Source: a phage
Assembly (NCBI GenBank): GCA_028524385.1
Contig: GCA_028524385.1_3661.2
Length of the DNA stretch: 52,202 bases
Reading direction: 5' to 3' (one strand)
Part shown: positions 1 to 52,202 of the stretch, piece by piece
Layout of the letters: each line of letters begins with the position of its first letter
Position numbering within the stretch: position 1 is the first letter of the stretch
The notes under the pieces: generated by a model
What the model saw: the letters and a program-made list of their open reading frames with translations, nothing else
What the model was told of the DNA's origin: nothing
Database searches by the model: none
Translations under genes and position numbers: made by a program

Positions 1-1
1 A

Positions 2-1006
2 GCTGACACTATAACTTCTGGGAAACCAGTGGCTAATAATAACGATGTGCATTTTGATGGTCTGGGTAATAACTTTTTTGACTACGTGTACATTCGTGGT
101 AATGCCATGAAGGCAGCAACCGAACCGACATTGCAGGTCGATGGGACCACCAGGGTTAAGAACCTTGAGGTGACAGGTACCGTTACAGGGATAACATACT
201 CTGTCGATGGCACCATGATCTACCCTAGCTATATTGAAAGCACGGGTGATGCACTGATAAATGGCGATTTGGAGGTTGGCGGGTCTGTAGTTATTCGAGG
301 TACAGCCTCTATCCAAAATATATCTCTGAATACTCTAAGAGTCAATGAGCGTGCAACTTTTGAAGGAGAAGGGCTTACAGCCAATAAAGGTACAATTACC
401 GAGCTGACCGCCACCACTTTAACTGCAACAACTGCAAACTCTGAAAACTGCAACATTACCAGAAACTTGCAGGTAAATGGAGATGTCAGTTTAAACGCCT
501 CAGGGACTGGCACCACCTACCTTCACAATCTTGAAATATCCGGCACAGTGACCGGGTGGCTGCCAGACTTCTCTAATGTCAACTTTGTCTGTAATGGCAT
601 TAACTCCAGTGGTAAGATAACCACCTCTCAAGAAATTGAGGCTGGTAAAACCATCACTGCCCCTACTTTCCACGCAGGGAAGGTAGATTTCGATTTAGAG
701 GAGGTTGACGCGTCCAGTGGGACATGGACACCTAACGGGCAGGCCAGTATGTATGTTGTCCACGCTAAAGGGGATTTTACAATAGGGCAGTGGCCTGGAA
801 CATCAGCGGAAGATAAACCTTATCCATTCACTGCAGTTATCTATGTAATTCAGGATGCTGTAGGTCACAACGTGACTCTGCACGATAAGTATGCTATCCT
901 GTCGGCAACACCTGTTATTAACAACAAGGCTAACAGTGTTACCTTGCTGCAATTGACGTATTGTGGTGTTGGTGATATCGTAGACGTAGTAATTGCACAA
1001 CGTTAA
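2..1006 (+). CDS. tail fiber protein, C-terminal part (5' end outside window)
   Basis: Frame open from window edge (track start 29 is only an internal GTG) to TAA 1004-1006; Gly/Thr/Asn/Ser-rich beta-repeat composition typical of phage fibers. Confidence 0.5.
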   Translation, partial: ADTITSGKPVANNNDVHFDGLGNNFFDYVYIRGNAMKAATEPTLQVDGTTRVKNLEVTGTVTGITYSVDGTMIYPSYIESTGDALINGDLEVGGSVVIRGTASIQNISLNTLRVNERATFEGEGLTANKGTITELTATTLTATTANSENCNITRNLQVNGDVSLNASGTGTTYLHNLEISGTVTGWLPDFSNVNFVCNGINSSGKITTSQEIEAGKTITAPTFHAGKVDFDLEEVDASSGTWTPNGQASMYVVHAKGDFTIGQWPGTSAEDKPYPFTAVIYVIQDAVGHNVTLHDKYAILSATPVINNKANSVTLLQLTYCGVGDIVDVVIAQR

Positions 1007-1015
1007 TATATCTAA

Positions 1016-1040
1016 CCGCTCCTGACGGGGCGGTTTTCTT
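1016..1040 (+). terminator. intrinsic terminator between fiber genes
   Basis: Hairpin ccgctcc-tgac-ggggcgg followed by ttttctt; SD ggag and ATG 1055 downstream. Confidence 0.55.
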
Positions 1041-1054
1041 ATCTGGAGAACACA

Positions 1055-4000
1055 ATGCTTCCAATCCCTTTGCTAAAACTTGGTCGTCATTTCCTCGATA
1101 AGAGGGGTGGAATTAAGGAACTTGCTGTTCTGTCATACCCAATAGACAACAGTGACGGTACAAGCACTGCAGTATCCTATGTAAACAGCTTAGCTATACT
1201 TTTTGACGATGGTCAACTTAATATTACGGGCTATAACAAGTTCGGGGAGTGTCGCACTGGGGATCGTAACCCTATAAACTACCCGAGCGAAACAGCATGG
1301 AATGTTGATCATGTGTGGAGAGCAGACCGTGCGTTTGTGATCCGGACTTTTGATAATCAGTTTTTCTACATCGGCTGCACTGCAGGTCTTATCGGATCCA
1401 CTGCGGCGGGTGGTAATGATGTTTGTGTCAGAGAGTGGACACCTTTGCCGGAACAGATCGTAACAGGGTTGCATTTGGACACCCATCCTGAGAGACTTGT
1501 TGAAGTAATGGGTGGCATAAACAATACAGTGTGGGTAATTGCTGCACCAGAGGCTGATGGTATGCTTCACCTGTACGGCTCTGGCAATAATACTTACGGC
1601 TCTCTTCATGTTGACAAAAATCAACACGCTACTCCAGTTAAGATTGGTGAATCATCTGAAAGTCCAGAGACAGGTCCTTGGAAAAATCCAAGAATTAATT
1701 GTGAAGTTCATGACAACTCGGTTATTTTTGGTGGTCCTAACGGATTCTGGATTGCAGGTTACGATTTCTTAAGAAATAACAGCAAAAACACACCAGTTTA
1801 TCCAGCCGAGCATGTGACTCTTGACCAGTTTAAAGGCATCCCAGTGGGCGAGACATGGAAAGGGTTCATGTGTGGACCTAATGGTGCAATTATAGCCACA
1901 GAAAGGATGCACAAACCTGATGACCAACAACTTGTTAATGTGTTTTATGGTCAGGATGTTTGGGGTGACGACACGTGGAGAAGCCTTAACATCACCTATA
2001 CCCATGAAGTAATTATGGCTCGCGGGTACGGGACTAGTGGAATTTTCTTCAATAATGGTACAAAACAGTACCGTGGTTTCTCCAGAAACCTGTGTAACGA
2101 TATTGGTGCTCAATCTGCTAATAATAATCCTAGGGCCAATTTTATTCATTACAGAGCGCTGGCAACAGCTAAGTTTGTTGAACAGACAGAGCCAGTAAGC
2201 TGGACAGAAAGCGTTTATTTTCAAGGGATCCACAGGGAAGGTTTCTTAGGCACATTCTGTGTGGTAAATGGAAAGCTTTGGTGGTCAGGTATCCCAAGGG
2301 GCAGTTTTTCAGGCTCTAATAACCTGTTCGGCGGCAGACTTAACAGCCAAGGGTTCACAGAGATTCCTGAGAATTGGTATAAAAATGTTCCGGTAGATAG
2401 CTGGAGTATCGAAGACATCTTTGATGTCAATGGTGTAAGCAGTGTTAGCAATATATACATTGGCGACACTGTCAAAATGAAGTTGAAACCTCAACCGGAG
2501 GGTGCTACGTTCATTATTGACAAGATTGAGCTCGTGAACGCTGCAGGTACTGTTGTTACAGATGCAAACTATCAGTTCTCTACTAACTGGAACCATGGCG
2601 GTGCTAACGAGATTGTGGTTACCCAGCATAACCGTAACATCAACAGACGCGGTCTGTATTCTGTCAAGATCACCTATCATGATAAACATGGCGCTGGAAG
2701 AACCCACACCACACGAAACTTAAACTGGAACATTATAGTTCCTGCATATCCGTCAGACGGCAAATGGCACACTGTTGGCAGGAAGAAACAGTTCCATGTA
2801 AACGATACTGTATACTTTGGGCTTAACGGCTCTCAGCCTGCTCCAGAAAGCGATACAGCATATATGGTTAGGCTTCACAGGCAAGATGCCGGATCTACCA
2901 CGTATGATGTGACCCAGGAGATCTACGACCAGAGACGCAGTATCTATGACAATCTTGTGAAAACACAAGCCTTGTGGGAGTTCAACCCTAACGGCAAAGG
3001 CGGGAAGATGCTGCAGGTTAACGAGCAGAACGGAACATCGTTAACAGTGCACGAGCATGCTGATCCATGGCCTGATCCTGGTAAGCCTCACCCAGGTGCT
3101 CGCACACTGAAAGTTGTTAGCCACAACGCAGGGTATTTCGGGATACGTTGGGAAGCTACAGTAAAATATGTTGATGGAACAACAAACAATATAGGTATTA
3201 CTCTGGGTGGTACCAGTGAAGATAGTTCTCTGAAAATTGCCTACACCCCTAGAGGCATCTCTATTGACAATATGGATATAGTTCGTAACGGTTACGGTGA
3301 TGTAAACATCAAAGTTACCCTCGGTGAACATCTTGGTGGAGAAAGGATCATCATGTATGCCTTTGACCATGATCCTCGCACCAATGGAACCTATGCAAAT
3401 CAGGCGTGGAGTTACCTGATAAATGCACCTGAGCCAAATACTAAAGAGTTTTATTATGGTATGAAGCGCGATGTGTGCAAGAAAACAGGAACACATGACT
3501 GGATCGCTATCTGCGTTAAAGATGAGCGGACAGCTTGGGACGAGCCTGTTAACAGATGGTTCATAGGAATCCCAACCAGAAGTGATAAATATGTCACAGA
3601 ATATATTGTGTGCATGGGCGGCACCAACCTGAACCTGTGTTGGAACGAAGATGCAAACAAATATTCCGATTATGACTATATGAGAGATATCTCTTGTAAT
3701 CAGTGGTTTAACCAGACTACAGGTTACCCTCCGCGTCAGGCGAGAGTAAACCCTGCAATCTTCACAGATACGCAGGTTTTCTTGACAAAACAGGCCAACG
3801 AGGTTCAGACCTTCAAGAACAAATACGACCCTAACAAGTGGTTTTATAACTGTTATGGCGCATTTTTCTGGGGTCCGGGGGAACTACCTAACGGGGGATC
3901 TTGCTTCGAGGCTGCAACCTATGGCAGCGACTATATTATGGGGCAAGTCAAGAAATACAAAATGATCCCTGGTCCTGAAACCCTGGGTAATGCTGTTGAC

Positions 4001-6691
4001 CCGTATATAGTCTTCTCGTCTGTCCATGCAAATATGAACGGAGAGAAGTATCCGTTCGACGTTCCGGTAGCCAATAGATACAGACGTGTCGTGATGATCA
4101 TTAAGTGCGACCTGATAGGTAAGCAAGTTCCTGCTGAAAACGGAACATCAACACACCCGTTTGAAATTGCTCTGCACTACCAATTTGCAGATTCGCCTTT
4201 TGCAGGGGATAAGAGAATATCTGATACAGATGCACAGCGTTGTAAGAAGGTATTGTTAGGTGCTGGATGGTGGTGGTATGAGTTTGACTTGACAGACAAA
4301 CTCACAGACAACACAAAAACTCTTACAGGTATTCGTCTGGACCTTGGTGAAAACATGCACAAAAGTGTCTGCGATGGCACCTATGGTGATCCTACAGTAC
4401 ACTTGAAATATGTTTCTCTTGAGCATCCGGAGGAAACTGTTATTGGCCCCAAACTGAGACTGTTTGGCAGCTGGATTGCTAAAGACAGAGTAGGAATGGG
4501 TAAAAAGGTAAGAGGATTCCTGATGGATGCGGGGACAGAAGACATGCTGGTTAATGCAGTGTGGCCTACTCTAGAGGGAACCGACTACAACAATGCTGCA
4601 AGATCTGTCAACTGGTTTAACATCCACAGAGCCATGTGGACTACCAACTGCTATTTGTGGAGAGAGCTTAACGATAATGCCTTCGGCTTCAGCAATGGCA
4701 GAAGGATGGCTATCATTTGCTGGACAACACTGCAACGTTGCTATGACCACAACTATGAAATAGGTGGTAGAGCGTGGAAAGACACCAGGGATAGAATTGT
4801 GTACAACTTTGCAGACGACAACGGTGGTGGAGCGTATAACTTCGGCACAAGCAGACTTATCCACTTAAACGGATCCTCGGCCTACAAGAAAGAAGGTTAC
4901 TCTGGATCCATGATTGAGTGGGGTCTGGTAAAAGATGCTCGCGTATTGATGGGCCAACAACTTGCTGCTGCAATAGGTCCTAACGCAGTGCAATCTGTTA
5001 AACCAGCGTGGTTCGATATTCCATTGTGGTCATCCGGCACACCAGGGACTGCTGCAATCAATCCTACCACGGGAGATCTGGAAATCTCTTGGGAAGACTT
5101 GAAGCAGGTTGGGGGCTGGGATAAGACAGGGTATCAGGTGCAGTGGTGGAAATCTGACGGATCGTTAGCAGCTGATGAGTTTGTTAAGGACAATTTCTAC
5201 ACCATGTCTTCTGCAAAAGCACAGCAATTGTTTGGTCAGGCCACTCCGTCAACGATCACCATGTCTATGTGTTGTAAAGACAACAGGACTGGAGCTCTGG
5301 GACCAAGGGTTGCTAAAGTTTTCTCAGGTATCAAATGGAATCTACCTGTTCAAAGTGTTTCATGGAAGCAAATAGGTGATAACAGGCTGCTGGTTACTCC
5401 TGCTTGCCAGTTCAACGCAACTCTTAACGTTGTTCCGGTTGTTGCAGCAAACTCAGCCAAAGCTTCTGACTTCTCTGTGTCTAACACTGCCATGGCAGAT
5501 GTGAGAAAGATTGACACACTGAATGCAAGAATCACCTGTAAAAACACTTATGGCACCTTCCAGGTTATCAACAACTTCACAGATGCCGATTCTAAGGTGG
5601 TGAGAACCGCAAGCCAGACCTTGCGTTTAGGGACTTTGGCTTATGCAGCATTGATCACTGAGCAGTCATCTACCCTTCAGGGTGGTGGCGTAGGCAAGTC
5701 TATTACAACACCTGTTTGGAAGCCTAACGAGTGGGTTGTGTTTGATTTGACTGTTGACTTCTCCAGTGATAATAACTGGACGTGGGTAAGGGATTGCTTG
5801 TCTCAGTTAATGGGTGGTCCAAGCTCTATCAGGGATAGCCACGACTCTACCGATCCTGGCGTGTTCCAAGTGGGTAAAACTCACCCAGAGACCGGGGCTA
5901 CATTGCCTGACAGGAAGTATGCTTTGGTTTGCATCTCCCACGGCAAGGCCGATGTCACATTCTCAGGGACACATACTTATAACGGAACCTACAACTTCTC
6001 AAGAAAATACAGCCTCAAGGCTGGGAATATTGTAGATGAGGTTGGGGTGTTGTATAACCCTGGCAATGGCATAGGTATTGTTGGCGGTAAACTGCAGATG
6101 CAGGAACCCTCTATCACCCCTTCCAACGTAACAGGGATCAGAAAGACTTGGGAAAGTAGTAATACTGGCATAGCAACCGTTGATGCTAACACAGGACTGG
6201 TAACATTTAAAGCGCCCGGTAATGTCAACATAACGTTTGTAGTTACGGATGATGCAGGCCGCAAGACGTCTTCAACATCTTTCACTGTCAAACAGATGAC
6301 ACCACAGTGGAGAATGTGGATAGGCAGAGCAACAAACGGGGCATACCCAAATCCGGCAGGGACTTCAGGAATGAAGACTTTCTCTGCAAGCAGACCGATG
6401 GAGTATGGCAGCGGTCCTAAAGTAGGGCAAATGGTGTACTTCGGCGCATATATTCCTGAAATTATAGGGCTTCCGAGAAATCAGATCCAGTTGCTGTTCG
6501 GATCTGGAGTTGACGAGCTTGCTACTTTCGGGTATAGCGATAACATCGAGGCTGCAAGAAGTTCCGGATGGGTAGGGTTCAGACTGCAGTTGGCAGTAGA
6601 AGGCAGGGTCATGGGGTTTGGCTCCATAGGTGCCATGCTTCCTGGTGATCAGCAGTATGATCTTGAAGCTTATGCAACTTTCTCTCGTTAA
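1055..6691 (+). CDS. large tail fiber / receptor-binding protein (1878 aa) with C-terminal Ig-like domain
   Basis: Longest ORF; SD ggag 7 nt upstream; size and composition of phage fibers; Ig-like (BIG2-type) segment ...VTGIRKTWESSNTGIATVDANTGLVTFKAPGNVNITFVVTDDAG... near C-terminus. Confidence 0.65.
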   Translation: MLPIPLLKLGRHFLDKRGGIKELAVLSYPIDNSDGTSTAVSYVNSLAILFDDGQLNITGYNKFGECRTGDRNPINYPSETAWNVDHVWRADRAFVIRTFDNQFFYIGCTAGLIGSTAAGGNDVCVREWTPLPEQIVTGLHLDTHPERLVEVMGGINNTVWVIAAPEADGMLHLYGSGNNTYGSLHVDKNQHATPVKIGESSESPETGPWKNPRINCEVHDNSVIFGGPNGFWIAGYDFLRNNSKNTPVYPAEHVTLDQFKGIPVGETWKGFMCGPNGAIIATERMHKPDDQQLVNVFYGQDVWGDDTWRSLNITYTHEVIMARGYGTSGIFFNNGTKQYRGFSRNLCNDIGAQSANNNPRANFIHYRALATAKFVEQTEPVSWTESVYFQGIHREGFLGTFCVVNGKLWWSGIPRGSFSGSNNLFGGRLNSQGFTEIPENWYKNVPVDSWSIEDIFDVNGVSSVSNIYIGDTVKMKLKPQPEGATFIIDKIELVNAAGTVVTDANYQFSTNWNHGGANEIVVTQHNRNINRRGLYSVKITYHDKHGAGRTHTTRNLNWNIIVPAYPSDGKWHTVGRKKQFHVNDTVYFGLNGSQPAPESDTAYMVRLHRQDAGSTTYDVTQEIYDQRRSIYDNLVKTQALWEFNPNGKGGKMLQVNEQNGTSLTVHEHADPWPDPGKPHPGARTLKVVSHNAGYFGIRWEATVKYVDGTTNNIGITLGGTSEDSSLKIAYTPRGISIDNMDIVRNGYGDVNIKVTLGEHLGGERIIMYAFDHDPRTNGTYANQAWSYLINAPEPNTKEFYYGMKRDVCKKTGTHDWIAICVKDERTAWDEPVNRWFIGIPTRSDKYVTEYIVCMGGTNLNLCWNEDANKYSDYDYMRDISCNQWFNQTTGYPPRQARVNPAIFTDTQVFLTKQANEVQTFKNKYDPNKWFYNCYGAFFWGPGELPNGGSCFEAATYGSDYIMGQVKKYKMIPGPETLGNAVDPYIVFSSVHANMNGEKYPFDVPVANRYRRVVMIIKCDLIGKQVPAENGTSTHPFEIALHYQFADSPFAGDKRISDTDAQRCKKVLLGAGWWWYEFDLTDKLTDNTKTLTGIRLDLGENMHKSVCDGTYGDPTVHLKYVSLEHPEETVIGPKLRLFGSWIAKDRVGMGKKVRGFLMDAGTEDMLVNAVWPTLEGTDYNNAARSVNWFNIHRAMWTTNCYLWRELNDNAFGFSNGRRMAIICWTTLQRCYDHNYEIGGRAWKDTRDRIVYNFADDNGGGAYNFGTSRLIHLNGSSAYKKEGYSGSMIEWGLVKDARVLMGQQLAAAIGPNAVQSVKPAWFDIPLWSSGTPGTAAINPTTGDLEISWEDLKQVGGWDKTGYQVQWWKSDGSLAADEFVKDNFYTMSSAKAQQLFGQATPSTITMSMCCKDNRTGALGPRVAKVFSGIKWNLPVQSVSWKQIGDNRLLVTPACQFNATLNVVPVVAANSAKASDFSVSNTAMADVRKIDTLNARITCKNTYGTFQVINNFTDADSKVVRTASQTLRLGTLAYAALITEQSSTLQGGGVGKSITTPVWKPNEWVVFDLTVDFSSDNNWTWVRDCLSQLMGGPSSIRDSHDSTDPGVFQVGKTHPETGATLPDRKYALVCISHGKADVTFSGTHTYNGTYNFSRKYSLKAGNIVDEVGVLYNPGNGIGIVGGKLQMQEPSITPSNVTGIRKTWESSNTGIATVDANTGLVTFKAPGNVNITFVVTDDAGRKTSSTSFTVKQMTPQWRMWIGRATNGAYPNPAGTSGMKTFSASRPMEYGSGPKVGQMVYFGAYIPEIIGLPRNQIQLLFGSGVDELATFGYSDNIEAARSSGWVGFRLQLAVEGRVMGFGSIGAMLPGDQQYDLEAYATFSR

Positions 6692-6703
6692 CGGGGGGTA
6701 AAT

Positions 6704-6733
6704 AAAAAGGGGCCAAACGGCCCCTTTCTTTTT
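6704..6733. terminator. bidirectional intrinsic terminator
   Basis: Hairpin ggggcc-aaac-ggcccc flanked by A5 upstream and T-rich run downstream; sits between convergent genes 1055..6691 (+) and 6738..6938 (-). Confidence 0.7.
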
Positions 6734-6737
6734 ATAA

Positions 6738-6938
6738 TTAATAATATTCCCAACACGACCCATCTTCAGACGGCTGGACGCGTTTACCTTTGTGGTCAAC
6801 GTAGATATAGCCGCAACCTTCGCAGATAACAGGTGCTGCATAACCTTCCTTCCACTGATCTTCTGTGATTAGTCCTTCCAGATCTCCGCAATCGTGACCA
6901 AACAACTCTTCAGAACAGTCTTTACAAAAATCAGCCAT
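6738..6938 (-). CDS. small zinc-ribbon-like protein
   Basis: 66-aa ORF with CxxC...CxxC pairs (CKDC, CEGC); stop/start packed against next gene. Confidence 0.4.
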   Translation of the reverse strand: MADFCKDCSEELFGHDCGDLEGLITEDQWKEGYAAPVICEGCGYIYVDHKGKRVQPSEDGSCWEYY

Positions 6939-6941
6939 TTA

Positions 6942-7349
6942 TCAGTCCTCGCATTTAATAAATTTTTCTACAGACCCGCCAAGAACAGCTTGTTGCTTGA
7001 GGGCGCTTTCTTCATCGTAGTGAATAGATTTATGTTCCGTGCCTCCAAACTTACCTGTGTGGAAGGTATGCACCCAAATCTCTTTGGGGAGTGAGTTACC
7101 CTCTTCCTTCACCAACTCCCACATTCCCCACAAATGATCCGTAATATCACGGATAAAATATCCCTCACCGAGGTTTGTATTAACACTGTAGGCAGATTTA
7201 TGATCCCCGCAAGTATAACGGACGGCAGTGTATTCCTTGCCTGCTGTAAAATGGGTATCCATGATTATAGCTGTTATAGAGCTGGGGTCTCGAAAGCCTA
7301 AGAATTTTAGCTTAACAATTTCGACTTTTATATTTGTAAGATTATCCAT
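6942..7349 (-). CDS. hypothetical protein
   Basis: 135-aa ORF; SD gaggag upstream of ATG at 7349; promoter immediately upstream. Confidence 0.45.
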   Translation of the reverse strand: MDNLTNIKVEIVKLKFLGFRDPSSITAIIMDTHFTAGKEYTAVRYTCGDHKSAYSVNTNLGEGYFIRDITDHLWGMWELVKEEGNSLPKEIWVHTFHTGKFGGTEHKSIHYDEESALKQQAVLGGSVEKFIKCED

Positions 7350-7379
7350 GACAGTCTCCTCTGCTTGGTTGGTGGGATA

Positions 7380-7408
7380 ATCATATAAAAATTCTGCGTT
7401 GATGTCAA
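7380..7408 (-). promoter_or_regulatory. sigma70-type promoter (leftward)
   Basis: On minus strand TTGACA-17 nt-TATGAT, about 30 nt upstream of start at 7349. Confidence 0.5.
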
Positions 7409-7512
7409 GCTTAATTTTAAGCGATTTAAGAGGGTGTTTGTTTCAGGAAGGCAATCACATAGGGTGGGGCAATTTATGAAGGCACAGGCCTCGTTTGAGG
7501 CCTTAAATTCTA

Positions 7513-7893
7513 TTATGACACTTTGACATAGCGCTCTGACAAAGCTGGGAAGCCAAAAGTAGTGCCTATACTACCATAGGCTATCCACCATTGAAGTTCA
7601 TCGTGACACCATTTTCCGATCAGGAAGGTGCTGGGATAGCGGGTCAGTATTTTGGCATAAGCTTTAGGATCTGCATCTTCTGGGATAATGATGCTTGGAA
7701 CATCTTTGTTATGACCACAGCAGCAGTTTAGAGTTTTCAATCCTGCCGCCCATAGACTCATGATAGGTTTAGCCATGCACTTATCAAGGCACACACGTTT
7801 TTTGCCGTCACGGAGCTTTTTAGGCACATCAACGATAACATTTGGATGCTTGGCACCTTTCACTTTCCAATTATATGATTTACACTTGCACAT
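7513..7893 (-). CDS. Cys-rich hypothetical protein
   Basis: 126-aa ORF with multiple Cys clusters (CKCK, CLDKC, NCCCGH); possible metal-binding, function unknown. Confidence 0.4.
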   Translation of the reverse strand: MCKCKSYNWKVKGAKHPNVIVDVPKKLRDGKKRVCLDKCMAKPIMSLWAAGLKTLNCCCGHNKDVPSIIIPEDADPKAYAKILTRYPSTFLIGKWCHDELQWWIAYGSIGTTFGFPALSERYVKVS

Positions 7894-7944
7894 TTAGTCA
7901 GTCTCCATCTAGAAAGCCATACTATTACGTTTTTGAGGCATACC

Positions 7945-8115
7945 TTACTTAAAGTCTTTGTCACCTATCACGATTGCACGAATCCACTCATTGTGATGTT
8001 TAATGGCGGTAAGGTGTAACATAATGCAGTGATTGTCATTGCTAAACACGGTGCGGTAAGCTTTAGCAGCACCATGATATAACTTCCACATCAGGTAATG
8101 ATATCTTCGTTTCAT
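7945..8115 (-). CDS. small hypothetical protein (56 aa, not in ORF track)
   Basis: ATG overlaps stop of upstream gene (ATGA); SD ggagaaagag 5 nt upstream; translates MKRRYHYLMWKLYHGAAKAYRTVFSNDNHCIMLHLTAIKHHNEWIRAIVIGDKDFK. Confidence 0.3.
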   Translation of the reverse strand: MKRRYHYLMWKLYHGAAKAYRTVFSNDNHCIMLHLTAIKHHNEWIRAIVIGDKDFK

Positions 8116-8591
8116 GGCTCTTTCTCCGGCTCAGGGTCTGGGTAATCTTCAATAATAAAGGGCCATCCGTTCCGCTTAGCATCAGACTTGTACTCAATCT
8201 CCTTCATTGCAAACTCTAACTGATTTTTAGCCGGAATACATGCCGGAGAATCATCAATCCAGATATCTGGGTAGATATCAAACTGCGCCAGGTAGGCTGC
8301 CTTCTGAACACCGCCAGTATAAAACACCCCAACATCAAGCTCCTTGCGCCAATATTCAATGTCCACGTTGTCTTGAGTGATGAACCGAGAAGTCACAAGG
8401 TAGACTGTCCACCTCTCCTTCTTCAGATCCCTGATCAGGCGGGAGAAGATGAAAGGGCTCGCATTAAACGTTCCATCAAAGTCAATGGCAATGATGTGTG
8501 TGCCGTGGCGAGTCTCATATGGATTGCTCGTGGTAAGATTGCTGTAGTTAAAAGGAACTTCTTCCCCGCAGTAGCTGTAGTCCATATTCAC
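8112..8591 (-). CDS. HAD-superfamily phosphatase (putative 5'-deoxynucleotidase)
   Basis: HAD motif I DFDGT near N-terminus (IAIDFDGTF), later ...IWIDDSP... aspartate motif; 159 aa. Confidence 0.5.
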   Translation of the reverse strand: MNMDYSYCGEEVPFNYSNLTTSNPYETRHGTHIIAIDFDGTFNASPFIFSRLIRDLKKERWTVYLVTSRFITQDNVDIEYWRKELDVGVFYTGGVQKAAYLAQFDIYPDIWIDDSPACIPAKNQLEFAMKEIEYKSDAKRNGWPFIIEDYPDPEPEKEP

Positions 8592-8863
8592 ACCTTCTCG
8601 TTGATAAATTTACGGGCGGTTTGGTGAGTTGTTTCTGCTGTCTTCAGAATGATATTAATCTTATTGTCAAGATCATTCATCTCTGCAGTTAATTCAGGAA
8701 TCTCTCCAGCATGCATAGTGAAATCATACATAGACATGCCCAGAATCTCATTGATGCGGCGGTTGCATTCTGCAGCACGCTGGTTCATTTTCCAAGCTAA
8801 CACCAAAGCCTCCTGCGTAGCCTCTAGTGCAAAATCTAATACGTCGGCCTCTTCTTTCGTCAT
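8588..8863 (-). CDS. hypothetical protein
   Basis: 91-aa ORF, start overlaps stop of upstream gene. Confidence 0.4.
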   Translation of the reverse strand: MTKEEADVLDFALEATQEALVLAWKMNQRAAECNRRINEILGMSMYDFTMHAGEIPELTAEMNDLDNKINIILKTAETTHQTARKFINEKV

Positions 8864-8920
8864 CTCAGTCTCTCCTGTTGTATTGTTGGTAGGTGTATGA
8901 ATACCTTATAACTCACCTTT

Positions 8921-9487
8921 TTATTCAAACTGCAATAGTAAGTCCACCACCGCGCTAGGTCTGTCAACAAATTCCCCAGGTCCACATGCCCACAGAGGGT
9001 ATCCGTCCACATACCTCCAAATCCAACCTGCAGTGTGTAGCTCAAGCAGGGCAGTACCGTCCTTACTGTCAACCACTCTTTCCCACAGTGTTGGGCAGCG
9101 AAGCTTGAGAATCGGATCACCTCCCTTATACCCGTCCATGTAGATACCCATTGCAAAGTTCAGCATCATCTTTTTGTGCACTGATCTCTTACTGAGGGTG
9201 CTCATCACTTCCTCTTTGTGAATGTTTGTAAGCTTCTCTTTGGCTACCCGCAGATCGTTGCAACCATTGTTCAGCAGATCTTCCAGACACTTGATCCGGA
9301 GGTCGTGAATGTCTTTGTCGTGTACCGTTGGCACAGGGTCGTAGCGGTATAGCACTGTTGATACAAGGTTGCTCGGGTGTGGGTCTGACAGCAACCCATA
9401 ACCCCAATACTCTTCTGTATCTGAAAGGACAAGACACCCAATGTCTCTGTCAAGCTTTCCTGTGTTGTAAGCCACATTGACCGCCAT
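8921..9487 (-). CDS. hypothetical protein
   Basis: 188-aa ORF in leftward operon. Confidence 0.4.
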   Translation of the reverse strand: MAVNVAYNTGKLDRDIGCLVLSDTEEYWGYGLLSDPHPSNLVSTVLYRYDPVPTVHDKDIHDLRIKCLEDLLNNGCNDLRVAKEKLTNIHKEEVMSTLSKRSVHKKMMLNFAMGIYMDGYKGGDPILKLRCPTLWERVVDSKDGTALLELHTAGWIWRYVDGYPLWACGPGEFVDRPSAVVDLLLQFE

Positions 9488-9489
9488 GA

Positions 9490-9735
9490 CTATAGCTCCA
9501 CTAGCAAAGTGCTTTCAAAGTGCCGTTCATGCAGACCGTTGTAAGGGACCACTTCCACAACACCATCACGGACATACGGGGCCATCATAGTGGTATAATC
9601 TCCAAACGGGTTGGTATTGTCACTAACCACAACCACCTTCTGCCCTTCCTTGGCAGAGTGCCAAATAGATCTGCACTTCATCAGGTGTTCTAGAGCTCCA
9701 GGTAAAATTTTGTTACGTTCTTTACGGGTCTTCAT
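9490..9735 (-). CDS. hypothetical protein
   Basis: 81-aa ORF tightly packed between neighbours. Confidence 0.4.
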   Translation of the reverse strand: MKTRKERNKILPGALEHLMKCRSIWHSAKEGQKVVVVSDNTNPFGDYTTMMAPYVRDGVVEVVPYNGLHERHFESTLLVEL

Positions 9736-10181
9736 AACAGGTATAGCTCCTTATGAAAGTGGTCTTTTAATTTCTCACTGAGAAACTTCTTGATACCTTC
9801 CTCTAAAGTGTTTTCGATGTAGTCCAGCTTAACTGCTTCGATGGACATATCATAGATCGCCAGCTCTAAGCTGTCAAGTCCCATCATAGCATGAACCATA
9901 AGATTTTCATCTTCAGATACATTCAGTGGACTTCCTATAACATCTGTAGGTAGGATAGTTTCCCAATTATTCTGGGGGGTAGTTCTCCCACCATCCACTT
10001 TACGGCGCAGTTCGAAGGTGTTCTTAGTGTAGAACACTTCATAAGAAACGATACGACTATCGCTTTCATAATAAACGAAGTTCAGGTAGGAGCCTAGCCG
10101 CAGTCGGCAAACTTCTACCCCAAACCATTGTTTCTTATAAGAATTCAGGCTAATGCTGTCGCATTCACGTTTGCTCAACAC
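9732..10181 (-). CDS. hypothetical protein
   Basis: 149-aa ORF; overlaps stop of upstream gene. Confidence 0.4.
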   Translation of the reverse strand: MLSKRECDSISLNSYKKQWFGVEVCRLRLGSYLNFVYYESDSRIVSYEVFYTKNTFELRRKVDGGRTTPQNNWETILPTDVIGSPLNVSEDENLMVHAMMGLDSLELAIYDMSIEAVKLDYIENTLEEGIKKFLSEKLKDHFHKELYLL

Positions 10182-10197
10182 GGCTATCTCCTTTTTG

Positions 10198-10431
10198 TTA
10201 ATCTTCGTAAATCAGGATTTCTGCTTTAGGTTTTCGTGCTTTCAGGTCCAGCTCTATCCAGTGCACCATAGCTGTTTCAAGAAAAACAGCTTGGATGCAT
10301 CCGTCCTCAGCGTGCCCCACCAACATAACGAGATCTTCACCTTCGTCATCTGCATCACGAACATAAAGAATCTCTCCAGATTCAAAGTCTTTCACAACCT
10401 GATTGCTAGATAATTTACGAATTTTTGCCAT
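10198..10431 (-). CDS. small protein, member of tandem paralog family
   Basis: 77 aa; shares N-terminal pattern (MA..., S/G-E/T-V/I-V) with the three following ORFs. Confidence 0.45.
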   Translation of the reverse strand: MAKIRKLSSNQVVKDFESGEILYVRDADDEGEDLVMLVGHAEDGCIQAVFLETAMVHWIELDLKARKPKAEILIYED

Positions 10432-10432
10432 A

Positions 10433-10696
10433 TCAGAAACCCTCTAAAAAGCTCTTGTAGAAAACAATCTCAGTATCCACACCAGTCACAATCTTGTCGT
10501 TCCTGATTTCATCGGTAAGATAGGTGTCAAAACGCAGAACCTGTGTGGTGTTGTCACACATCCACTCAGCTGTGACCATTGCGAAAATCTTAGCATCTTC
10601 ATTATCTGGTGTGAATGTTACCACCTCACCGCACTTAAACTTTTCGATAGGCTGAGTGTTAGCTTTCGGTTCTGCGATAGTGATTTTTGTGGTCAT
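10433..10696 (-). CDS. small protein, tandem paralog
   Basis: 87 aa; motif KCGEVVTF aligns with PCGTVVSC / APGTVVMF of neighbours. Confidence 0.45.
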   Translation of the reverse strand: MTTKITIAEPKANTQPIEKFKCGEVVTFTPDNEDAKIFAMVTAEWMCDNTTQVLRFDTYLTDEIRNDKIVTGVDTEIVFYKSFLEGF

Positions 10697-10959
10697 TATT
10701 CTCCTCCTTCTTTTGAATAGCTTGTCTCTCCAAGGATGGTAATTTTGGTGTCAAGCTCTGTAACTTTCATGTTTGGCGGCAGATCGTACAACTCATTATT
10801 TTCTAAATCGAACCCCCACACACAATGTTCTCCTGTTTTGACAATCATAACTATGTTTTGAATACCGTCTCCGTCGCAACTTACCACGGTCCCACACGGA
10901 AAACTGTCTGCACGCTTTTTGTTCTTCACTTTAGAATTGAATACAATGCTAGTAGCCAT
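10696..10959 (-). CDS. small protein, tandem paralog
   Basis: 87 aa; MAT...KK...GTVV...GFDL...LP...E.D..I.ILGE pattern shared with 10959..11222. Confidence 0.45.
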   Translation of the reverse strand: MATSIVFNSKVKNKKRADSFPCGTVVSCDGDGIQNIVMIVKTGEHCVWGFDLENNELYDLPPNMKVTELDTKITILGETSYSKEGGE

Positions 10960-11222
10960 TATTGTTCCTCCACCATAACTTCGCCAAGAATTTCTATGCA
11001 GGCATCCATTTCTGTAACAACCAAACTGTGAGGTAGTTCTACAAACACCTTTCTGAACAGGTCAAATACCCCAACATATATGTTTGCAGGATGTGATTTT
11101 ACAACAAGTGCTGTATTCACATCCCCAAGTTCATCAACAAACATCACCACAGTGCCTGGAGCTACTGAGGACAGATACTTCTTAGTTTTACGGTTTGATG
11201 CAAATTTTAACTCTGTTGCCAT
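10959..11222 (-). CDS. small protein, tandem paralog
   Basis: 87 aa; same length and conserved residues as 10696..10959; ATGA start/stop overlap. Confidence 0.45.
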   Translation of the reverse strand: MATELKFASNRKTKKYLSSVAPGTVVMFVDELGDVNTALVVKSHPANIYVGVFDLFRKVFVELPHSLVVTEMDACIEILGEVMVEEQ

Positions 11223-11237
11223 AAATAACCTCCTCTC

Positions 11238-12719
11238 TTACTTAGCGTACTCGATTAATTCCACAGTTTTCCCAAAGCTCGGGATATAATTTTTATTATA
11301 CCCTTCGGTTAGAACCCATAAAGTATCGTACTTTTTCCACTTGTTGTCAACAGCCTTTTGTTCAAAGTTATGCTCAAAGTATAGGTCGGTCAGGACGATG
11401 ACATCTTTTGCATTCGGTATGTTGGCATCCAGATACTCGAACACGCAAGCAGCTGTTGTGCCCCATGTTGAGTGGACCTCATAGTTAATCATCTCGTCTA
11501 TGTTGCCGCGAGTGTATACTTTAACCTCTCCAACCTCAGTTGACCAACAGAACATTGTAACCTTAAACTCTTTATACAGATTGCACAATCCGGTGATTTC
11601 ATTGAACATTTTCTTTAAAGTTCTTTGAGAGATCGAGCCAGAAACGTCTAAAGCCACCACAATATCTATAGTGTTTTCCGGATTACGACCAGGAACAATA
11701 ACGTGCTGGTTCTTGTTTATAGCCCCAACTTTTCGCATTGTGCTGGTCAAAGACCCAGATCGGCGACCAGGTTTTCTGTAGGTCAGTTCAGCCTTTCGTT
11801 TAGACAACATGCGTTGCTTAATGATGTCTATATAGTTGATTACAGGCTTACCTCTGTTCTTGACAAACTCACGCACCGCCTCGGGGCAACGGCCTCCGGA
11901 CGCTTGCATTGCTGCCTCCAGCATATCACCAGAGTCCTGCATGGCCTGATCTTTATCAGATTGGCTGATTACAGGTTGTGGCTGATCATACCCCATAGCT
12001 TTTCCAAGATCATCACTGGTGCCACCGTTCCCACTCATGTGATCATCTGTTTGTCGCTTATCACCTTGAGAGTTCTCACCTTTACCGTTCTTACTTTTAC
12101 CGTTATTCTGATCTCTTTGCTTATCAAGAACTGCATAAACGTTCTCAGCAATCCATCCATGAAACTTCATATCGCAGTAGCAGCTGGCTAAGAAGCCAAA
12201 AGGCTTACCTTTCACGAACGTAGTGCTTTTCCCCTTCGGGAAGAAAACACAAGGAGGCTTGCTAAAGTCCACCACAAGTCCTGTGTTGATAACGTGATCA
12301 CAAGCAATATTGAACAGTTCCGGCTCAAAGCTTTTACCACGGACCAGGTGATCACAGATAATATGCCCCACCTCATGCGACAGAAGAAAGGCCACCTCTT
12401 TCACAGATTTGGGGGAATAGAAAACCTCAGCCATCTCAAACTGCTCGTCAGTTAGAGAAGCCTTAAGAATAGCCTTACGTTCATCAGCCAACCCCATAAT
12501 GAACTCAGGACTGTAATAGATGCGTTTATGGTCGGTTGCCATGGTGGAGCACCATGTATGGTTTTCTACGAACTGCAATCCTGACAGCAGTGTGCCATAA
12601 AACGGCAGCTTTTCAAGGAGATACATACGTGCAGCCTGCAACATTCTCAGGGCATCATCTTTTTGTGAGGCAATGATTTCTGAACTTCTGATATCCATTA
12701 AAACTCCAGAAGGGGCCAT
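11238..12719 (-). CDS. vWA-domain protein with HExxH metallopeptidase-like motif
   Basis: HEVGHIICDH (HExxH) in N-terminal half; MIDAS-type DxSxS motif VVALDVSGSIS in C-terminal half; 493 aa. Confidence 0.55.
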   Translation of the reverse strand: MAPSGVLMDIRSSEIIASQKDDALRMLQAARMYLLEKLPFYGTLLSGLQFVENHTWCSTMATDHKRIYYSPEFIMGLADERKAILKASLTDEQFEMAEVFYSPKSVKEVAFLLSHEVGHIICDHLVRGKSFEPELFNIACDHVINTGLVVDFSKPPCVFFPKGKSTTFVKGKPFGFLASCYCDMKFHGWIAENVYAVLDKQRDQNNGKSKNGKGENSQGDKRQTDDHMSGNGGTSDDLGKAMGYDQPQPVISQSDKDQAMQDSGDMLEAAMQASGGRCPEAVREFVKNRGKPVINYIDIIKQRMLSKRKAELTYRKPGRRSGSLTSTMRKVGAINKNQHVIVPGRNPENTIDIVVALDVSGSISQRTLKKMFNEITGLCNLYKEFKVTMFCWSTEVGEVKVYTRGNIDEMINYEVHSTWGTTAACVFEYLDANIPNAKDVIVLTDLYFEHNFEQKAVDNKWKKYDTLWVLTEGYNKNYIPSFGKTVELIEYAK

Positions 12720-12731
12720 TGGCCCCTGTCA

Positions 12732-13775
12732 TTATTTAACGTGTTTGAAAATACCTGCCAACTCGGTCATTGTCATGCGGGTGGTCTTCATAAGATCTGT
12801 CATAGCTTTCTCCATAATTGGAGATACTACCATAAAGTTTCCTTTAGTGAAACCTTTATTCCAGTCGGTCACCAACAGTGGTTTAAGTCCAGCTCCAAGA
12901 CGTTCACCAGTTAAAGCACAGCATTTGCGAATATACGAACTCTTAAATTGGCTGAACGACAGATCAACTTTCATACCTACATCGTAGAACGTTTGACAAT
13001 AGAAAGTGTAAGCTTTGGCAATCTCAACATCATCAGGTAGTGCAGGAACCTCTTCTGTAAGCTCCTCTTCGACCTCCTGAGTCTCTTTTTCCTCTTCATG
13101 CACCTGTTGCGTCATTTCTTCAATCTCTTCTGTGATAGGCTCGTTTACAATGTCGGAAATGTGCTTCTTGGGTGCACGATAAGTAACTTTAGACATCGGT
13201 AGCATATCTTCCTCCTCTTCTTCGTCAAAGAGTGCTAGTTTATCCTCTTCCGTTCCATATTGCAAGATGAAATCTTCAAAAGTATAATCACCTTTCAATT
13301 TCTCCATACGCTCTTCGCTCAGGTGGAGCATCATCTGCTGGACAATTTTTCGATCAGTTTCGTCTTTAATCAAGACTGCAGTCTTTTTATCTACCAGACA
13401 GTCCTTTAGAGAGTTGCATCTCAATCCCACCACACAACAGTTATCAACCGCATAAGGACCTTCATCATCTATCCGCTCCAGAGATGGGTAGAAAGGATTT
13501 CCCAGCCCGTTTTCATCTGTGTGCATGTCAAAAGGTATAAGGGTATAGTCGCATACTCCATCTCCTAAAAGTTTTTTACCAAATAGGAGGTATTCTTCCC
13601 ATGACAGGTCGAACTCTATATCTCGTTTCCGTGCATTATTCTGTTTGCGTCTATATTTTTTGAGCAAGCGCTCTAACTCTTCTGGTGTATAATATTTTTC
13701 AAGATTCATGAGTCGTCTCTCGTGCTCTGTAAGTGAAGAAATCGTATCAATTGTCTCAACAGATGTCAACATCAA
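12732..13775 (-). CDS. HNH-endonuclease-like protein fused to an unrelated C-terminal segment
   Basis: N-terminal ...ARKRDIEFDLSWEEY...CDYT...SLERIDDEGPYAVDNCCVVGLRCNSLK resembles HNH-type homing endonucleases; internal MSKVTYRA at residue 194 is encoded by a 29-bp sequence repeated inverted at 15035. Confidence 0.45.
   Translation of the reverse strand: MMLTSVETIDTISSLTEHERRLMNLEKYYTPEELERLLKKYRRKQNNARKRDIEFDLSWEEYLLFGKKLLGDGVCDYTLIPFDMHTDENGLGNPFYPSLERIDDEGPYAVDNCCVVGLRCNSLKDCLVDKKTAVLIKDETDRKIVQQMMLHLSEERMEKLKGDYTFEDFILQYGTEEDKLALFDEEEEEDMLPMSKVTYRAPKKHISDIVNEPITEEIEEMTQQVHEEEKETQEVEEELTEEVPALPDDVEIAKAYTFYCQTFYDVGMKVDLSFSQFKSSYIRKCCALTGERLGAGLKPLLVTDWNKGFTKGNFMVVSPIMEKAMTDLMKTTRMTMTELAGIFKHVK
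13173..13201. repeat. 29-bp perfect inverted repeat, left copy
   Basis: tgcacgataagtaactttagacatcggta is the exact reverse complement of 15035..15063. Confidence 0.8.
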
Positions 13776-13782
13776 AAACGTG

Positions 13783-13811
13783 TTGACTTTACTCTAACTC
13801 CACAATATAGT
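13783..13811 (+). promoter_or_regulatory. sigma70-type promoter at strand-switch region
   Basis: TTGACT-17 nt-TATAGT, about 40 nt upstream of ATG 13852 (SD aggag). Confidence 0.55.
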
Positions 13812-13851
13812 GCACCCATTCGAAAGAAAACTAACATAGGAGCACTTACTT

Positions 13852-14751
13852 ATGGCAAATCTTAACAGTTTTAGTACGCGGTGGAAACAGGACATAACAA
13901 CCAATCTTTCAGCTGGGGACATCCTTTCTGCAATTTACGAGGCTTTAGATGATAAAGCTACTTCAAAAGCGGTTTGTACCAACCCACTAATTCCTGTAGT
14001 GATGAAGGTTATTGAGCGCAGATTGGTATCTGGGTCTGATAAGTGGACATATTTAGATAATGAAGGACACACCTATTCCAATGGGTACGTCGATATAAAA
14101 GTAGAATACGCGGTATCATACCGCCGGAGCGGTTCTGTAACTTTCAACTTCTCTGGAGGTTTTCGATCTCTGGCTACCTCACCTTTTGTTTCCTCAGAGG
14201 AGAAGTATGAGCTACCATTTCTTTGGATGATGGCTAACGCGACAGGAAAAACCCCCGTTAGCATCCGAGTAAAATACAACTACAACGGATCTAGTAAGAT
14301 CTATGCCGAAAGTGTCTCAGCAAGTTTTTATTTTGTGATGGGGGATGGAATCCTCAAACATATAAAGATGTGCGATATGCATGATGTTATAAATGAAGTG
14401 ACTGATAAGAATGTTCTAGTGAAAGACCTCAACAATTTTTATACACCCGGAGACTATTACGTCAGCCGTCCACTGTGCATCTTTAATGCCGCACACCCTC
14501 TAGGTGAGTATTTGATCGCCAATAGCGATATTGCCAATAACCGCTTCGAGGTAGCAAGAGTTCAGAATGAGGTATTGACATCTTGCAAGAGCGGTGATAA
14601 GTTTACCGAAGAAGAGATGGGTGTTTTAGAAATGATGGGATATAAGTGTAGCCTTTGGGTAGATGAGGTGTTTAATGATTGCATCTATGGACAGGATATT
14701 TACCCATTAAAGAAGTATACTGATACAAGTTTAATTTATGCGAGGGTTTGA
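13852..14751 (+). CDS. hypothetical protein
   Basis: 299-aa ORF, first gene of rightward block, SD aggag. Confidence 0.5.
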   Translation: MANLNSFSTRWKQDITTNLSAGDILSAIYEALDDKATSKAVCTNPLIPVVMKVIERRLVSGSDKWTYLDNEGHTYSNGYVDIKVEYAVSYRRSGSVTFNFSGGFRSLATSPFVSSEEKYELPFLWMMANATGKTPVSIRVKYNYNGSSKIYAESVSASFYFVMGDGILKHIKMCDMHDVINEVTDKNVLVKDLNNFYTPGDYYVSRPLCIFNAAHPLGEYLIANSDIANNRFEVARVQNEVLTSCKSGDKFTEEEMGVLEMMGYKCSLWVDEVFNDCIYGQDIYPLKKYTDTSLIYARV

Positions 14752-14753
14752 CT

Positions 14754-15026
14754 ATGATGAAGGCATGTGGTAATGTATATTACGTCGGTGAACATGTTCA
14801 GGCAGACAGTGTGTGGAAATCTATTAAGTCCACCACTGACGATGCCTTTCTGAGTGGACTATGTTTCCCCAATCCGGGAGACATCCTCCCCCATCCTGGA
14901 GATTTTGTTGTCAACAAGATGGACGGTTATACCGTGTGCCTGATGGTTGAAAAAATCTTTTTAGACACTAGACACAATCACCGTCTTGTGTTAAAATTTC
15001 AAGAATGTAAAATGACAATTGCCTAA
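14754..15026 (+). CDS. hypothetical protein
   Basis: Track ORF 14748..15026; first ATG with SD gaggg at 14754. Confidence 0.4.
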   Translation: MMKACGNVYYVGEHVQADSVWKSIKSTTDDAFLSGLCFPNPGDILPHPGDFVVNKMDGYTVCLMVEKIFLDTRHNHRLVLKFQECKMTIA

Positions 15027-15034
15027 GGAGACCT

Positions 15035-15063
15035 TACCGATGTCTAAAGTTACTTATCGTGCA
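15035..15063. repeat. 29-bp perfect inverted repeat, right copy
   Basis: taccgatgtctaaagttacttatcgtgca; covers start codon and first 8 codons (MSKVTYRA) of gene 15040..15396. Confidence 0.8.
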
Positions 15064-15396
15064 GCTATTTACTGCAATGAACACCCAATCAATAATGATG
15101 GTCACTGCCTTTTTAAAGAAAATCAATTGGGCTGTATTGTCCTCCCTGATGAAGGGGAAGGTTATCTGATTGCATTGACAGGGTTTGAACCTGAGGCTCT
15201 GGAAGCCAATCTGGACTACCTGGTAGAAGAGGGTGCTGCAGACCTGGTTGCCAATGGCCTCTCCATAAGCCTTGACGAAGTAGAGCGCTTCATGGGCAAT
15301 TACCGTGTAGTGCGTGAGTTTACTATCGAGGTGGAAACTCCCGAGTGGAGTAGCACTGAAACTAATGCCGAAGAAAAAGAAGAGGAGGTAGAATAA
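15040..15396 (+). CDS. hypothetical acidic protein
   Basis: ATG 15040 with SD aaggag 9 nt upstream (track ORF starts at upstream TTG 15019); begins MSKVTYRA. Confidence 0.45.
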   Translation: MSKVTYRAAIYCNEHPINNDGHCLFKENQLGCIVLPDEGEGYLIALTGFEPEALEANLDYLVEEGAADLVANGLSISLDEVERFMGNYRVVREFTIEVETPEWSSTETNAEEKEEEVE

Positions 15397-15653
15397 TGAA
15401 AATACAGATCTTGACTAATGCCGAGAAGATGTTTATTGAAGATACACCTTTTGAAGCTGGTGAGCTACAGTTCGTTTATTTTGTTGACTTAGATAAGGTG
15501 TTTCCTGCACTGAATCTAGGTTTGGATGAAGTTCCTCATAAGGTTTTGTGCCAAGTTGTTCGTGCCTTAGCGGCAGAGGGGGAGTTCCACACCCTTCAAG
15601 ATGTCCAGACCTACGGGTATCTTGAACTACAACGAGAAGAAGAGGTGGACTGA
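15396..15653 (+). CDS. hypothetical protein
   Basis: 85-aa ORF, start overlaps upstream stop. Confidence 0.4.
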   Translation: MKIQILTNAEKMFIEDTPFEAGELQFVYFVDLDKVFPALNLGLDEVPHKVLCQVVRALAAEGEFHTLQDVQTYGYLELQREEEVD

Positions 15654-15655
15654 TA

Positions 15656-16036
15656 ATGGCTCAGTGGAAGACAACAGTTGACCTTCATGATCAGTGGTTA
15701 GGACGCATCACTGAAGACGGGAAGCTAGTGGAGTGGGACAATAAGCATGTTAGCGAGTTGGCAAGTATTGTGGCTGGCAAGTTACGCTCCAAGTTCCCTG
15801 AACAACTGGATCCTGATAGTTCAAAGTTCGATCCTGAGTTGGAGGATGTTGTATACTACTTCGATACCGTGGATGACTACGATGCGTGGTTTGCAGCACG
15901 GGAGCTTTACCCACAAGGCTCTGCTATGCGCCAGATGGAAGAAGATTATCCTCCGTGTGAGCAATTCAATAGTGCAATGACTTGCCTCTATGATTGGGCA
16001 GATAAGAACCTTGTCTGGATTCGGACTGCATTTTAG
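15656..16036 (+). CDS. hypothetical protein
   Basis: 126-aa ORF. Confidence 0.4.
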   Translation: MAQWKTTVDLHDQWLGRITEDGKLVEWDNKHVSELASIVAGKLRSKFPEQLDPDSSKFDPELEDVVYYFDTVDDYDAWFAARELYPQGSAMRQMEEDYPPCEQFNSAMTCLYDWADKNLVWIRTAF

Positions 16037-16080
16037 TGGGCAGGAATGGCGGCAAGGATGCTGCTTAAGGAGTAGTAGAG

Positions 16081-16350
16081 ATGTTATACCAGCAATATGA
16101 ACTTCGTGCAGAAAAAGAGTTAAATTTTGACAAAGATATTCACAGATATTATTATGGGAAAGTTAGAGGGCAAGCAAGAAAGTGTACTCCAACACTCTTT
16201 TATGCCAGCAGACGACTAGCGCCAGAAGAGGCAACAGCAGAAAGGGTTGCGTACAACTGGAGAGTCACGTATGATATTGACAGATTCGATGTGATATCTG
16301 TTTTGGAAAACTTTGAAAACACTTACACACAAGTAGAGGACTTTTACTAA
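16081..16350 (+). CDS. hypothetical protein
   Basis: 89-aa ORF; stop overlaps next start (TAATG). Confidence 0.4.
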   Translation: MLYQQYELRAEKELNFDKDIHRYYYGKVRGQARKCTPTLFYASRRLAPEEATAERVAYNWRVTYDIDRFDVISVLENFENTYTQVEDFY

Positions 16351-17534
16351 TGTCAAGAAACGTATTCGAAAGTGGTCAAATCACTGTCCGTGAGTTGCCA
16401 GCTATTATTCAGTTTGCCCAACGTCATAGCCGATCTGTCCTAATTTTGGGACCAATGGGTGTGGGTAAAAGCCAGGTGATGAAGCAGATCGCTGATAATA
16501 TGTTCGGTGAGCGAGATGACAACCTTGTTGACGTGCGACTGTCAGATAAAGATCCTGCCGACTTATCTGGGCTACCTATCCCTGTAGAAGCGGATGGAAC
16601 TACACGTACAGTGTTTGCAATTCCAGAATTTTGGCCTGCGGATCCTGACTGGAGCGGAATTATCTTTCTGGATGAGCTCACTCATGCAGATAACTACCTG
16701 CAAAAGGTTGCAATGCAAATTATGCTTGACCACAAGTGCGGCACCTATGCATTCCCTAAGGGTTCTGTTTTTGTGGCTGCGGGTAACCGTTCTACAGATG
16801 GTGCGGTTCTTTCGGCGCTCGAAGCCCCTCTGGCTAACCGTTTTATCATTGTAGAGGTTACAAGCAATGCAGAGGTGTTTATTGAGGACTACGCATTCCT
16901 CAACGGGGTTCACTCCTCTGTAATTGGGTATCTGAAAAGAGTTCCATCAGCTATTGATAATTATGAGGCTATGGCTGAGATTAATTGTCCATCTTTTGCC
17001 ACACCACGATCTTGGGTTGCTGCATCTGACATCTTGCACGATTTTGACAGCGGTATTATTTCTGACGCTATGGCCCGTGTTCTTCTGCAAGGTGCTATTG
17101 GTCACACTGCAGCGGTAGAGATCTGGACATACCACACCAAGAAACGCAATTTACCGGAAATCGGTCGGATTATGGCAGGTGGCTGCAAAGAATACGTAGG
17201 TCCTAAGCAGCCAGACATTTTGTGGATTCTTGGATCTGAAGGTTGTATCGCTATTCGTAATATGATGGAAAATGCAAGTATCTCAGACGAAGATCTTGTC
17301 AGCTGCGTGGCAAACTTCCTCGATTTCCTTTGGGAAAACTTCAAGGACGAGAACCGAGATTTTGTATTCTCAGTCTTTATGGCGATGATGAAACCTAATG
17401 CCTTAGGAAATGCCTTGCTTATAGGTAAAGGGCGTGACAAGATTGTTGCTCAGCTGATCAAAGCATACCCAAACCTGATGAAGATTGTAAAAGAGTTTGG
17501 TGAAGAGTTTAGCGCCATTTTGGCTAAAGCTTAA
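16350..17534 (+). CDS. AAA+ ATPase, MoxR-like
   Basis: Walker A LILGPMGVGKSQV, Walker B IIFLDELTHA, sensor region VFVAAGNRSTDGAVLSALEAPLANRF typical of MoxR/CbbQ-type AAA+. Confidence 0.6.
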   Translation: MSRNVFESGQITVRELPAIIQFAQRHSRSVLILGPMGVGKSQVMKQIADNMFGERDDNLVDVRLSDKDPADLSGLPIPVEADGTTRTVFAIPEFWPADPDWSGIIFLDELTHADNYLQKVAMQIMLDHKCGTYAFPKGSVFVAAGNRSTDGAVLSALEAPLANRFIIVEVTSNAEVFIEDYAFLNGVHSSVIGYLKRVPSAIDNYEAMAEINCPSFATPRSWVAASDILHDFDSGIISDAMARVLLQGAIGHTAAVEIWTYHTKKRNLPEIGRIMAGGCKEYVGPKQPDILWILGSEGCIAIRNMMENASISDEDLVSCVANFLDFLWENFKDENRDFVFSVFMAMMKPNALGNALLIGKGRDKIVAQLIKAYPNLMKIVKEFGEEFSAILAKA

Positions 17535-17544
17535 GGGGGGTTGT

Positions 17545-17925
17545 ATGGCTAAAGTAGGTAAGCGGGGAAACTACCTGGTGGTATTGACCGAGGAGCCGGA
17601 GAAGGAGTACGAATGCAGCTCCACTTGCGTGATCGATATCCGAGAAAAAGATGTAGATGAAATCTGGTTTAAAATATTGGACGCTTGCGATAGCAGTGAT
17701 TATTTCTTCATTTATGTCAACGATAAGGCTGGATTCTTCCATGACGACGGAGAGTTGCCGTATGAAATCTATGAACTTGTAGAGGCTTGCCATCGTGGAG
17801 ATGCGGAGTTGTTTGGCCTACGGCTGAAAAGCGGTAAATTCTTCTATCAAGATGAGTGCATGAATCTTCATAACTTTGTAGAGGGAACTTGCAACGATGG
17901 AGAGATTTTGGCACACTACGATTAA
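17545..17925 (+). CDS. hypothetical protein
   Basis: ATG 17545 with SD aagggggg (track ORF begins at upstream alternative start 17497). Confidence 0.4.
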   Translation: MAKVGKRGNYLVVLTEEPEKEYECSSTCVIDIREKDVDEIWFKILDACDSSDYFFIYVNDKAGFFHDDGELPYEIYELVEACHRGDAELFGLRLKSGKFFYQDECMNLHNFVEGTCNDGEILAHYD

Positions 17926-17936
17926 TTTCTAAGACC

Positions 17937-17965
17937 TCCCCCGCTTCGGCGGGGATTTTCTATTT
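17937..17965 (+). terminator. intrinsic terminator
   Basis: GC stem with ttcg loop (cccccgc-ttcg-gcggggg) followed by ttttctattt. Confidence 0.6.
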
Positions 17966-17974
17966 GGAGTCATT

Positions 17975-18475
17975 GTGAAAATTAAGATCTTTGCTATTAT
18001 TTTGAGCGCACTTTTATCGCTGCCTGTTGTTGCAGCACCAAAACAAAAAGTATATCATACTTGCAAGCCCTCAGATACTAAGGAAAACATTCTGGCATGC
18101 AATATCTACAGGGAGGCTAGAGGGGATGGCACGATGGGTATGCTGGCATCAGGGTTTGCCACACTAAACAGGAAATCTCACCCCAAATACCCAGACACTA
18201 TAAGAAAGATTGTCTACCAACCTAACCAGTTTTCGTGGACAAACCACGGCAAAACTTTTAAGGTGACAGAAAAAGATTCATGGGATCACGCTAAAAGTCT
18301 TGCAAAGATGCTTCTAAAGGTCTATAATAACAACCATGTTGCATACATGGCTATGGACATAACAGGTGGAGCAACACACTACCATACAACCAAAGTACGA
18401 CCGAAATGGGCAAAAAAGATGCAGAGGACAGCTCAATTCGGGAGTCATATCTACTACAAGGAGCGCAATAAATGA
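17975..18475 (+). CDS. secreted cell-wall hydrolase, SleB/CwlJ-like
   Basis: N-terminal signal peptide MKIKIFAIILSALLSLPVVAAP; ...CNIYREARGDG...NQFSWTNHGK... matches SleB-type hydrolase pattern; GTG start with SD ggag. Confidence 0.5.
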   Translation: MKIKIFAIILSALLSLPVVAAPKQKVYHTCKPSDTKENILACNIYREARGDGTMGMLASGFATLNRKSHPKYPDTIRKIVYQPNQFSWTNHGKTFKVTEKDSWDHAKSLAKMLLKVYNNNHVAYMAMDITGGATHYHTTKVRPKWAKKMQRTAQFGSHIYYKERNK

Positions 18476-20454
18476 TTGTAAACAGTAATGAAACTAAAGC
18501 AGTACTAACCGGAAATATGGAGGTCACCAGGGGCTCAATTTCTCTGAACAAAGAGACTTTTGGGCTAATCATTAAAGGGATTTACGAAGATAAGGTGCTG
18601 GCAAGCTGCCGTGAACCAATCTTCAATGCTGTGGACTCCCATGTTGAGTCTGGACGGGGTGATGTACCGATCATCATTCACTCTCCTACAGACCTTGAAC
18701 CATACTTCTTTGTGCAGGACGTTGGATTGGGCATGTCGGAAGAGATGGTCCGCAACACTTTCATGAACCTCGGGGAGTCAACCAAGCGCAACAGCAACGC
18801 TCTGGTAGGTAATAAAGGTGTAGGTTCAAAGGCCCCGTTCAGCATGGTGGACACTTTCGATGTGATCAGTGTGCACAACGGTGTTGAAAGCACATATCTG
18901 TTGTTCTTGGATCAGGGTATCCCAAACGTTACCAAGATCCGCGAGCGAAAGACTGAAGAGCACAACGGGGTAAAAGTTCAGTTCCATGTTAAGAAAGAGC
19001 ATGTTCTGAAATATCGCACTGCTATTGCGTCATGCCTACGCTATGCAAAGTTTCCGTTTACCGTTACCGACCCTATGACCAGTAAGATGCTGGAAGGTGA
19101 CAAGGTTGAGGCGCAGTATCGCTACGAGAAAGATGGTTGGAAAATGACTATCCTGAAAGGTTATACCAGCTCTGATGAGAGCCGTGTGGTGATGGGACAC
19201 CAACCTTACCGCTCTAAGTTTCTGGAAACATTGACAGACTACCCTGCAATCTGTGTAGAGATCCCTATCGGGGATTGCAATATTAACCCTGGGCGCGAAT
19301 GGACCATAGAGGGGCACGACGATGGTGGATTCCAGGATCGCCTGGAGGCCTTTGTCAAAGAAGGTATACGTCTTCGTGGGGCAGAAGTTGTTGCGGAATT
19401 GGAGACAGCAAAAACATCCTCAGAAGCACGTGAGATGATGAAGAACAGTGGAGTGTTCGGACACATCTTCGGCAAAAACTTTATGTGGAACCGTTGGGAA
19501 GAAACAGGGCTTGGCGACTTAGGCGATTGTGAAATTTTCGCTGGCGGCTTAAATAAAGGCCGCATAGGCTATGCTCGTTACGGAAAGTCGGAGTTCTTAC
19601 GAGGTGTATACCTTGTATTTAACGACGGAGACGGCAAATATAACCGAAATAAGTGTAACTACTTAAGCGAGATCACCGGACGCAACGTTTTCTATTGCCG
19701 TAACACGGATCTGATGGAAGAGTTTAAAGAAGCGGCACACCACCCGTTCTTTGCAGATACGGTCAAATTGTTATCAGAGCTCCCTCGCCGTCCTGTAAAG
19801 AAAGGTGAAACAAAAACTCACTATGAGCCAGGGTATTGGGTTAAAAAACTTGAGAAAGATGGTTACTTCCGTCGTGAGCGTATTACTAAGGCAGAGTTCA
19901 AGAAGATTAAGCACTGCATTCCTTATGAGGGTGATATCCAACGTGGAAGTTGTTGGCTGGGACAGCTAAGTAACATCTACCAGCAAAATTATGACCGTGT
20001 GCGTGCGGCACTCCAGATTCCTGAAGGGGAAGATCTGTACCTGGTATCAGAATCTCGTCTGCTTTGGACTGATCCTGATTGCCAGTATGTTACAGAGAAA
20101 AATGTGGAACATTTGTTGAAAGAGGATGCCTGGAAATTCTTACTGACTCGCGCAGCAAATGAAACTTCATATGACAGCCTGTATAGACAATTAGGGAAAA
20201 TTATCCCCATGCAAGATTTTGGAAATTATCGGCCACATTTCCACAAGTGGGAAGGTAACACCGCGTGGAAGCACAGTGAGCTAAATCATCGTGCCAAAAT
20301 CTTAATCGCCAACCGAGTCAAGTGCGGGAAGGCCTATATTGCAAGATTGGAAAAGAAATATCCACTTTTGAAGCATGTGGGCTTGAAATATTGGGACACT
20401 CCTGCTATGATTGAATACCGTGAACTGATCGACGCAAAGAATAACACCAAATAA
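18472..20454 (+). CDS. GHKL-superfamily ATPase (Hsp90/MORC-like ATP-binding fold), function unknown
   Basis: N-box IFNAVDS, G1 box VQDVGLGMS, G2-like GNKGVGSKAPFSMVD in N-terminal 120 aa; 660 aa. Confidence 0.45.
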   Translation: MIVNSNETKAVLTGNMEVTRGSISLNKETFGLIIKGIYEDKVLASCREPIFNAVDSHVESGRGDVPIIIHSPTDLEPYFFVQDVGLGMSEEMVRNTFMNLGESTKRNSNALVGNKGVGSKAPFSMVDTFDVISVHNGVESTYLLFLDQGIPNVTKIRERKTEEHNGVKVQFHVKKEHVLKYRTAIASCLRYAKFPFTVTDPMTSKMLEGDKVEAQYRYEKDGWKMTILKGYTSSDESRVVMGHQPYRSKFLETLTDYPAICVEIPIGDCNINPGREWTIEGHDDGGFQDRLEAFVKEGIRLRGAEVVAELETAKTSSEAREMMKNSGVFGHIFGKNFMWNRWEETGLGDLGDCEIFAGGLNKGRIGYARYGKSEFLRGVYLVFNDGDGKYNRNKCNYLSEITGRNVFYCRNTDLMEEFKEAAHHPFFADTVKLLSELPRRPVKKGETKTHYEPGYWVKKLEKDGYFRRERITKAEFKKIKHCIPYEGDIQRGSCWLGQLSNIYQQNYDRVRAALQIPEGEDLYLVSESRLLWTDPDCQYVTEKNVEHLLKEDAWKFLLTRAANETSYDSLYRQLGKIIPMQDFGNYRPHFHKWEGNTAWKHSELNHRAKILIANRVKCGKAYIARLEKKYPLLKHVGLKYWDTPAMIEYRELIDAKNNTK

Positions 20455-20464
20455 GGAGACAGCT

Positions 20465-21670
20465 ATGATTTTCATCTACGAACATTTCAAAACTCGTAAA
20501 GAAGCACGCGACCGCCGTGCAGAACTTGAGAAGAAGGGTTTCACATGTGCTATTGAGAAAGGTACTACAACATGGACACTGGCAGTAGGTGCCCCAGAGC
20601 TGTTTGATCCTGACCGAGACAGTGTCTGCTATACCCGTGAGGATTTTGAAACCCGCGAAGAGGCACGTTTATTCCGCTACGGACTGGAAGACAACGGTAA
20701 GTACGCCATGATCTTAGATTCAGGTGAAGGTTCCGTTAAACGTTGGGGCGTGGTATACCCACTGTGTGTTGTTCACGGTGTGGGGTTCACTGGGGTAGCA
20801 ATCAAGTCAGAAGAACCTTTAGTAGAAGTCAAAGATCCGGTGCTGGAAGTGGTGAGCAGTGTGTCTCAGCAACAGTCTCGAAGCATCGAGCCTTTGGTAG
20901 TTATTTGCGGGGAACTCCTCCAGATCACCTGCAACGAAGGCATTTTTGAAATTCGCCGCAGCGAAAGTGAGGAAGTTTACCAGAAAGTCTTCGACCATAT
21001 TTCTGTTCAGGAATATGATGAGGCAATTGGTGAAATCCTTGTCTGGCTGGAACGCAAGAATGAGTTCACCACACTTGCAGACAACCTGATCATGAAAGAT
21101 GGTAAGCTCTACTACTACGGTGTAGAGATGCGATCCACCATTGCAAAGAAAATTGAGGAAGATTATGTAGATGGAACACTGGACGACCGATATGTTAAAT
21201 TCCTTGTCCGTCTGCTACGCAACCCGTCTGCAAAATCTGTGAACATGCTCTACGATTTCATGCAGGCTAATGACATCCAGGTTGCAGAAGATGGTCGAAT
21301 CATTTGCTATAAGGGGGTTCAGTTTAACGGGAGCAGGTGGGTGGATTGGCACAGCGGTAAAGTTCCACAATACCAGGGTGCTTTTGTGTCCATGCCTCGT
21401 AACTTTGTAGAAGATGATCCGGAAGCTGCGTGTTCTTATGGCCTGCACTGCGCCAGCAAAGAGTATGCAGCGGGCTATGGCACTGTAATGATGGTTATGG
21501 TTGACCCTGCGGATGTGGTTAGTGTGCCATACCAACACAACAGTGCTAAGTGCCGTGCATGCCGCTACGAAATCGTAGCAGCACCGGAATCACGCAAAGA
21601 TGGCGATCCGATTGAATACGTAGTTGACCGTGATGGTAACATCATCGACATTATCTACGAGGAGGCGTAA
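20465..21670 (+). CDS. hypothetical protein with N-terminal tandem repeats
   Basis: 401 aa; two about 35-aa repeats (TRKEARDRRAELEKKGF... / TREEARLFRYGLEDNGK...) at N-terminus; SD aaggag. Confidence 0.45.
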   Translation: MIFIYEHFKTRKEARDRRAELEKKGFTCAIEKGTTTWTLAVGAPELFDPDRDSVCYTREDFETREEARLFRYGLEDNGKYAMILDSGEGSVKRWGVVYPLCVVHGVGFTGVAIKSEEPLVEVKDPVLEVVSSVSQQQSRSIEPLVVICGELLQITCNEGIFEIRRSESEEVYQKVFDHISVQEYDEAIGEILVWLERKNEFTTLADNLIMKDGKLYYYGVEMRSTIAKKIEEDYVDGTLDDRYVKFLVRLLRNPSAKSVNMLYDFMQANDIQVAEDGRIICYKGVQFNGSRWVDWHSGKVPQYQGAFVSMPRNFVEDDPEAACSYGLHCASKEYAAGYGTVMMVMVDPADVVSVPYQHNSAKCRACRYEIVAAPESRKDGDPIEYVVDRDGNIIDIIYEEA

Positions 21671-23040
21671 TGGAAAAAGGGCAGTATGACGTAGGCACAG
21701 ATGCTGCCCTCATTGCAATCATGAGCGGTGAGAATGTCTTCGTTTCAGGACCTGCAGGTTGTGGGAAGACGTATCTCATCAACATGATCCAGTCAATGTA
21801 TGGAGACTCTTGCATAACGGTTGCCCCGACAGGGGTAGCCGCTTTAAACGTTAATGGAGCAACAGCACACCGAACATTCGATCTTGCAGCAGGTGTGAGC
21901 ATGGAGTCGGACTGGACTGCAATAAGGGCAAAAACAGCAAAGCCTTTGAAAAGCAAGGCATTTACCATCCTAATTATCGATGAAATCTCTATGATCCGTG
22001 CTGATAAGTTTATAGAGATGGATAGGAAACTCCGCTTCCTTCGAAAAAATGACAAACCTTTCGGAGGCATACAGGTCATATTGTTTGGCGATTTTTACCA
22101 AGCACCTCCTGTTGTCTCTTCTATGGAGAAGGAAGCCTACTTCAACTTCTACCATACGGACCTGTGTTGCTATACCGAATCTTGGAAAGAACTTGACCTC
22201 CACAACATAGCCCTAGTAGATCAGTTCCGACAGGAGTCTATTCGATTTGCCACAATGCTCAACTGTGTTCGTGAGGGTCGTCGCATAAAAGAGGTTGTAG
22301 CAGAACTTAATGCTCGTTGTTACAAAGGCGGTGTACCAACAGACGCTCTCACAATTTGCGCCACCAACAAACAAGCGGAGGAAGTGAACAGAAGGTTCTA
22401 TGATGCCATCAACGCCCCAGAAAAGGTATACACTGGTGAAATGAAGGGTAAGTTTCCCTCCACCCTGCCAGTTGAGCAGGAGATGAAGTTGAAAATTGGC
22501 ATGAAAGTTATGATAACCGCCAACGATGTTGACCCGACGCACAAAGTACCTTATTATGTTAACGGAACACGTGCCACAATTGTTAAATTTAAGAACAAGG
22601 CGGTGGTGGTAGAGCTTGAAGATGGAACACAGGTTGACATAGAACAGAGGTTGTGGGAGAATAACGAGTATAAGCCATCTCAAAGATACAACATTGCAGA
22701 AAGGAAGATGGAGAAGTTTATAGAGAGGGTAGTGATTGGATCATACAAGCAACTTCCTCTGAAATCTGGGTATGCCGTAACATCTCATAAAAGTCAAGGA
22801 CTTACGCTAGATTGTTACAACCTGGACCTTGGAAAGAACGGAGCTTTCTCTCCTGGGATGACGTATGTTGCTTTGAGTCGAGTTAAGACAATACAAGGGA
22901 TAAACTTGTTGCGTCCACTAAGAGAAGTTGATATTATTGTTGACCCGAGAGTCGTAGAGTTTTACAATACAACATTCCCTGACTTAGACAAAATTGTCAG
23001 GAAAGATTTTGAAACCAGAGCAGAAGAGGGGGACGTATGA
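21670..23040 (+). CDS. SF1B DNA helicase (Pif1/RecD/Dda-like)
   Basis: Walker A GPAGCGKT, motif II IIDEISM, motif III ILFGDFYQAPPV, motif V GYAVTSHKSQGLTLD, motif VI YVALSRV. Confidence 0.75.
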   Translation: MEKGQYDVGTDAALIAIMSGENVFVSGPAGCGKTYLINMIQSMYGDSCITVAPTGVAALNVNGATAHRTFDLAAGVSMESDWTAIRAKTAKPLKSKAFTILIIDEISMIRADKFIEMDRKLRFLRKNDKPFGGIQVILFGDFYQAPPVVSSMEKEAYFNFYHTDLCCYTESWKELDLHNIALVDQFRQESIRFATMLNCVREGRRIKEVVAELNARCYKGGVPTDALTICATNKQAEEVNRRFYDAINAPEKVYTGEMKGKFPSTLPVEQEMKLKIGMKVMITANDVDPTHKVPYYVNGTRATIVKFKNKAVVVELEDGTQVDIEQRLWENNEYKPSQRYNIAERKMEKFIERVVIGSYKQLPLKSGYAVTSHKSQGLTLDCYNLDLGKNGAFSPGMTYVALSRVKTIQGINLLRPLREVDIIVDPRVVEFYNTTFPDLDKIVRKDFETRAEEGDV

Positions 23041-23378
23041 GTTTGTGGAGAAATATAGTTAACTACGTGTGTGGCAATCCAACTCCTGAAGAGAAGGATG
23101 TTGTGATTCACGATTTTACTAAAAGATCTCGTGAAAAAGACCTACTGCTAACAAAGGTGACTGATAAAGATCCTGCAGTAGGGGACTGGGCAGGTTTTGC
23201 GTTTACATCGGACAAATACACCTTTAACAAAGGTGACTATCTTGTTGTAGATTTTAACGAAGACATTGATGGTGCTGAACCTTACTATCAGACCCTTATT
23301 ATTGCAGGGTGCGTTGATCTCTCTGCAGGCATGCACAGTTTGATTCTTTTTGAGCTTGACTCTGAAGACCTTCAGTAG
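23037..23378 (+). CDS. hypothetical protein
   Basis: 113-aa ORF, start overlaps helicase stop. Confidence 0.4.
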   Translation: MSLWRNIVNYVCGNPTPEEKDVVIHDFTKRSREKDLLLTKVTDKDPAVGDWAGFAFTSDKYTFNKGDYLVVDFNEDIDGAEPYYQTLIIAGCVDLSAGMHSLILFELDSEDLQ

Positions 23379-23438
23379 TAAGATGTTAGTCTAAAGGGGA
23401 GGCACTCCTCCCCACAAAAACTAAGGAAGCACTAAACG

Positions 23439-23741
23439 ATGAAACGTTATAAACCGTACACTTTTGAAATCGATTTCGAACTTGACGATATGTTTACTGT
23501 GGAAGCTCAAGCAGTTGTCCAGTTGCCAGACTCGGAGTGCCGTGACTCTGATGTTGACTATTACGGATTTAGACAAATTACCGATGTGCGTGTTTACCAC
23601 AACGGTGAAGAGGTGGACTTCCACCAACTGCCAAACGATATGCGCCACTCAATTTACAAACGTGCAGCCCGTGAACTAGAGTCCTATCTGGATGCAGCGA
23701 CGACAGCAGCTGCATTTGCTGAAGAAGTTGGAGGTTTCTGA
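23439..23741 (+). CDS. hypothetical protein
   Basis: 100-aa ORF preceded by GC hairpin, CA-rich leader and SD aaggaag. Confidence 0.45.
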   Translation: MKRYKPYTFEIDFELDDMFTVEAQAVVQLPDSECRDSDVDYYGFRQITDVRVYHNGEEVDFHQLPNDMRHSIYKRAARELESYLDAATTAAAFAEEVGGF

Positions 23742-24136
23742 TGATTACAGGTGTGAAGATTATCCAATACCACTTAACCAAATTAGAAGATGCTGAAAAA
23801 GAGCTTGCAGAAGTTCTGAATAGTGGATATACTTTGCTATCATGCGCCTGCTCAGATACCTACGCTGTGTGGACACTTATCCGGAAGGAAGAGCCTGCAT
23901 GGACCTTGGTGCCAAACCCTAAGATTATTAGTGAGGTGGATGACTACCCTCAGGACGGCCTACCAGAAGACTGGGAAGTATGGGAAGGTGGTGAAAACCC
24001 TGCACCAGGTAAGTGGGTAAAATATAAACTACGTGGTGGTGCACAGTACGCTGACTACTCTGATAACCTAGACTGGAGTCATTCTTCACTAGGATCGTCT
24101 GCAAGTTCATATGATATCGTTGCTTTTCAGGAATAA
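23741..24136 (+). CDS. hypothetical protein
   Basis: 131-aa ORF, overlapping stop/start. Confidence 0.4.
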   Translation: MITGVKIIQYHLTKLEDAEKELAEVLNSGYTLLSCACSDTYAVWTLIRKEEPAWTLVPNPKIISEVDDYPQDGLPEDWEVWEGGENPAPGKWVKYKLRGGAQYADYSDNLDWSHSSLGSSASSYDIVAFQE

Positions 24137-24148
24137 GGAGAAGGTGGT

Positions 24149-24631
24149 ATGTCAGATTTTATGTGGAAAGTTGGTTATTCCTCCCCTGAAATGTGTAAGG
24201 CCTGTTTTGTGAAAATAGGTCGCGAAGATATCGACAAAGTGATCCTTAAGTTTCGTGATGTGGCTGTGATCGGCAACCGAGTGCTTAAGCACTTAAAGAA
24301 TCTGAAGCTCACCAAAAAGAAATTCTTCGGACTTTTCGAAGAGAAAGTTGATGCTTGGACCCATTGCATTCAGGAAGCTAAATCTCACTACAGTGCTATC
24401 GTTACCCCAGAACGGGTAGCCAAGATGGAAGGACTCATCAACAGCACAGAGTTTGAGTGTCTGAAAGCTGCGCTCGATAGTTATCCGAAATGCCTCAAGC
24501 ACTTGGACAAGTATGTAGAAAAGGATGGGGAAATGTATCTCACCCTGGACGCATACTATGAGATGCAAGAAATTTTAAATTTAGATTTGACATTGGTATC
24601 CACCGAGTATACAATAGGTATCCGGGTTTAA
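24149..24631 (+). CDS. hypothetical protein
   Basis: 160-aa ORF with SD aaggag. Confidence 0.4.
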   Translation: MSDFMWKVGYSSPEMCKACFVKIGREDIDKVILKFRDVAVIGNRVLKHLKNLKLTKKKFFGLFEEKVDAWTHCIQEAKSHYSAIVTPERVAKMEGLINSTEFECLKAALDSYPKCLKHLDKYVEKDGEMYLTLDAYYEMQEILNLDLTLVSTEYTIGIRV

Positions 24632-24637
24632 CACTAG

Positions 24638-24665
24638 GCCCTGCCCGAAAGGGTGGGGCTTTTTG
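24638..24665 (+). terminator. intrinsic terminator
   Basis: gccctgccc-gaaa-gggtggggc followed by ttttt; same hairpin sequence reused at 36029. Confidence 0.7.
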
Positions 24666-24682
24666 CATTAGGAGACAGCAAA

Positions 24683-25447
24683 TTGAAATTTATCTACAAA
24701 GAACACTACCACAAAGGTGTTGTGTGGAGTCTATTTGACGGGTCTGGTGGTGCAGTCATTGACTGGGCAAAAGCTGGGTACCTGTGCCTGTGCTTTAATG
24801 CAGAAGGTGCTGATCACGGCAGTTATGCAGAGGTGATAACCGATCATCCCAACATTTACTATGTGGATTATTGGATTGACCCATGGTTCCCTCAGGAAAC
24901 TTTTTGCATGTACCCAGCTCCAGACTTTATTCTTGCATTTCCTCCGTGCACGCATTTAGCGGTATCAGGTGCTGCACATTTTAAGAAAAAGCTGGCTAAG
25001 GACCCTATGATCCAAATTAATGCTGTAAAGGATGCTCGGGTTGCGGAAGAGCTGGGAGAGATTTACGATTGCCCGTGGCATGTAGAGAATCCTGTAGGTG
25101 TTATGTCCACACTGTGGCGCAAACCTGATTACCGTTTTCATCCTTCTGACTATGGCGGGTATTTACCGGAGGATGATGTAAACCCTTGGTTTCCTGAATT
25201 TATAGCTCCACGCGATGCCTATCCAAAAATAACTTGCGGCTGGATAGGTAATGGATTTATAATCCCGGCCACAAAACCTGTCCCGCAAATAGTTGACGCG
25301 GTTAGCGGGTATTCCATGCAACACGCTAAGCTAGGTGGAAAAAGTGCAAGGACGAAGATGATTCGAAGCCTCACACCCCGTGGCTGGGCAAAAGCCGTAT
25401 TCTTAGCAAACGAGCCTGTAGTAAGGAGCAGAATTAATGGGAAGTAA
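24683..25447 (+). CDS. DNA C5-cytosine-methyltransferase-like protein (short, no obvious target-recognition domain)
   Basis: Motif I SLFDGSGG, motif IV FPPC with catalytic Cys, motif VI VENPVG in canonical order; likely TTG start at 24683 with SD aggaga (track start 24653 lies inside the terminator hairpin). Confidence 0.4.
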   Translation: MKFIYKEHYHKGVVWSLFDGSGGAVIDWAKAGYLCLCFNAEGADHGSYAEVITDHPNIYYVDYWIDPWFPQETFCMYPAPDFILAFPPCTHLAVSGAAHFKKKLAKDPMIQINAVKDARVAEELGEIYDCPWHVENPVGVMSTLWRKPDYRFHPSDYGGYLPEDDVNPWFPEFIAPRDAYPKITCGWIGNGFIIPATKPVPQIVDAVSGYSMQHAKLGGKSARTKMIRSLTPRGWAKAVFLANEPVVRSRINGK

Positions 25448-27515
25448 ATTTATGGCATCTGCATATAACCGTTTCGGTGAGCCAAACCCGAAAGCAACTA
25501 AGTATAAAAGTGGGGGAAGTGTGAAACGAGACTATCGTGATGAAAAAGAGGTTGAAACTGTAGAGACTGTTTTAGAAAATACTAAAATCGTCCCTGTCCC
25601 ACAACAAAATATCGGTCTGATGGCTGCACAATATTTTGGTGTGCGATCAGCATTGTCCCAAGAAGACGGTGTGACAGTTACTGCAACATATTTCCCATAT
25701 TACGACCGCTACGGGAATCTGTCCGGTTTCAAAAAGCGTGACTGGACGATCCCCAAAGAGCAACGTGGGCACTTTACGACGGTTGGGATCGTAAAGGCTA
25801 ACTCCCAAATGTTTGGGCAAAAGCTGTGTGCATCTTCTAACAACCGTAAGCAGATTAACGTTTGTGAGGGGGAAGGCGATGTTATTGCAGCATGGCAGGC
25901 TGCATATCAGATACAAGTAAAAGGGATTCTCACCAACGCTAAAGCCCCGGCAAAGGTGAAACAGTGGGCTAAAGAGGTCCAGGACGGGATCGATGCAGTT
26001 ATCAACGGGGGTGATCTGGCAGGAAAACCCTGCCTACCTTTTGTTGGAATTAACTGTGGATGTGCAAACGCAGTAGATACTTTTGCAAACAATGAGAAAT
26101 TTATCCGTAGCTACGGAACAGTGGTCCTTGCAATGGACAACGATGCAGCTAACGAGGTAGAGAAGCAAAAACACGTTATCAAAGGTGTTGAAGCCACACA
26201 TAATATCGCGGCATTTTTGATGGCTGATAACGTTTACCACGTGGAATACCCCAGCGAGGTAAACGACCCTGACGGTGTAAAAGATATCCGTGACATGCTG
26301 AAGGCTAAAAAGCTGGAAGATATTGTCAACATGTTCCGTCACCCAGTCAAATATGTGCCCGATGCTGTATCTGATTTAGAAGACTTCTCCATTGAATCTC
26401 TTCGTAAGAAGACTTCTAATGGCGTAGATATCAGCGCGGAGTTCCCTAAATTGCAGAAGATGCTGAAAGGACTCCACAAAGGCACCTTGATGATGCTGAC
26501 AGGCCCATCTGGCGGTGGTAAAACAACTGTAGCCAAGAAACTAGAGCACTGCATTGCAAAATACTTGATGGATCCGACATGCCCTAAAGCCGATGATTAT
26601 GAAGAGGATGATCGCCTGTGTCTGATTCACCTTGAAGAGGACCCTGAGGAAGCAATTAACTCTCTATACGCCAACCAGTTGGGGTTTGATGTTAAAGAGT
26701 TTGTTGAAGACCCTAGTCAGTTCCTGACTGATCAGGAGCATGCTGAGATTCACCAATCTTGGGCCAAGGCTGGAAAAATCAAAGTGTTCAAGCATTTTGG
26801 GTCTATTCCTGTAGATGAGTTGATCACTAAGCTTAAACAAATGGTGTGTCTGTATCACTGCCGTTATATTGTGCTGGATCACCTGTCCATGGTAATTTCA
26901 GGGCTTAATGTTAAGGATGAGCGCAAAGAACTTGACATGGCTATGACGCAACTAGCCGCGTTCTGTAAGCAGTTTAATGTATTTATCTTGGTGATCGCTC
27001 ACCTGAAACGCACAGAGATTGTGCCTCCAAAGGACAAGGATGGGAATCCGTTACCTTTTTGGTATCCTGTACGAAAAGAGAACCTTCGGGGTAGTGCCGG
27101 ATTGGAGCAACTTAGCTGGGTAGTTGTTGGGGTGGAGGCAGAAGAGATGGTGGATCGTTCCCGTGGACGTGTCCGACTGGTAGGTCTTAAAAACCGCCCA
27201 GCAAAAACGTTAGGCATTGCGGATACCTTAGTTATGGATCCCCACACAGGTAAGTTCCATGATGCCAGCAACTGGTACTGGGACAAAGAAATGCAGATGT
27301 TCACAGACGGCGAAGGTGGGGAGGTTGTTTGGAGACCTCAAGCTATGTTTGAGGATCAAGAGCACGCAGTTGTAGAAACACCTGTAGGTAGGGTTGTGGC
27401 TGATAAGGTTGTAACTCCTACTGTTAACCCTGTTGACACACAAGAAGACCTTCCGTATGATGATCCGTCCTCTGACCCTGTTCCAGGTTTTGAAGACGAT
27501 GAAACACCTTTTTAA
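25437..27515 (+). CDS. primase-helicase (TOPRIM primase + DnaB-like helicase, T7 gp4-like architecture)
   Basis: TOPRIM EGEGD and MDND motifs in N-terminal half; Walker A GPSGGGKTT and RecA-like helicase core in C-terminal half; acidic C-terminal tail ending DDETPF. Confidence 0.65.
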   Translation: MGSKFMASAYNRFGEPNPKATKYKSGGSVKRDYRDEKEVETVETVLENTKIVPVPQQNIGLMAAQYFGVRSALSQEDGVTVTATYFPYYDRYGNLSGFKKRDWTIPKEQRGHFTTVGIVKANSQMFGQKLCASSNNRKQINVCEGEGDVIAAWQAAYQIQVKGILTNAKAPAKVKQWAKEVQDGIDAVINGGDLAGKPCLPFVGINCGCANAVDTFANNEKFIRSYGTVVLAMDNDAANEVEKQKHVIKGVEATHNIAAFLMADNVYHVEYPSEVNDPDGVKDIRDMLKAKKLEDIVNMFRHPVKYVPDAVSDLEDFSIESLRKKTSNGVDISAEFPKLQKMLKGLHKGTLMMLTGPSGGGKTTVAKKLEHCIAKYLMDPTCPKADDYEEDDRLCLIHLEEDPEEAINSLYANQLGFDVKEFVEDPSQFLTDQEHAEIHQSWAKAGKIKVFKHFGSIPVDELITKLKQMVCLYHCRYIVLDHLSMVISGLNVKDERKELDMAMTQLAAFCKQFNVFILVIAHLKRTEIVPPKDKDGNPLPFWYPVRKENLRGSAGLEQLSWVVVGVEAEEMVDRSRGRVRLVGLKNRPAKTLGIADTLVMDPHTGKFHDASNWYWDKEMQMFTDGEGGEVVWRPQAMFEDQEHAVVETPVGRVVADKVVTPTVNPVDTQEDLPYDDPSSDPVPGFEDDETPF

Positions 27516-27573
27516 TGTTTAACCAAGAGTGGGAGGGGTAGTACAACCGCCTCCCCTTTAAGGAGAACTGTAT

Positions 27574-30500
27574 ATGAGCATGTGGTCTTTCGATTTTGAG
27601 TCATCCGGTTTGCTGGAAGACCCAGATCTTTATTATCACTGCGGCCTGTTTAAAGAGCTGAATAAGAACCGTTTTATGCTGTTCCTTCCTCTAAATGACC
27701 GCACACACTACTCTGAAGAGGATATAGAGAAGGCTAAGAACTTTATTCTGGCAAAGAAAACTCTTTATAAAGATTTTGAAGTTCGCATAGCAGATTTTTC
27801 AGAGTTGGAAGGTTGGCTTACAGGAAATTCTGACTGGTCACCCACAGCTTTGAACTGCCACAACTGCTACAGCTACGACTTTATGCTGATGGAGAGATTG
27901 TCCGGTATTCATTTTGATATGTTCCGTGACCCTAAGTGTATGGGGACTATCAACGACCACCAGGTTAATCTGTTTGATACGTTGGCGATGAGCCGAATCT
28001 TGTGGCCTGATCGCCCTTTACCAAAAGGTTGTCCGGACTCTGTATTCAACCCGGTTACTAAGAAAATGCAGCCTGTTGGTCCTCACGGCCTTATGGCATG
28101 GGGCTACGCCCTTGGTAACCAGAAAGTTCAAATTGATGACTGGCGCGATCTTCCGTTGTGGAAGTATGTGGATCGTGTATTCGAGGACGTTATCATCCAG
28201 GAGCTGCTCTGGAAAGAGCTGGTAGCGGAATCAAAAGGTGTATTCTACGGCAAATCTGACATGCAGAACTTTATGTACGATCCAGCCAAAGAGAAGCCGA
28301 AAGGGTTCAAGAAGATCACCTGGAAGAACGCACTACGTCGAGGCATGCTGCAGCACTTCCTGATGGAGCTGCAGGCCCGTCAGGGTGTATACTTCGACAT
28401 AGATGGAGCTATTGCTTTACGTGACCGTTGCGATGCGTGGATGAAAGAAATCGCTGATCGTGTTGAACCACAACTACCTTTAAAAGAGCTGTCAATGTCT
28501 CAGCGGCCCAAGTTCCCTGAAAAGCCGTTTAACCAAGACGGGACAATCTCTAATAATGGTTGGAAATGGTTAAAAGATAAGCTTGGCTATCCTGTAGACA
28601 TGAGCGCTTTAGATTTCAAAGCCCCGCCTAAGCGAGCATTTACCTCTACAGGAGATGTCAGCAAGATGGGGATAAAATGGTGTGAAGAGATGGGCTGCAA
28701 AGACCCCGATAAGATGGCTGATTTCTTGAGAGGCTATATTAAGGGCACTTCCACACCTCACCCTTTGCCTAAAGAGCTGATGGATCAGGCAATAAGTGAT
28801 CTACAGCAGAAGCGAATGCCGGACTGCAAGATACCTATGAAAATCAGCAATCAGGACGACATTAAGCGGTATCTGATCAGTGCTGGCTGGCTACCGACAA
28901 TGTGGAGAACTAAGGATGTAACTAAAGATAGCAAGAAGAAAGCTCTACCTGATGCGGATGTTGATGCACGAGTATATGCATATATGGACGAGCTTTTAGA
29001 GTCAGAGTATTGTGACCTGATTATCAACTTCTGGAACAAAACTGATGCCAAGTTCCAGACAACTGTGCACAAGTTCCGAAGCTTTCCTAACTCTGAAAGG
29101 ATTAAAAAGGAAGTATTCGGGAAAATACGTAGAAAAGCCAGAGCACTTATTACTTCTCCGCAACTGAAAGATACGTTTGGACACCTGTGTCCGAATCTTG
29201 AAAAATTGAACGGAGAGATGGCTAAAGATATCGTCTTGTGGTTATCATTGCGAAACCGCAGATCAGTCCTTGATCCAATCAAGGAGGATAAGGTTGATAC
29301 TGGTCTTCTTAATCACCCACGTTTGAAGATTGACCATAAGCTTCCTGCTAAAAGCTCTGGATTAACAAACACTTCCAGACAGAAACACAGTATTTGTGCA
29401 AACATGCCTAAACCATCCCCTAAAGTGGTTATGGGTAAAGAGATGCGCAGTCTGTGGGGTGTTCCTCCTGGATACTTTCAGATCGGTATTGACGGGTCCA
29501 ACTTAGAGCAGCTTATCGGGGCTTGGGGTGCCTTTGAGTTCGACAACGGCCTGTATTACGATGTTGTAAGTAACGGCGATGCACATTGTTATTCAGGAGA
29601 TACACAAATTCTCACGGAGAAAGGGTGGGTGAGGTTTGAAGATCTTGATCCGGGAACACAAGTGTTCCAGTACGATCACAACACCTCGTCAATGAACCTT
29701 GTTACTCCATTAAATTACGTTAAGCGTAGTTATTATGGAGATATGTATCATTTCCACAACAGTAGTGTGGATTTTATGGTTACAGATCAACACAGGATGC
29801 TGACTGTGGATCACAGAAGCAATAAATTGTTTGAAGATTTGGCAAAAGACCTGAAAGCAGGTAAAGGGTCTAATTCAGGAAGAAGGTTTATCCATGCGGC
29901 AGAGTTTTATGGGAATACAGCCTTATCTCCTGCCCAGGTTAATTTGCTTATTGCTATTCACGATGATGGGCACTTGCATACAAATAAGGACGGCAGCATC
30001 GTGTGCAGGATTCAGGTCGGAAAGGGAAGAAAAGTTGCAACGCTTTTAGATACTTTTTCTGCTCTAAGCCTTAGTTATGTAGAGCAGAGCGGGAAAACCA
30101 CAAAAGGAGGCTTACTGGCGAGAAGGTTCCAATTCCACGTTCCGTCTTGGGTATTTGAGTTTTTGGACAGCAATAAGGATTTCACCTACAACCTGATGAA
30201 CCTTGATAAAGAATCTAAAAACCTGTTTATAGCTTCTTTATCTAACTGGGACGGGTGGGTATCTTCAGAAGGTGGAAAGGTTGCTTACTACTCCCAGGCC
30301 GAGTGTAGGAAGAAATCTGTAGAGGTGGTGTCTGCGCTGGCTACTCAGTGTGGTTTACGGAATAATACGGTGGCGATTCACAAAAAAGGTCGTGCCGTGC
30401 AGCACAGAATCACAATTGGTAGCAAACAGAGAGCAGGGTTGCTGACACTATCTAAAGAGTCTGTCGAGGTGAGCGGTTCTTTGGTTTATTGCGTTACCGT

Positions 30501-30966
30501 CCCTTCTGGAGCAATCATTGTGAGAAGGAATGGTAAAGTGGCAGTGTGCGGTAACTGTAATAACGCCAAAGCTTACTCTTCTGTAGCAGGCAAGGAGATT
30601 TCCCGTAACGATGGTAAGCCTATCACGTATGGGGTTATGTACGGGGCACAAAAAGATAAAGTTGCAGATATGCTGGACATCTCTCCAGAGTTGGGACAAA
30701 GGGTAATCGATGCACTCTGGGATGCCAACCCTGGTCTCAAGGGGCGCAAAGAGGATCTGGAGAAATTCTGGGAAGCAACTGGTAAGAAGTTTATCTACTC
30801 TTTTGATGGTCATGCTATCTGGACCAGATCTAAACACTCTTTACTTAATGCATACCAACAGAATGGTGGTGCATCGCTGTGTGACTTAGTTGGGATACTT
30901 ATGCACCACCAAATGGTGAAGCGTGGGTGGTACGATGAAGGTGTTCGTCGTATTATTTATTACCAT
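27574..30966 (+). CDS. family A DNA polymerase (T7 gp5-like), exon 1, containing an intein
   Basis: Exo I FDFE, HCG and HGLMAWGYALG as in T7 gp5 exonuclease domain; motif A IDGSNLEQL...NGDAH; motif B-like GKPITYGVMYG after intein; track ORF continues 2 codons into the intron to stop at 30972. Confidence 0.75.
29587..30555 (+). mobile_element. intein (323 aa) with LAGLIDADG-type homing endonuclease domain
   Basis: Inserted after extein ...SNGDAH; starts CYSGDTQILTEKGWVRFEDL; two LAGLIDADG-like motifs (LLIAIHDDGH, LFIASLSNWDGW); ends VYCVTV...VAVCGN followed by +1 Cys; flanks align to T7 gp5 NGDIH|TKNQ...RDNAKTFIYGFLYG. Confidence 0.65.
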
Positions 30967-31242
30967 AAATAACATTGTGGCTTCATAGAGTAATCTATGT
31001 CGAATAACCTCTTTAACTGCGGGAAGCCTAAACCTTATGGCAAGGTAATCCGCAACGAAGCGCTCAAAAGAGCGAACGCTCAGAGGCCATTCCGAAAGGA
31101 AGTAGACCAGCAAGTGCGGTCGAAATGGGAGGATTCCTGTGGTTGCTTATCATAGGAATATGAGATGGTCCGATCCTACGTGAAAACGTATGGCTATGCA
31201 CGTAATGGTGCGGGGTAGCTTAACGACCTACCTGAACTATTG
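30967..31242 (+). ncRNA. group I self-splicing intron (ORF-less) in DNA polymerase gene
   Basis: 276 nt between exon U30966 and terminal intron G31242; P/Q/R/S core elements aactgcgggaag, aatccgcaacg, cagaggcca, gagatggtcc; IGS gugg can pair with exon end ccau. Confidence 0.65.
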
Positions 31243-31596
31243 GATGAGTACCAACTTCAGGTCCCTGACACGCCTAAGTATAAGACTGTGTACACCTTCG
31301 ACACAATTGAAGAATTGGAAGCATTTAAGGCAGAGCAGGAGGCCAAACTTCATGTGTTTGACGGTCATAAGTACAAAAAGGCACGCAAGGATGAAAACGG
31401 AAACGAAGTGGTTGACAGAGACGGAAACACGGTGTACGATCCTATCCTGAACGATGACGGAAAGCTTGAACTTATCTGGAGCCCTGTGGGTGAAATGGTG
31501 GTGCATTGCTTCTGGCAAGCTTCTAAAATGATGGGCGTTCCATTCCAGATCACAGGTGAATACTTGTGTGGTCGGAACTGGGGTGATTGTCACTAA
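31243..31596 (+). CDS. family A DNA polymerase, exon 2 (motif C to C-terminus)
   Basis: Begins DEYQLQV, completing YYH|DEYQLQV (Pol A motif C HDE); ends ...GRNWGDCH like T7 gp5 ...GPNWAICH; no SD or promoter of its own. Confidence 0.65.
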   Translation, partial: DEYQLQVPDTPKYKTVYTFDTIEELEAFKAEQEAKLHVFDGHKYKKARKDENGNEVVDRDGNTVYDPILNDDGKLELIWSPVGEMVVHCFWQASKMMGVPFQITGEYLCGRNWGDCH

Positions 31597-31645
31597 TGTA
31601 AACTATCAGCATAGGGAGGTGCTGTTGAGCAAAGAGGGGATTTTT

Positions 31646-31930
31646 ATGGTAGTAGAACCAACAAAAACATTTACATCTATGACTATCCCTGTTATTATGC
31701 AGGTGGAGTGTGTTCAGGTATCTCAAGTGTGGCCTGGCACCAAAATCCCAACAGGGCCTGATTTCTTTCAGGTTGGGAAAGTGTACAATGTCTGGAAGGC
31801 ACCAGATTGTTACCCTTTCATTAAAGATGACCGTGGAATGTTGTGGTATCTTGGAAATGATTTGACACTGCACCTTGGGAATGCTATTATTGCAGTATTC
31901 AGACTTAACAAGAAGGAGACCGATCAATGA
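31646..31930 (+). CDS. small protein, KDD-G-WY paralog family
   Basis: ATG 31646 with SD agagggga; contains ...FIKDDRGMLWYLGNDLTLHLGNAIIAVF... shared with the next two genes. Confidence 0.4.
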   Translation: MVVEPTKTFTSMTIPVIMQVECVQVSQVWPGTKIPTGPDFFQVGKVYNVWKAPDCYPFIKDDRGMLWYLGNDLTLHLGNAIIAVFRLNKKETDQ

Positions 31931-32154
31931 CAACTTTGGTTAAAGCTACTTTTGTAGAAGAAAAGATGACAGACCTGTCCTTCTTTAAAGAAGGAAAGAC
32001 CTACGAGGTTTATTACGATAAAGCTCGTGCAAACAAAATGATTAAAGACGAGGAAGGGGTTGCCTGGTATATCTCTCACCTGGCAAACGGTGAGTATCAT
32101 ATCTACGGAACCACTTTGCTTGCCAAGTTTGTAGTTGTTGAAGAGGACCTATGA
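31927..32154 (+). CDS. small protein, KDD-G-WY paralog family
   Basis: 75 aa; ...MIKDEEGVAWYISHLANGEYHIYG... Confidence 0.4.
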   Translation: MTTLVKATFVEEKMTDLSFFKEGKTYEVYYDKARANKMIKDEEGVAWYISHLANGEYHIYGTTLLAKFVVVEEDL

Positions 32155-32345
32155 AAGTAAAGTATCTTGCTGAAGGTATGAATAGGTATTTTACCCTTGG
32201 TGAAGAATATTGGCCCTTTACAAACAACGGCGATGTCTACGTGAAAGATAATTTCGGCACGCCGTGGTTTCTGCACTCTAATGGGCTGGGATACTCTATT
32301 TACTGCGGTGCAGTGAACAACACAACTCTTGCAGAGTTCGTTTAG
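32151..32345 (+). CDS. small protein, KDD-G-WY paralog family
   Basis: 64 aa; ...YVKDNFGTPWFLHSNGLGYSIYCG... Confidence 0.4.
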   Translation: MKVKYLAEGMNRYFTLGEEYWPFTNNGDVYVKDNFGTPWFLHSNGLGYSIYCGAVNNTTLAEFV

Positions 32346-32355
32346 AGGAGGTAGG

Positions 32356-32727
32356 ATGCTAGTAAAAGGTACCCACACAGTCAAACAACGTATTGAAGTT
32401 GAGATTGATGATTGTGAGCTGAAGCATATTTTACGGTCATGCTCCAACGTTTTGCTCCTTAGTATTCTTCAGGAGCGAGCGGAGAACGAGTTCTTAAATG
32501 CATTGGCAGGCCGTCCAGGTGACTTTTGTGTGCGTAAGCGTGGTGACAACAAGTCATGGTTGTGGGAAATCGATGCCGACTGGGATTACCACAAAAATGA
32601 GGGCATAGATGAGCCTATTCGTGAACTGACGGACAAAGAGATTCAGATGTACAATGAAGTTTGTCATTGGGCAACACGCCAACAAATTTACCTAGACCCT
32701 GTGTGGCTGATTGAAAATAGCCATTGA
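32356..32727 (+). CDS. hypothetical protein
   Basis: ATG 32356 with SD ggagg (track ORF starts earlier at 32329). Confidence 0.4.
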   Translation: MLVKGTHTVKQRIEVEIDDCELKHILRSCSNVLLLSILQERAENEFLNALAGRPGDFCVRKRGDNKSWLWEIDADWDYHKNEGIDEPIRELTDKEIQMYNEVCHWATRQQIYLDPVWLIENSH

Positions 32728-32752
32728 CAAGAAGTAAGATTAGATATAAGAT
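32724..32752 (+). promoter_or_regulatory. sigma70-type promoter
   Basis: TTGACA-17 nt-TAAGAT, upstream of gene 32804. Confidence 0.5.
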
Positions 32753-32803
32753 GCTTCACACAAACAAAGCGTTGATTTTTAAATAACTAAGGAGACTGCC
32801 AAG

Positions 32804-33058
32804 ATGAAAATTACTTTGAAGCCGGAATGCGTTGCAAATGACCGAGCTTTTAAAGATTGCACAGTCGGTGCAATCTATGAAGCAGAGTTTTGTGAGAACC
32901 CTCTGGTAAAAGCCCTTCTGGAAGAAGGGGCCCCTTTATCACAAGAAGAGATTGATGAGCTGGAAAACTCAGCACAGTGCCTTACCTTTAAAGATGATGA
33001 AGGAGACTCTGTCTGGTGCACTGTTAATGAAGTAGTTTTTGTAAAACCTGAACATTAA
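32804..33058 (+). CDS. small protein, paralog of 33122..33394
   Basis: KPECVANDRAFKDCT...LTFKDDEGDSVWCTV aligns with KPDYLEKDSAFRDCT...ATIKDDQGDYVCCTT of next gene. Confidence 0.45.
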   Translation: MKITLKPECVANDRAFKDCTVGAIYEAEFCENPLVKALLEEGAPLSQEEIDELENSAQCLTFKDDEGDSVWCTVNEVVFVKPEH

Positions 33059-33061
33059 TAC

Positions 33062-33090
33062 TTGACAACAGTGATAGGGCCTAATATAAT
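33062..33090 (+). promoter_or_regulatory. sigma70-type promoter with palindrome around the -10 element
   Basis: TTGACA-17 nt-TATAAT; 9-bp arms gatagggcc / ggccctatc (33073-33081, 33091-33099) embrace the -10 hexamer. Confidence 0.55.
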
Positions 33091-33121
33091 GGCCCTATCA
33101 AAACGAAAGGGGACCACAGCA

Positions 33122-33394
33122 ATGACCAAACAATATCAACGAATTAAAGCCAAGGTTAAGCCAGACTATCTGGAGAAAGACTCTGCTTTTCGGGACTGCA
33201 CAGCCGACAAAGTTTACACAGGGGCCGTCCTGTTGAACGATGAACTTGAAGTAGATATTCTGGGTAAAGAGGCCACTATTAAGGACGACCAAGGCGATTA
33301 TGTTTGCTGCACCACACGTGAGCTAGAAATCTTAGAATACTTCGGTGAAATCTTCACCTCTCTTGATGATTACTTAGATGATGAGGAAGCGTGA
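33122..33394 (+). CDS. small protein, paralog of 32804..33058
   Basis: ATG 33122 with SD aagggg downstream of promoter 33062 (track ORF starts at the TTG of the -35 box). Confidence 0.45.
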   Translation: MTKQYQRIKAKVKPDYLEKDSAFRDCTADKVYTGAVLLNDELEVDILGKEATIKDDQGDYVCCTTRELEILEYFGEIFTSLDDYLDDEEA

Positions 33395-33783
33395 TGAAAA
33401 ATATTTGGGATATTGATATCTTTGAAGCCTCTAAGCTTGATGGTGCTGATGGAGTGATTATGGTATCTGATGGCAAGGCAACACTAACTTCCGGAGATAT
33501 CATCTATGCCTTGGACGAGCTGGCGCTTCTGAAATCTACCGGTAACACTCTAGAGGAGCGTCTTCAAGGCTTCGCCTTCAAAGAAGGTACAAATACAGCC
33601 ATGATGTGCACCACACGGACAGTTCAGATGGGTAACGGTGTCTATATGATTATTGCTGTGTGTCCTAAATTCAGCAACGTCAACAAAGATGATGCTGACG
33701 CGGTAAACGATGTGGTTGTTCTCTTCGTGGGTGACGCTATGGCAGATCTGATGAATGCGGGAGAAGCAGCAAATGAAGACTGA
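33391..33783 (+). CDS. hypothetical protein
   Basis: 130-aa ORF, ATGA overlap with upstream stop. Confidence 0.4.
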   Translation: MMKNIWDIDIFEASKLDGADGVIMVSDGKATLTSGDIIYALDELALLKSTGNTLEERLQGFAFKEGTNTAMMCTTRTVQMGNGVYMIIAVCPKFSNVNKDDADAVNDVVVLFVGDAMADLMNAGEAANED

Positions 33784-34075
33784 AAACATCACCCCAGCAG
33801 GGTTCTTAAAAGTATACCGTGAACTGCTGTATACTACAGAGGACAGTGTTCTAGAGTATCCAGAATATCTCTTGCTGTATAAGTATCTGCAGGAGGCTGG
33901 TGAAAATCTGCCAGTTAGTGCAGAAGGCGGTCCGAACTGGGTATACAGCGCATGGAGAAAGGTTGACATTCTCCCAGACCCAGGCAAAGATATGGTAGTT
34001 TGGCAGCTTATCAACAACATCGGGATTCCAATCTTTGATGAAGCTGTTAAAATCTATTTTGAACTTGACGATTAA
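33773..34075 (+). CDS. hypothetical protein
   Basis: Second in-frame ATG (33773) has SD gggagaag; overlaps upstream stop. Confidence 0.4.
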   Translation: MKTENITPAGFLKVYRELLYTTEDSVLEYPEYLLLYKYLQEAGENLPVSAEGGPNWVYSAWRKVDILPDPGKDMVVWQLINNIGIPIFDEAVKIYFELDD

Positions 34076-34092
34076 TATCAGGAGACCTTAAG

Positions 34093-34338
34093 ATGACTGA
34101 AGTAGTTGCTCGCGCAGGACAGAAAGTACGTTGTGTTGAAGTAGGTTTTGGTGGCAAAGGGTGTCAAAACTTGACTCAAGGTAAGGAATACGCTGTTATC
34201 TCTGGTGGTGGCGACGAAAGTATTGTGTTCGAGGGCCACATCCTGGATGCTGAAAACTTTGAAATCTTTGACGACGATGGGGATCCGATCACCTGCCTGC
34301 TGGACGGGAATTGGGGAACTTTCGAAGTGATTGGCTAA
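34093..34338 (+). CDS. small Gly-rich hypothetical protein
   Basis: 81-aa ORF with SD aggag. Confidence 0.45.
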   Translation: MTEVVARAGQKVRCVEVGFGGKGCQNLTQGKEYAVISGGGDESIVFEGHILDAENFEIFDDDGDPITCLLDGNWGTFEVIG

Positions 34339-34421
34339 CAAATACCTATTGTAATTTACAGAAGGGGATGCTAAAATAGTGTCTCCTTCTATGTTGTTCA
34401 AATAAAATCGGAGATTCCATA

Positions 34422-34787
34422 ATGGAACAAATGAACGATCAAGCGTCGGTTGCGATGAACGAGCAAGAACAACCTCAAGAATTTTTCTTAGGGTTAAGTA
34501 AAGATCAAGTGTCTCTTTTGCTAGTGCTTTCTTCTTTCATGGGAAGACTTCAGGAGCTCACACAACAACCGGAGGCTGAACAATTATTTCAGGCCCTGCG
34601 CGAAGAAGAAAAATATCGTCGTTTGGACTATGCCTTAGGTTGGGTAGCTCAACAACGAGATATGTTGATGGCCCTCTCTGGGACCACAAGTTTTGCAATG
34701 GGCCTGTTGGCTCAAGTTCAGGACAAATTAATTCAAGCAGGGTTTGCACACACGGCAAACACTAACGAAGAACAAGGAGACAAATAA
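34422..34787 (+). CDS. hypothetical protein
   Basis: 121-aa ORF, Q/E-rich. Confidence 0.4.
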   Translation: MEQMNDQASVAMNEQEQPQEFFLGLSKDQVSLLLVLSSFMGRLQELTQQPEAEQLFQALREEEKYRRLDYALGWVAQQRDMLMALSGTTSFAMGLLAQVQDKLIQAGFAHTANTNEEQGDK

Positions 34788-36013
34788 TGAGCGTTATTCA
34801 ACAATTCGCTAACCCGATGAATCCGCGTGAAACTGTTTTACTGGCTCACGGTATGATCAAGCGTGTTAGCATCAAACCTATTAAAGGGGCTGATCCTGCA
34901 ACAGGTATTAAAACCACCGTGTGGCAAGGTAAGAAAATTGAATCCAGCCACACCATCTCTTTACTGATTTCTGAACTGGATTCCTCTGATAACCTGCTTC
35001 AAGGTGGCGAAGAAGTCTGGATCAGCATGGGTGATAAGCTGCTTAAACCGGGTCATCAAGACTCTGTCTCTGTTAAGATTGATGACAAGTGGGAAACCGT
35101 AACACCAGGATGGATCGTAAATATCCCTTTGAAGGCAAACGAGCATAACGGTAAGACCTATTACAAAGGCTCACTGGCTAAGATGGTCAAGCTGGGTGCA
35201 GGAGAGGCTCCAGCAGCGACTCAGCAGCAAAAACAGCAACAAGGTGCACAATCACAAGGTCAGAAGCAGAAACCTCAGCAGAATGCCAATCAGGACGTTT
35301 TACGCATCTATGGCGATGTGACTCAGATTGTTGGCAACGTGGTTACTGTTAATGACCACAAGATCGGCGAAGGTGCTATGGTTGTCACGGATGAGCAGCT
35401 TAAAGACCTGGTGGTAGGTGGTCGTGTTGCAGCCATTGTTGACAAAGCCACCGGAAACATTATCAGTGGTTTCAAAGCCTATCCACCTAAGGCAGAGAAC
35501 GGCACCCAAGGTTCTGGTGGCAAGCGTAAATCCTCTTACGACCCTATCGGTGTGGAGACGGGGCATAGCATCAATGCGTTGCAGATCATCCTGGATCGCG
35601 GGTTTAAGGTAGACGACCCACTAGGCGTGGCTAAAACACTGCACGTAGTCACCATTGAGCTTAAGAAAGAGTATGCTCAAGCCACCAACCGAACTGAAGA
35701 TGAAGTAGGTGCCAGTGTCGGTAATGCGGTGTTGAACGCTTGTCGCCGTATTAACAAGAAAACGAAAGTTGATGATTTTGCAGCGGCAATTACTGCAGAA
35801 GCAAAAGATGTCTTGACTAATCTGGCTGAGCCGTTGTACGATTGGATCAAGAACGGTTCTGGGTCCACTGACCATCAAGAACCCCAAGCTGCCAAACAGG
35901 AAGCAGCTCCACAGCAAAACACTGTAGACGCTCCTCCTGTAAATGATGAGGAAGATGACCCAATGGATCAGAATCCAGCACAGTACTCCTTTGATGATGA
36001 CATCCCTTTTTAA
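34787..36013 (+). CDS. single-stranded-DNA-binding-like protein with SSB-type acidic C-terminal tip
   Basis: C-terminus ...SFDDDIPF matches the bacterial SSB C-terminal tip (DDDIPF); internal Q-rich low-complexity linker; placed in replication region. OB fold not verified. Confidence 0.45.
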   Translation: MSVIQQFANPMNPRETVLLAHGMIKRVSIKPIKGADPATGIKTTVWQGKKIESSHTISLLISELDSSDNLLQGGEEVWISMGDKLLKPGHQDSVSVKIDDKWETVTPGWIVNIPLKANEHNGKTYYKGSLAKMVKLGAGEAPAATQQQKQQQGAQSQGQKQKPQQNANQDVLRIYGDVTQIVGNVVTVNDHKIGEGAMVVTDEQLKDLVVGGRVAAIVDKATGNIISGFKAYPPKAENGTQGSGGKRKSSYDPIGVETGHSINALQIILDRGFKVDDPLGVAKTLHVVTIELKKEYAQATNRTEDEVGASVGNAVLNACRRINKKTKVDDFAAAITAEAKDVLTNLAEPLYDWIKNGSGSTDHQEPQAAKQEAAPQQNTVDAPPVNDEEDDPMDQNPAQYSFDDDIPF

Positions 36014-36028
36014 CAATTAGTTAACATA

Positions 36029-36056
36029 GCCCTGCCCGAAAGGGTGGGGCATTTTT
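36029..36056 (+). terminator. intrinsic terminator
   Basis: gccctgccc-gaaa-gggtggggc followed by attttt; hairpin identical to that at 24638. Confidence 0.65.
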
Positions 36057-36074
36057 GTATAAGGAGATCTGAAA

Positions 36075-36491
36075 ATGACATTAGAAGATATCATTGTTAA
36101 ACCTGAGAACTATGACCAATACAACCTGTCAACTCAATCTGTAGACCTTGGATGCGCCACGGTCAGTGCGTGGCTGGTTAACGGAAAAGAGCTAGATAAA
36201 TGCTTAGAAGCTCACATGTCTATTAACAAGTTTCTGGATGAAAATACTCACTGGCTTGAGGGTGCAGGAGTATATGCTTCATGGTTGGAGAGTATGGGAT
36301 TCGACTACCAATCTGAAGAAGGGTGGTGGAGCTATTTAGCTATCTGCCCAGAGACGCTGCAATGCTTCATGAAATATTCTGAAGATTTGGAGTACCGGGC
36401 GGTGGTTGATAGTGCTATTGCCCGTTATAGCCGTAAACCTTTTTCCCACGACATTAAAACTGTGGAAGAGTTTGTTGAAGTTTTCTGTTGA
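36075..36491 (+). CDS. hypothetical protein
   Basis: 138-aa ORF with SD aaggag. Confidence 0.45.
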   Translation: MTLEDIIVKPENYDQYNLSTQSVDLGCATVSAWLVNGKELDKCLEAHMSINKFLDENTHWLEGAGVYASWLESMGFDYQSEEGWWSYLAICPETLQCFMKYSEDLEYRAVVDSAIARYSRKPFSHDIKTVEEFVEVFC

Positions 36492-36587
36492 CACAGGCTG
36501 AAAGGTGTGCAATTATAACTTCATAGAACGGGAGGACGTGATGAACGAAGAAAACTGGGATGTATAACTAACAGGAGGCCACTGCCC

Positions 36588-36785
36588 ATGATTTATCGAA
36601 TCCGTGTAAGAGAAGATGCACCAGGCTGTTACTTTGACTGGCGTGGGTGGTGGTTTCTACACCCAATGGATGGACTCACAGATAGAATGCTGGATGCTGC
36701 CCTTTATACAGATACCGACATAGAATATAATCTCTATCTGAAGGACGGTATAGATAACGGCCTGTTTGAAGCAATTCCTGTGTAA
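36588..36785 (+). CDS. hypothetical protein
   Basis: 65-aa ORF with SD aggagg. Confidence 0.4.
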   Translation: MIYRIRVREDAPGCYFDWRGWWFLHPMDGLTDRMLDAALYTDTDIEYNLYLKDGIDNGLFEAIPV

Positions 36786-36853
36786 GAGACTGTGATAGCT
36801 ATGTTTTATGATCTTCCTGTAGCACCACCACCTGTTGAACCCGGAGAACTAAG

Positions 36854-37279
36854 ATGATCTATGAAATGCCAAAACTGATTCGTGACGATGCCCAAAACGC
36901 CCACACCTTTATCATGGGCAAGCGCATGGATATTATTTGTCATAAAGATTTCTGGGAAGGGAGTTACTTCACGGAATATTTTGGTAAACTGGATAATGGT
37001 CTGCTGATCCAGTTCTACACCGATGCGGAAAACAATATCTGCTGGGAGTTCGAAACTGAAGATATCCATAAACTTTTCACCTTCCTAGGTATTAAGGTTG
37101 AGGCCAAGTTCGAAGAAGGTGAGTGCGACGATTGTGGATTCTACGAGGTAACAGATTTCTATCTCCCAAGTGGTGAGAACCTTTACTATGAAAGCCACTT
37201 CGGCAACTCAAATATGCCACAAGGTTGGGATGAGTTTTTTGAAATTGTGGAAGAGGAGCTGGCATACCGTGATTATTGA
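36854..37279 (+). CDS. hypothetical protein
   Basis: 141-aa ORF with SD ggag. Confidence 0.4.
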   Translation: MIYEMPKLIRDDAQNAHTFIMGKRMDIICHKDFWEGSYFTEYFGKLDNGLLIQFYTDAENNICWEFETEDIHKLFTFLGIKVEAKFEEGECDDCGFYEVTDFYLPSGENLYYESHFGNSNMPQGWDEFFEIVEEELAYRDY

Positions 37280-37727
37280 TACTGTAGAGGGAGATTTAAT
37301 CTCCCTTTTTAAGAGCGGCGCTGGTCACCTGATCCACGGTTGTAACTGCTTCCACACAATGGGCAAGGGGATAGCAAAACAGATTGCCCGTGAGTTCCCT
37401 CAAGCATTGGCAGCTGACAAAGAGACCAGACATGGTTGCCTAAGTAAACTGGGTGCGTTCTCCCGATGGGAGCACTTATCTCCGAGAGGTATTGTCTACG
37501 GAATCAATCTGTATACTCAGTTCTACCCAGGACCTAATGCTGAATATTTCTCAATCCTGAAAGGCTTTGAGCTAGTCAATGAGGTATTCAGTGGATCGAC
37601 TTTACCATTCTACATCCCTAAGATCGGGTGCGGCATAGGCGGTTTGAAGTGGGAGCACGTAGAGGACGTTATTAACCTTGCCACTTTTGATATGGATATT
37701 ATCGTGGTGGAGTACAAAAAGTGTTGA
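37269..37727 (+). CDS. macrodomain protein (ADP-ribose binding / hydrolase fold)
   Basis: ...EGDLISLF...GHLIHGCNCFHTMGKGIAKQIA... aligns with macro motif GDIT...IVNAAN...GGGGVDGAI; C-terminal ...FYIPKIGCGIGGL... aligns with FPAISTGVYGYP; likely GTG start 37269 with SD gaggag (track ORF has long overlapping N-extension). Confidence 0.5.
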   Translation: MIIDTVEGDLISLFKSGAGHLIHGCNCFHTMGKGIAKQIAREFPQALAADKETRHGCLSKLGAFSRWEHLSPRGIVYGINLYTQFYPGPNAEYFSILKGFELVNEVFSGSTLPFYIPKIGCGIGGLKWEHVEDVINLATFDMDIIVVEYKKC

Positions 37728-37752
37728 CAGCTGGTTTTTGAGACGGTATAGT
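37724..37752 (+). promoter_or_regulatory. sigma70-type promoter
   Basis: TTGACA-17 nt-TATAGT overlapping stop of macrodomain gene. Confidence 0.5.
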
Positions 37753-37780
37753 CACCACAACGATTGAGAGAGGGAGCACT

Positions 37781-37951
37781 ATGGAGACTAAAATCTTAAT
37801 TCTGGCTGTGATAGATACAACCGAAGGGGCTGTGTTCGAATCTGCAGGAGGGTATTTCTACCTACCTTACGGAAAAAGAACTGCTGAACCAGGTAAAGAT
37901 TCAATCATCAAAGTGTTCCCGTGTGCTTTCTGGCTGGAGATTTTGGTATAA
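37781..37951 (+). CDS. small hypothetical protein (56 aa, not in ORF track)
   Basis: ATG with SD gagagaggga, downstream of promoter 37724. Confidence 0.3.
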   Translation: METKILILAVIDTTEGAVFESAGGYFYLPYGKRTAEPGKDSIIKVFPCAFWLEILV

Positions 37952-37977
37952 GATTGCAGAGGATTTGGGAGAGAATT

Positions 37978-38172
37978 ATGAGAAACAAGAGAGAGCTTTA
38001 CTCTGGCGAGTGGATCAACGATCAACAAGTCGGAGAGGTAACCTGCTTCCGGTGTTTTACTCGGTACAATCTTAAAACTGCACCAAAAAGTGTTCCAAAG
38101 ACTGATGGTTATTACATAAAAGAACCTCATTGCCCAAAATGTAAATGCCGATTGTGCTGGAGCAATCTATAA
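37978..38172 (+). CDS. small zinc-ribbon protein
   Basis: CFRCF...CPKCKC four-Cys pattern; ATG 37978 with SD gggagag (track ORF starts at upstream GTG 37921). Confidence 0.4.
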   Translation: MRNKRELYSGEWINDQQVGEVTCFRCFTRYNLKTAPKSVPKTDGYYIKEPHCPKCKCRLCWSNL

Positions 38173-38176
38173 GAGG

Positions 38177-38204
38177 TTGACATCTGAAAACTGCAGTGTA
38201 TAGT
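38177..38204 (+). promoter_or_regulatory. sigma70-type promoter
   Basis: TTGACA-16 nt-TATAGT. Confidence 0.45.
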
Positions 38205-38235
38205 ATACGCATAAACTAAAAGAGAGCGATGTATT

Positions 38236-38427
38236 ATGGTAATTTTTAACCGGGATGGTATCATAGTTAGACAGCACCCGTTCCTTGAATACTATCAAAT
38301 TGAGCAATGGTGCTACGGAGATTGCAGTCACTCCTATGGGCAAAGTTGGGGATATCGCACAGTTTTTGAATCAACAGACCTTGACAAAGTAAGACAGAAA
38401 GTTTTAGAACTTATTAACAACAAGTGA
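38236..38427 (+). CDS. hypothetical protein
   Basis: 63-aa ORF. Confidence 0.4.
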   Translation: MVIFNRDGIIVRQHPFLEYYQIEQWCYGDCSHSYGQSWGYRTVFESTDLDKVRQKVLELINNK

Positions 38428-38436
38428 GTATGATAT

Positions 38437-38769
38437 ATGGTAACATTAGAAAGACGTAAAGCTATCGCCGCCACACTGGCAGACATCTTTTGGGATTGCA
38501 ACTTAAAAGATACCAGAAATTGTGGCGCATCTGTAGATGTATTATTCCCACGGCCCACCATTGTTGCAATGGGAAACCTGTTAAACGTAGTGTACGGAGC
38601 ATGGGACAAAGAAGGTGGATTCTATATCTGGCAACCTGACTACGGAGCCTGGAAAGAGGTAAGGGGTACGGTTGACTTTGGGCCTACAAGTGCTAAGATG
38701 GATGGCTGGGAAATTTATGTTGGAAACGACATGAAGCTGAAAGGCGAGATTGTTTACTGGTTGCCTTAA
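38437..38769 (+). CDS. hypothetical protein
   Basis: 110-aa ORF. Confidence 0.4.
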   Translation: MVTLERRKAIAATLADIFWDCNLKDTRNCGASVDVLFPRPTIVAMGNLLNVVYGAWDKEGGFYIWQPDYGAWKEVRGTVDFGPTSAKMDGWEIYVGNDMKLKGEIVYWLP

Positions 38770-38828
38770 GAACGTGCAGGAGATAAAGTATAAACAAAGG
38801 GTGGACATTCGTAGACGGCGTTAAAAAC

Positions 38829-39035
38829 ATGCCTCTTGGAAAGTATATTGTAGCCATGGCAGATGAGAATGGCAAGGTGGATTTCGGAGTTTGCGAGGTT
38901 GTTCTTGCAGGATCTGGCGACTATGTGCACAAAACTGGGATAATTAACGGTCATTTCTACTTTGATTACAACCCTGTTGTGGCGTATATGGCTATGCCAG
39001 AGTTTAAGTTCCCAAAGGATGGTGCTGATGTTTAA
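38829..39035 (+). CDS. hypothetical protein
   Basis: 68-aa ORF; weak SD. Confidence 0.35.
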   Translation: MPLGKYIVAMADENGKVDFGVCEVVLAGSGDYVHKTGIINGHFYFDYNPVVAYMAMPEFKFPKDGADV

Positions 39036-39225
39036 GCTTAAATCCGCATGGAACATTGCTGTAGGTGACGAGATCCGTATTCCAGGTGGAGAAACTATTA
39101 TGAAGATATCTCGTATCGAGTATGAAGGTGACCGTGTATTCCACATCTTTGCAGAAGATGGTCGAGAAATTTATATACAGGCAGGCTCTCACATCTATAT
39201 TTGTAAGAAAGGGGACGACAAATGA
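39028..39225 (+). CDS. hypothetical protein
   Basis: ATG 39028 (SD aaggatgg) overlapping upstream stop; track ORF 38962..39225 has an N-extension overlapping the previous gene. Confidence 0.35.
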   Translation: MFKLKSAWNIAVGDEIRIPGGETIMKISRIEYEGDRVFHIFAEDGREIYIQAGSHIYICKKGDDK

Positions 39226-39554
39226 CAGAGATCATCGTTTCAACTGCAGGGTATGTATTCCTGACAATCATTGCGCTGGCTATTCTGGTGGCGGTGTATG
39301 GATTTGTTATCCTGCCTATTCTTGAGACATTTAGTTTGTGTCGGTGTTGGAGAAAAGCTTACGGACCACAACCGTGGAAAGACTGGTTCCATTTGGTGCG
39401 TATAGCGTTCTCTTATGCCTATGACCACTCTAGCAGTGCATGCGTAACCGGGTACCATGCCTACAACTGGAACTGGGAAGGGTTAGGGAGATGGACTGTT
39501 ACAAAAACTATACCCTTACGGTTGTACAAAGGAAAGAACACACTGGGAGCCTGA
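39222..39554 (+). CDS. predicted membrane protein
   Basis: 110 aa with hydrophobic N-terminal segment (YVFLTIIALAILVAVYGFVILPIL); SD aaagggga. Confidence 0.45.
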   Translation: MTEIIVSTAGYVFLTIIALAILVAVYGFVILPILETFSLCRCWRKAYGPQPWKDWFHLVRIAFSYAYDHSSSACVTGYHAYNWNWEGLGRWTVTKTIPLRLYKGKNTLGA

Positions 39555-39865
39555 TATTTTAAGTTATCAGGTTGCCAGAGATCAGGAGGATTTCTAAAAT
39601 GGATTTCCTCCTTTTGATATTTTACCTGCCATGATATTTTAAAATCCTTAGAAAATCAGAAAATGGATCGAAAACTAAAATGGATTTTTCAGAGTAGGCG
39701 CGACAAGCTGAATCACTCATCCTATCGTTTGCACCATATTCCAGACCACCATTACAGATTTCCCGCACATGCTTACATCTCGCTACTAGAACTTCCTCCA
39801 CTCACCCTTGACCTTTTATAGCAATAATCCAACCACTATCTTGAAGTTGCGGTGCAGCTTTCCAG

Positions 39866-39887
39866 GTACTCGATCTGTTTTTCGTTT
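39866..39887. repeat. 22-bp direct repeat, copy 1
   Basis: gtactcgatctgtttttcgttt repeated exactly at 39931..39952. Confidence 0.75.
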
Positions 39888-39930
39888 CAAATATTGAATT
39901 TTCTGAAAATTTTTCTCGATAAATTTCTCA

Positions 39931-39952
39931 GTACTCGATCTGTTTTTCGTTT
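39931..39952. repeat. 22-bp direct repeat, copy 2
   Basis: Exact copy of 39866..39887; surrounded by recurring aaaatggat and ttttctgRaaat words. Confidence 0.75.
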
Positions 39953-40188
39953 TCTGAATCGGATTTTCTGGAAATCGTTCCGGATCTCGACCTGAAATTT
40001 TTGGGGACGAAATCGATTTTTCGTTTTCAGAAATGGATTTTTAAAATTTGTATATGGAAATATTTTAGGAGGTATTATTTTATATAGAATTGTCACGGTA
40101 GGTAATTAGCATGCTAACTAAATTTATGAAATGCGAAAAGTTCTCATTTAGAACTTTGAATGATAATCATTCTCGTTTGCAGAATAAC

Positions 40189-40230
40189 GGGCAGGCCCGG
40201 TGATTGTCTCCCGGCCCCTGTTGCCCCGGC
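40189..40230. repeat. GC-rich structured element E1
   Basis: gggcaggcccggtgattgtctccc... ; core ccggtgRttgtctccc shared with E2 and E3. Confidence 0.5.
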
Positions 40231-40328
40231 TTGTTATTATAGTATCACGCAGGACAAAGAAGGCAAGGATTTTTTGCATAAATTTTTAAATGATAATGAT
40301 AACCGTTCTCATTTTATGCATCGCCCAT

Positions 40329-40365
40329 CCCCGGTGGTTGTCTCCCCCGTCACCGGTGCCTGCCG
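40329..40365. repeat. GC-rich structured element E2
   Basis: ccccggtggttgtctcccccgtcaccggtgcctgccg; near-identical to reverse complement of E3 (49271..49322). Confidence 0.55.
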
Positions 40366-40443
40366 TCCTTTCGATAGGTATATTGTGCCACCTGGCGGGG
40401 TCGCTGTCAACACCTTTTCGAAAAAAAAAAATTATAACCAGGT

Positions 40444-40492
40444 GCGCCCACCGCCAGGACCTGGCGGCGGGGCCAACCTGGCAGGTCCGCGC
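40444..40492. repeat. GC-rich element E4 with 17-bp palindrome
   Basis: ccgccagg-a-cctggcgg perfect palindrome; CCTGGCGG word recurs at about 40391, 40653 and 49282. Confidence 0.45.
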
Positions 40493-40707
40493 TATAAAGT
40501 GAACAGCTGAAGAAGAGGTACATAAATGAAAGGTAATATTATCCACCTGGGGAAATATAGTAATTAATGGCACGTGAGCTATCCTCCCTGGTTGAGAGGG
40601 CTAAAACTGAAGCGTTGGAACATAAAGAAGAATACGAAAAAATGATGGTTAACCTGGCAGGGGCGGCGGCTGGAGAATTCTACCCAAAAAATAATTTTAC
40701 ATAATGG

Positions 40708-40736
40708 TTGACAGCTCGGATAGTTCTTGTTATTCT
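40708..40736 (+). promoter_or_regulatory. sigma70-type promoter
   Basis: TTGACA-17 nt-TATTCT upstream of gene 40790. Confidence 0.45.
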
Positions 40737-40789
40737 TATTCTCGCAAGGTGAACAACACCACACTAATTAACAGAGAGGATAAGAAATC

Positions 40790-40987
40790 ATGAACGCATA
40801 CGGAATCAAATCACGTCGCAACGCTCGCCAGGTGGTCACCAATCAAGTGATTTGCCGGGTGGATGTAACCATCAACAACGGGCAAGGCCTTTATAAATTT
40901 CGTCGCGGTCATAGCTATACCCTGCAACAGCTTAACCGTTGCGCCCTGACAAAAGGTCAGATCAACCACTGGTTTAATAAAAAATAA
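40790..40987 (+). CDS. small basic hypothetical protein
   Basis: 65-aa ORF with SD agagagga. Confidence 0.45.
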   Translation: MNAYGIKSRRNARQVVTNQVICRVDVTINNGQGLYKFRRGHSYTLQQLNRCALTKGQINHWFNKK

Positions 40988-40990
40988 ATA

Positions 40991-41019
40991 TTGACATGTA
41001 GTCTGACACAAAATATACT
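40991..41019 (+). promoter_or_regulatory. sigma70-type promoter
   Basis: TTGACA-17 nt-TATACT. Confidence 0.55.
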
Positions 41020-41051
41020 GAAATCACAAAAGACACTAAGAGGATAAAATC

Positions 41052-41450
41052 ATGAAAACTACAACCTTTAATTTTGATAATGCTGACTTCTCTTTTTCTG
41101 ATGTTAAGAACTGCCGCCGTGAGCGTGGATTCTACAAGGCTTATAATCTGGTTGGCCTAGACGATGATAATAATTTACACGAAGTAGCCGAGATCCGGTA
41201 TTATGCCGCCTCCAGCGGTAACACTCATTATTGCGTCTTTTGGATGCACGACAGCAAGAACAATAAGTACGGTTATACTGGTGGCAAGGCGAGCGGTCAC
41301 GGTTATGATAAGGCCAATGCAGCGCTTGAAAGCGCGTTAAATGCTATGGGGATCACTGCCAACGGCTGGATCTATGAAGATGAATTTTTGTCAGCACTTG
41401 CTGCCCACCTGGGGTATAAAAAGCACATTGTGACATGCGCCCACGAATAA
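41052..41450 (+). CDS. hypothetical protein
   Basis: 132-aa ORF with SD aagagga. Confidence 0.45.
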   Translation: MKTTTFNFDNADFSFSDVKNCRRERGFYKAYNLVGLDDDNNLHEVAEIRYYAASSGNTHYCVFWMHDSKNNKYGYTGGKASGHGYDKANAALESALNAMGITANGWIYEDEFLSALAAHLGYKKHIVTCAHE

Positions 41451-41461
41451 AAAAAAAATTA

Positions 41462-41489
41462 TTGACACGCTGCAAAATTAAAGTAAACT
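41462..41489 (+). promoter_or_regulatory. sigma70-type promoter preceded by A10 tract
   Basis: A10 (41449-41458) then TTGACA-16 nt-TAAACT; 5'-proximal hairpin ggcgggaa-tgt-ttcccgcc at 41500-41518. Confidence 0.5.
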
Positions 41490-41537
41490 AGGCACAAAAG
41501 GCGGGAATGTTTCCCGCCAACACAAAGGAAAAAGATC

Positions 41538-41933
41538 ATGAATAAGAACGTACGCCGCATCATGAACGAACTGGCAAACGATGAAAAAATTATTGATATG
41601 CATTTGGTCAACATTTGCCGCCGTTGTGTAACATATAACAACCGCGCCGCAAAAGCGCGTGAGATGAACGCAAAAGGCACCTTAAAGCCCTTTCAGGTGG
41701 TTGTAAAATCTATAACTAATGCAGCAGGCCAGGCGCATGACCACAACAACGAGAGCACTAATATTGATCCGTCTTACGTAATGAAACGGATCCGGACTTG
41801 CAAGAATAAAGAGCAGGTGTATAACGTCATAGATTGGCTGGACTCCATGGGCGATGTGGTTTATAATAGGTTTTCTGCAGCTATCGAGATCCAGCTTGAC
41901 AGACTGGACGGGAAAGTACTGAAAACTTACTAA
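41538..41933 (+). CDS. hypothetical protein
   Basis: 131-aa ORF with SD aaaggaaaaag. Confidence 0.45.
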   Translation: MNKNVRRIMNELANDEKIIDMHLVNICRRCVTYNNRAAKAREMNAKGTLKPFQVVVKSITNAAGQAHDHNNESTNIDPSYVMKRIRTCKNKEQVYNVIDWLDSMGDVVYNRFSAAIEIQLDRLDGKVLKTY

Positions 41934-41980
41934 ATTTATTTTTAGATGGCCTTGACTCCAGGGCCATCAATAAAGTAAAC
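41934..41980. repeat. conserved 48-nt intergenic hairpin element, copy 1
   Basis: atttatttttaGATGGCCTTGactcCAGGGCCATCaataaagtaaac directly after stop codon; 10-bp stem, 4-nt loop, embedded TTGACT. Confidence 0.7.
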
Positions 41981-42013
41981 TAATCCTAGTTAAGCTAAAA
42001 AGGAGGCTTGAAG

Positions 42014-42133
42014 ATGAGCACTACACGCCAGCACACAAAGGTGACCATCATCGTTTGCATCATTGGGTACATCCTGGCGCAAATGTTGATGAGTAGCGCT
42101 AACAGTTTTGCAAAATTTTTCTTAAATTTTTAA
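42014..42133 (+). CDS. small hydrophobic peptide (39 aa, not in ORF track)
   Basis: ATG with strong SD aaaggagg; MSTTRQHTKVTIIVCIIGYILAQMLMSSANSFAKFFLNF has one predicted TM segment. Confidence 0.35.
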   Translation: MSTTRQHTKVTIIVCIIGYILAQMLMSSANSFAKFFLNF

Positions 42134-42161
42134 TTGACAAGCTGACTTAGATCGATATACT
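42134..42161 (+). promoter_or_regulatory. sigma70-type promoter
   Basis: TTGACA-16 nt-TATACT; 5'-proximal hairpin gggaa-aac-ttccc at 42174-42186. Confidence 0.55.
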
Positions 42162-42211
42162 AAGCACATCAACGGGAAAACTTCCCAGAACACACAAAAG
42201 GAGAAAACACC

Positions 42212-42553
42212 ATGACTACTATGACCGCCGCAGAAAAAGCCATGCAGATCGCCGCGCTGAAAAAACAGATCGCAGACCTTGAGAATAAGATCGATAACTT
42301 TGAAATCGACGAGGACAAGTACGACGAAAACTATGATGAATGGTTAGACGAGATCTACGGCGAAATTATGATCGGAAACATTTCTTTTCTTCCATCGCGT
42401 ATCCTCAAGGAGCTAGATCCTATCGCTTACCGCTGCGGATTTAGCGACTACATCGACAGCCTGGATATTGAGGACGATGAAGAATACCAGGAATTGCAGA
42501 CAGAGCTTGAGGAAGTGAAAGAAGAGCTTTCAGAACTGGAAGAAAACGAATAA
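42212..42553 (+). CDS. acidic hypothetical protein
   Basis: 113-aa ORF with SD aaaggag; very acidic C-terminal half. Confidence 0.45.
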   Translation: MTTMTAAEKAMQIAALKKQIADLENKIDNFEIDEDKYDENYDEWLDEIYGEIMIGNISFLPSRILKELDPIAYRCGFSDYIDSLDIEDDEEYQELQTELEEVKEELSELEENE

Positions 42554-42600
42554 ATTTATTTTTAGATGGCCTTGACTCCAGGGCCATCAATAAAGTAAAC
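42554..42600. repeat. conserved 48-nt intergenic hairpin element, copy 2
   Basis: Identical to copy 1, again starting right after a stop codon. Confidence 0.7.
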
Positions 42601-42639
42601 TTTACACTGTTAACACTGAACTAATGAGGAGTTAAAACC

Positions 42640-42885
42640 ATGGCAGCACTAATTACCAAATACTATGCGCCCACCAACACCAAAAGCGCCCGGATCATGG
42701 TAAAAGGCTTCGGACGTAAAAAGGTTTACACCTGGGATTATTCCCTAGACATGGAAGACAACTACACCAACGCGATGACCGATTTTATTAACGAGCTGAA
42801 TACGCGGATCTTAACAAATTATAAAATTACCGACATTGCTTATATAGGTGAAGGCGGGATCTGTTTTGTAGGCATTGTGAAATAG
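42640..42885 (+). CDS. hypothetical protein
   Basis: 81-aa ORF with SD gaggag. Confidence 0.45.
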   Translation: MAALITKYYAPTNTKSARIMVKGFGRKKVYTWDYSLDMEDNYTNAMTDFINELNTRILTNYKITDIAYIGEGGICFVGIVK

Positions 42886-42886
42886 T

Positions 42887-42936
42887 TATTTTTTCGGTGG
42901 TCCTGGCTGCAGGGCCATCTATAAAGATAATTTACT
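42887..42936. repeat. variant copy of intergenic hairpin element
   Basis: ttattttttcGGTGGTCCTGgctgCAGGGCCATCtataaag; 5' arm differs from canonical copies but still pairs with the identical 3' arm (G-U wobbles); -35-like TTGACT lost. Confidence 0.55.
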
Positions 42937-42960
42937 AACACCATGAAAGGAGAAAGTAAC

Positions 42961-43314
42961 ATGATCAGCGGGGCTAGTTTTATTATTGGCGCTATTGCTA
43001 CGGCTTTAATTGTAAACAAGATCCAGGATAAAAAGGAAAGAGGAAGTACCACCCTTGCAGAATATCCATTTTGGACATTTAACGATAACGAAGACTATAT
43101 TGTAAAGTATAAAAATAAAGAAGGTGACCAAGTAACACCTCGACCGATCCCAGCTTACAAGATGCAGGAAACACTATACCGCCTGGAGGCGGGAGGCGCA
43201 AAAATTGTAGACTTTTGGGGATACGATCACACAGATCAGGAAGCTATAAAGCGGCGTATCAGGGCTATTCAGGCCAATATTGAAGTTAGCAAGGGGGGAA
43301 TATATGAAGATTAA
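42961..43314 (+). CDS. membrane-anchored hypothetical protein
   Basis: ATG 42961 with SD aaaggag 8 nt upstream (track ORF starts at 42943 without SD); N-terminal TM segment ISGASFIIGAIATALIV. Confidence 0.45.
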   Translation: MISGASFIIGAIATALIVNKIQDKKERGSTTLAEYPFWTFNDNEDYIVKYKNKEGDQVTPRPIPAYKMQETLYRLEAGGAKIVDFWGYDHTDQEAIKRRIRAIQANIEVSKGGIYED

Positions 43315-43501
43315 TTTTGAGAAGATTGTAAAGCGGTCTCATGATTCCGAAGAGCTGCCGGAACGCCGCCAGCGTAACAATAAACTGAATAAGCCAAAAA
43401 GATTTGGGAAGATCTGGCGGAATCATTATGATCGTAAATTGCCGGGCCTCCTTTTGGAACGTGAACGGCAGGCGGAACGATACCGCCACAAAGGCAACTA
43501 A
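43304..43501 (+). CDS. small basic hypothetical protein
   Basis: ATG 43304 with SD aagggggg, overlapping upstream stop; Arg/Lys-rich. Confidence 0.35.
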   Translation: MKINFEKIVKRSHDSEELPERRQRNNKLNKPKRFGKIWRNHYDRKLPGLLLERERQAERYRHKGN

Positions 43502-43508
43502 CAACCAA

Positions 43509-43540
43509 CGCCCCGCCATCGTGCGGGGCTTTTTATTTCT
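43509..43540 (+). terminator. intrinsic terminator
   Basis: ccccgc-catcgt-gcgggg followed by ctttttatttct. Confidence 0.65.
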
Positions 43541-43659
43541 ATCCTACGAATAGCGCCCCTGGTTGGCCCCACAACGCCCTAAAGGCCCCCTACTCATGCA
43601 ATCCCCTTTCTTAACCTGAAAACATCGTCAAAGGCTGTTTTAAAGCGTTAAAAATGTTG

Positions 43660-43688
43660 TTGACATCTAAAAATGCTCTAGATATACT
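43660..43688 (+). promoter_or_regulatory. sigma70-type promoter
   Basis: TTGACA-17 nt-TATACT. Confidence 0.55.
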
Positions 43689-43724
43689 AATCACATCAAA
43701 GCGAGAAGTAAGGGGGTAAACGCC

Positions 43725-43985
43725 ATGCGTAAATTGAAAAATTTTGATAAAGTCGATGTTGTCCTAAATAATTTTTACTACTGCAATAATAAAGCCGTTT
43801 GGTGGCGTGATAGTTCCACCGATAAGGTTAAGGCGCGCTTTCTCCAGGGGCACTGGCAAGGCCGCCCAGTGATTAAAATCCTGGGGCAATTGGTAGCGTT
43901 TAAAAATTGCCGCCGTGTTGATGACGTTGAAGAGATTCTAAACATTTTACGCCACAATAATTTAAAAAATAGTGTTGACAAGTAA
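43725..43985 (+). CDS. hypothetical protein
   Basis: 86-aa ORF with SD aaggggg. Confidence 0.45.
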   Translation: MRKLKNFDKVDVVLNNFYYCNNKAVWWRDSSTDKVKARFLQGHWQGRPVIKILGQLVAFKNCRRVDDVEEILNILRHNNLKNSVDK

Positions 43986-44002
43986 GTCTCAATAAGTATA
44001 CT
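43975..44002 (+). promoter_or_regulatory. sigma70-type promoter
   Basis: TTGACA-16 nt-TATACT overlapping end of upstream gene; 5' hairpin cgggaa..ttcccg downstream. Confidence 0.5.
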
Positions 44003-44058
44003 TAAACACACAGACGGGAAACTTCCCGCCACTAACAAAGAAAATAGGAGAAAATATC

Positions 44059-44682
44059 ATGACCACCGTTAACATTACTACAGGTTACAATTTATCTTTC
44101 GACGTGCTGACCGACGAACAAAAAGAAAAAGCCGTTGAAATGGTCCGCGAAAGAGAAGAACACAGCGGGGATAACTTTTTTGCAGAAAGTGTAATTGAAT
44201 ACTATAAAGAATATGTTTTTCCAGAGTACGGGCTTGAAGATACAGATGTACATTGGTCCGGCTTTTGGTGCCAGGGTGACGGCGCGTCAATCAGTGCTGA
44301 AAACGTGGATTTAGAAAAATTCTTGCGTAAAGTCAAGTCTCTGACTAAATTCCGCTCAATTCGTCACTTGTTCGGCACAATGCACGATGGCGAGCTATCC
44401 GCAAGTGTTGAACGTGACACATACAGCCGATATAGTCACGAAAACACTGTAAACGGATACATCGATACTACATGGCTGGACCTGACCACCAAGCAAGAAA
44501 ACAAAGTGGAAGATCTGGAAGAGCTGATCACCGAGACTGTACGTGAACTATCTCGCAAGGTTTACGTAGACTTGGAAGCGGCCTATTTGGAGCAATTCAC
44601 ATCTGAAAACTTGATCGGCCTTATCGAGGCCAATGATTGGCGGTTTGATGTCGATGAATATGGTGAGATGACTTTTTCATAA
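44059..44682 (+). CDS. acidic hypothetical protein
   Basis: 207-aa ORF with SD aggag. Confidence 0.45.
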   Translation: MTTVNITTGYNLSFDVLTDEQKEKAVEMVREREEHSGDNFFAESVIEYYKEYVFPEYGLEDTDVHWSGFWCQGDGASISAENVDLEKFLRKVKSLTKFRSIRHLFGTMHDGELSASVERDTYSRYSHENTVNGYIDTTWLDLTTKQENKVEDLEELITETVRELSRKVYVDLEAAYLEQFTSENLIGLIEANDWRFDVDEYGEMTFS

Positions 44683-44690
44683 ATAAAGTG

Positions 44691-44718
44691 TTGCAATAAC
44701 CTAAAAACCTGCTATATT
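44691..44718 (+). promoter_or_regulatory. sigma70-type promoter
   Basis: TTGCAA-16 nt-TATATT; 5' hairpin ggggcaa-gacg-tttgcccc at 44728-44746. Confidence 0.45.
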
Positions 44719-44769
44719 AAAACTCAAGGGGCAAGACGTTTGCCCCACACAAAATAAAGAGGAAAAATC

Positions 44770-45150
44770 ATGAAAAACACTACCAAAGCTATTGACACCG
44801 TTATGTTTAACCTGGTTACCTTTCGCGAGGATATGAAAGATCTTCCACGTGAAACAGTGAGTGATCACATTGAAAACTATCGCAAACTAATCAAAGAGTT
44901 GCCTTTAAAACGTGACCAGTATGCGGCTAACGCTATGCTCAACGCCATGATCAAAAAGATGATCCAGTGTGATTTAACTCTGGCCTATGATTATGCAGGT
45001 GGTCGTTTTGCAGTATACAATCAGCCCGTGCCTGGTATGAGCACCACCGAAGAATTGCACGCGTTAAATCTAAAACAAGATGTATGGGATAACATGCCCC
45101 GCGTGGTGGTGTGGGCAGAAAGCGGAAAGATTTACGGCGATAATTTTTAA
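44770..45150 (+). CDS. hypothetical protein
   Basis: 126-aa ORF with SD agagga. Confidence 0.45.
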   Translation: MKNTTKAIDTVMFNLVTFREDMKDLPRETVSDHIENYRKLIKELPLKRDQYAANAMLNAMIKKMIQCDLTLAYDYAGGRFAVYNQPVPGMSTTEELHALNLKQDVWDNMPRVVVWAESGKIYGDNF

Positions 45151-45160
45151 TCAGGTAACA

Positions 45161-45186
45161 GGCGGCATATTTGCCGCCTTATTGTT
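45161..45186 (+). terminator. intrinsic terminator
   Basis: ggcggca-tatt-tgccgcc followed by ttattgtt. Confidence 0.6.
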
Positions 45187-45214
45187 AAACAGAACTGCAA
45201 AAGAGGTACATAGA

Positions 45215-45586
45215 ATGGAATTTATTATTTTGGCCGTATTAGTTGCCTTGTTTAACGCCTGGATCGCTGGCAAGATGGGTAGATCCGCCTTTTTATGGTT
45301 TATTATATCTATTTTCCTGGGGGTGGTTGCAACTATTGTACTTGTTATCCTTGCAATTGTTGACAAAGGCGATAATAGAAAGGGTAAAGTATTTTCCGAC
45401 CTGTATGACGCTCAAACTTTTGTTAACGCCTATTATAGTGATCTTCCGGTCTCCTTGCGCTGCAGCCTGGCGCAACAAGTTTTTGATGAAGCTAAAACCA
45501 GAGATCAAGCCCATGAGATATGTTTAACTGAGGCGGATCGCCTATTTGAGAGGAATAGAAAATATGTGGGCCAACCGTTTAAATAA
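45215..45586 (+). CDS. predicted membrane protein
   Basis: ATG 45215 with SD aagagg (track ORF 45080 start runs through the terminator); two hydrophobic segments (MEFIILAVLVALFNAWIAG..., FLWFIISIFLGVVATIVLVILAIV). Confidence 0.45.
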   Translation: MEFIILAVLVALFNAWIAGKMGRSAFLWFIISIFLGVVATIVLVILAIVDKGDNRKGKVFSDLYDAQTFVNAYYSDLPVSLRCSLAQQVFDEAKTRDQAHEICLTEADRLFERNRKYVGQPFK

Positions 45587-45809
45587 TGCCACGTTAATTA
45601 ATCCCTTTAGTGAAGATTTGAAGCCAGCCGCCTGGCGTGACGGATTCAATAACGAACGCTTTATTTTCAGGCCTGATCTTGAGGAATTTTATAACAATGG
45701 ATCGAACAACGACAGAGATAATTTTTCTTGTGATGTGCGTGGTGATGGTACTCCTGGGGGCCATTGTAAACCACGTCACTACTACCAGAAGGAAAGGGGG
45801 AGACGATGA
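45564..45809 (+). CDS. hypothetical protein
   Basis: ATG 45564 with SD gagagg (track start 45546 is TTG); overlaps upstream gene end. Confidence 0.35.
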   Translation: MWANRLNNATLINPFSEDLKPAAWRDGFNNERFIFRPDLEEFYNNGSNNDRDNFSCDVRGDGTPGGHCKPRHYYQKERGRR

Positions 45810-45925
45810 CAACCAAGGATAAGCCCAGCACCGATAAGGTGCGCCGGGTTATGGTATGGCTGGAGATCATCGCCCTTGAAATATTGTTAGGCGTAGGGAT
45901 GTACTTTATCGCTGTAAGTAACTAA
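45806..45925 (+). CDS. small hydrophobic peptide (39 aa, not in ORF track)
   Basis: ATG overlaps upstream stop (ATGA); SD aagggggag; MTTKDKPSTDKVRRVMVWLEIIALEILLGVGMYFIAVSN. Confidence 0.35.
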   Translation: MTTKDKPSTDKVRRVMVWLEIIALEILLGVGMYFIAVSN

Positions 45926-45930
45926 GAACG

Positions 45931-45958
45931 GCCCCCGATCATGGGGGCTTATCTTTTT
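45931..45958 (+). terminator. intrinsic terminator
   Basis: gccccc-gatcat-gggggc followed by ttatcttttt. Confidence 0.6.
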
Positions 45959-46068
45959 CAAAAAATTTTTCTTCCGGGGTGTTGCAATCTGGTCCGCAAT
46001 ATGGATAATAACAATCAACGGGGAAACATCCCCACCACACAAACAAAAGCCTGAAGAGGAGAAAGAAA

Positions 46069-46269
46069 ATGAGCAAGAATATTCGCGTTATCAATTTTAA
46101 AAAAGATGAAAAACTGGCTGTTCTGGTCGATGGTCAAGAAATCTTCAAGGGCGATTATGAAGATCATCAAACGGCGATTAGTATCACTCGCGTGATTGGT
46201 TACCATAATTTTTACCCCCAAGGCGCTGAGGCAGCGGTTAAACGAATCAAAGAGATTGTAGGCCTGTAA
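46069..46269 (+). CDS. hypothetical protein
   Basis: 66-aa ORF with SD gaggag, preceded by TATGGATAAT promoter-like box and 5' hairpin. Confidence 0.45.
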   Translation: MSKNIRVINFKKDEKLAVLVDGQEIFKGDYEDHQTAISITRVIGYHNFYPQGAEAAVKRIKEIVGL

Positions 46270-46317
46270 AATTTATTTTTAGATGGCCTTGACTCCAGGG
46301 CCATCAATAAAGTAAAT
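46270..46317. repeat. conserved 48-nt intergenic hairpin element, copy 3
   Basis: Identical core to copies at 41934 and 42554, again directly after a stop codon. Confidence 0.7.
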
Positions 46318-46362
46318 TTAAACCCTGTTAAAATACCACGCAGTTAACAAGGAGTGATAGAC

Positions 46363-46662
46363 ATGTTTATCCAGGCTAATAATCTTTATTTCTTTGATGG
46401 TCAGATCGTAGATGGTGTGGAAGTGGAGATCACCGGGTGCCCTGGCGGTCAGGCTATGACTTTTCGGAATAATGCCTTTGATGATTCTCATATCGTTATG
46501 AGAATGGAAGTTACGAAGCTGGACGATAAGAAAACACTCATTGACTATTCCGTGAAAGATCATCCAGACTACCACATGATTTATGGTGATTTGTGCATTG
46601 TTGACCGTGACAAGGTGGGCGGCATTGTGATCGCTATTGTGAACGATGTTTTCTCTGAATAA
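46363..46662 (+). CDS. hypothetical protein
   Basis: ATG 46363 with SD aaggag 8 nt upstream (track starts at GTG 46354). Confidence 0.45.
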   Translation: MFIQANNLYFFDGQIVDGVEVEITGCPGGQAMTFRNNAFDDSHIVMRMEVTKLDDKKTLIDYSVKDHPDYHMIYGDLCIVDRDKVGGIVIAIVNDVFSE

Positions 46663-46723
46663 TTCCGGCAAATGGTGCAAAATAAGGCCCCTAGCAGGGC
46701 CTGCAGCAATATAATCACATAAA

Positions 46724-46755
46724 GGCCATGCGGTTGCATGGCCTTTATTATTTTG
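46724..46755 (+). terminator. intrinsic terminator
   Basis: ggccatgc-ggtt-gcatggcc followed by tttattatttt. Confidence 0.65.
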
Positions 46756-46886
46756 GCGTTACAACGGCATACGGGGCGCTTAAAAAATTTTTAAAGAAGT
46801 ACTTGCATCATTCCCGACAATATGGATAATAAGAGTTGTCGAGGGGGAGGCCCCAATCATTAACCAGATAGATAGGAGTTAAAATC

Positions 46887-47171
46887 ATGGCTATTGTTAC
46901 CGCTGGCGATGTAGTAAAAATGGAAGCGAAGTATTTAAAAGCTGGTATGCATATCATCCGCAATGATCTTGAACTGGTCCTCACTATGGTTGATTATAAC
47001 TCCGGTCAAGATTATCCAAGTGTTGACTACTTTTTTGAGTATGTTGATGACGAATTGAAAGAAGAAGAAGCCTACCAGGGTGAATTCTGCAACTACTTTT
47101 GCCCGGATGAGGTTGTAAAAGTTATTTATCAACCTGGCGTACCTTTCCCGCTGCACGCTATCAATAAATAA
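46887..47171 (+). CDS. hypothetical protein
   Basis: 94-aa ORF with SD taggag. Confidence 0.45.
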   Translation: MAIVTAGDVVKMEAKYLKAGMHIIRNDLELVLTMVDYNSGQDYPSVDYFFEYVDDELKEEEAYQGEFCNYFCPDEVVKVIYQPGVPFPLHAINK

Positions 47172-47229
47172 ATAAACCTGGCGGGGCCGAAAAGGCCCCA
47201 ATTATGAAAATAAAGAGAGGTAAATCATC

Positions 47230-47463
47230 ATGATGGAACAAATTAAACGAGCCGAGGCTATTAATGGCAATGTGATCTATTTTGTTAGCAATAACGAGAA
47301 AGGCGTACCATATGCGGCGGTAATAGTACAGCCTGACGGTGATTATTGGTTTACTGTATACGGATCTTATTCTTTCGGGCGTCCGGTGCATGATAGAATT
47401 TTGAAAGTAGCGAACCCTACCGGGAAGAATATCACGGCAGAAAAATTTTTTGAAAATAGTTGA
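47230..47463 (+). CDS. hypothetical protein
   Basis: 77-aa ORF with SD agagagg, preceded by hairpin ggggcc-gaaaa-ggcccc. Confidence 0.45.
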   Translation: MMEQIKRAEAINGNVIYFVSNNEKGVPYAAVIVQPDGDYWFTVYGSYSFGRPVHDRILKVANPTGKNITAEKFFENS

Positions 47464-47487
47464 CATGACCATATAAGACTGTAATAT
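47460..47487 (+). promoter_or_regulatory. sigma70-type promoter
   Basis: TTGACA-16 nt-TAATAT; 5' hairpin ggggc-aacaa-gcccc at 47499-47513. Confidence 0.5.
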
Positions 47488-47535
47488 ATAAATCAAAGGG
47501 GGCAACAAGCCCCAACCACAAAGAGGATAAAAATC

Positions 47536-47724
47536 ATGGCTATTATTGCAAAGACTGAGATCGTGGGGTTAGATTCTATTCTCCTAGCATATGAGGAAGC
47601 TATAAAGATGTACGTGGTTTCCTATGGTGAATATATCCGTGAATATGAATCTATTGATCTGGCTTTTGAATGTTATATTCGCCAGGTAAATAAAGCATAT
47701 GATGATTATCGTTAAAATAGTTTG
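47536..47724 (+). CDS. small hypothetical protein (62 aa by my reading; absent from ORF track)
   Basis: ATG with SD aagagga downstream of promoter 47460. Not listed in the supplied track although above its apparent length cutoff, so my reading frame may contain an error. Confidence 0.3.
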
Positions 47725-47748
47725 ACAACATTTTCAAATAGTGTAAGA
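47721..47748 (+). promoter_or_regulatory. sigma70-type promoter
   Basis: TTGACA-16 nt-TAAGAT. Confidence 0.5.
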
Positions 47749-47786
47749 TGTATCACGTAGGGCGGCCTGGATTAGAGGATAATATA

Positions 47787-47933
47787 ATGAAAACTTTCAA
47801 CGCAACAGCCTCGACAATTGGTTATATTATTACAGTGCAAGCCGTGGATCTGGTAGCGGCAGCAAACAAGATTAAAAGAATGCTCCCGATAGGTAGTGAA
47901 TTTTCCGTTTGGGAAGTAAAAAATAAATCTTAA
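47787..47933 (+). CDS. small hypothetical protein
   Basis: ATG 47787 with SD gaggat (track starts at 47748). Confidence 0.4.
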   Translation: MKTFNATASTIGYIITVQAVDLVAAANKIKRMLPIGSEFSVWEVKNKS

Positions 47934-48013
47934 CGATAATTTGTTATCTGATAGAATGTATTTCGTAGGGCGGGGCAATAAGGCAACGCCCCCACATCGG
48001 AAAGGAAAAGATT

Positions 48014-48250
48014 ATGAGTATTGCAACAGTATTAACCGCCGTTAAAACCGCTGAATCATCCGGCTTGCATGTTGAGATTATAGATCAACCAGGTGGCGAT
48101 CTCCTTGTCCAGGTTTACCCGCCGAAAGTAGGGGATGATTATTATTGGTGCTATTCTGATACGTTCGAACAAGTAGACACGAAAGCGATCACGGCTTTTA
48201 TTTTAAAAGCTACTGAAGAAAATAACTTTCATTATAACATCAATCAATAA
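48014..48250 (+). CDS. hypothetical protein
   Basis: 78-aa ORF with SD aaaggaaaag, preceded by GC hairpin. Confidence 0.45.
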   Translation: MSIATVLTAVKTAESSGLHVEIIDQPGGDLLVQVYPPKVGDDYYWCYSDTFEQVDTKAITAFILKATEENNFHYNINQ

Positions 48251-48292
48251 ACCATAAGCGGGGCAGTAACGCCCATCAATGAGGGTAGAATC

Positions 48293-48397
48293 ATGTTAGA
48301 GAAAATTTTCACGGTTGTAATAGTGGGCCTGGTGTTATCGGTTGGAGTGGTTGCGACTCTGGCTAACATGATCCTATCTTCCAACGGTATCGGTTAA
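48293..48397 (+). CDS. small hydrophobic peptide (34 aa, not in ORF track)
   Basis: ATG with SD gagggtag; MLEKIFTVVIVGLVLSVGVVATLANMILSSNGIG. Confidence 0.3.
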   Translation: MLEKIFTVVIVGLVLSVGVVATLANMILSSNGIG

Positions 48398-48407
48398 GGT
48401 GTAACAA

Positions 48408-48623
48408 ATGATCACTAACAAAACAGGCAAAACAGAATTTTTACGCGGCTTGCAAATAGGTAAGCCTGAGATCTGGCATTGCACTAAAACACCACGTGAC
48501 GAAATGAAAGACTTCACCGCCACACTGCAACGGGTAAAGATATCCATCACGCAGAAAAAAGCCTTGATAGTGGTGGAAGGTGAGATCCCCCAAACCGTTG
48601 TTATAGTTGAGCGTACAGCATAG
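48408..48623 (+). CDS. hypothetical protein
   Basis: 71-aa ORF with SD aaggtg. Confidence 0.4.
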   Translation: MITNKTGKTEFLRGLQIGKPEIWHCTKTPRDEMKDFTATLQRVKISITQKKALIVVEGEIPQTVVIVERTA

Positions 48624-48714
48624 TTTAATTTATAGCGATACCTGAAAATTAACCAACAAAGCATAAACAGGCGGTTACCGCCGCCTTAAACGTAGCGGAA
48701 AGAGGCTAGACACA

Positions 48715-49005
48715 ATGAAAAAGATGATCGCAGTAGTTGCCCTGGTTGTTGGACTTAACGCACCTGTAATGGCTAAAGAGCTGGCAAAAGAGGTTGATCT
48801 AACGGATATCCATGCCGTCAATCAAATCGGGGTTACTTATCGCTTATGCCTTGCCGCTAAAACTTTTAATGACGGTACAACAGAGTACTACGGATTCGAG
48901 GGTATCCGGTGCGGTGAGCTTGCACGCGACCTTAAGGAAGATCCAGACCTGGAAGATCTGCCGATGACGGTAAACGGTAAAGCTTATGTAAACCGCCAAC
49001 AATAA
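48715..49005 (+). CDS. secreted / periplasmic hypothetical protein
   Basis: N-terminal signal peptide MKKMIAVVALVVGLNAPVMA; SD agaggc. Confidence 0.45.
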   Translation: MKKMIAVVALVVGLNAPVMAKELAKEVDLTDIHAVNQIGVTYRLCLAAKTFNDGTTEYYGFEGIRCGELARDLKEDPDLEDLPMTVNGKAYVNRQQ

Positions 49006-49021
49006 GTAAGGGCGATGTAAA

Positions 49022-49213
49022 ATGAATACTGAACAAGTCAGAAAGGTATTAGCAGTACTGCGTTATCATAATCATAGAAAGGTGATAGACGATCCTGATT
49101 ATGTAGATTCAAGCCTAGAAGAGGATACACTACAAGCCATAAGTAACATGCAAGAATTGCTAAAGCGCATGACAGAGAAAAACCGACCTGACTACATAGG
49201 CGAAAAAATATAA
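49022..49213 (+). CDS. hypothetical protein
   Basis: 63-aa ORF. Confidence 0.4.
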   Translation: MNTEQVRKVLAVLRYHNHRKVIDDPDYVDSSLEEDTLQAISNMQELLKRMTEKNRPDYIGEKI

Positions 49214-49227
49214 GATTTATAAACTAC

Positions 49228-49258
49228 AAAACAGGGCTTGCAATGGTCCTGTTTTTTG
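49228..49258 (+). terminator. intrinsic terminator
   Basis: acagggc-ttgcaatg-gtcctgt followed by tttttt. Confidence 0.65.
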
Positions 49259-49270
49259 TTATACTTGTTT

Positions 49271-49322
49271 CACGGCAGGCACCTGGCGACGGGGGGGGGG
49301 AGACAACCACCGGGCCTGCCTG
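49271..49322. repeat. GC-rich structured element E3 with G10 homopolymer
   Basis: cacggcaggcacctggcgac-G10-agacaaccaccgggcctgcctg; reverse complement matches E1/E2 cores; G10 at 49291-49300. Confidence 0.55.
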
Positions 49323-49345
49323 TCATATAAGAACTATAAAAACCG

Positions 49346-49374
49346 TTGACATCTGCCATGGGGTGGGGTAACAT
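49346..49374 (+). promoter_or_regulatory. sigma70-type promoter
   Basis: TTGACA-17 nt-TAACAT. Confidence 0.45.
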
Positions 49375-49428
49375 TTATCTTGAAGGGGCAAAAGTGCTCA
49401 CACAACAACCAGAAGAGAGGAAAACACC

Positions 49429-49701
49429 ATGTCAAGCTGGATTAATCAAGAAGTCGAATCACGTTTCAATGCTATTTGGGATCTCATCGAAAAAGAAGAC
49501 GGCACATCAAGCCCTTACCTCAATAATCTGGAATTTCATTTCGTGGAAGCAATGAACGCAGAATACAACCACAAAGGCGGTGCTGATGAGTTCGCCAGGG
49601 GATACGGATTCGATAACGCCAACCAAATGATCGAGGCGGTTGTTCTCCAGGCTGAAGAAGATTATCAATTAAAAACACTTGAGTTTTGCCGCCGGAAGTA
49701 A
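49429..49701 (+). CDS. hypothetical protein
   Basis: 90-aa ORF with SD agagagga. Confidence 0.45.
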   Translation: MSSWINQEVESRFNAIWDLIEKEDGTSSPYLNNLEFHFVEAMNAEYNHKGGADEFARGYGFDNANQMIEAVVLQAEEDYQLKTLEFCRRK

Positions 49702-49761
49702 TAAGATAATGACACGGGCCGAAAGGCCCACTAATCAAGACCACAAAGAGAGGAAAACATT

Positions 49762-50025
49762 ATGAAACGCATCGACCAACTTAAAGTAGTTCAACATATG
49801 GCTTACCGTATCCTTGAAGTTCAAAAAGGCAGCAAAAAAGAAGTTTGTGAAAAAGCTTATAAAATTTTCACCCGCAAAAAGGACGACTGGATGTTACGCC
49901 AGACTAAAAAGGACGATATCTTGGGATACCTGGAAGAAGAGATCCGCCTTGCCGAGCAAGAAGAGATCCGCCGTGATGAAGCAGAATATCAGGCAAGTTG
50001 GGAATACTGGATGAATAACAAGTAA
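49762..50025 (+). CDS. hypothetical protein
   Basis: 87-aa ORF with SD agagagga, preceded by GNRA-loop hairpin gggcc-gaaa-ggccc. Confidence 0.45.
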   Translation: MKRIDQLKVVQHMAYRILEVQKGSKKEVCEKAYKIFTRKKDDWMLRQTKKDDILGYLEEEIRLAEQEEIRRDEAEYQASWEYWMNNK

Positions 50026-50088
50026 TACAGCAAGCCATACAACCAGGGGCGAACGCCCCTTGATCCTGCAAAAATAATGCTATCCTTA

Positions 50089-50117
50089 TTGACAAGGATC
50101 GGCAGTTTTGCTATATT
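50089..50117 (+). promoter_or_regulatory. sigma70-type promoter with palindrome around -35
   Basis: TTGACA-17 nt-TATATT; arms atcctt / aaggat flank the -35 hexamer. Confidence 0.5.
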
Positions 50118-50164
50118 CTTTTTCAGAAGGAAGTTGTAAGAAAATTATCTAAGAGGTAAACACC

Positions 50165-50584
50165 ATGAATATTAAATCTAACAATCCCGCATACAGCTTT
50201 GATAACGCTTTTTGTCACGGCCCAGCCGCAAAAGGTTTTGAAATTGATGGTAAACTGGTTATTGTGAATGTTGACGGGGAAGAGGTTGCAGTATATCCGG
50301 TGGCAGACGTTAAAAGCCGTTTACAATGCCGCATTGATGTTACCGCATATCAGCTTGATCCGGTCCGCGTAGTTGCCCTGGTCCTGGAGGAAGAGATCAA
50401 AGCCATGCATCATAGCAACAAGTTTATCGGTGACGCGCAAGATAATATGAAGGTATGCCGCCATAAAGTTAACGAAGTTCTTAAAGAATACGGCTTCAAA
50501 GATCTGATGATCAAGCGTGATGAAAAATTCCGCTATCGTAATGACCTGGCAAATCGAATCTATCAAATATACGAATCATTATAA
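50165..50584 (+). CDS. hypothetical protein
   Basis: 139-aa ORF with SD agaggtaaa. Confidence 0.45.
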   Translation: MNIKSNNPAYSFDNAFCHGPAAKGFEIDGKLVIVNVDGEEVAVYPVADVKSRLQCRIDVTAYQLDPVRVVALVLEEEIKAMHHSNKFIGDAQDNMKVCRHKVNEVLKEYGFKDLMIKRDEKFRYRNDLANRIYQIYESL

Positions 50585-50602
50585 TTTCTTAACTAAACTA
50601 TC

Positions 50603-50630
50603 AGGGGCTTTAAAAGGCCCCTTTCTTTTT
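50603..50630 (+). terminator. intrinsic terminator
   Basis: aggggc-loop-gcccct followed by ttcttttt; last terminator before non-coding terminal region. Confidence 0.65.
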
Positions 50631-51238
50631 GTCTGTATTTCTCCTACCACAAACGGCCCCACCTGGCAAGTGGAATAATTGACTAGCCATCAATCCCACA
50701 CACTGTACAAACATACATATAAAATAGCTATTGCATAATCTTTCATTGTGTGGTAGCAGGGCCATTTTTACACGTTTTTCCTTCCAAAACTACATGTAAT
50801 TCCACTATTGCACAAAATTTAACCTTATGCACAATATCTCTTTCTTGTCAACAACTAAAAATCTTTATAAGTCATACACTTACATAACCACAAAAGCGTG
50901 TTCTACGTGAAAAATCGGGTATAACTATAGCCACTAAATTACAGAATTCACGTAGCGTCACCATTCTATAGTCTGCTAAGTATTTATTCCGACCATAGAA
51001 TAACGGAATAGTCAATACCTGCATAAAATAATTATTCGTGTAAACTGCATAACATAAATCGGCTCAGGTGTCAACATTTTTCGTAAACAGCCTGAAATTG
51101 TCACGGTAAGTTATTATAAGCATATAAATCTTTAGTCGTCTAATGTTTACTGTACATTACTATACTGACTGGAATCATTAGATGACTAAGAGAAAGATAA
51201 GAAATAATTAACAATACAATTATTTTATATGTAACAAT

Positions 51239-51415
51239 AAGGCAACTATGCAAACGAATGGCATGGCGCGACGGAGTCGCGACATAATATAAAAGCAGTA
51301 ACCATCACCCCCGTGATAGTTTGTCTGCAATCTATTATTCAGATCATAGTTGCCTTGTATTTAGTTAATCATGACATAACAAGCAAGGCAACTATAGATC
51401 TTATAATAGTTGCCC
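51239..51415. repeat. iteron cluster: AAGGCAACTAT in alternating orientation (4 copies)
   Basis: Copies at 51239-51249 (+), 51346-51356 (-), 51385-51395 (+), 51406-51415 (-); last two form ggcaactat-N12-atagttgcc inverted pair. Confidence 0.6.
51248..51267. repeat. 20-bp direct repeat, copy 1
   Basis: atgcaaacgaatggcatggc, repeated exactly at 51509..51528. Confidence 0.7.
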
Positions 51416-51508
51416 TGCTTTCATATTATGTCATAGAAACACCCGAAGGGGTGACCAAAGGTCACCTGGCATAGCCAGCGAAAGATTATTAACTTGTTAA
51501 TTATTGTC

Positions 51509-51528
51509 ATGCAAACGAATGGCATGGC
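51509..51528. repeat. 20-bp direct repeat, copy 2
   Basis: Exact copy of 51248..51267. Confidence 0.7.
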
Positions 51529-51569
51529 TTATCATATCTGTATAAATAGTTAGCTATGTAAACAGTCAG

Positions 51570-51626
51570 GCATGTCAATTATGTTCAGTGTGTCACCATT
51601 ATGTCATATTGTGTCAGTTATGTCAG
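51570..51626. repeat. helically phased TGTCA repeats
   Basis: T(A/G)TGTCA occurs 5-6 times at 9-11 bp spacing (about 51573, 51583, 51591, 51602, 51612, 51621). Confidence 0.55.
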
Positions 51627-52202
51627 ACAAGTTTTTCTCCTCTTTGTCAAGTGCTGCATGAAAAATTTACAATCTGGTATGGTAGCATTTTTGCGGCCCC
51701 GTTTACATTCAGTGATGTATGTATAAGCCTTGTTGTGTGGGCGTTTAGACGTCTAGACGGTTGGAAGTCCACAGGTCAATATCTAATCTATCGGCTGCTA
51801 ACTATATCCCACACAAATAGTAAGAAATATAATTGTTATGCGTGTAAACAGTAACTCATGTTATCAATCCCTGTATGTGTCGCCAGTGGTGCGCATAATG
51901 GGTATTATGTTAAATTGCCCGTAATGATAATGGTTCTCACAATGATATGTATTCTCATTCCCCCACACAAAATAGATTGCAAATGTTGTGCCACTATGTG
52001 AACGGCCTCACCTATTAATTTGCCTCACTGCCTCGATATTTGAGAATTGTTATAAGAATGAGAAGTATTCCCATTTCGTCCGCCTGGCAGCACTCCAGTC
52101 GCTACGGCTCATAACAGGGCAGAACCAGTCCTATTCAGATATTTCTGGCTGGCTATTCAGGTCTGTGTGGGAAAAGCCAACCCCTCCGGCGGCGGGGAGG
52201 GG

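Follow-up and report, generated by a model that had tools for sequence, protein, structure and literature searches.

What is the GC-rich element with a run of ten G residues that stands between a terminator and a promoter in the early region of this phage, and does the length of the run matter? The sequence analysed as a whole, hereafter the window, is a stretch of 52,202 nucleotides and comes from an rV5-like coliphage (Vequintavirus). The 2.5 kb surrounding the element, named here E3, matched 244 phage records, the closest being Escherichia phage MiataMamis (95% identity), followed by many Vequintavirus phages at 87–91%. The rV5 early region occupies the window from ~38.4 kb to its end and consists of small genes with the + strand used throughout. 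The gene upstream of E3 ends in an intrinsic terminator of 11 pairs (0.3 expected in the terminator scan), which is kept in relatives; a G.T pair in its stem gives the better hairpin on the + strand. Downstream, P168 is the second of two tandem promoters before ORF 49429-49701. The placement of E3 between a terminator and a promoter, proposed in the first-pass annotation, was reproduced by both scans. The rV5 genome paper predicted promoters and terminators by consensus alone and mentioned a "non-coding" box, and the literature searched contained nothing relevant on transcriptomes or small RNAs of rV5-like phages.

Two other features of the window were recorded. A group I catalytic intron (RF00028) was found at 30957-31192 on the + strand at the Rfam gathering score (64.7 bits, full-length model), at and just past the end of the 1132-aa ORF 27574-30972. 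A perfect 29-nt inverted repeat (13173-13201 and 15035-15063, 1.8 kb apart) flanks the switch from − strand to + strand genes.

E3 has two relatives in the window, E1 and E2, located about 9 kb away and inverted with respect to it (Table 1). The 18-nt core GGCCCGGTGGTTGTCTCC occurs at 49299-49316 on the − strand without mismatches, and on the + strand at 40194-40211 with one mismatch and at 40328-40345 with two. Three matches were thus observed in the window against 0.01 expected by chance, and none of 100 shuffles gave three. E1 and E3 form a 42-nt inverted repeat with 83% complementarity, and E2 and E3 share a perfect 19-nt inverted repeat. The reverse complement of E3 reads ...ggttgtct-C10-gtcgcc. 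Its 3′ half, GTCGCCAGGTGCCTGCCGTG, resembles the 3′ half of E2, GTCACCGGTGCCTGCCGT, which has C5 where E3 has C10, so that E3 looks like a chimera of E1 and E2. The earlier description of E3 as an inverted, chimeric copy that joins the 5′ core of E1 to the 3′ half of E2 therefore holds. The homopolymer it reported is present as well, with the correction that the two C residues written before C10 belong to the ten; the run is 10 nt long, not 12.

Table 1. Features of the E3 locus and of the region carrying E1 and E2 (window coordinates).
Feature	Position	Strand or orientation	Basis and remarks
Upstream gene	49022-49213	+	Ends in terminator 49228-49255
Intrinsic terminator hairpin	49228-49255	+	Terminator scan; U-run to 49257; TTGCAA in loop
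Promoter P1 (predicted, unannotated)	49238-49265	+	Promoter scan, 9/12 plus TG; TTGCAA-16-TGtTATACT
E3	49271-49322 (as predicted leader 49272-49324)	+ in GGAGAC sense	Inverted relative to E1 and E2
E3 leader hairpin (predicted)	49274-49281 with 49317-49324	+	RNAfold; GGCAGGCA pairs with UGCCUGUC
G10 homopolymer	49291-49300	+	First Gs on the 5′ side of the apical stem, the rest in the loop
Invariant core GGAGACAACCACCGG	49299-49313	+	Shine-Dalgarno-like plus spacer, no start codon after
Promoter P168	49346-49374	+	Promoter scan; TTGACA-17-TAACAT; annotated in rV5 (DQ832317)
ORF 49429-49701	49429-49701	+	90 aa, rV5 ORF167 homologue; first gene 3′ of E3
Fur-box-like palindrome AATGATAATCATTCTCG	40159-40175	n/a	Upstream of E1 on the + strand, between TTGAAT (40156) and CAGAAT (40180)
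E1	40184-40225, core 40197-40211	Opposite to E3	Core search, repeat search
Second Fur-box-like site GATAATGATAACCGTTCTC	40292-40310	+	Upstream of E2
E2	40328-40365, core 40331-40345	Opposite to E3	Core search, repeat search

In the sense in which the core reads GGAGAC, the G-run stands 5′ of the invariant core GGAGACAAYCACCGG, and the pattern conserved across phage families is the G-run, GGAGACAAYCACCG and (N)CCTGC. Read in the same sense, which for E1 and E2 is the − strand, a perfect TATAAT (40241-40236) precedes E1, and a promoter, TTGACA(40410)-17-TGgCACAAT(40382), precedes E2. Both copies are oriented against the flow of the surrounding genes. The idea that the 9 kb separating E1 from E3 had inverted was considered and rejected: the relative orientation of the two was constant in the records where both were compared.

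E1 and E2 are located in a conserved non-coding hub of ~700 bp (39.85-40.53 kb), together with repeats on either side. Just left of E1, at 39856-40041, there are three direct repeats of ~65 nt containing TCGATCTGTTTTTCGTTT, and a similar TCGATCG-containing sequence was found at the equivalent position in other genera. GC-rich CCTGGCGG repeats occupy 40386-40500. This hub possibly corresponds to the "non-coding" box mentioned in the rV5 paper, and it is a possible candidate for an origin of replication.

The comparison with related genomes that had been recommended earlier showed that about 116 Vequintavirus records have E3 at the equivalent site. The terminator and E3 are also kept together in Phapecoctavirus and in an Enterobacter phage, and the core with its G-run occurs in other genera of Vequintavirinae. 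The segment containing E1 and its upstream sequence (40119-40237) has 73–88% identity in Certrevirus, Seunavirus, Mydovirus, a Serratia phage and Phapecoctavirus. When IMG/VR and JGI metagenomes were scanned for the pattern, this core was also found in an uncultivated, unrelated phage family with contigs of 42–47 kb, one of which has 7 distinct copies and another 11. No protein was common to ~91 kb of loci from this family and the 52-kb window, which is itself a part of a phage genome. The family encodes a DUF932 protein, an HNH/NUMOD4 endonuclease and a NinX-like protein (contig loci 7654-8784, 8835-9341 and 1507-1986).

Outside these phages the searches returned little. The element had no match in 5,426 E. 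coli genomes, and an origin from host sequence was rejected. A scan of 185,579 species genomes with the 18-mer gave 10 scattered matches in unrelated taxa, approximately the number we estimate for chance; the IMG/VR scan with a 15-mer gave mostly chance matches plus one prophage gene; and a scan with a Fur-like 16-mer gave no new relatives of the element among the matches listed. No gathering-score match in Rfam 15 was obtained for E1, E2, E3 or their homologues, only chance-level ones (E-value up to 5). No remnant of a tRNA or tmRNA was found.

The other genera contain, in addition, a second, diverged core-like element, CCGGCGATCCACCTTCC, preceded by TTTACAAATCTTTACAAAT (at ~680–760 of the compared segments), for which the window has no counterpart. 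After it comes a strongly conserved hairpin, GCCCCGC-CUUUUCGCC-GUGGGGU, which contains two G.U pairs and has a tail rich in U. The hairpin is a candidate structured RNA on that strand, and it has no Rfam match.

E3 does not appear to be part of a gene. The equivalent of ORF 49243-49371 (+) is annotated in MiataMamis as AEHOZMTZ_CDS0090, whose start lies in the terminator loop and whose frame is not kept between relatives, owing to the different lengths of the G-run. Since the run lengths differ by non-multiples of three and the 42-aa ORF that overlaps E3 has its start in the terminator, E3 is not coding, and AEHOZMTZ_CDS0090 is very likely not a gene. ORF 40160-40510 over E1 and E2 has probably a counterpart in ORF 198 of rV5, according to our own mapping of coordinates from a BLAST alignment; ORF 198 itself is doubtful as a gene. 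Protein coding was rejected for both ORFs, which are not conserved in frame and run through homopolymers.

The arrangement of E3 becomes clearer from a second promoter-like site found by the promoter scan. This predicted promoter, P1, is annotated in no record; its −35 box (TTGCAA, 49238-49243) lies inside the terminator loop and its extended −10 box (TGtTATACT, 49257-49265) follows, and the predicted start, about A49272, is the first base of the element. The earlier picture of a flanking promoter was right about P168, but it missed the predicted P1 start at the element as well as the wide conservation. In the A147 clade the hairpin has another sequence and the same geometry, with TTGACT-17-TGcTATTCT; that the geometry is kept despite the replacement of the hairpin argues that the promoter is under selection.

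The same order was observed for the other copies, namely E1, E2 and E3 in rV5-like phages, the copies in other genera and Phapecoctavirus, and more than 20 metagenomic copies. In the GGAGAC sense, a strong −10 box stands 22–36 nt upstream of almost every copy examined; it reads TATAAT, TATACT or TATTAT, in many cases with an extended TGn. Directly before these boxes there is a terminator hairpin with TTGCAA, TTGACT or TTCAAA in its loop, at −35 distance. In the opposite sense, the −10 boxes are weaker even in the best cases, and their spacing is irregular. Three copies in the metagenomic family are stand-alone units of promoter, element and terminator; behind the others come a second promoter and a gene, which is also the order of E3, P168 and ORF 49429.

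Composite cassettes of this kind, in which a terminator is combined with a promoter, are known from T4-like phages as PeSLs (PMC2839356, PMC4122927). As in PeSLs, a stem-loop terminator is fused to a sigma-70-type early promoter, among small early genes, and this was found at E3, in its relatives and in the more than 20 metagenomic copies. The unit recurs in the genome, though with only three element-bearing copies in each rV5-like phage, against 7–11 per contig in the metagenomic family. Furthermore, like PeSLs, the E3 cassette is located at boundaries of gene replacement or indels between close relatives: in rV5_ev146 everything to the left of ...AATCACCGG is missing, with the breakpoint inside the core, and in the A147/LL12/phita32 clade the left half is foreign and another gene stands upstream. 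Breakpoints inside the element, in rV5_ev146, in the A147 clade and in the chimeric structure of E3, fit the module-shuffling role described for PeSLs.

Unlike PeSLs, which have been defined by their promoter and stem-loop, the cassettes described here conserve a further ~45 nt after the −10 box with an invariant 15-nt core. This extra segment is common to unrelated phage families, and of its three copies per rV5-like genome two are directed against the genes. The window also has a family of 51-nt repeats between early genes (41931-41981, 42551-42601, 42882-42932 and 46268-46318). Each is a hairpin, GATGGCC-TTGACTCCA-GGGCCATC, with the −35 box TTGACT in its loop, followed by TAAACT. These repeats are classical PeSL-like terminator/promoter cassettes, and the four of them carry no element of the E1/E2/E3 type.

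Based on the above results, that E3 is the conserved leader of a PeSL-like cassette is the best-supported statement, one about architecture. For the mechanism, we tentatively suggest that E3 is transcribed and acts at the RNA level, a role which we infer and hold at somewhat short of an even chance. With a −35-like TTGCAA in the terminator loop and TGtTATACT after the U-run, a start by host sigma-70 RNA polymerase would be expected at about A49272. The P1 transcript would read through E3 and P168 into ORF 49429-49701, placing E3 at the 5′ end of the mRNA of this gene when it is made from P1. The first ~50 nt of this RNA would be the element, the G-run followed by GGAGACAAYCACCGG, to which the flanking arms would add a 5′-terminal stem-loop in rV5-like phages. 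Such a hairpin, two nucleotides from the 5′ end, would display a start-less Shine-Dalgarno-like sequence in its apical loop, with the G-run as the 5′ strand of the apical stem. The module may serve to stabilise P1 transcripts or to mark them, or it may be a docking site for a ribosome or a regulatory factor. Since the same ~40-bp sequence recurs in the genome, it may also act as a recombination junction between gene modules. A point against this RNA model is that E1 and E2, directed against the surrounding genes, would yield non-coding antisense transcripts.

The predicted fold agrees with such a leader in some respects. Besides the outer stem (Table 1), RNAfold gave inner stems GGC/GCC and C-GGGG/CC-A-CC-G for the + strand RNA; the first Gs of the run pair with CC-A-CC, and the other Gs with AGACAA make up the loop. 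The energy of the hairpin is −27.6 to −28.6 kcal/mol, and with a transcript beginning at A49272 only two nucleotides before the stem would be unpaired. The + strand was favoured in the z score (−2.33 vs −1.32 for the − strand) and in the alifold energy (−7.8 vs −2.2 kcal/mol), and the basal G.U pair of the stem is A.C on the other strand. As an intrinsic terminator E3 would lack the U-run: UCAUAUAAGAAC follows the hairpin on the + strand and GAAACAAG on the − strand.

However, the long hairpin as a feature conserved in all copies was rejected, the alifold energies being weak and the metagenomic family having no arms. Covariation was scarce in RNAalifold, with double changes in 2 of 12 pairs and a covariation term of −1 kcal/mol. 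The outer stem is absent in the metagenomic family, and a 2×2 mismatch interrupts it in the A147 clade, a clade nevertheless represented by many isolates. Conservation therefore concerns the sequence rather than the fold, and a protein-binding DNA site fits equally well. It should be noted that the core resembles ribosome-binding regions of the phages themselves (AGGAGAAAACACC-ATG at 42212, AGAGGAAAACACC-ATG at 49429 and GGAGTAATCACC-ATG in the metagenomic family), a likeness that is moderate only, CACC before ATG being found in 3–4 of 69 window genes and 6 of 70 genes of the metagenomic family.

Several leader elements provide a comparison. The ompA leader of E. coli stabilises its mRNA by a 5′-terminal stem-loop, and the STAB-SD of cryIIIA in Bacillus is a Shine-Dalgarno-like stabiliser that works without translation. 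E3 resembles the former in its hairpin predicted 2 nt from the 5′ end and the latter in its strong Shine-Dalgarno-like GGAG far upstream of any start codon. The metagenomic family, by contrast, has no hairpin and keeps the Shine-Dalgarno-like core alone; a stabilising role of E3 is our proposal. The nut sites of lambda and P22 include a boxB hairpin with a GNRA-like pentaloop, which is GACAA in P22. Like them, E3 would be a leader RNA element shortly after an early promoter in a terminator-rich region, and a small apical hairpin can be drawn whose loop contains GACAA, with the variants GAUAA, GGUAA and GGCAA. Unlike nut sites, E3 lacks a boxA-like sequence and is not known to have an N-like protein as its partner; the loop-closing pair varies (A-U, A.C or A.A), and the stem of G-run and C(A)CC has a bulge.

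A leader is not the only way to account for a conserved sequence at this position. As the main rival reading, the element may instead be a DNA operator, where a phage or host protein binds GGAGACAAYCACCGG 3′ of P1 and 5′ of P168, blocks one promoter or activates the other, and co-ordinates all promoters bearing the motif. We regard this as unlikely, though deserving real weight: the conservation concerns a 15-nt sequence and not a structure, the position relative to the −10 box is fixed, and the motif occurs at 7–11 promoters per contig in the metagenomic family, as in a regulon. Other repeats that look like protein sites are located nearby, such as Fur-like palindromes and direct repeats of TGTAAC-N5-TGTAA or TTTACAAATCTTTACAAAT. 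On the other hand, the motif lacks the symmetry of a palindrome, the ~91 kb of metagenomic-family loci have no protein in common with the part of the genome covered by the window, and the motif is absent from E. coli chromosomes. In a comparison by eye, it did not match the E. coli consensuses of CRP, IHF, DnaA, LexA, OmpR, sigma-54, sigma-E or sigma-32.

As for the run itself, G10 is the sole homopolymer of G or C longer than 6 in the window and was found in this genome only, among the sequences compared. The fetched sequences have G6 in rV5, navn, JES2013, phage 206, V18 and FV3, G5 in MiataMamis and the A147/LL12/phita32 clade, and G11 in slur16; two metagenomic relatives have AGGGGG or the interrupted GGGTGG. 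With a 71-nt query, the great majority of the best 60 BLAST rows had a match length of 67 nt (G6), only slur16 and slur12 had 72 nt, and none had 71; more than 85% of the full-length records listed have G6. The first-pass annotation had suggested that the length may vary between virions; it does differ between related genomes (G5, a G6 mode, GGGTGG, G11 in slur12 and slur16, and G10 here). Surplus Gs would merely enlarge the loop, so the run length would be weakly constrained. Based on these data, G10 is probably an expansion of the usual G6 by replication slippage and unlikely to be a switch.

Long G-runs are a weak point of several sequencing chemistries, and the true run could be about G6, with G10 as a homopolymer miscall of this assembly. 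G10 is indeed found in no other record, and the sole other long run is the G11 of slur12 and slur16. We nevertheless consider a miscall rather improbable: errors usually shorten long runs instead of lengthening G6 to G10, and the window has no sign of homopolymer noise. Its A11 (40421-40431) and A10 (41449-41458) are both intergenic, and the A11 is A6T5 in rV5, which is a matter of substitutions and not of length.

The inverted orientation of E1 and E2 relative to E3 raises another possibility, that of an antisense circuit. In this scheme, + strand RNAs of E1 and E2, made from promoters overlapped by Fur-box-like palindromes (e.g., at low iron), would pair with the E3 leader and alter the fate of the ORF 49429 mRNA. 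The predicted E1:E3 and E2:E3 duplexes have energies of −87 and −78 kcal/mol, compared with −39 and −44 kcal/mol for shuffles (sd about 5), but such complementarity follows automatically from an inverted repeat. The putative promoter before E1, TTGAAT-18-CAGAAT, encloses the palindrome, and by manual count 40156-40174 matches 15 of the 19 positions of the E. coli Fur consensus. The site before E2 matches GATAATGATAATCATTATC at 16 of 19 positions, the sole such match in the window (0.02 expected). By sequence, E1 and E2 thus have close 19-bp matches that overlap putative promoters. The palindrome (consensus AAATGAGAATCATTCTCATTT) recurs in 1–4 tandem copies beside the element in five other groups, Certrevirus, Seunavirus, Mydovirus, a Serratia phage and Phapecoctavirus (at ~470–560 of the compared segments), and beside E3 itself in Enterobacter phage SS-2025. 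In addition, the 13-mers GAGAATCATTCTC and GAGAATGATTCTC occur in a paper on the Fur regulon of Enterococcus faecalis and in one on TonB-dependent receptors of Xanthomonas. These palindromes suggest, as far as sequence goes, that iron or Fur may exert control in strictly lytic phages. The antisense circuit itself is nonetheless improbable in our judgement, given that the + strand promoters are weak (CAGAAT at E1, no clear −10 box at E2), that the opposing − strand promoters are stronger, and that almost all metagenomic-family copies are oriented in a single way with respect to their genes.

A broader version would make the motif a new class of leader RNA, a start-less mimic of a ribosome-binding site on terminator-embedded promoters. 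Recognition by a conserved component of the host (the 30S subunit, RNA polymerase or an RNase) would then make the transcript stable or resistant to termination, with the inverted copies behind Fur-box promoters supplying antisense RNA. We give this extended scheme only a slim chance.

Two further RNA readings were tried and rejected. The ToxI lead was tempting since phiTE, an rV5-like phage, carries a ToxI/pseudo-ToxI antitoxin RNA locus (PMC3475682). E3 and this locus are both non-coding loci in Vequintavirinae phages, and the minus-sense core GGUGAUUGUCUCC recalls the ToxI start AGGUGAUUUGCUACC, which was confirmed from a primer sequence. The identity amounts to 7 nt and is equalled by 11–15% of shuffles in four copies, and at E2 it is a 5-nt match equalled by 72% of shuffles. 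In contrast to type III antitoxin RNAs with their tandem ~36-nt repeats, the element occurs as single dispersed copies, and its locus differs from the escape locus of phiTE. A minus-strand small RNA running from E3 into the terminator failed as well: what looked like its "A-rich linker plus terminator" merely complements the + strand terminator and its U-run, its hairpin has an A.C mismatch, and there is no − strand U-run in the A147 and SS-2025 lineages.

The phase-variable switch proposed in the first-pass annotation, with a G-run that differs between virions and tunes P168 or the structure of the element, remains very improbable. Phase-variable homopolymer tracts are known as contingency loci, including poly-G tracts in genes of Campylobacter phages; E3 resembles them in its run of 10, long enough for replication slippage and the single long G or C run of the window, and in its length differences between isolates (G5, G6, G10 and G11). 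Unlike them, the run lies outside any reading frame and outside the spacers of both P1 (49244-49259) and P168 (49352-49368), at about +20 to +29 of the former and −90 to −81 of the latter, and the predicted fold is the same from G4 to G13 (−24.6 to −27.6 kcal/mol); a tuning of the adjacent promoter thus lacks a structural basis. The dominance of G6, with long runs only in this genome and in slur12 and slur16, is likewise unlike a contingency locus.

In summary, the element is a real, conserved and previously undescribed promoter-proximal motif, a variant of the terminator/promoter cassette theme. The message of the G-run is modest, namely an unusual expansion of a normally 6-nt run. The rV5-like and phAPEC8-like phages are broad-host-range coliphages in therapy collections, and their early regulation is essentially uncharacterised. 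The present analysis offers three leads: a testable regulatory motif common to distant phage families, a predicted and unannotated promoter nested in a terminator, and Fur-box-like candidate operators in a conserved non-coding hub. Action at the RNA level would make the motif a new phage leader element, whereas as an operator it would define a regulon. If the new leader RNA class with Fur-box antisense copies were true, early expression of a strictly lytic phage would respond to host iron.

Follow-up and report, generated by a model that had tools for sequence, protein, structure and literature searches.

In the T7 literature, the terminal repeat reportedly has arrays of short repeats to its left and right, and a hairpin intermediate is said to arise from an inverted repeat close to the junction. 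The general mechanism set out in the PhageTerm paper involves a short exact terminal repeat, made by site-specific cuts and fill-in synthesis, that lies as a single copy between genomes and has two precise boundaries; according to a 2026 review, little is understood of how terminal repeats are made, even in T7 and T5 (PMC13595956). Within the Vequintavirinae, Klebsiella phage KPP-1 (Mydovirus) was assigned a 514-bp terminal repeat on the basis of doubled coverage and PhageTerm (PMC9862379). The vequintaviruses EdH4 and HdK5 were linearised where most PacBio reads ended abruptly, with terminal redundancies reported as 458 bp (Korf 2019; PMC6563267). Contrary PhageTerm reports describe vequintaviruses as "circular permutated" (PMC8407724) or as "headful (PAC)" with partial permutation (PMC13211470), and the PhageTerm authors have warned that transposase-based libraries lose termini. 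Our analysis addresses this conflict in the literature, in which these phages have been called circularly permuted, headful (pac) or terminally redundant by 458 bp. In the genome of phage rV5, a "non-coding" box of ~2.5 kb was drawn without explanation in 2013, and no ORFs were reported there (PMC3606486).

We analysed positions 50640-52202 of a 52,202-nucleotide stretch of phage DNA (GenBank assembly GCA_028524385.1; hereafter the window). As judged from sequence similarity, the window is part of a Vequintavirus genome (rV5-like, E. coli phage); the interval matched 120 Vequintavirus records at 84-94% identity, and a sensitive blastn search for wider homologues returned the same 120 records and nothing beyond them. 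The interval corresponds to the left 1.56 kb of the rV5 box, between converging gene units, and in relatives the ORF-free tract runs ~0.9-1 kb past the window edge. In an alignment of 18 genomes, for which we counted invariant, majority-base and indel columns, the conservation of the tract was that of the flanking coding DNA. The original prediction had found no credible gene here, and this was borne out, in agreement with the rV5 authors: when 17 relatives were scanned over the entire gap, either strand included, no ORF of at least 25 aa combined a ribosome-binding site, an excess of third-codon-position substitutions and a frame intact across relatives. One 47-aa ORF (51858-52001) showed some third-position excess but was frameshifted in 4 out of 17 genomes and had no ribosome-binding site, and was rejected. 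The terminator upstream of the tract sits after a 139-aa ORF (50165-50584), and the annotation of phage Murica has a terminator at the equivalent place. A predicted GC hairpin at the window edge was indeed present; relatives share it, it looks like a terminator on the minus strand, and the window end falls within or beside its sequence. The features of the region are listed in Table 1.

Table 1. Coordinates of sequence features in and around the region, in window positions.
Feature	Position	Strand	Remarks
Intrinsic terminator	50603-50632	+	8-pair stem 50603-50622, then TTCTTTTTGT; closes upstream plus-strand gene unit
ORF-free AT-rich conserved spacer	50640-51238		Majority-base conservation 0.946; 3 indel columns in 599 bp (18 genomes)
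Nested palindrome block, 196 bp	51239-51434		180/196 columns invariant (18 genomes)
Hypervariable segment	51435-51625		Between palindrome block and repeat; 42/191 columns invariant
Three-hairpin module	51440-51485	-	TGGC-TAT-GCCA, GGTGACC-TTT-GGTCACC, then CACCCCTTCGGGTG + TTTCTAT
T(A/G)TGTCA array	51571-51625	+	9-11 bp spacing; last copy ends on last base before repeat
459-bp direct terminal repeat, single copy	51626-52084		Assigned by homology to end-mapped relatives
Boundary box	51626-51673		Just inside repeat; common to Klebsiella phage KPP-1
Sigma-70-like site TTGTCA-18-TACAAT	51644-51673	+	Promoter scan; overlaps boundary box
Two pairs of 15-bp palindromes TGAKAA-N3-TTMTCA	51925, 51943, 52041, 52059 (51925-52073)		Inside repeat
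Variable segment	52085-52115		Directly outside boundary 2; conservation profile
GC hairpin CCCCTCCCCGCCGCCGGAGGGG then TTGGCTTTTC	52181-52202	-	Terminator-like for converging minus-strand unit; scan

Comparison with end-mapped relatives placed a chromosome end within the region. In the EdH4 and HdK5 records, the first 459 bases are identical to the last 459 (100% identity) and map to window positions 52084 down to 51626, with 95% identity to the window and identical boundaries. Such a repeat is expected to stand at either end of the virion DNA and to appear once per genome in a concatemer or when assembled as a circle. The repeat matched 128 places in the 120 records, so that 8 of the 120 carry it twice; the two copies lie at the record ends in EdH4, HdK5, YN3 and ECP2309. 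A repeat boundary coincides exactly with the start or end of the records of Pr121LW, ECP2303, bov10K2 and bov22_2 (that of bov10K2 starts on the 52084 boundary), and the window and 112 other records hold a single copy. The end positions, as placed in the end-mapped relatives, are well supported by these sequence records, and from relatives that are 94-98% identical to the window over the repeat we infer the same ends for the window's own phage. The right third of the region would thus itself be the terminal repeat, which the original prediction had missed. We consider it probable that the region is a Vequintavirus chromosome end with short exact direct terminal repeats (T7-type) and not a random or permuted cut.

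Both boundaries stand out in the alignment. Boundary 1 reads TATGTCA/GACAAG (51625/51626; the slash marks the boundary) and boundary 2 reads CGTCCGCC/TGGCAGC (52084/52085), and the junction GTCA/GACAAG was invariant in 18 out of 18 genomes. Each boundary falls on a sharp transition from conserved to hypervariable sequence among the 18 genomes, with 51/60 invariant columns inside and 5/60 outside boundary 1, and 48/60 inside and 33/60 outside boundary 2. Indels near the boundaries occurred outside the repeat only, with 51 insertion columns beyond boundary 2 and none inside it; the repeat as a whole had a conservation of 0.961 and 2 indel columns. On the minus strand, the boundary box reads TTGTAAATTT-N-CTTGACAA-GAG-AGA-AA-TTGT, followed by the cut. 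The promoter function of the overlapping sigma-70-like site is doubtful because only 7 out of 18 relatives retain a scoring -10 hexamer. The paired palindromes inside the repeat are similar to the Fur-box core of E. coli; with at least 11 of the 12 specified positions, the motif had 8 matches in the window compared with 0.78 in shuffled sequences, and 4 of the 8 lay inside the repeat.

The segment that separates the repeat from the palindrome block is the site of the short repeats. It holds TTGTTA-type repeats and the second copy of a 20-mer, then GTAAACAGT-type units (51546-51566), and ends with the TGTCA array. Relatives add 253 insertion columns to this segment and contain 1 to ~10 copies of the GTAAACAGT-type unit, with a period of ~16 bp. 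The predicted 20-bp direct repeat, ATGCAAACGAATGGCATGGC, was exact at 51248-51267 and 51509-51528, and nothing else lay within 3 mismatches of it; copy 2 was kept in all relatives. An IMG/VR scan with this 20-mer returned two vequintavirus contigs only.

The T(A/G)TGTCA repeats that had been predicted were present as strict copies at 51589, 51600, 51610 and 51619, together with two degenerate ones, CATGTCA (51571) and TATGTTCA (51579); TGTCA itself starts at 51573, 51591, 51602, 51612 and 51621. The motif was not enriched in the window as a whole (17 found, 17.8 expected). Locally, 5 copies in 60 bp exceeded all 200 shuffles (maximum 3). The last TGTCA unit abutted the cut in 18 out of 18 genomes, while the copy number of the array ranged from ~2 to 6, and both copy number and sequence differed between near-identical genomes. 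No part of the region is less conserved than the arrays closest to the cut, and this variability is as compatible with DNA that is loosely constrained or prone to slippage as it is with protein-binding sites. Promoter scans of the arrays in 18 genomes gave inconsistent sites on both strands, and a promoter reading of the arrays was rejected for that inconsistency.

The three-hairpin module resembles a terminator on the minus strand and is optional, being missing from 10 out of 18 relatives. It includes the hairpin ggtgacc-aaa-ggtcacc, which had been predicted about two bases further on; the hairpin is present at 51450-51466 and, like the module, is dispensable. Apart from short fragments, the host and plasmid matches to the region came down to one 52-bp hairpin module. 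E. coli plasmid pE275a_13 has these 52 bp with a compensatory C-G to T-A change in the middle stem, a match that we treat as a side observation, and phage I29 carries a second copy of the module elsewhere.

The palindrome block contains copy 1 of the 20-mer, four GGCAACTAT sites that alternate in orientation, and a small hairpin, CGCGAC-GGA-GTCGCG (51267-51281). Its outer arms are 18 nt long (51281-51298 and 51415-51432) and lie 194 bp beyond the terminal repeat; its inner arms are 12 nt long (51346-51357 and 51384-51395). The claim that one motif occurs here four times in alternating orientation held for three sites, at which AAGGCAACTAT was exact (51239, plus strand; 51346, minus; 51385, plus), whereas the fourth (51406, minus) had one mismatch, AGGGCAACTAT. 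We found no further exact copy of AAGGCAACTAT in the 52-kb window; with at most one mismatch there were 7 matches compared with 1.1 expected, a number reached by 0 out of 100 shuffles. Motifs confined to the region were GGCAACTAT (four copies), TTATGTCAT (three) and CCCACACA (five), compared with 0-4 copies in the other 50.6 kb. A scan with the GGCAACTAT inverted pair returned 24 further loci, none related to the gap. The fold z-scores of the block were -8.7 for RNA of the plus strand, -8.65 for RNA of the minus strand and -9.3 for DNA, and with such near-equal values on both strands and as DNA the structure is strand-symmetric. On the far side of the block, the least stable duplex of the 52-kb window (51141-51240, 22% GC) was the minimum at window sizes of 100, 200 and 400 bp, and the spacer holds a 14-nt inverted repeat (51132-51145 and 51176-51189).

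Together, these features suggest how a chromosome end might be formed here. In a concatemer or circular assembly, 51626-52084 would be the lone copy of the repeat; terminase would cut at or near boundaries 1 and 2, and fill-in synthesis would duplicate the repeat, so that each virion DNA would carry it at both ends. The sequence from 50640 to 51625 would be unique sequence that flanks one end. Next to the cut it has the phased TGTCA array; farther out come the GTAAACAGT and TTGTTA arrays with the invariant 20-mer between them, then the 196-bp palindrome and easily melted DNA. This flank probably carries cis-acting signals for concatemer recognition, cutting and repeat duplication. Because the short repeats immediately adjoin the cut site, their most likely role is that of signals in packaging and end processing, with the arrays as putative binding sites for packaging proteins; the palindrome together with the AT-rich block could act as a hairpin or in unwinding, perhaps with a further role as a replication start. 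The terminators at 50603 (plus) and 52181 (minus) would insulate the zone from the two gene units that converge on it. The original prediction had offered an origin, a terminase site or a partition site, and had proposed mapping the genome ends against 51200-51650. The packaging reading gained support, since the boundary in the relatives falls on the last base of the TGTCA array and the termini do not map elsewhere; the partition reading found none.

A replication origin, at which arrays and palindromes bind a phage or host initiator and the AT-rich segment melts, could coexist with packaging; we judge it unlikely. The minimum of duplex stability lies directly beside the invariant palindrome block, as expected of an adjacent AT-rich unwinding element, several motif families are confined to the region, and the rV5 authors could not locate an origin. 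However, no initiator-like gene was recognised in or beside the region: of the 10 large ORFs covered by a Pfam scan, most of which belong to the upstream unit, none had a domain like those of Rep, O or DnaA, the domains detected being topoisomerase-like or those of PIF1 and DnaB-like helicases, and the 139-aa ORF next to the region carries no functional assignment. Sites for host factors (DnaA, IHF, Chi and GATC) were not enriched in the region, which has a lone DnaA-box match (50825), no IHF consensus and a depletion of GATC. The iterons of origins are conserved and typically 17-22 bp long, whereas the repeat cores here measure 7-9 bp, and close relatives differ in how many they have and in their sequence; in place of three or more conserved direct repeats of 17-22 bp, the only long repeat is the 20-mer, present twice. 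Cumulative GC skew peaks at the region and has no minimum there, but because skew follows transcription direction it is uninformative as a test for an origin. We found no vequintavirus transcriptome or mapped origin in the literature. A further proposal would link the elements: the palindrome and the easily melted DNA may duplicate the terminal repeat by hairpin- or nick-primed synthesis and perhaps start replication, while a Fur-type protein on the ends would gate early events or packaging. We put this forward tentatively, as unlikely; because Fur-box-like palindromes recur in the terminal gaps of three genera, the host iron regulator or a phage protein of the same specificity might sit on the ends.

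If packaging instead began at a headful pac site here and later cuts were imprecise, the genomes would be partly permuted, as the two contrary PhageTerm calls imply and as the related genus Certrevirus behaves in BAL-31 tests. This is improbable given the exact, identical 459-bp repeats at both record ends of independently sequenced phages, the abrupt stops of PacBio reads and the confinement of doubled coverage to 514 bp in KPP-1. A headful series would moreover yield one fixed cut, whereas the region has two sharp boundaries conserved across genera, and the annotated genes within 6 kb on either side (Murica and rV5) encode small hypothetical proteins and no terminase. Transcription of the tract into one or more functional RNAs, with the palindromes as RNA hairpins, would account for conservation equal to that of flanking coding DNA, for the promoter-like and terminator-like sites and for the very stable predicted fold of 51226-51480. 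We nevertheless hold an RNA locus to be very unlikely: low fold z-scores occur only at the palindromes, equally on both strands and as DNA, and the rest of the gap is unremarkable; the plus-strand promoter-like site has its scoring -10 hexamer in only 7 of 18 genomes; and there were no informative compensatory changes, the near invariance of the palindrome block leaving no usable covariation, pair by pair. Searches of Rfam 15, run on the region, on the gap of Murica in full and on the window as a whole, gave a best E of 0.13 for the region, with every score far below gathering level, and ARAGORN detected no tRNA or tmRNA in the region. Phased short repeats also occur in parS and parC sites, and a long ORF-free region might consist of decayed genes, yet a centromere-like partition site or gene remnants are extremely unlikely in a virulent myovirus whose annotated genes up to 6 kb to the left and right include nothing like ParA or ParB, and in a tract with coding-level conservation, two near-invariant blocks and no residual frame.

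Chromosome ends in related genera bear on the packaging reading. Like the region analysed here, the KPP-1 repeat lies in a sparsely coded gap between converging units, and both of its boundary sequences are homologous to those of the window. The alignment pairs gtgcta/GACGGAC in KPP-1 with gctgcca/GGCGGAC here and, at the other end, has TTGTAAATTT..CTTGACAA..TTGT/. KPP-1 shares the Fur-box-like palindromes and CTTCAGG motifs with the region and likewise has a long inverted repeat some way outside its terminal repeat, a perfect one of 21 nt at a distance of ~310 bp. Unlike here, KPP-1 has no TGTCA array beyond the boundary and no GTAAACAGT array, its neighbouring gene units are inverted relative to rV5, and the overall identity of the two repeats is only ~50%. 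The TGAKAA-N3-TTMTCA motif clusters in the terminal gaps of both KPP-1 and phAPEC8. The record of the phapecoctavirus Mt1B1_P17 starts inside the equivalent phAPEC8 gap, with CAATTCnCAAATATC in common ~40 nt from the end. No sequence of the gap here could be aligned with the syntenic gaps in A73 and phAPEC8.

The packaging reading identifies the rV5 "non-coding" box, unexplained in annotations since 2013, as a probable chromosome-end region. The packaging mode matters for phage therapy and biocontrol, since phages that package with exact ends are generally regarded as far less liable to generalized transduction than headful ones. The two boundary coordinates provide anchors for orienting and comparing vequintavirus genomes and tell engineers which DNA to leave intact. 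Candidate cis elements for the formation of terminal repeats in large myoviruses are the boundary boxes, the arrays, the palindrome and the AT-rich block, each conserved at a known distance from the cut. Should the palindrome and Fur-type proposal be true, it would offer a cis-acting grammar of terminal-repeat formation for therapeutic E. coli and Klebsiella myoviruses.

Among known systems, iteron origins (lambda ori, plasmid Rep origins and T4 oriE) likewise have clustered repeats and dyads beside an AT-rich melting segment, but the region has no long conserved iterons, recognised adjacent initiator gene or DnaA-box cluster, and its arrays vary between close relatives. In P1 and SPP1, whose pac sites are located within or next to terminase genes, only the first cut is directed by sequence and later ones are headful. 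The P1 pac hexamers and SPP1 pacL boxes resemble the arrays here in being short motifs about one helical turn apart that adjoin a terminase cut, whereas the region has two exact boundaries and lies far from any annotated terminase gene. The terminal redundancy of EdH4 and HdK5 is the same element as window 51626-52084; it was already known, and the report describing it (PMC6563267) gives only its length, without placement in the rV5 box, flanking arrays, palindrome or boundary sequences. Its placement in the rV5 box and the flanking elements are added here. Compared with T7, the window's phage is a 136-kb myovirus using host RNA polymerase, and its repeat has no sequence similarity to T7 and is about three times longer than the 160 bp of the T7 repeat. 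The arrangement is nevertheless like that of the T7/T3 concatemer junction, with a single repeat copy between genomes and two precise boundaries.

The 120 phage records that matched 50640-52202 (84-94% identity) all belong to rV5-like myoviruses, genus Vequintavirus. The rV5 counterpart (104855-106563, reverse strand) lies inside a tract (104013-106618) that the original paper described as having "no observable ORFs" and drew as a grey "non-coding" box (PMC3606486). Two gene units converge on this tract from either side; since it runs on for a further ~0.9-1 kb in relatives, the window carries only its left 1.56 kb. The absence of a credible gene was borne out: no open reading frame (ORF) of at least 25 aa in the gap between the units combined a ribosome-binding site, a frame intact in relatives and an excess of third-position substitutions. 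The terminators at 50603(+) and 52181(-), the latter being the GC hairpin noticed at the window edge, would insulate the zone from the converging units. The last gene before it, a 139-aa ORF (50165-50584), shares ~93% amino-acid identity with a Phapecoctavirus homologue (5001-5420 in comparison locus L021) and is missing from some vequintaviruses (pangalan, EdH4). Past the window's right edge, ~360 bp (8054-8412 in phage Murica) showed pairwise identities of 0.96-1.00 among 16 genomes, making it the best conserved part of the entire gap; this stretch showed no sign of coding, matched no Rfam family and had an unremarkable predicted fold.

EdH4 and HdK5 are two vequintaviruses sequenced by PacBio, whose authors set the ends where most reads stopped abruptly and gave terminal redundancies of 458 bp (Korf et al. 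2019, PMC6563267). Their records each begin and end with the same 459 bases at 100% identity (both ends of both compared). This repeat mapped to window 52084 down to 51626, with the boundaries (slashes) TATGTCA/GACAAG at 51625/51626 and CGTCCGCC/TGGCAGC at 52084/52085. In a gap alignment of the window and 17 relatives (18 genomes), both boundaries fell exactly at switches from conserved to hypervariable sequence, with invariant columns at 51/60 inside the repeat versus 5/60 outside for 51625/51626 and 48/60 versus 33/60 for 52084/52085. Searched alone, the 459 bp matched at 128 positions spread over 120 records, eight of which thus contain the repeat twice. Copies lay at record ends in EdH4, HdK5, YN3 and ECP2309, and the records of Pr121LW, ECP2303, bov10K2 and bov22_2 start or end exactly on a boundary. 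Eighteen "Campylobacter phage" records (MG0656xx; host given as C. jejuni) were 95-98% identical to E. coli vequintaviruses in this region and look like mislabelled or contaminating coliphage genomes.

Good support exists for reading this as a chromosome-end region, the phage being one whose terminal repeats are short and exact; the genome ends very probably map here. It is likewise well supported that 51626-52084 is the terminal repeat, of which a concatemer or circular assembly contains one copy per genome, and that 50640-51625 is unique sequence flanking one of the ends.

Mean conservation of the tract equalled that of the flanking genes, yet it was sharply partitioned, and variable sequence resumed past 52084, at about 52087-52115. 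Just outside that boundary, phage I29 carries a ~600 bp insertion (about 3090-3720) and bov10K2 has ~60 bp of extra hairpin-rich sequence (the record's last 60 nt), which suggests a recombination-prone site beside the chromosome end.

Features of the terminal region and positions of the Fur-box-like palindrome (columns counted in the 18-genome alignment)
Feature	Position	Strand	Invariant columns	Indel columns	Remark
Terminator	50603	+			upstream side of zone
AT-rich spacer	50640-51238		419/599	3	
Nested palindrome block	51239-51434		180/196	35	
Hypervariable repeat segment	51435-51625		42/191	253	
Conserved block, terminal repeat	51626-52084		345/459	2	
GC hairpin / terminator	52181-52202	-			other side of zone
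TGAKAA-N3-TTMTCA	51925, 51943, 52041, 52059				four copies in terminal repeat
TGAKAA-N3-TTMTCA	40132, 40161, 40297				three copies in AT-rich stretch near 40.1-40.3 kb
TGAKAA-N3-TTMTCA	26225				one copy

All repeats and hairpins listed in the original prediction were found in the sequence, some in looser form. Three of four alternating AAGGCAACTAT sites were exact (51239(+), 51346(-), 51385(+)) and the fourth, 51406(-), had one mismatch, with no further exact copy across 52 kb; the 20-mer direct repeat was exact and unique at 51248 and 51509. Among the five to six proposed T(A/G)TGTCA copies, four within 51589-51625 were strict and the other two, just upstream, degenerate. This motif occurred at chance level over the whole window, and five TGTCA within 60 bp exceeded every one of 200 shuffles. 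The palindrome block, with outer 18-nt arms at 51281/51415 and inner arms at 51346/51384, contained all four GGCAACTAT sites and the first 20-mer copy. Its fold scored z ~ -8.7 on either strand and -9.3 as DNA, a symmetry that speaks for a palindrome at the DNA level and against an RNA specific to one strand.

Within the hypervariable segment, the second 20-mer copy was kept in every one of the 18 aligned genomes. The arrays there (TTGTTA-type, GTAAACAGT-type and TGTCA) differed even among very close genomes, with 1 to ~10 GTAAACAGT-type units (period ~16 bp) and ~2-6 TGTCA units (period ~10 bp) per genome. In 18/18 genomes the TGTCA array ran right up to the cut with no base in between, so this array is the strongest candidate for a set of sites bound by packaging proteins; the outer arrays, the invariant pair of 20-mers and the palindrome could be accessory elements. 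The predicted ggtgacc hairpin (51450-51466) belongs to a 52-bp three-hairpin module, missing in 10/18 genomes but also found in an unrelated E. coli plasmid, where a stem carries a compensatory change; the module is a movable terminator-like cassette outside the region's core. That 13.7-kb circular "plasmid", pE275a_13 (NZ_CP035869.1; match at 10646-10697), with 13.3-13.7-kb siblings in other strains, encodes major capsid, tape measure, baseplate and helix-turn-helix proteins, contains two long gene-free gaps and could be a phage satellite or miniature phage-plasmid.

Of the origin, packaging and partition readings offered in the original prediction, packaging gained support. The PhageTerm paper describes, as the general mechanism, recognition of fixed positions by terminase and renewal of the repeat through extension from staggered nicks; according to a 2026 review, the details are poorly known even for T7 and T5. 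A role for the repeats themselves in packaging or in forming the ends is a tentative proposal, somewhat short of an even chance. Two PhageTerm reports favour a headful pac site, which the exact two-boundary repeats contradict; the PhageTerm authors warn that termini are lost in transposase-based libraries.

A replication origin could still lie at 51000-51450, given that the palindrome borders the window's least stable duplex (51141-51240, 22% GC), but no initiator-like protein appeared among the 10 large ORFs scanned, neither DnaA nor IHF sites clustered, and there were no conserved long iterons; skew was uninformative, and literature searches returned no vequintavirus transcriptome or origin study. 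A non-coding RNA locus is disfavoured by the lack of a family match, of strand asymmetry and of structure beyond the palindromes; at the promoter-like site (51644-51673), a -10 hexamer that still scores is retained in only 7/18 genomes. The partition site was rejected as without support, and a pseudogene was also without support.

The 15-bp palindrome TGAKAA-N3-TTMTCA occurred eight times in the window versus 0.78 expected and is similar to the core of the E. coli Fur box, TGATAA-TnA-TTATCA. Clusters of it are also present in the terminal gaps of the Klebsiella phage KPP-1 (six matches) and phAPEC8 (four), and pE275a_13 has one match. A second ORF-poor AT-rich stretch (about 39600-40500) contains the second least stable duplex (40032-40131) and repeated units in which this palindrome precedes a GC-rich hairpin (ggcccggtgattgtctcccggcc / ccccggtggttgtctcccccgtcaccgg); searches for tRNAs and Rfam families gave nothing in it. 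Elsewhere, 30957-31192 (+) matched the family of group I catalytic introns (RF00028; 64.7 bits, gathering score 50; E = 3e-14), starting where a DNA-polymerase-sized 1132-aa ORF (27574-30972) with a weak Hint-domain match ends; a self-splicing intron probably interrupts the polymerase gene.

The terminal redundancy is already published as a length and embodied in GenBank records; our literature search found no paper tying it to the rV5 non-coding box or describing the flank and boundaries. The region is a well-delimited short direct-terminal-repeat junction with flanking repeats. T7 has short-repeat arrays on both sides of its repeat, and an inverted repeat close by gives rise to a hairpin intermediate.

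KPP-1 (Mydovirus, same subfamily) has a 514-bp terminal repeat (116316-116829), called from doubled coverage and a PhageTerm T7-type assignment (PMC9862379), and it sits in a gene-poor gap between converging units. Identity with the 459-bp repeat is ~50% overall, yet both boundaries align: the first reads gtgcta/GACGGAC in KPP-1 versus gctgcca/GGCGGAC in the window, and the second is the same in both, TTGTAAATTT...CTTGACAA.GAG.AGA.AA.TTGT/. A perfect 21-nt inverted repeat lies ~310 bp past the KPP-1 repeat, reminiscent of the window palindrome, which lies 194 bp past the 459-bp repeat. Compared with window 8200-18500, the block of early/replication unit and short divergent unit is inverted in Mydovirus relative to rV5; the terminal gap stays joined to the end of the nucleotide-metabolism unit. 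The inversion seems to run between the two points at which gene units converge. In Phapecoctavirus, of a different subfamily, the homologue of the 139-aa gene is followed by a terminator and ~1.5 kb without genes. The Mt1B1_P17 record starts within this gap, with CAATTCnCAAATATC in common about 40 nt from its end, and direct terminal repeats have been reported as genome ends in members of that subfamily, including a 328-bp repeat in one Phapecoctavirus.
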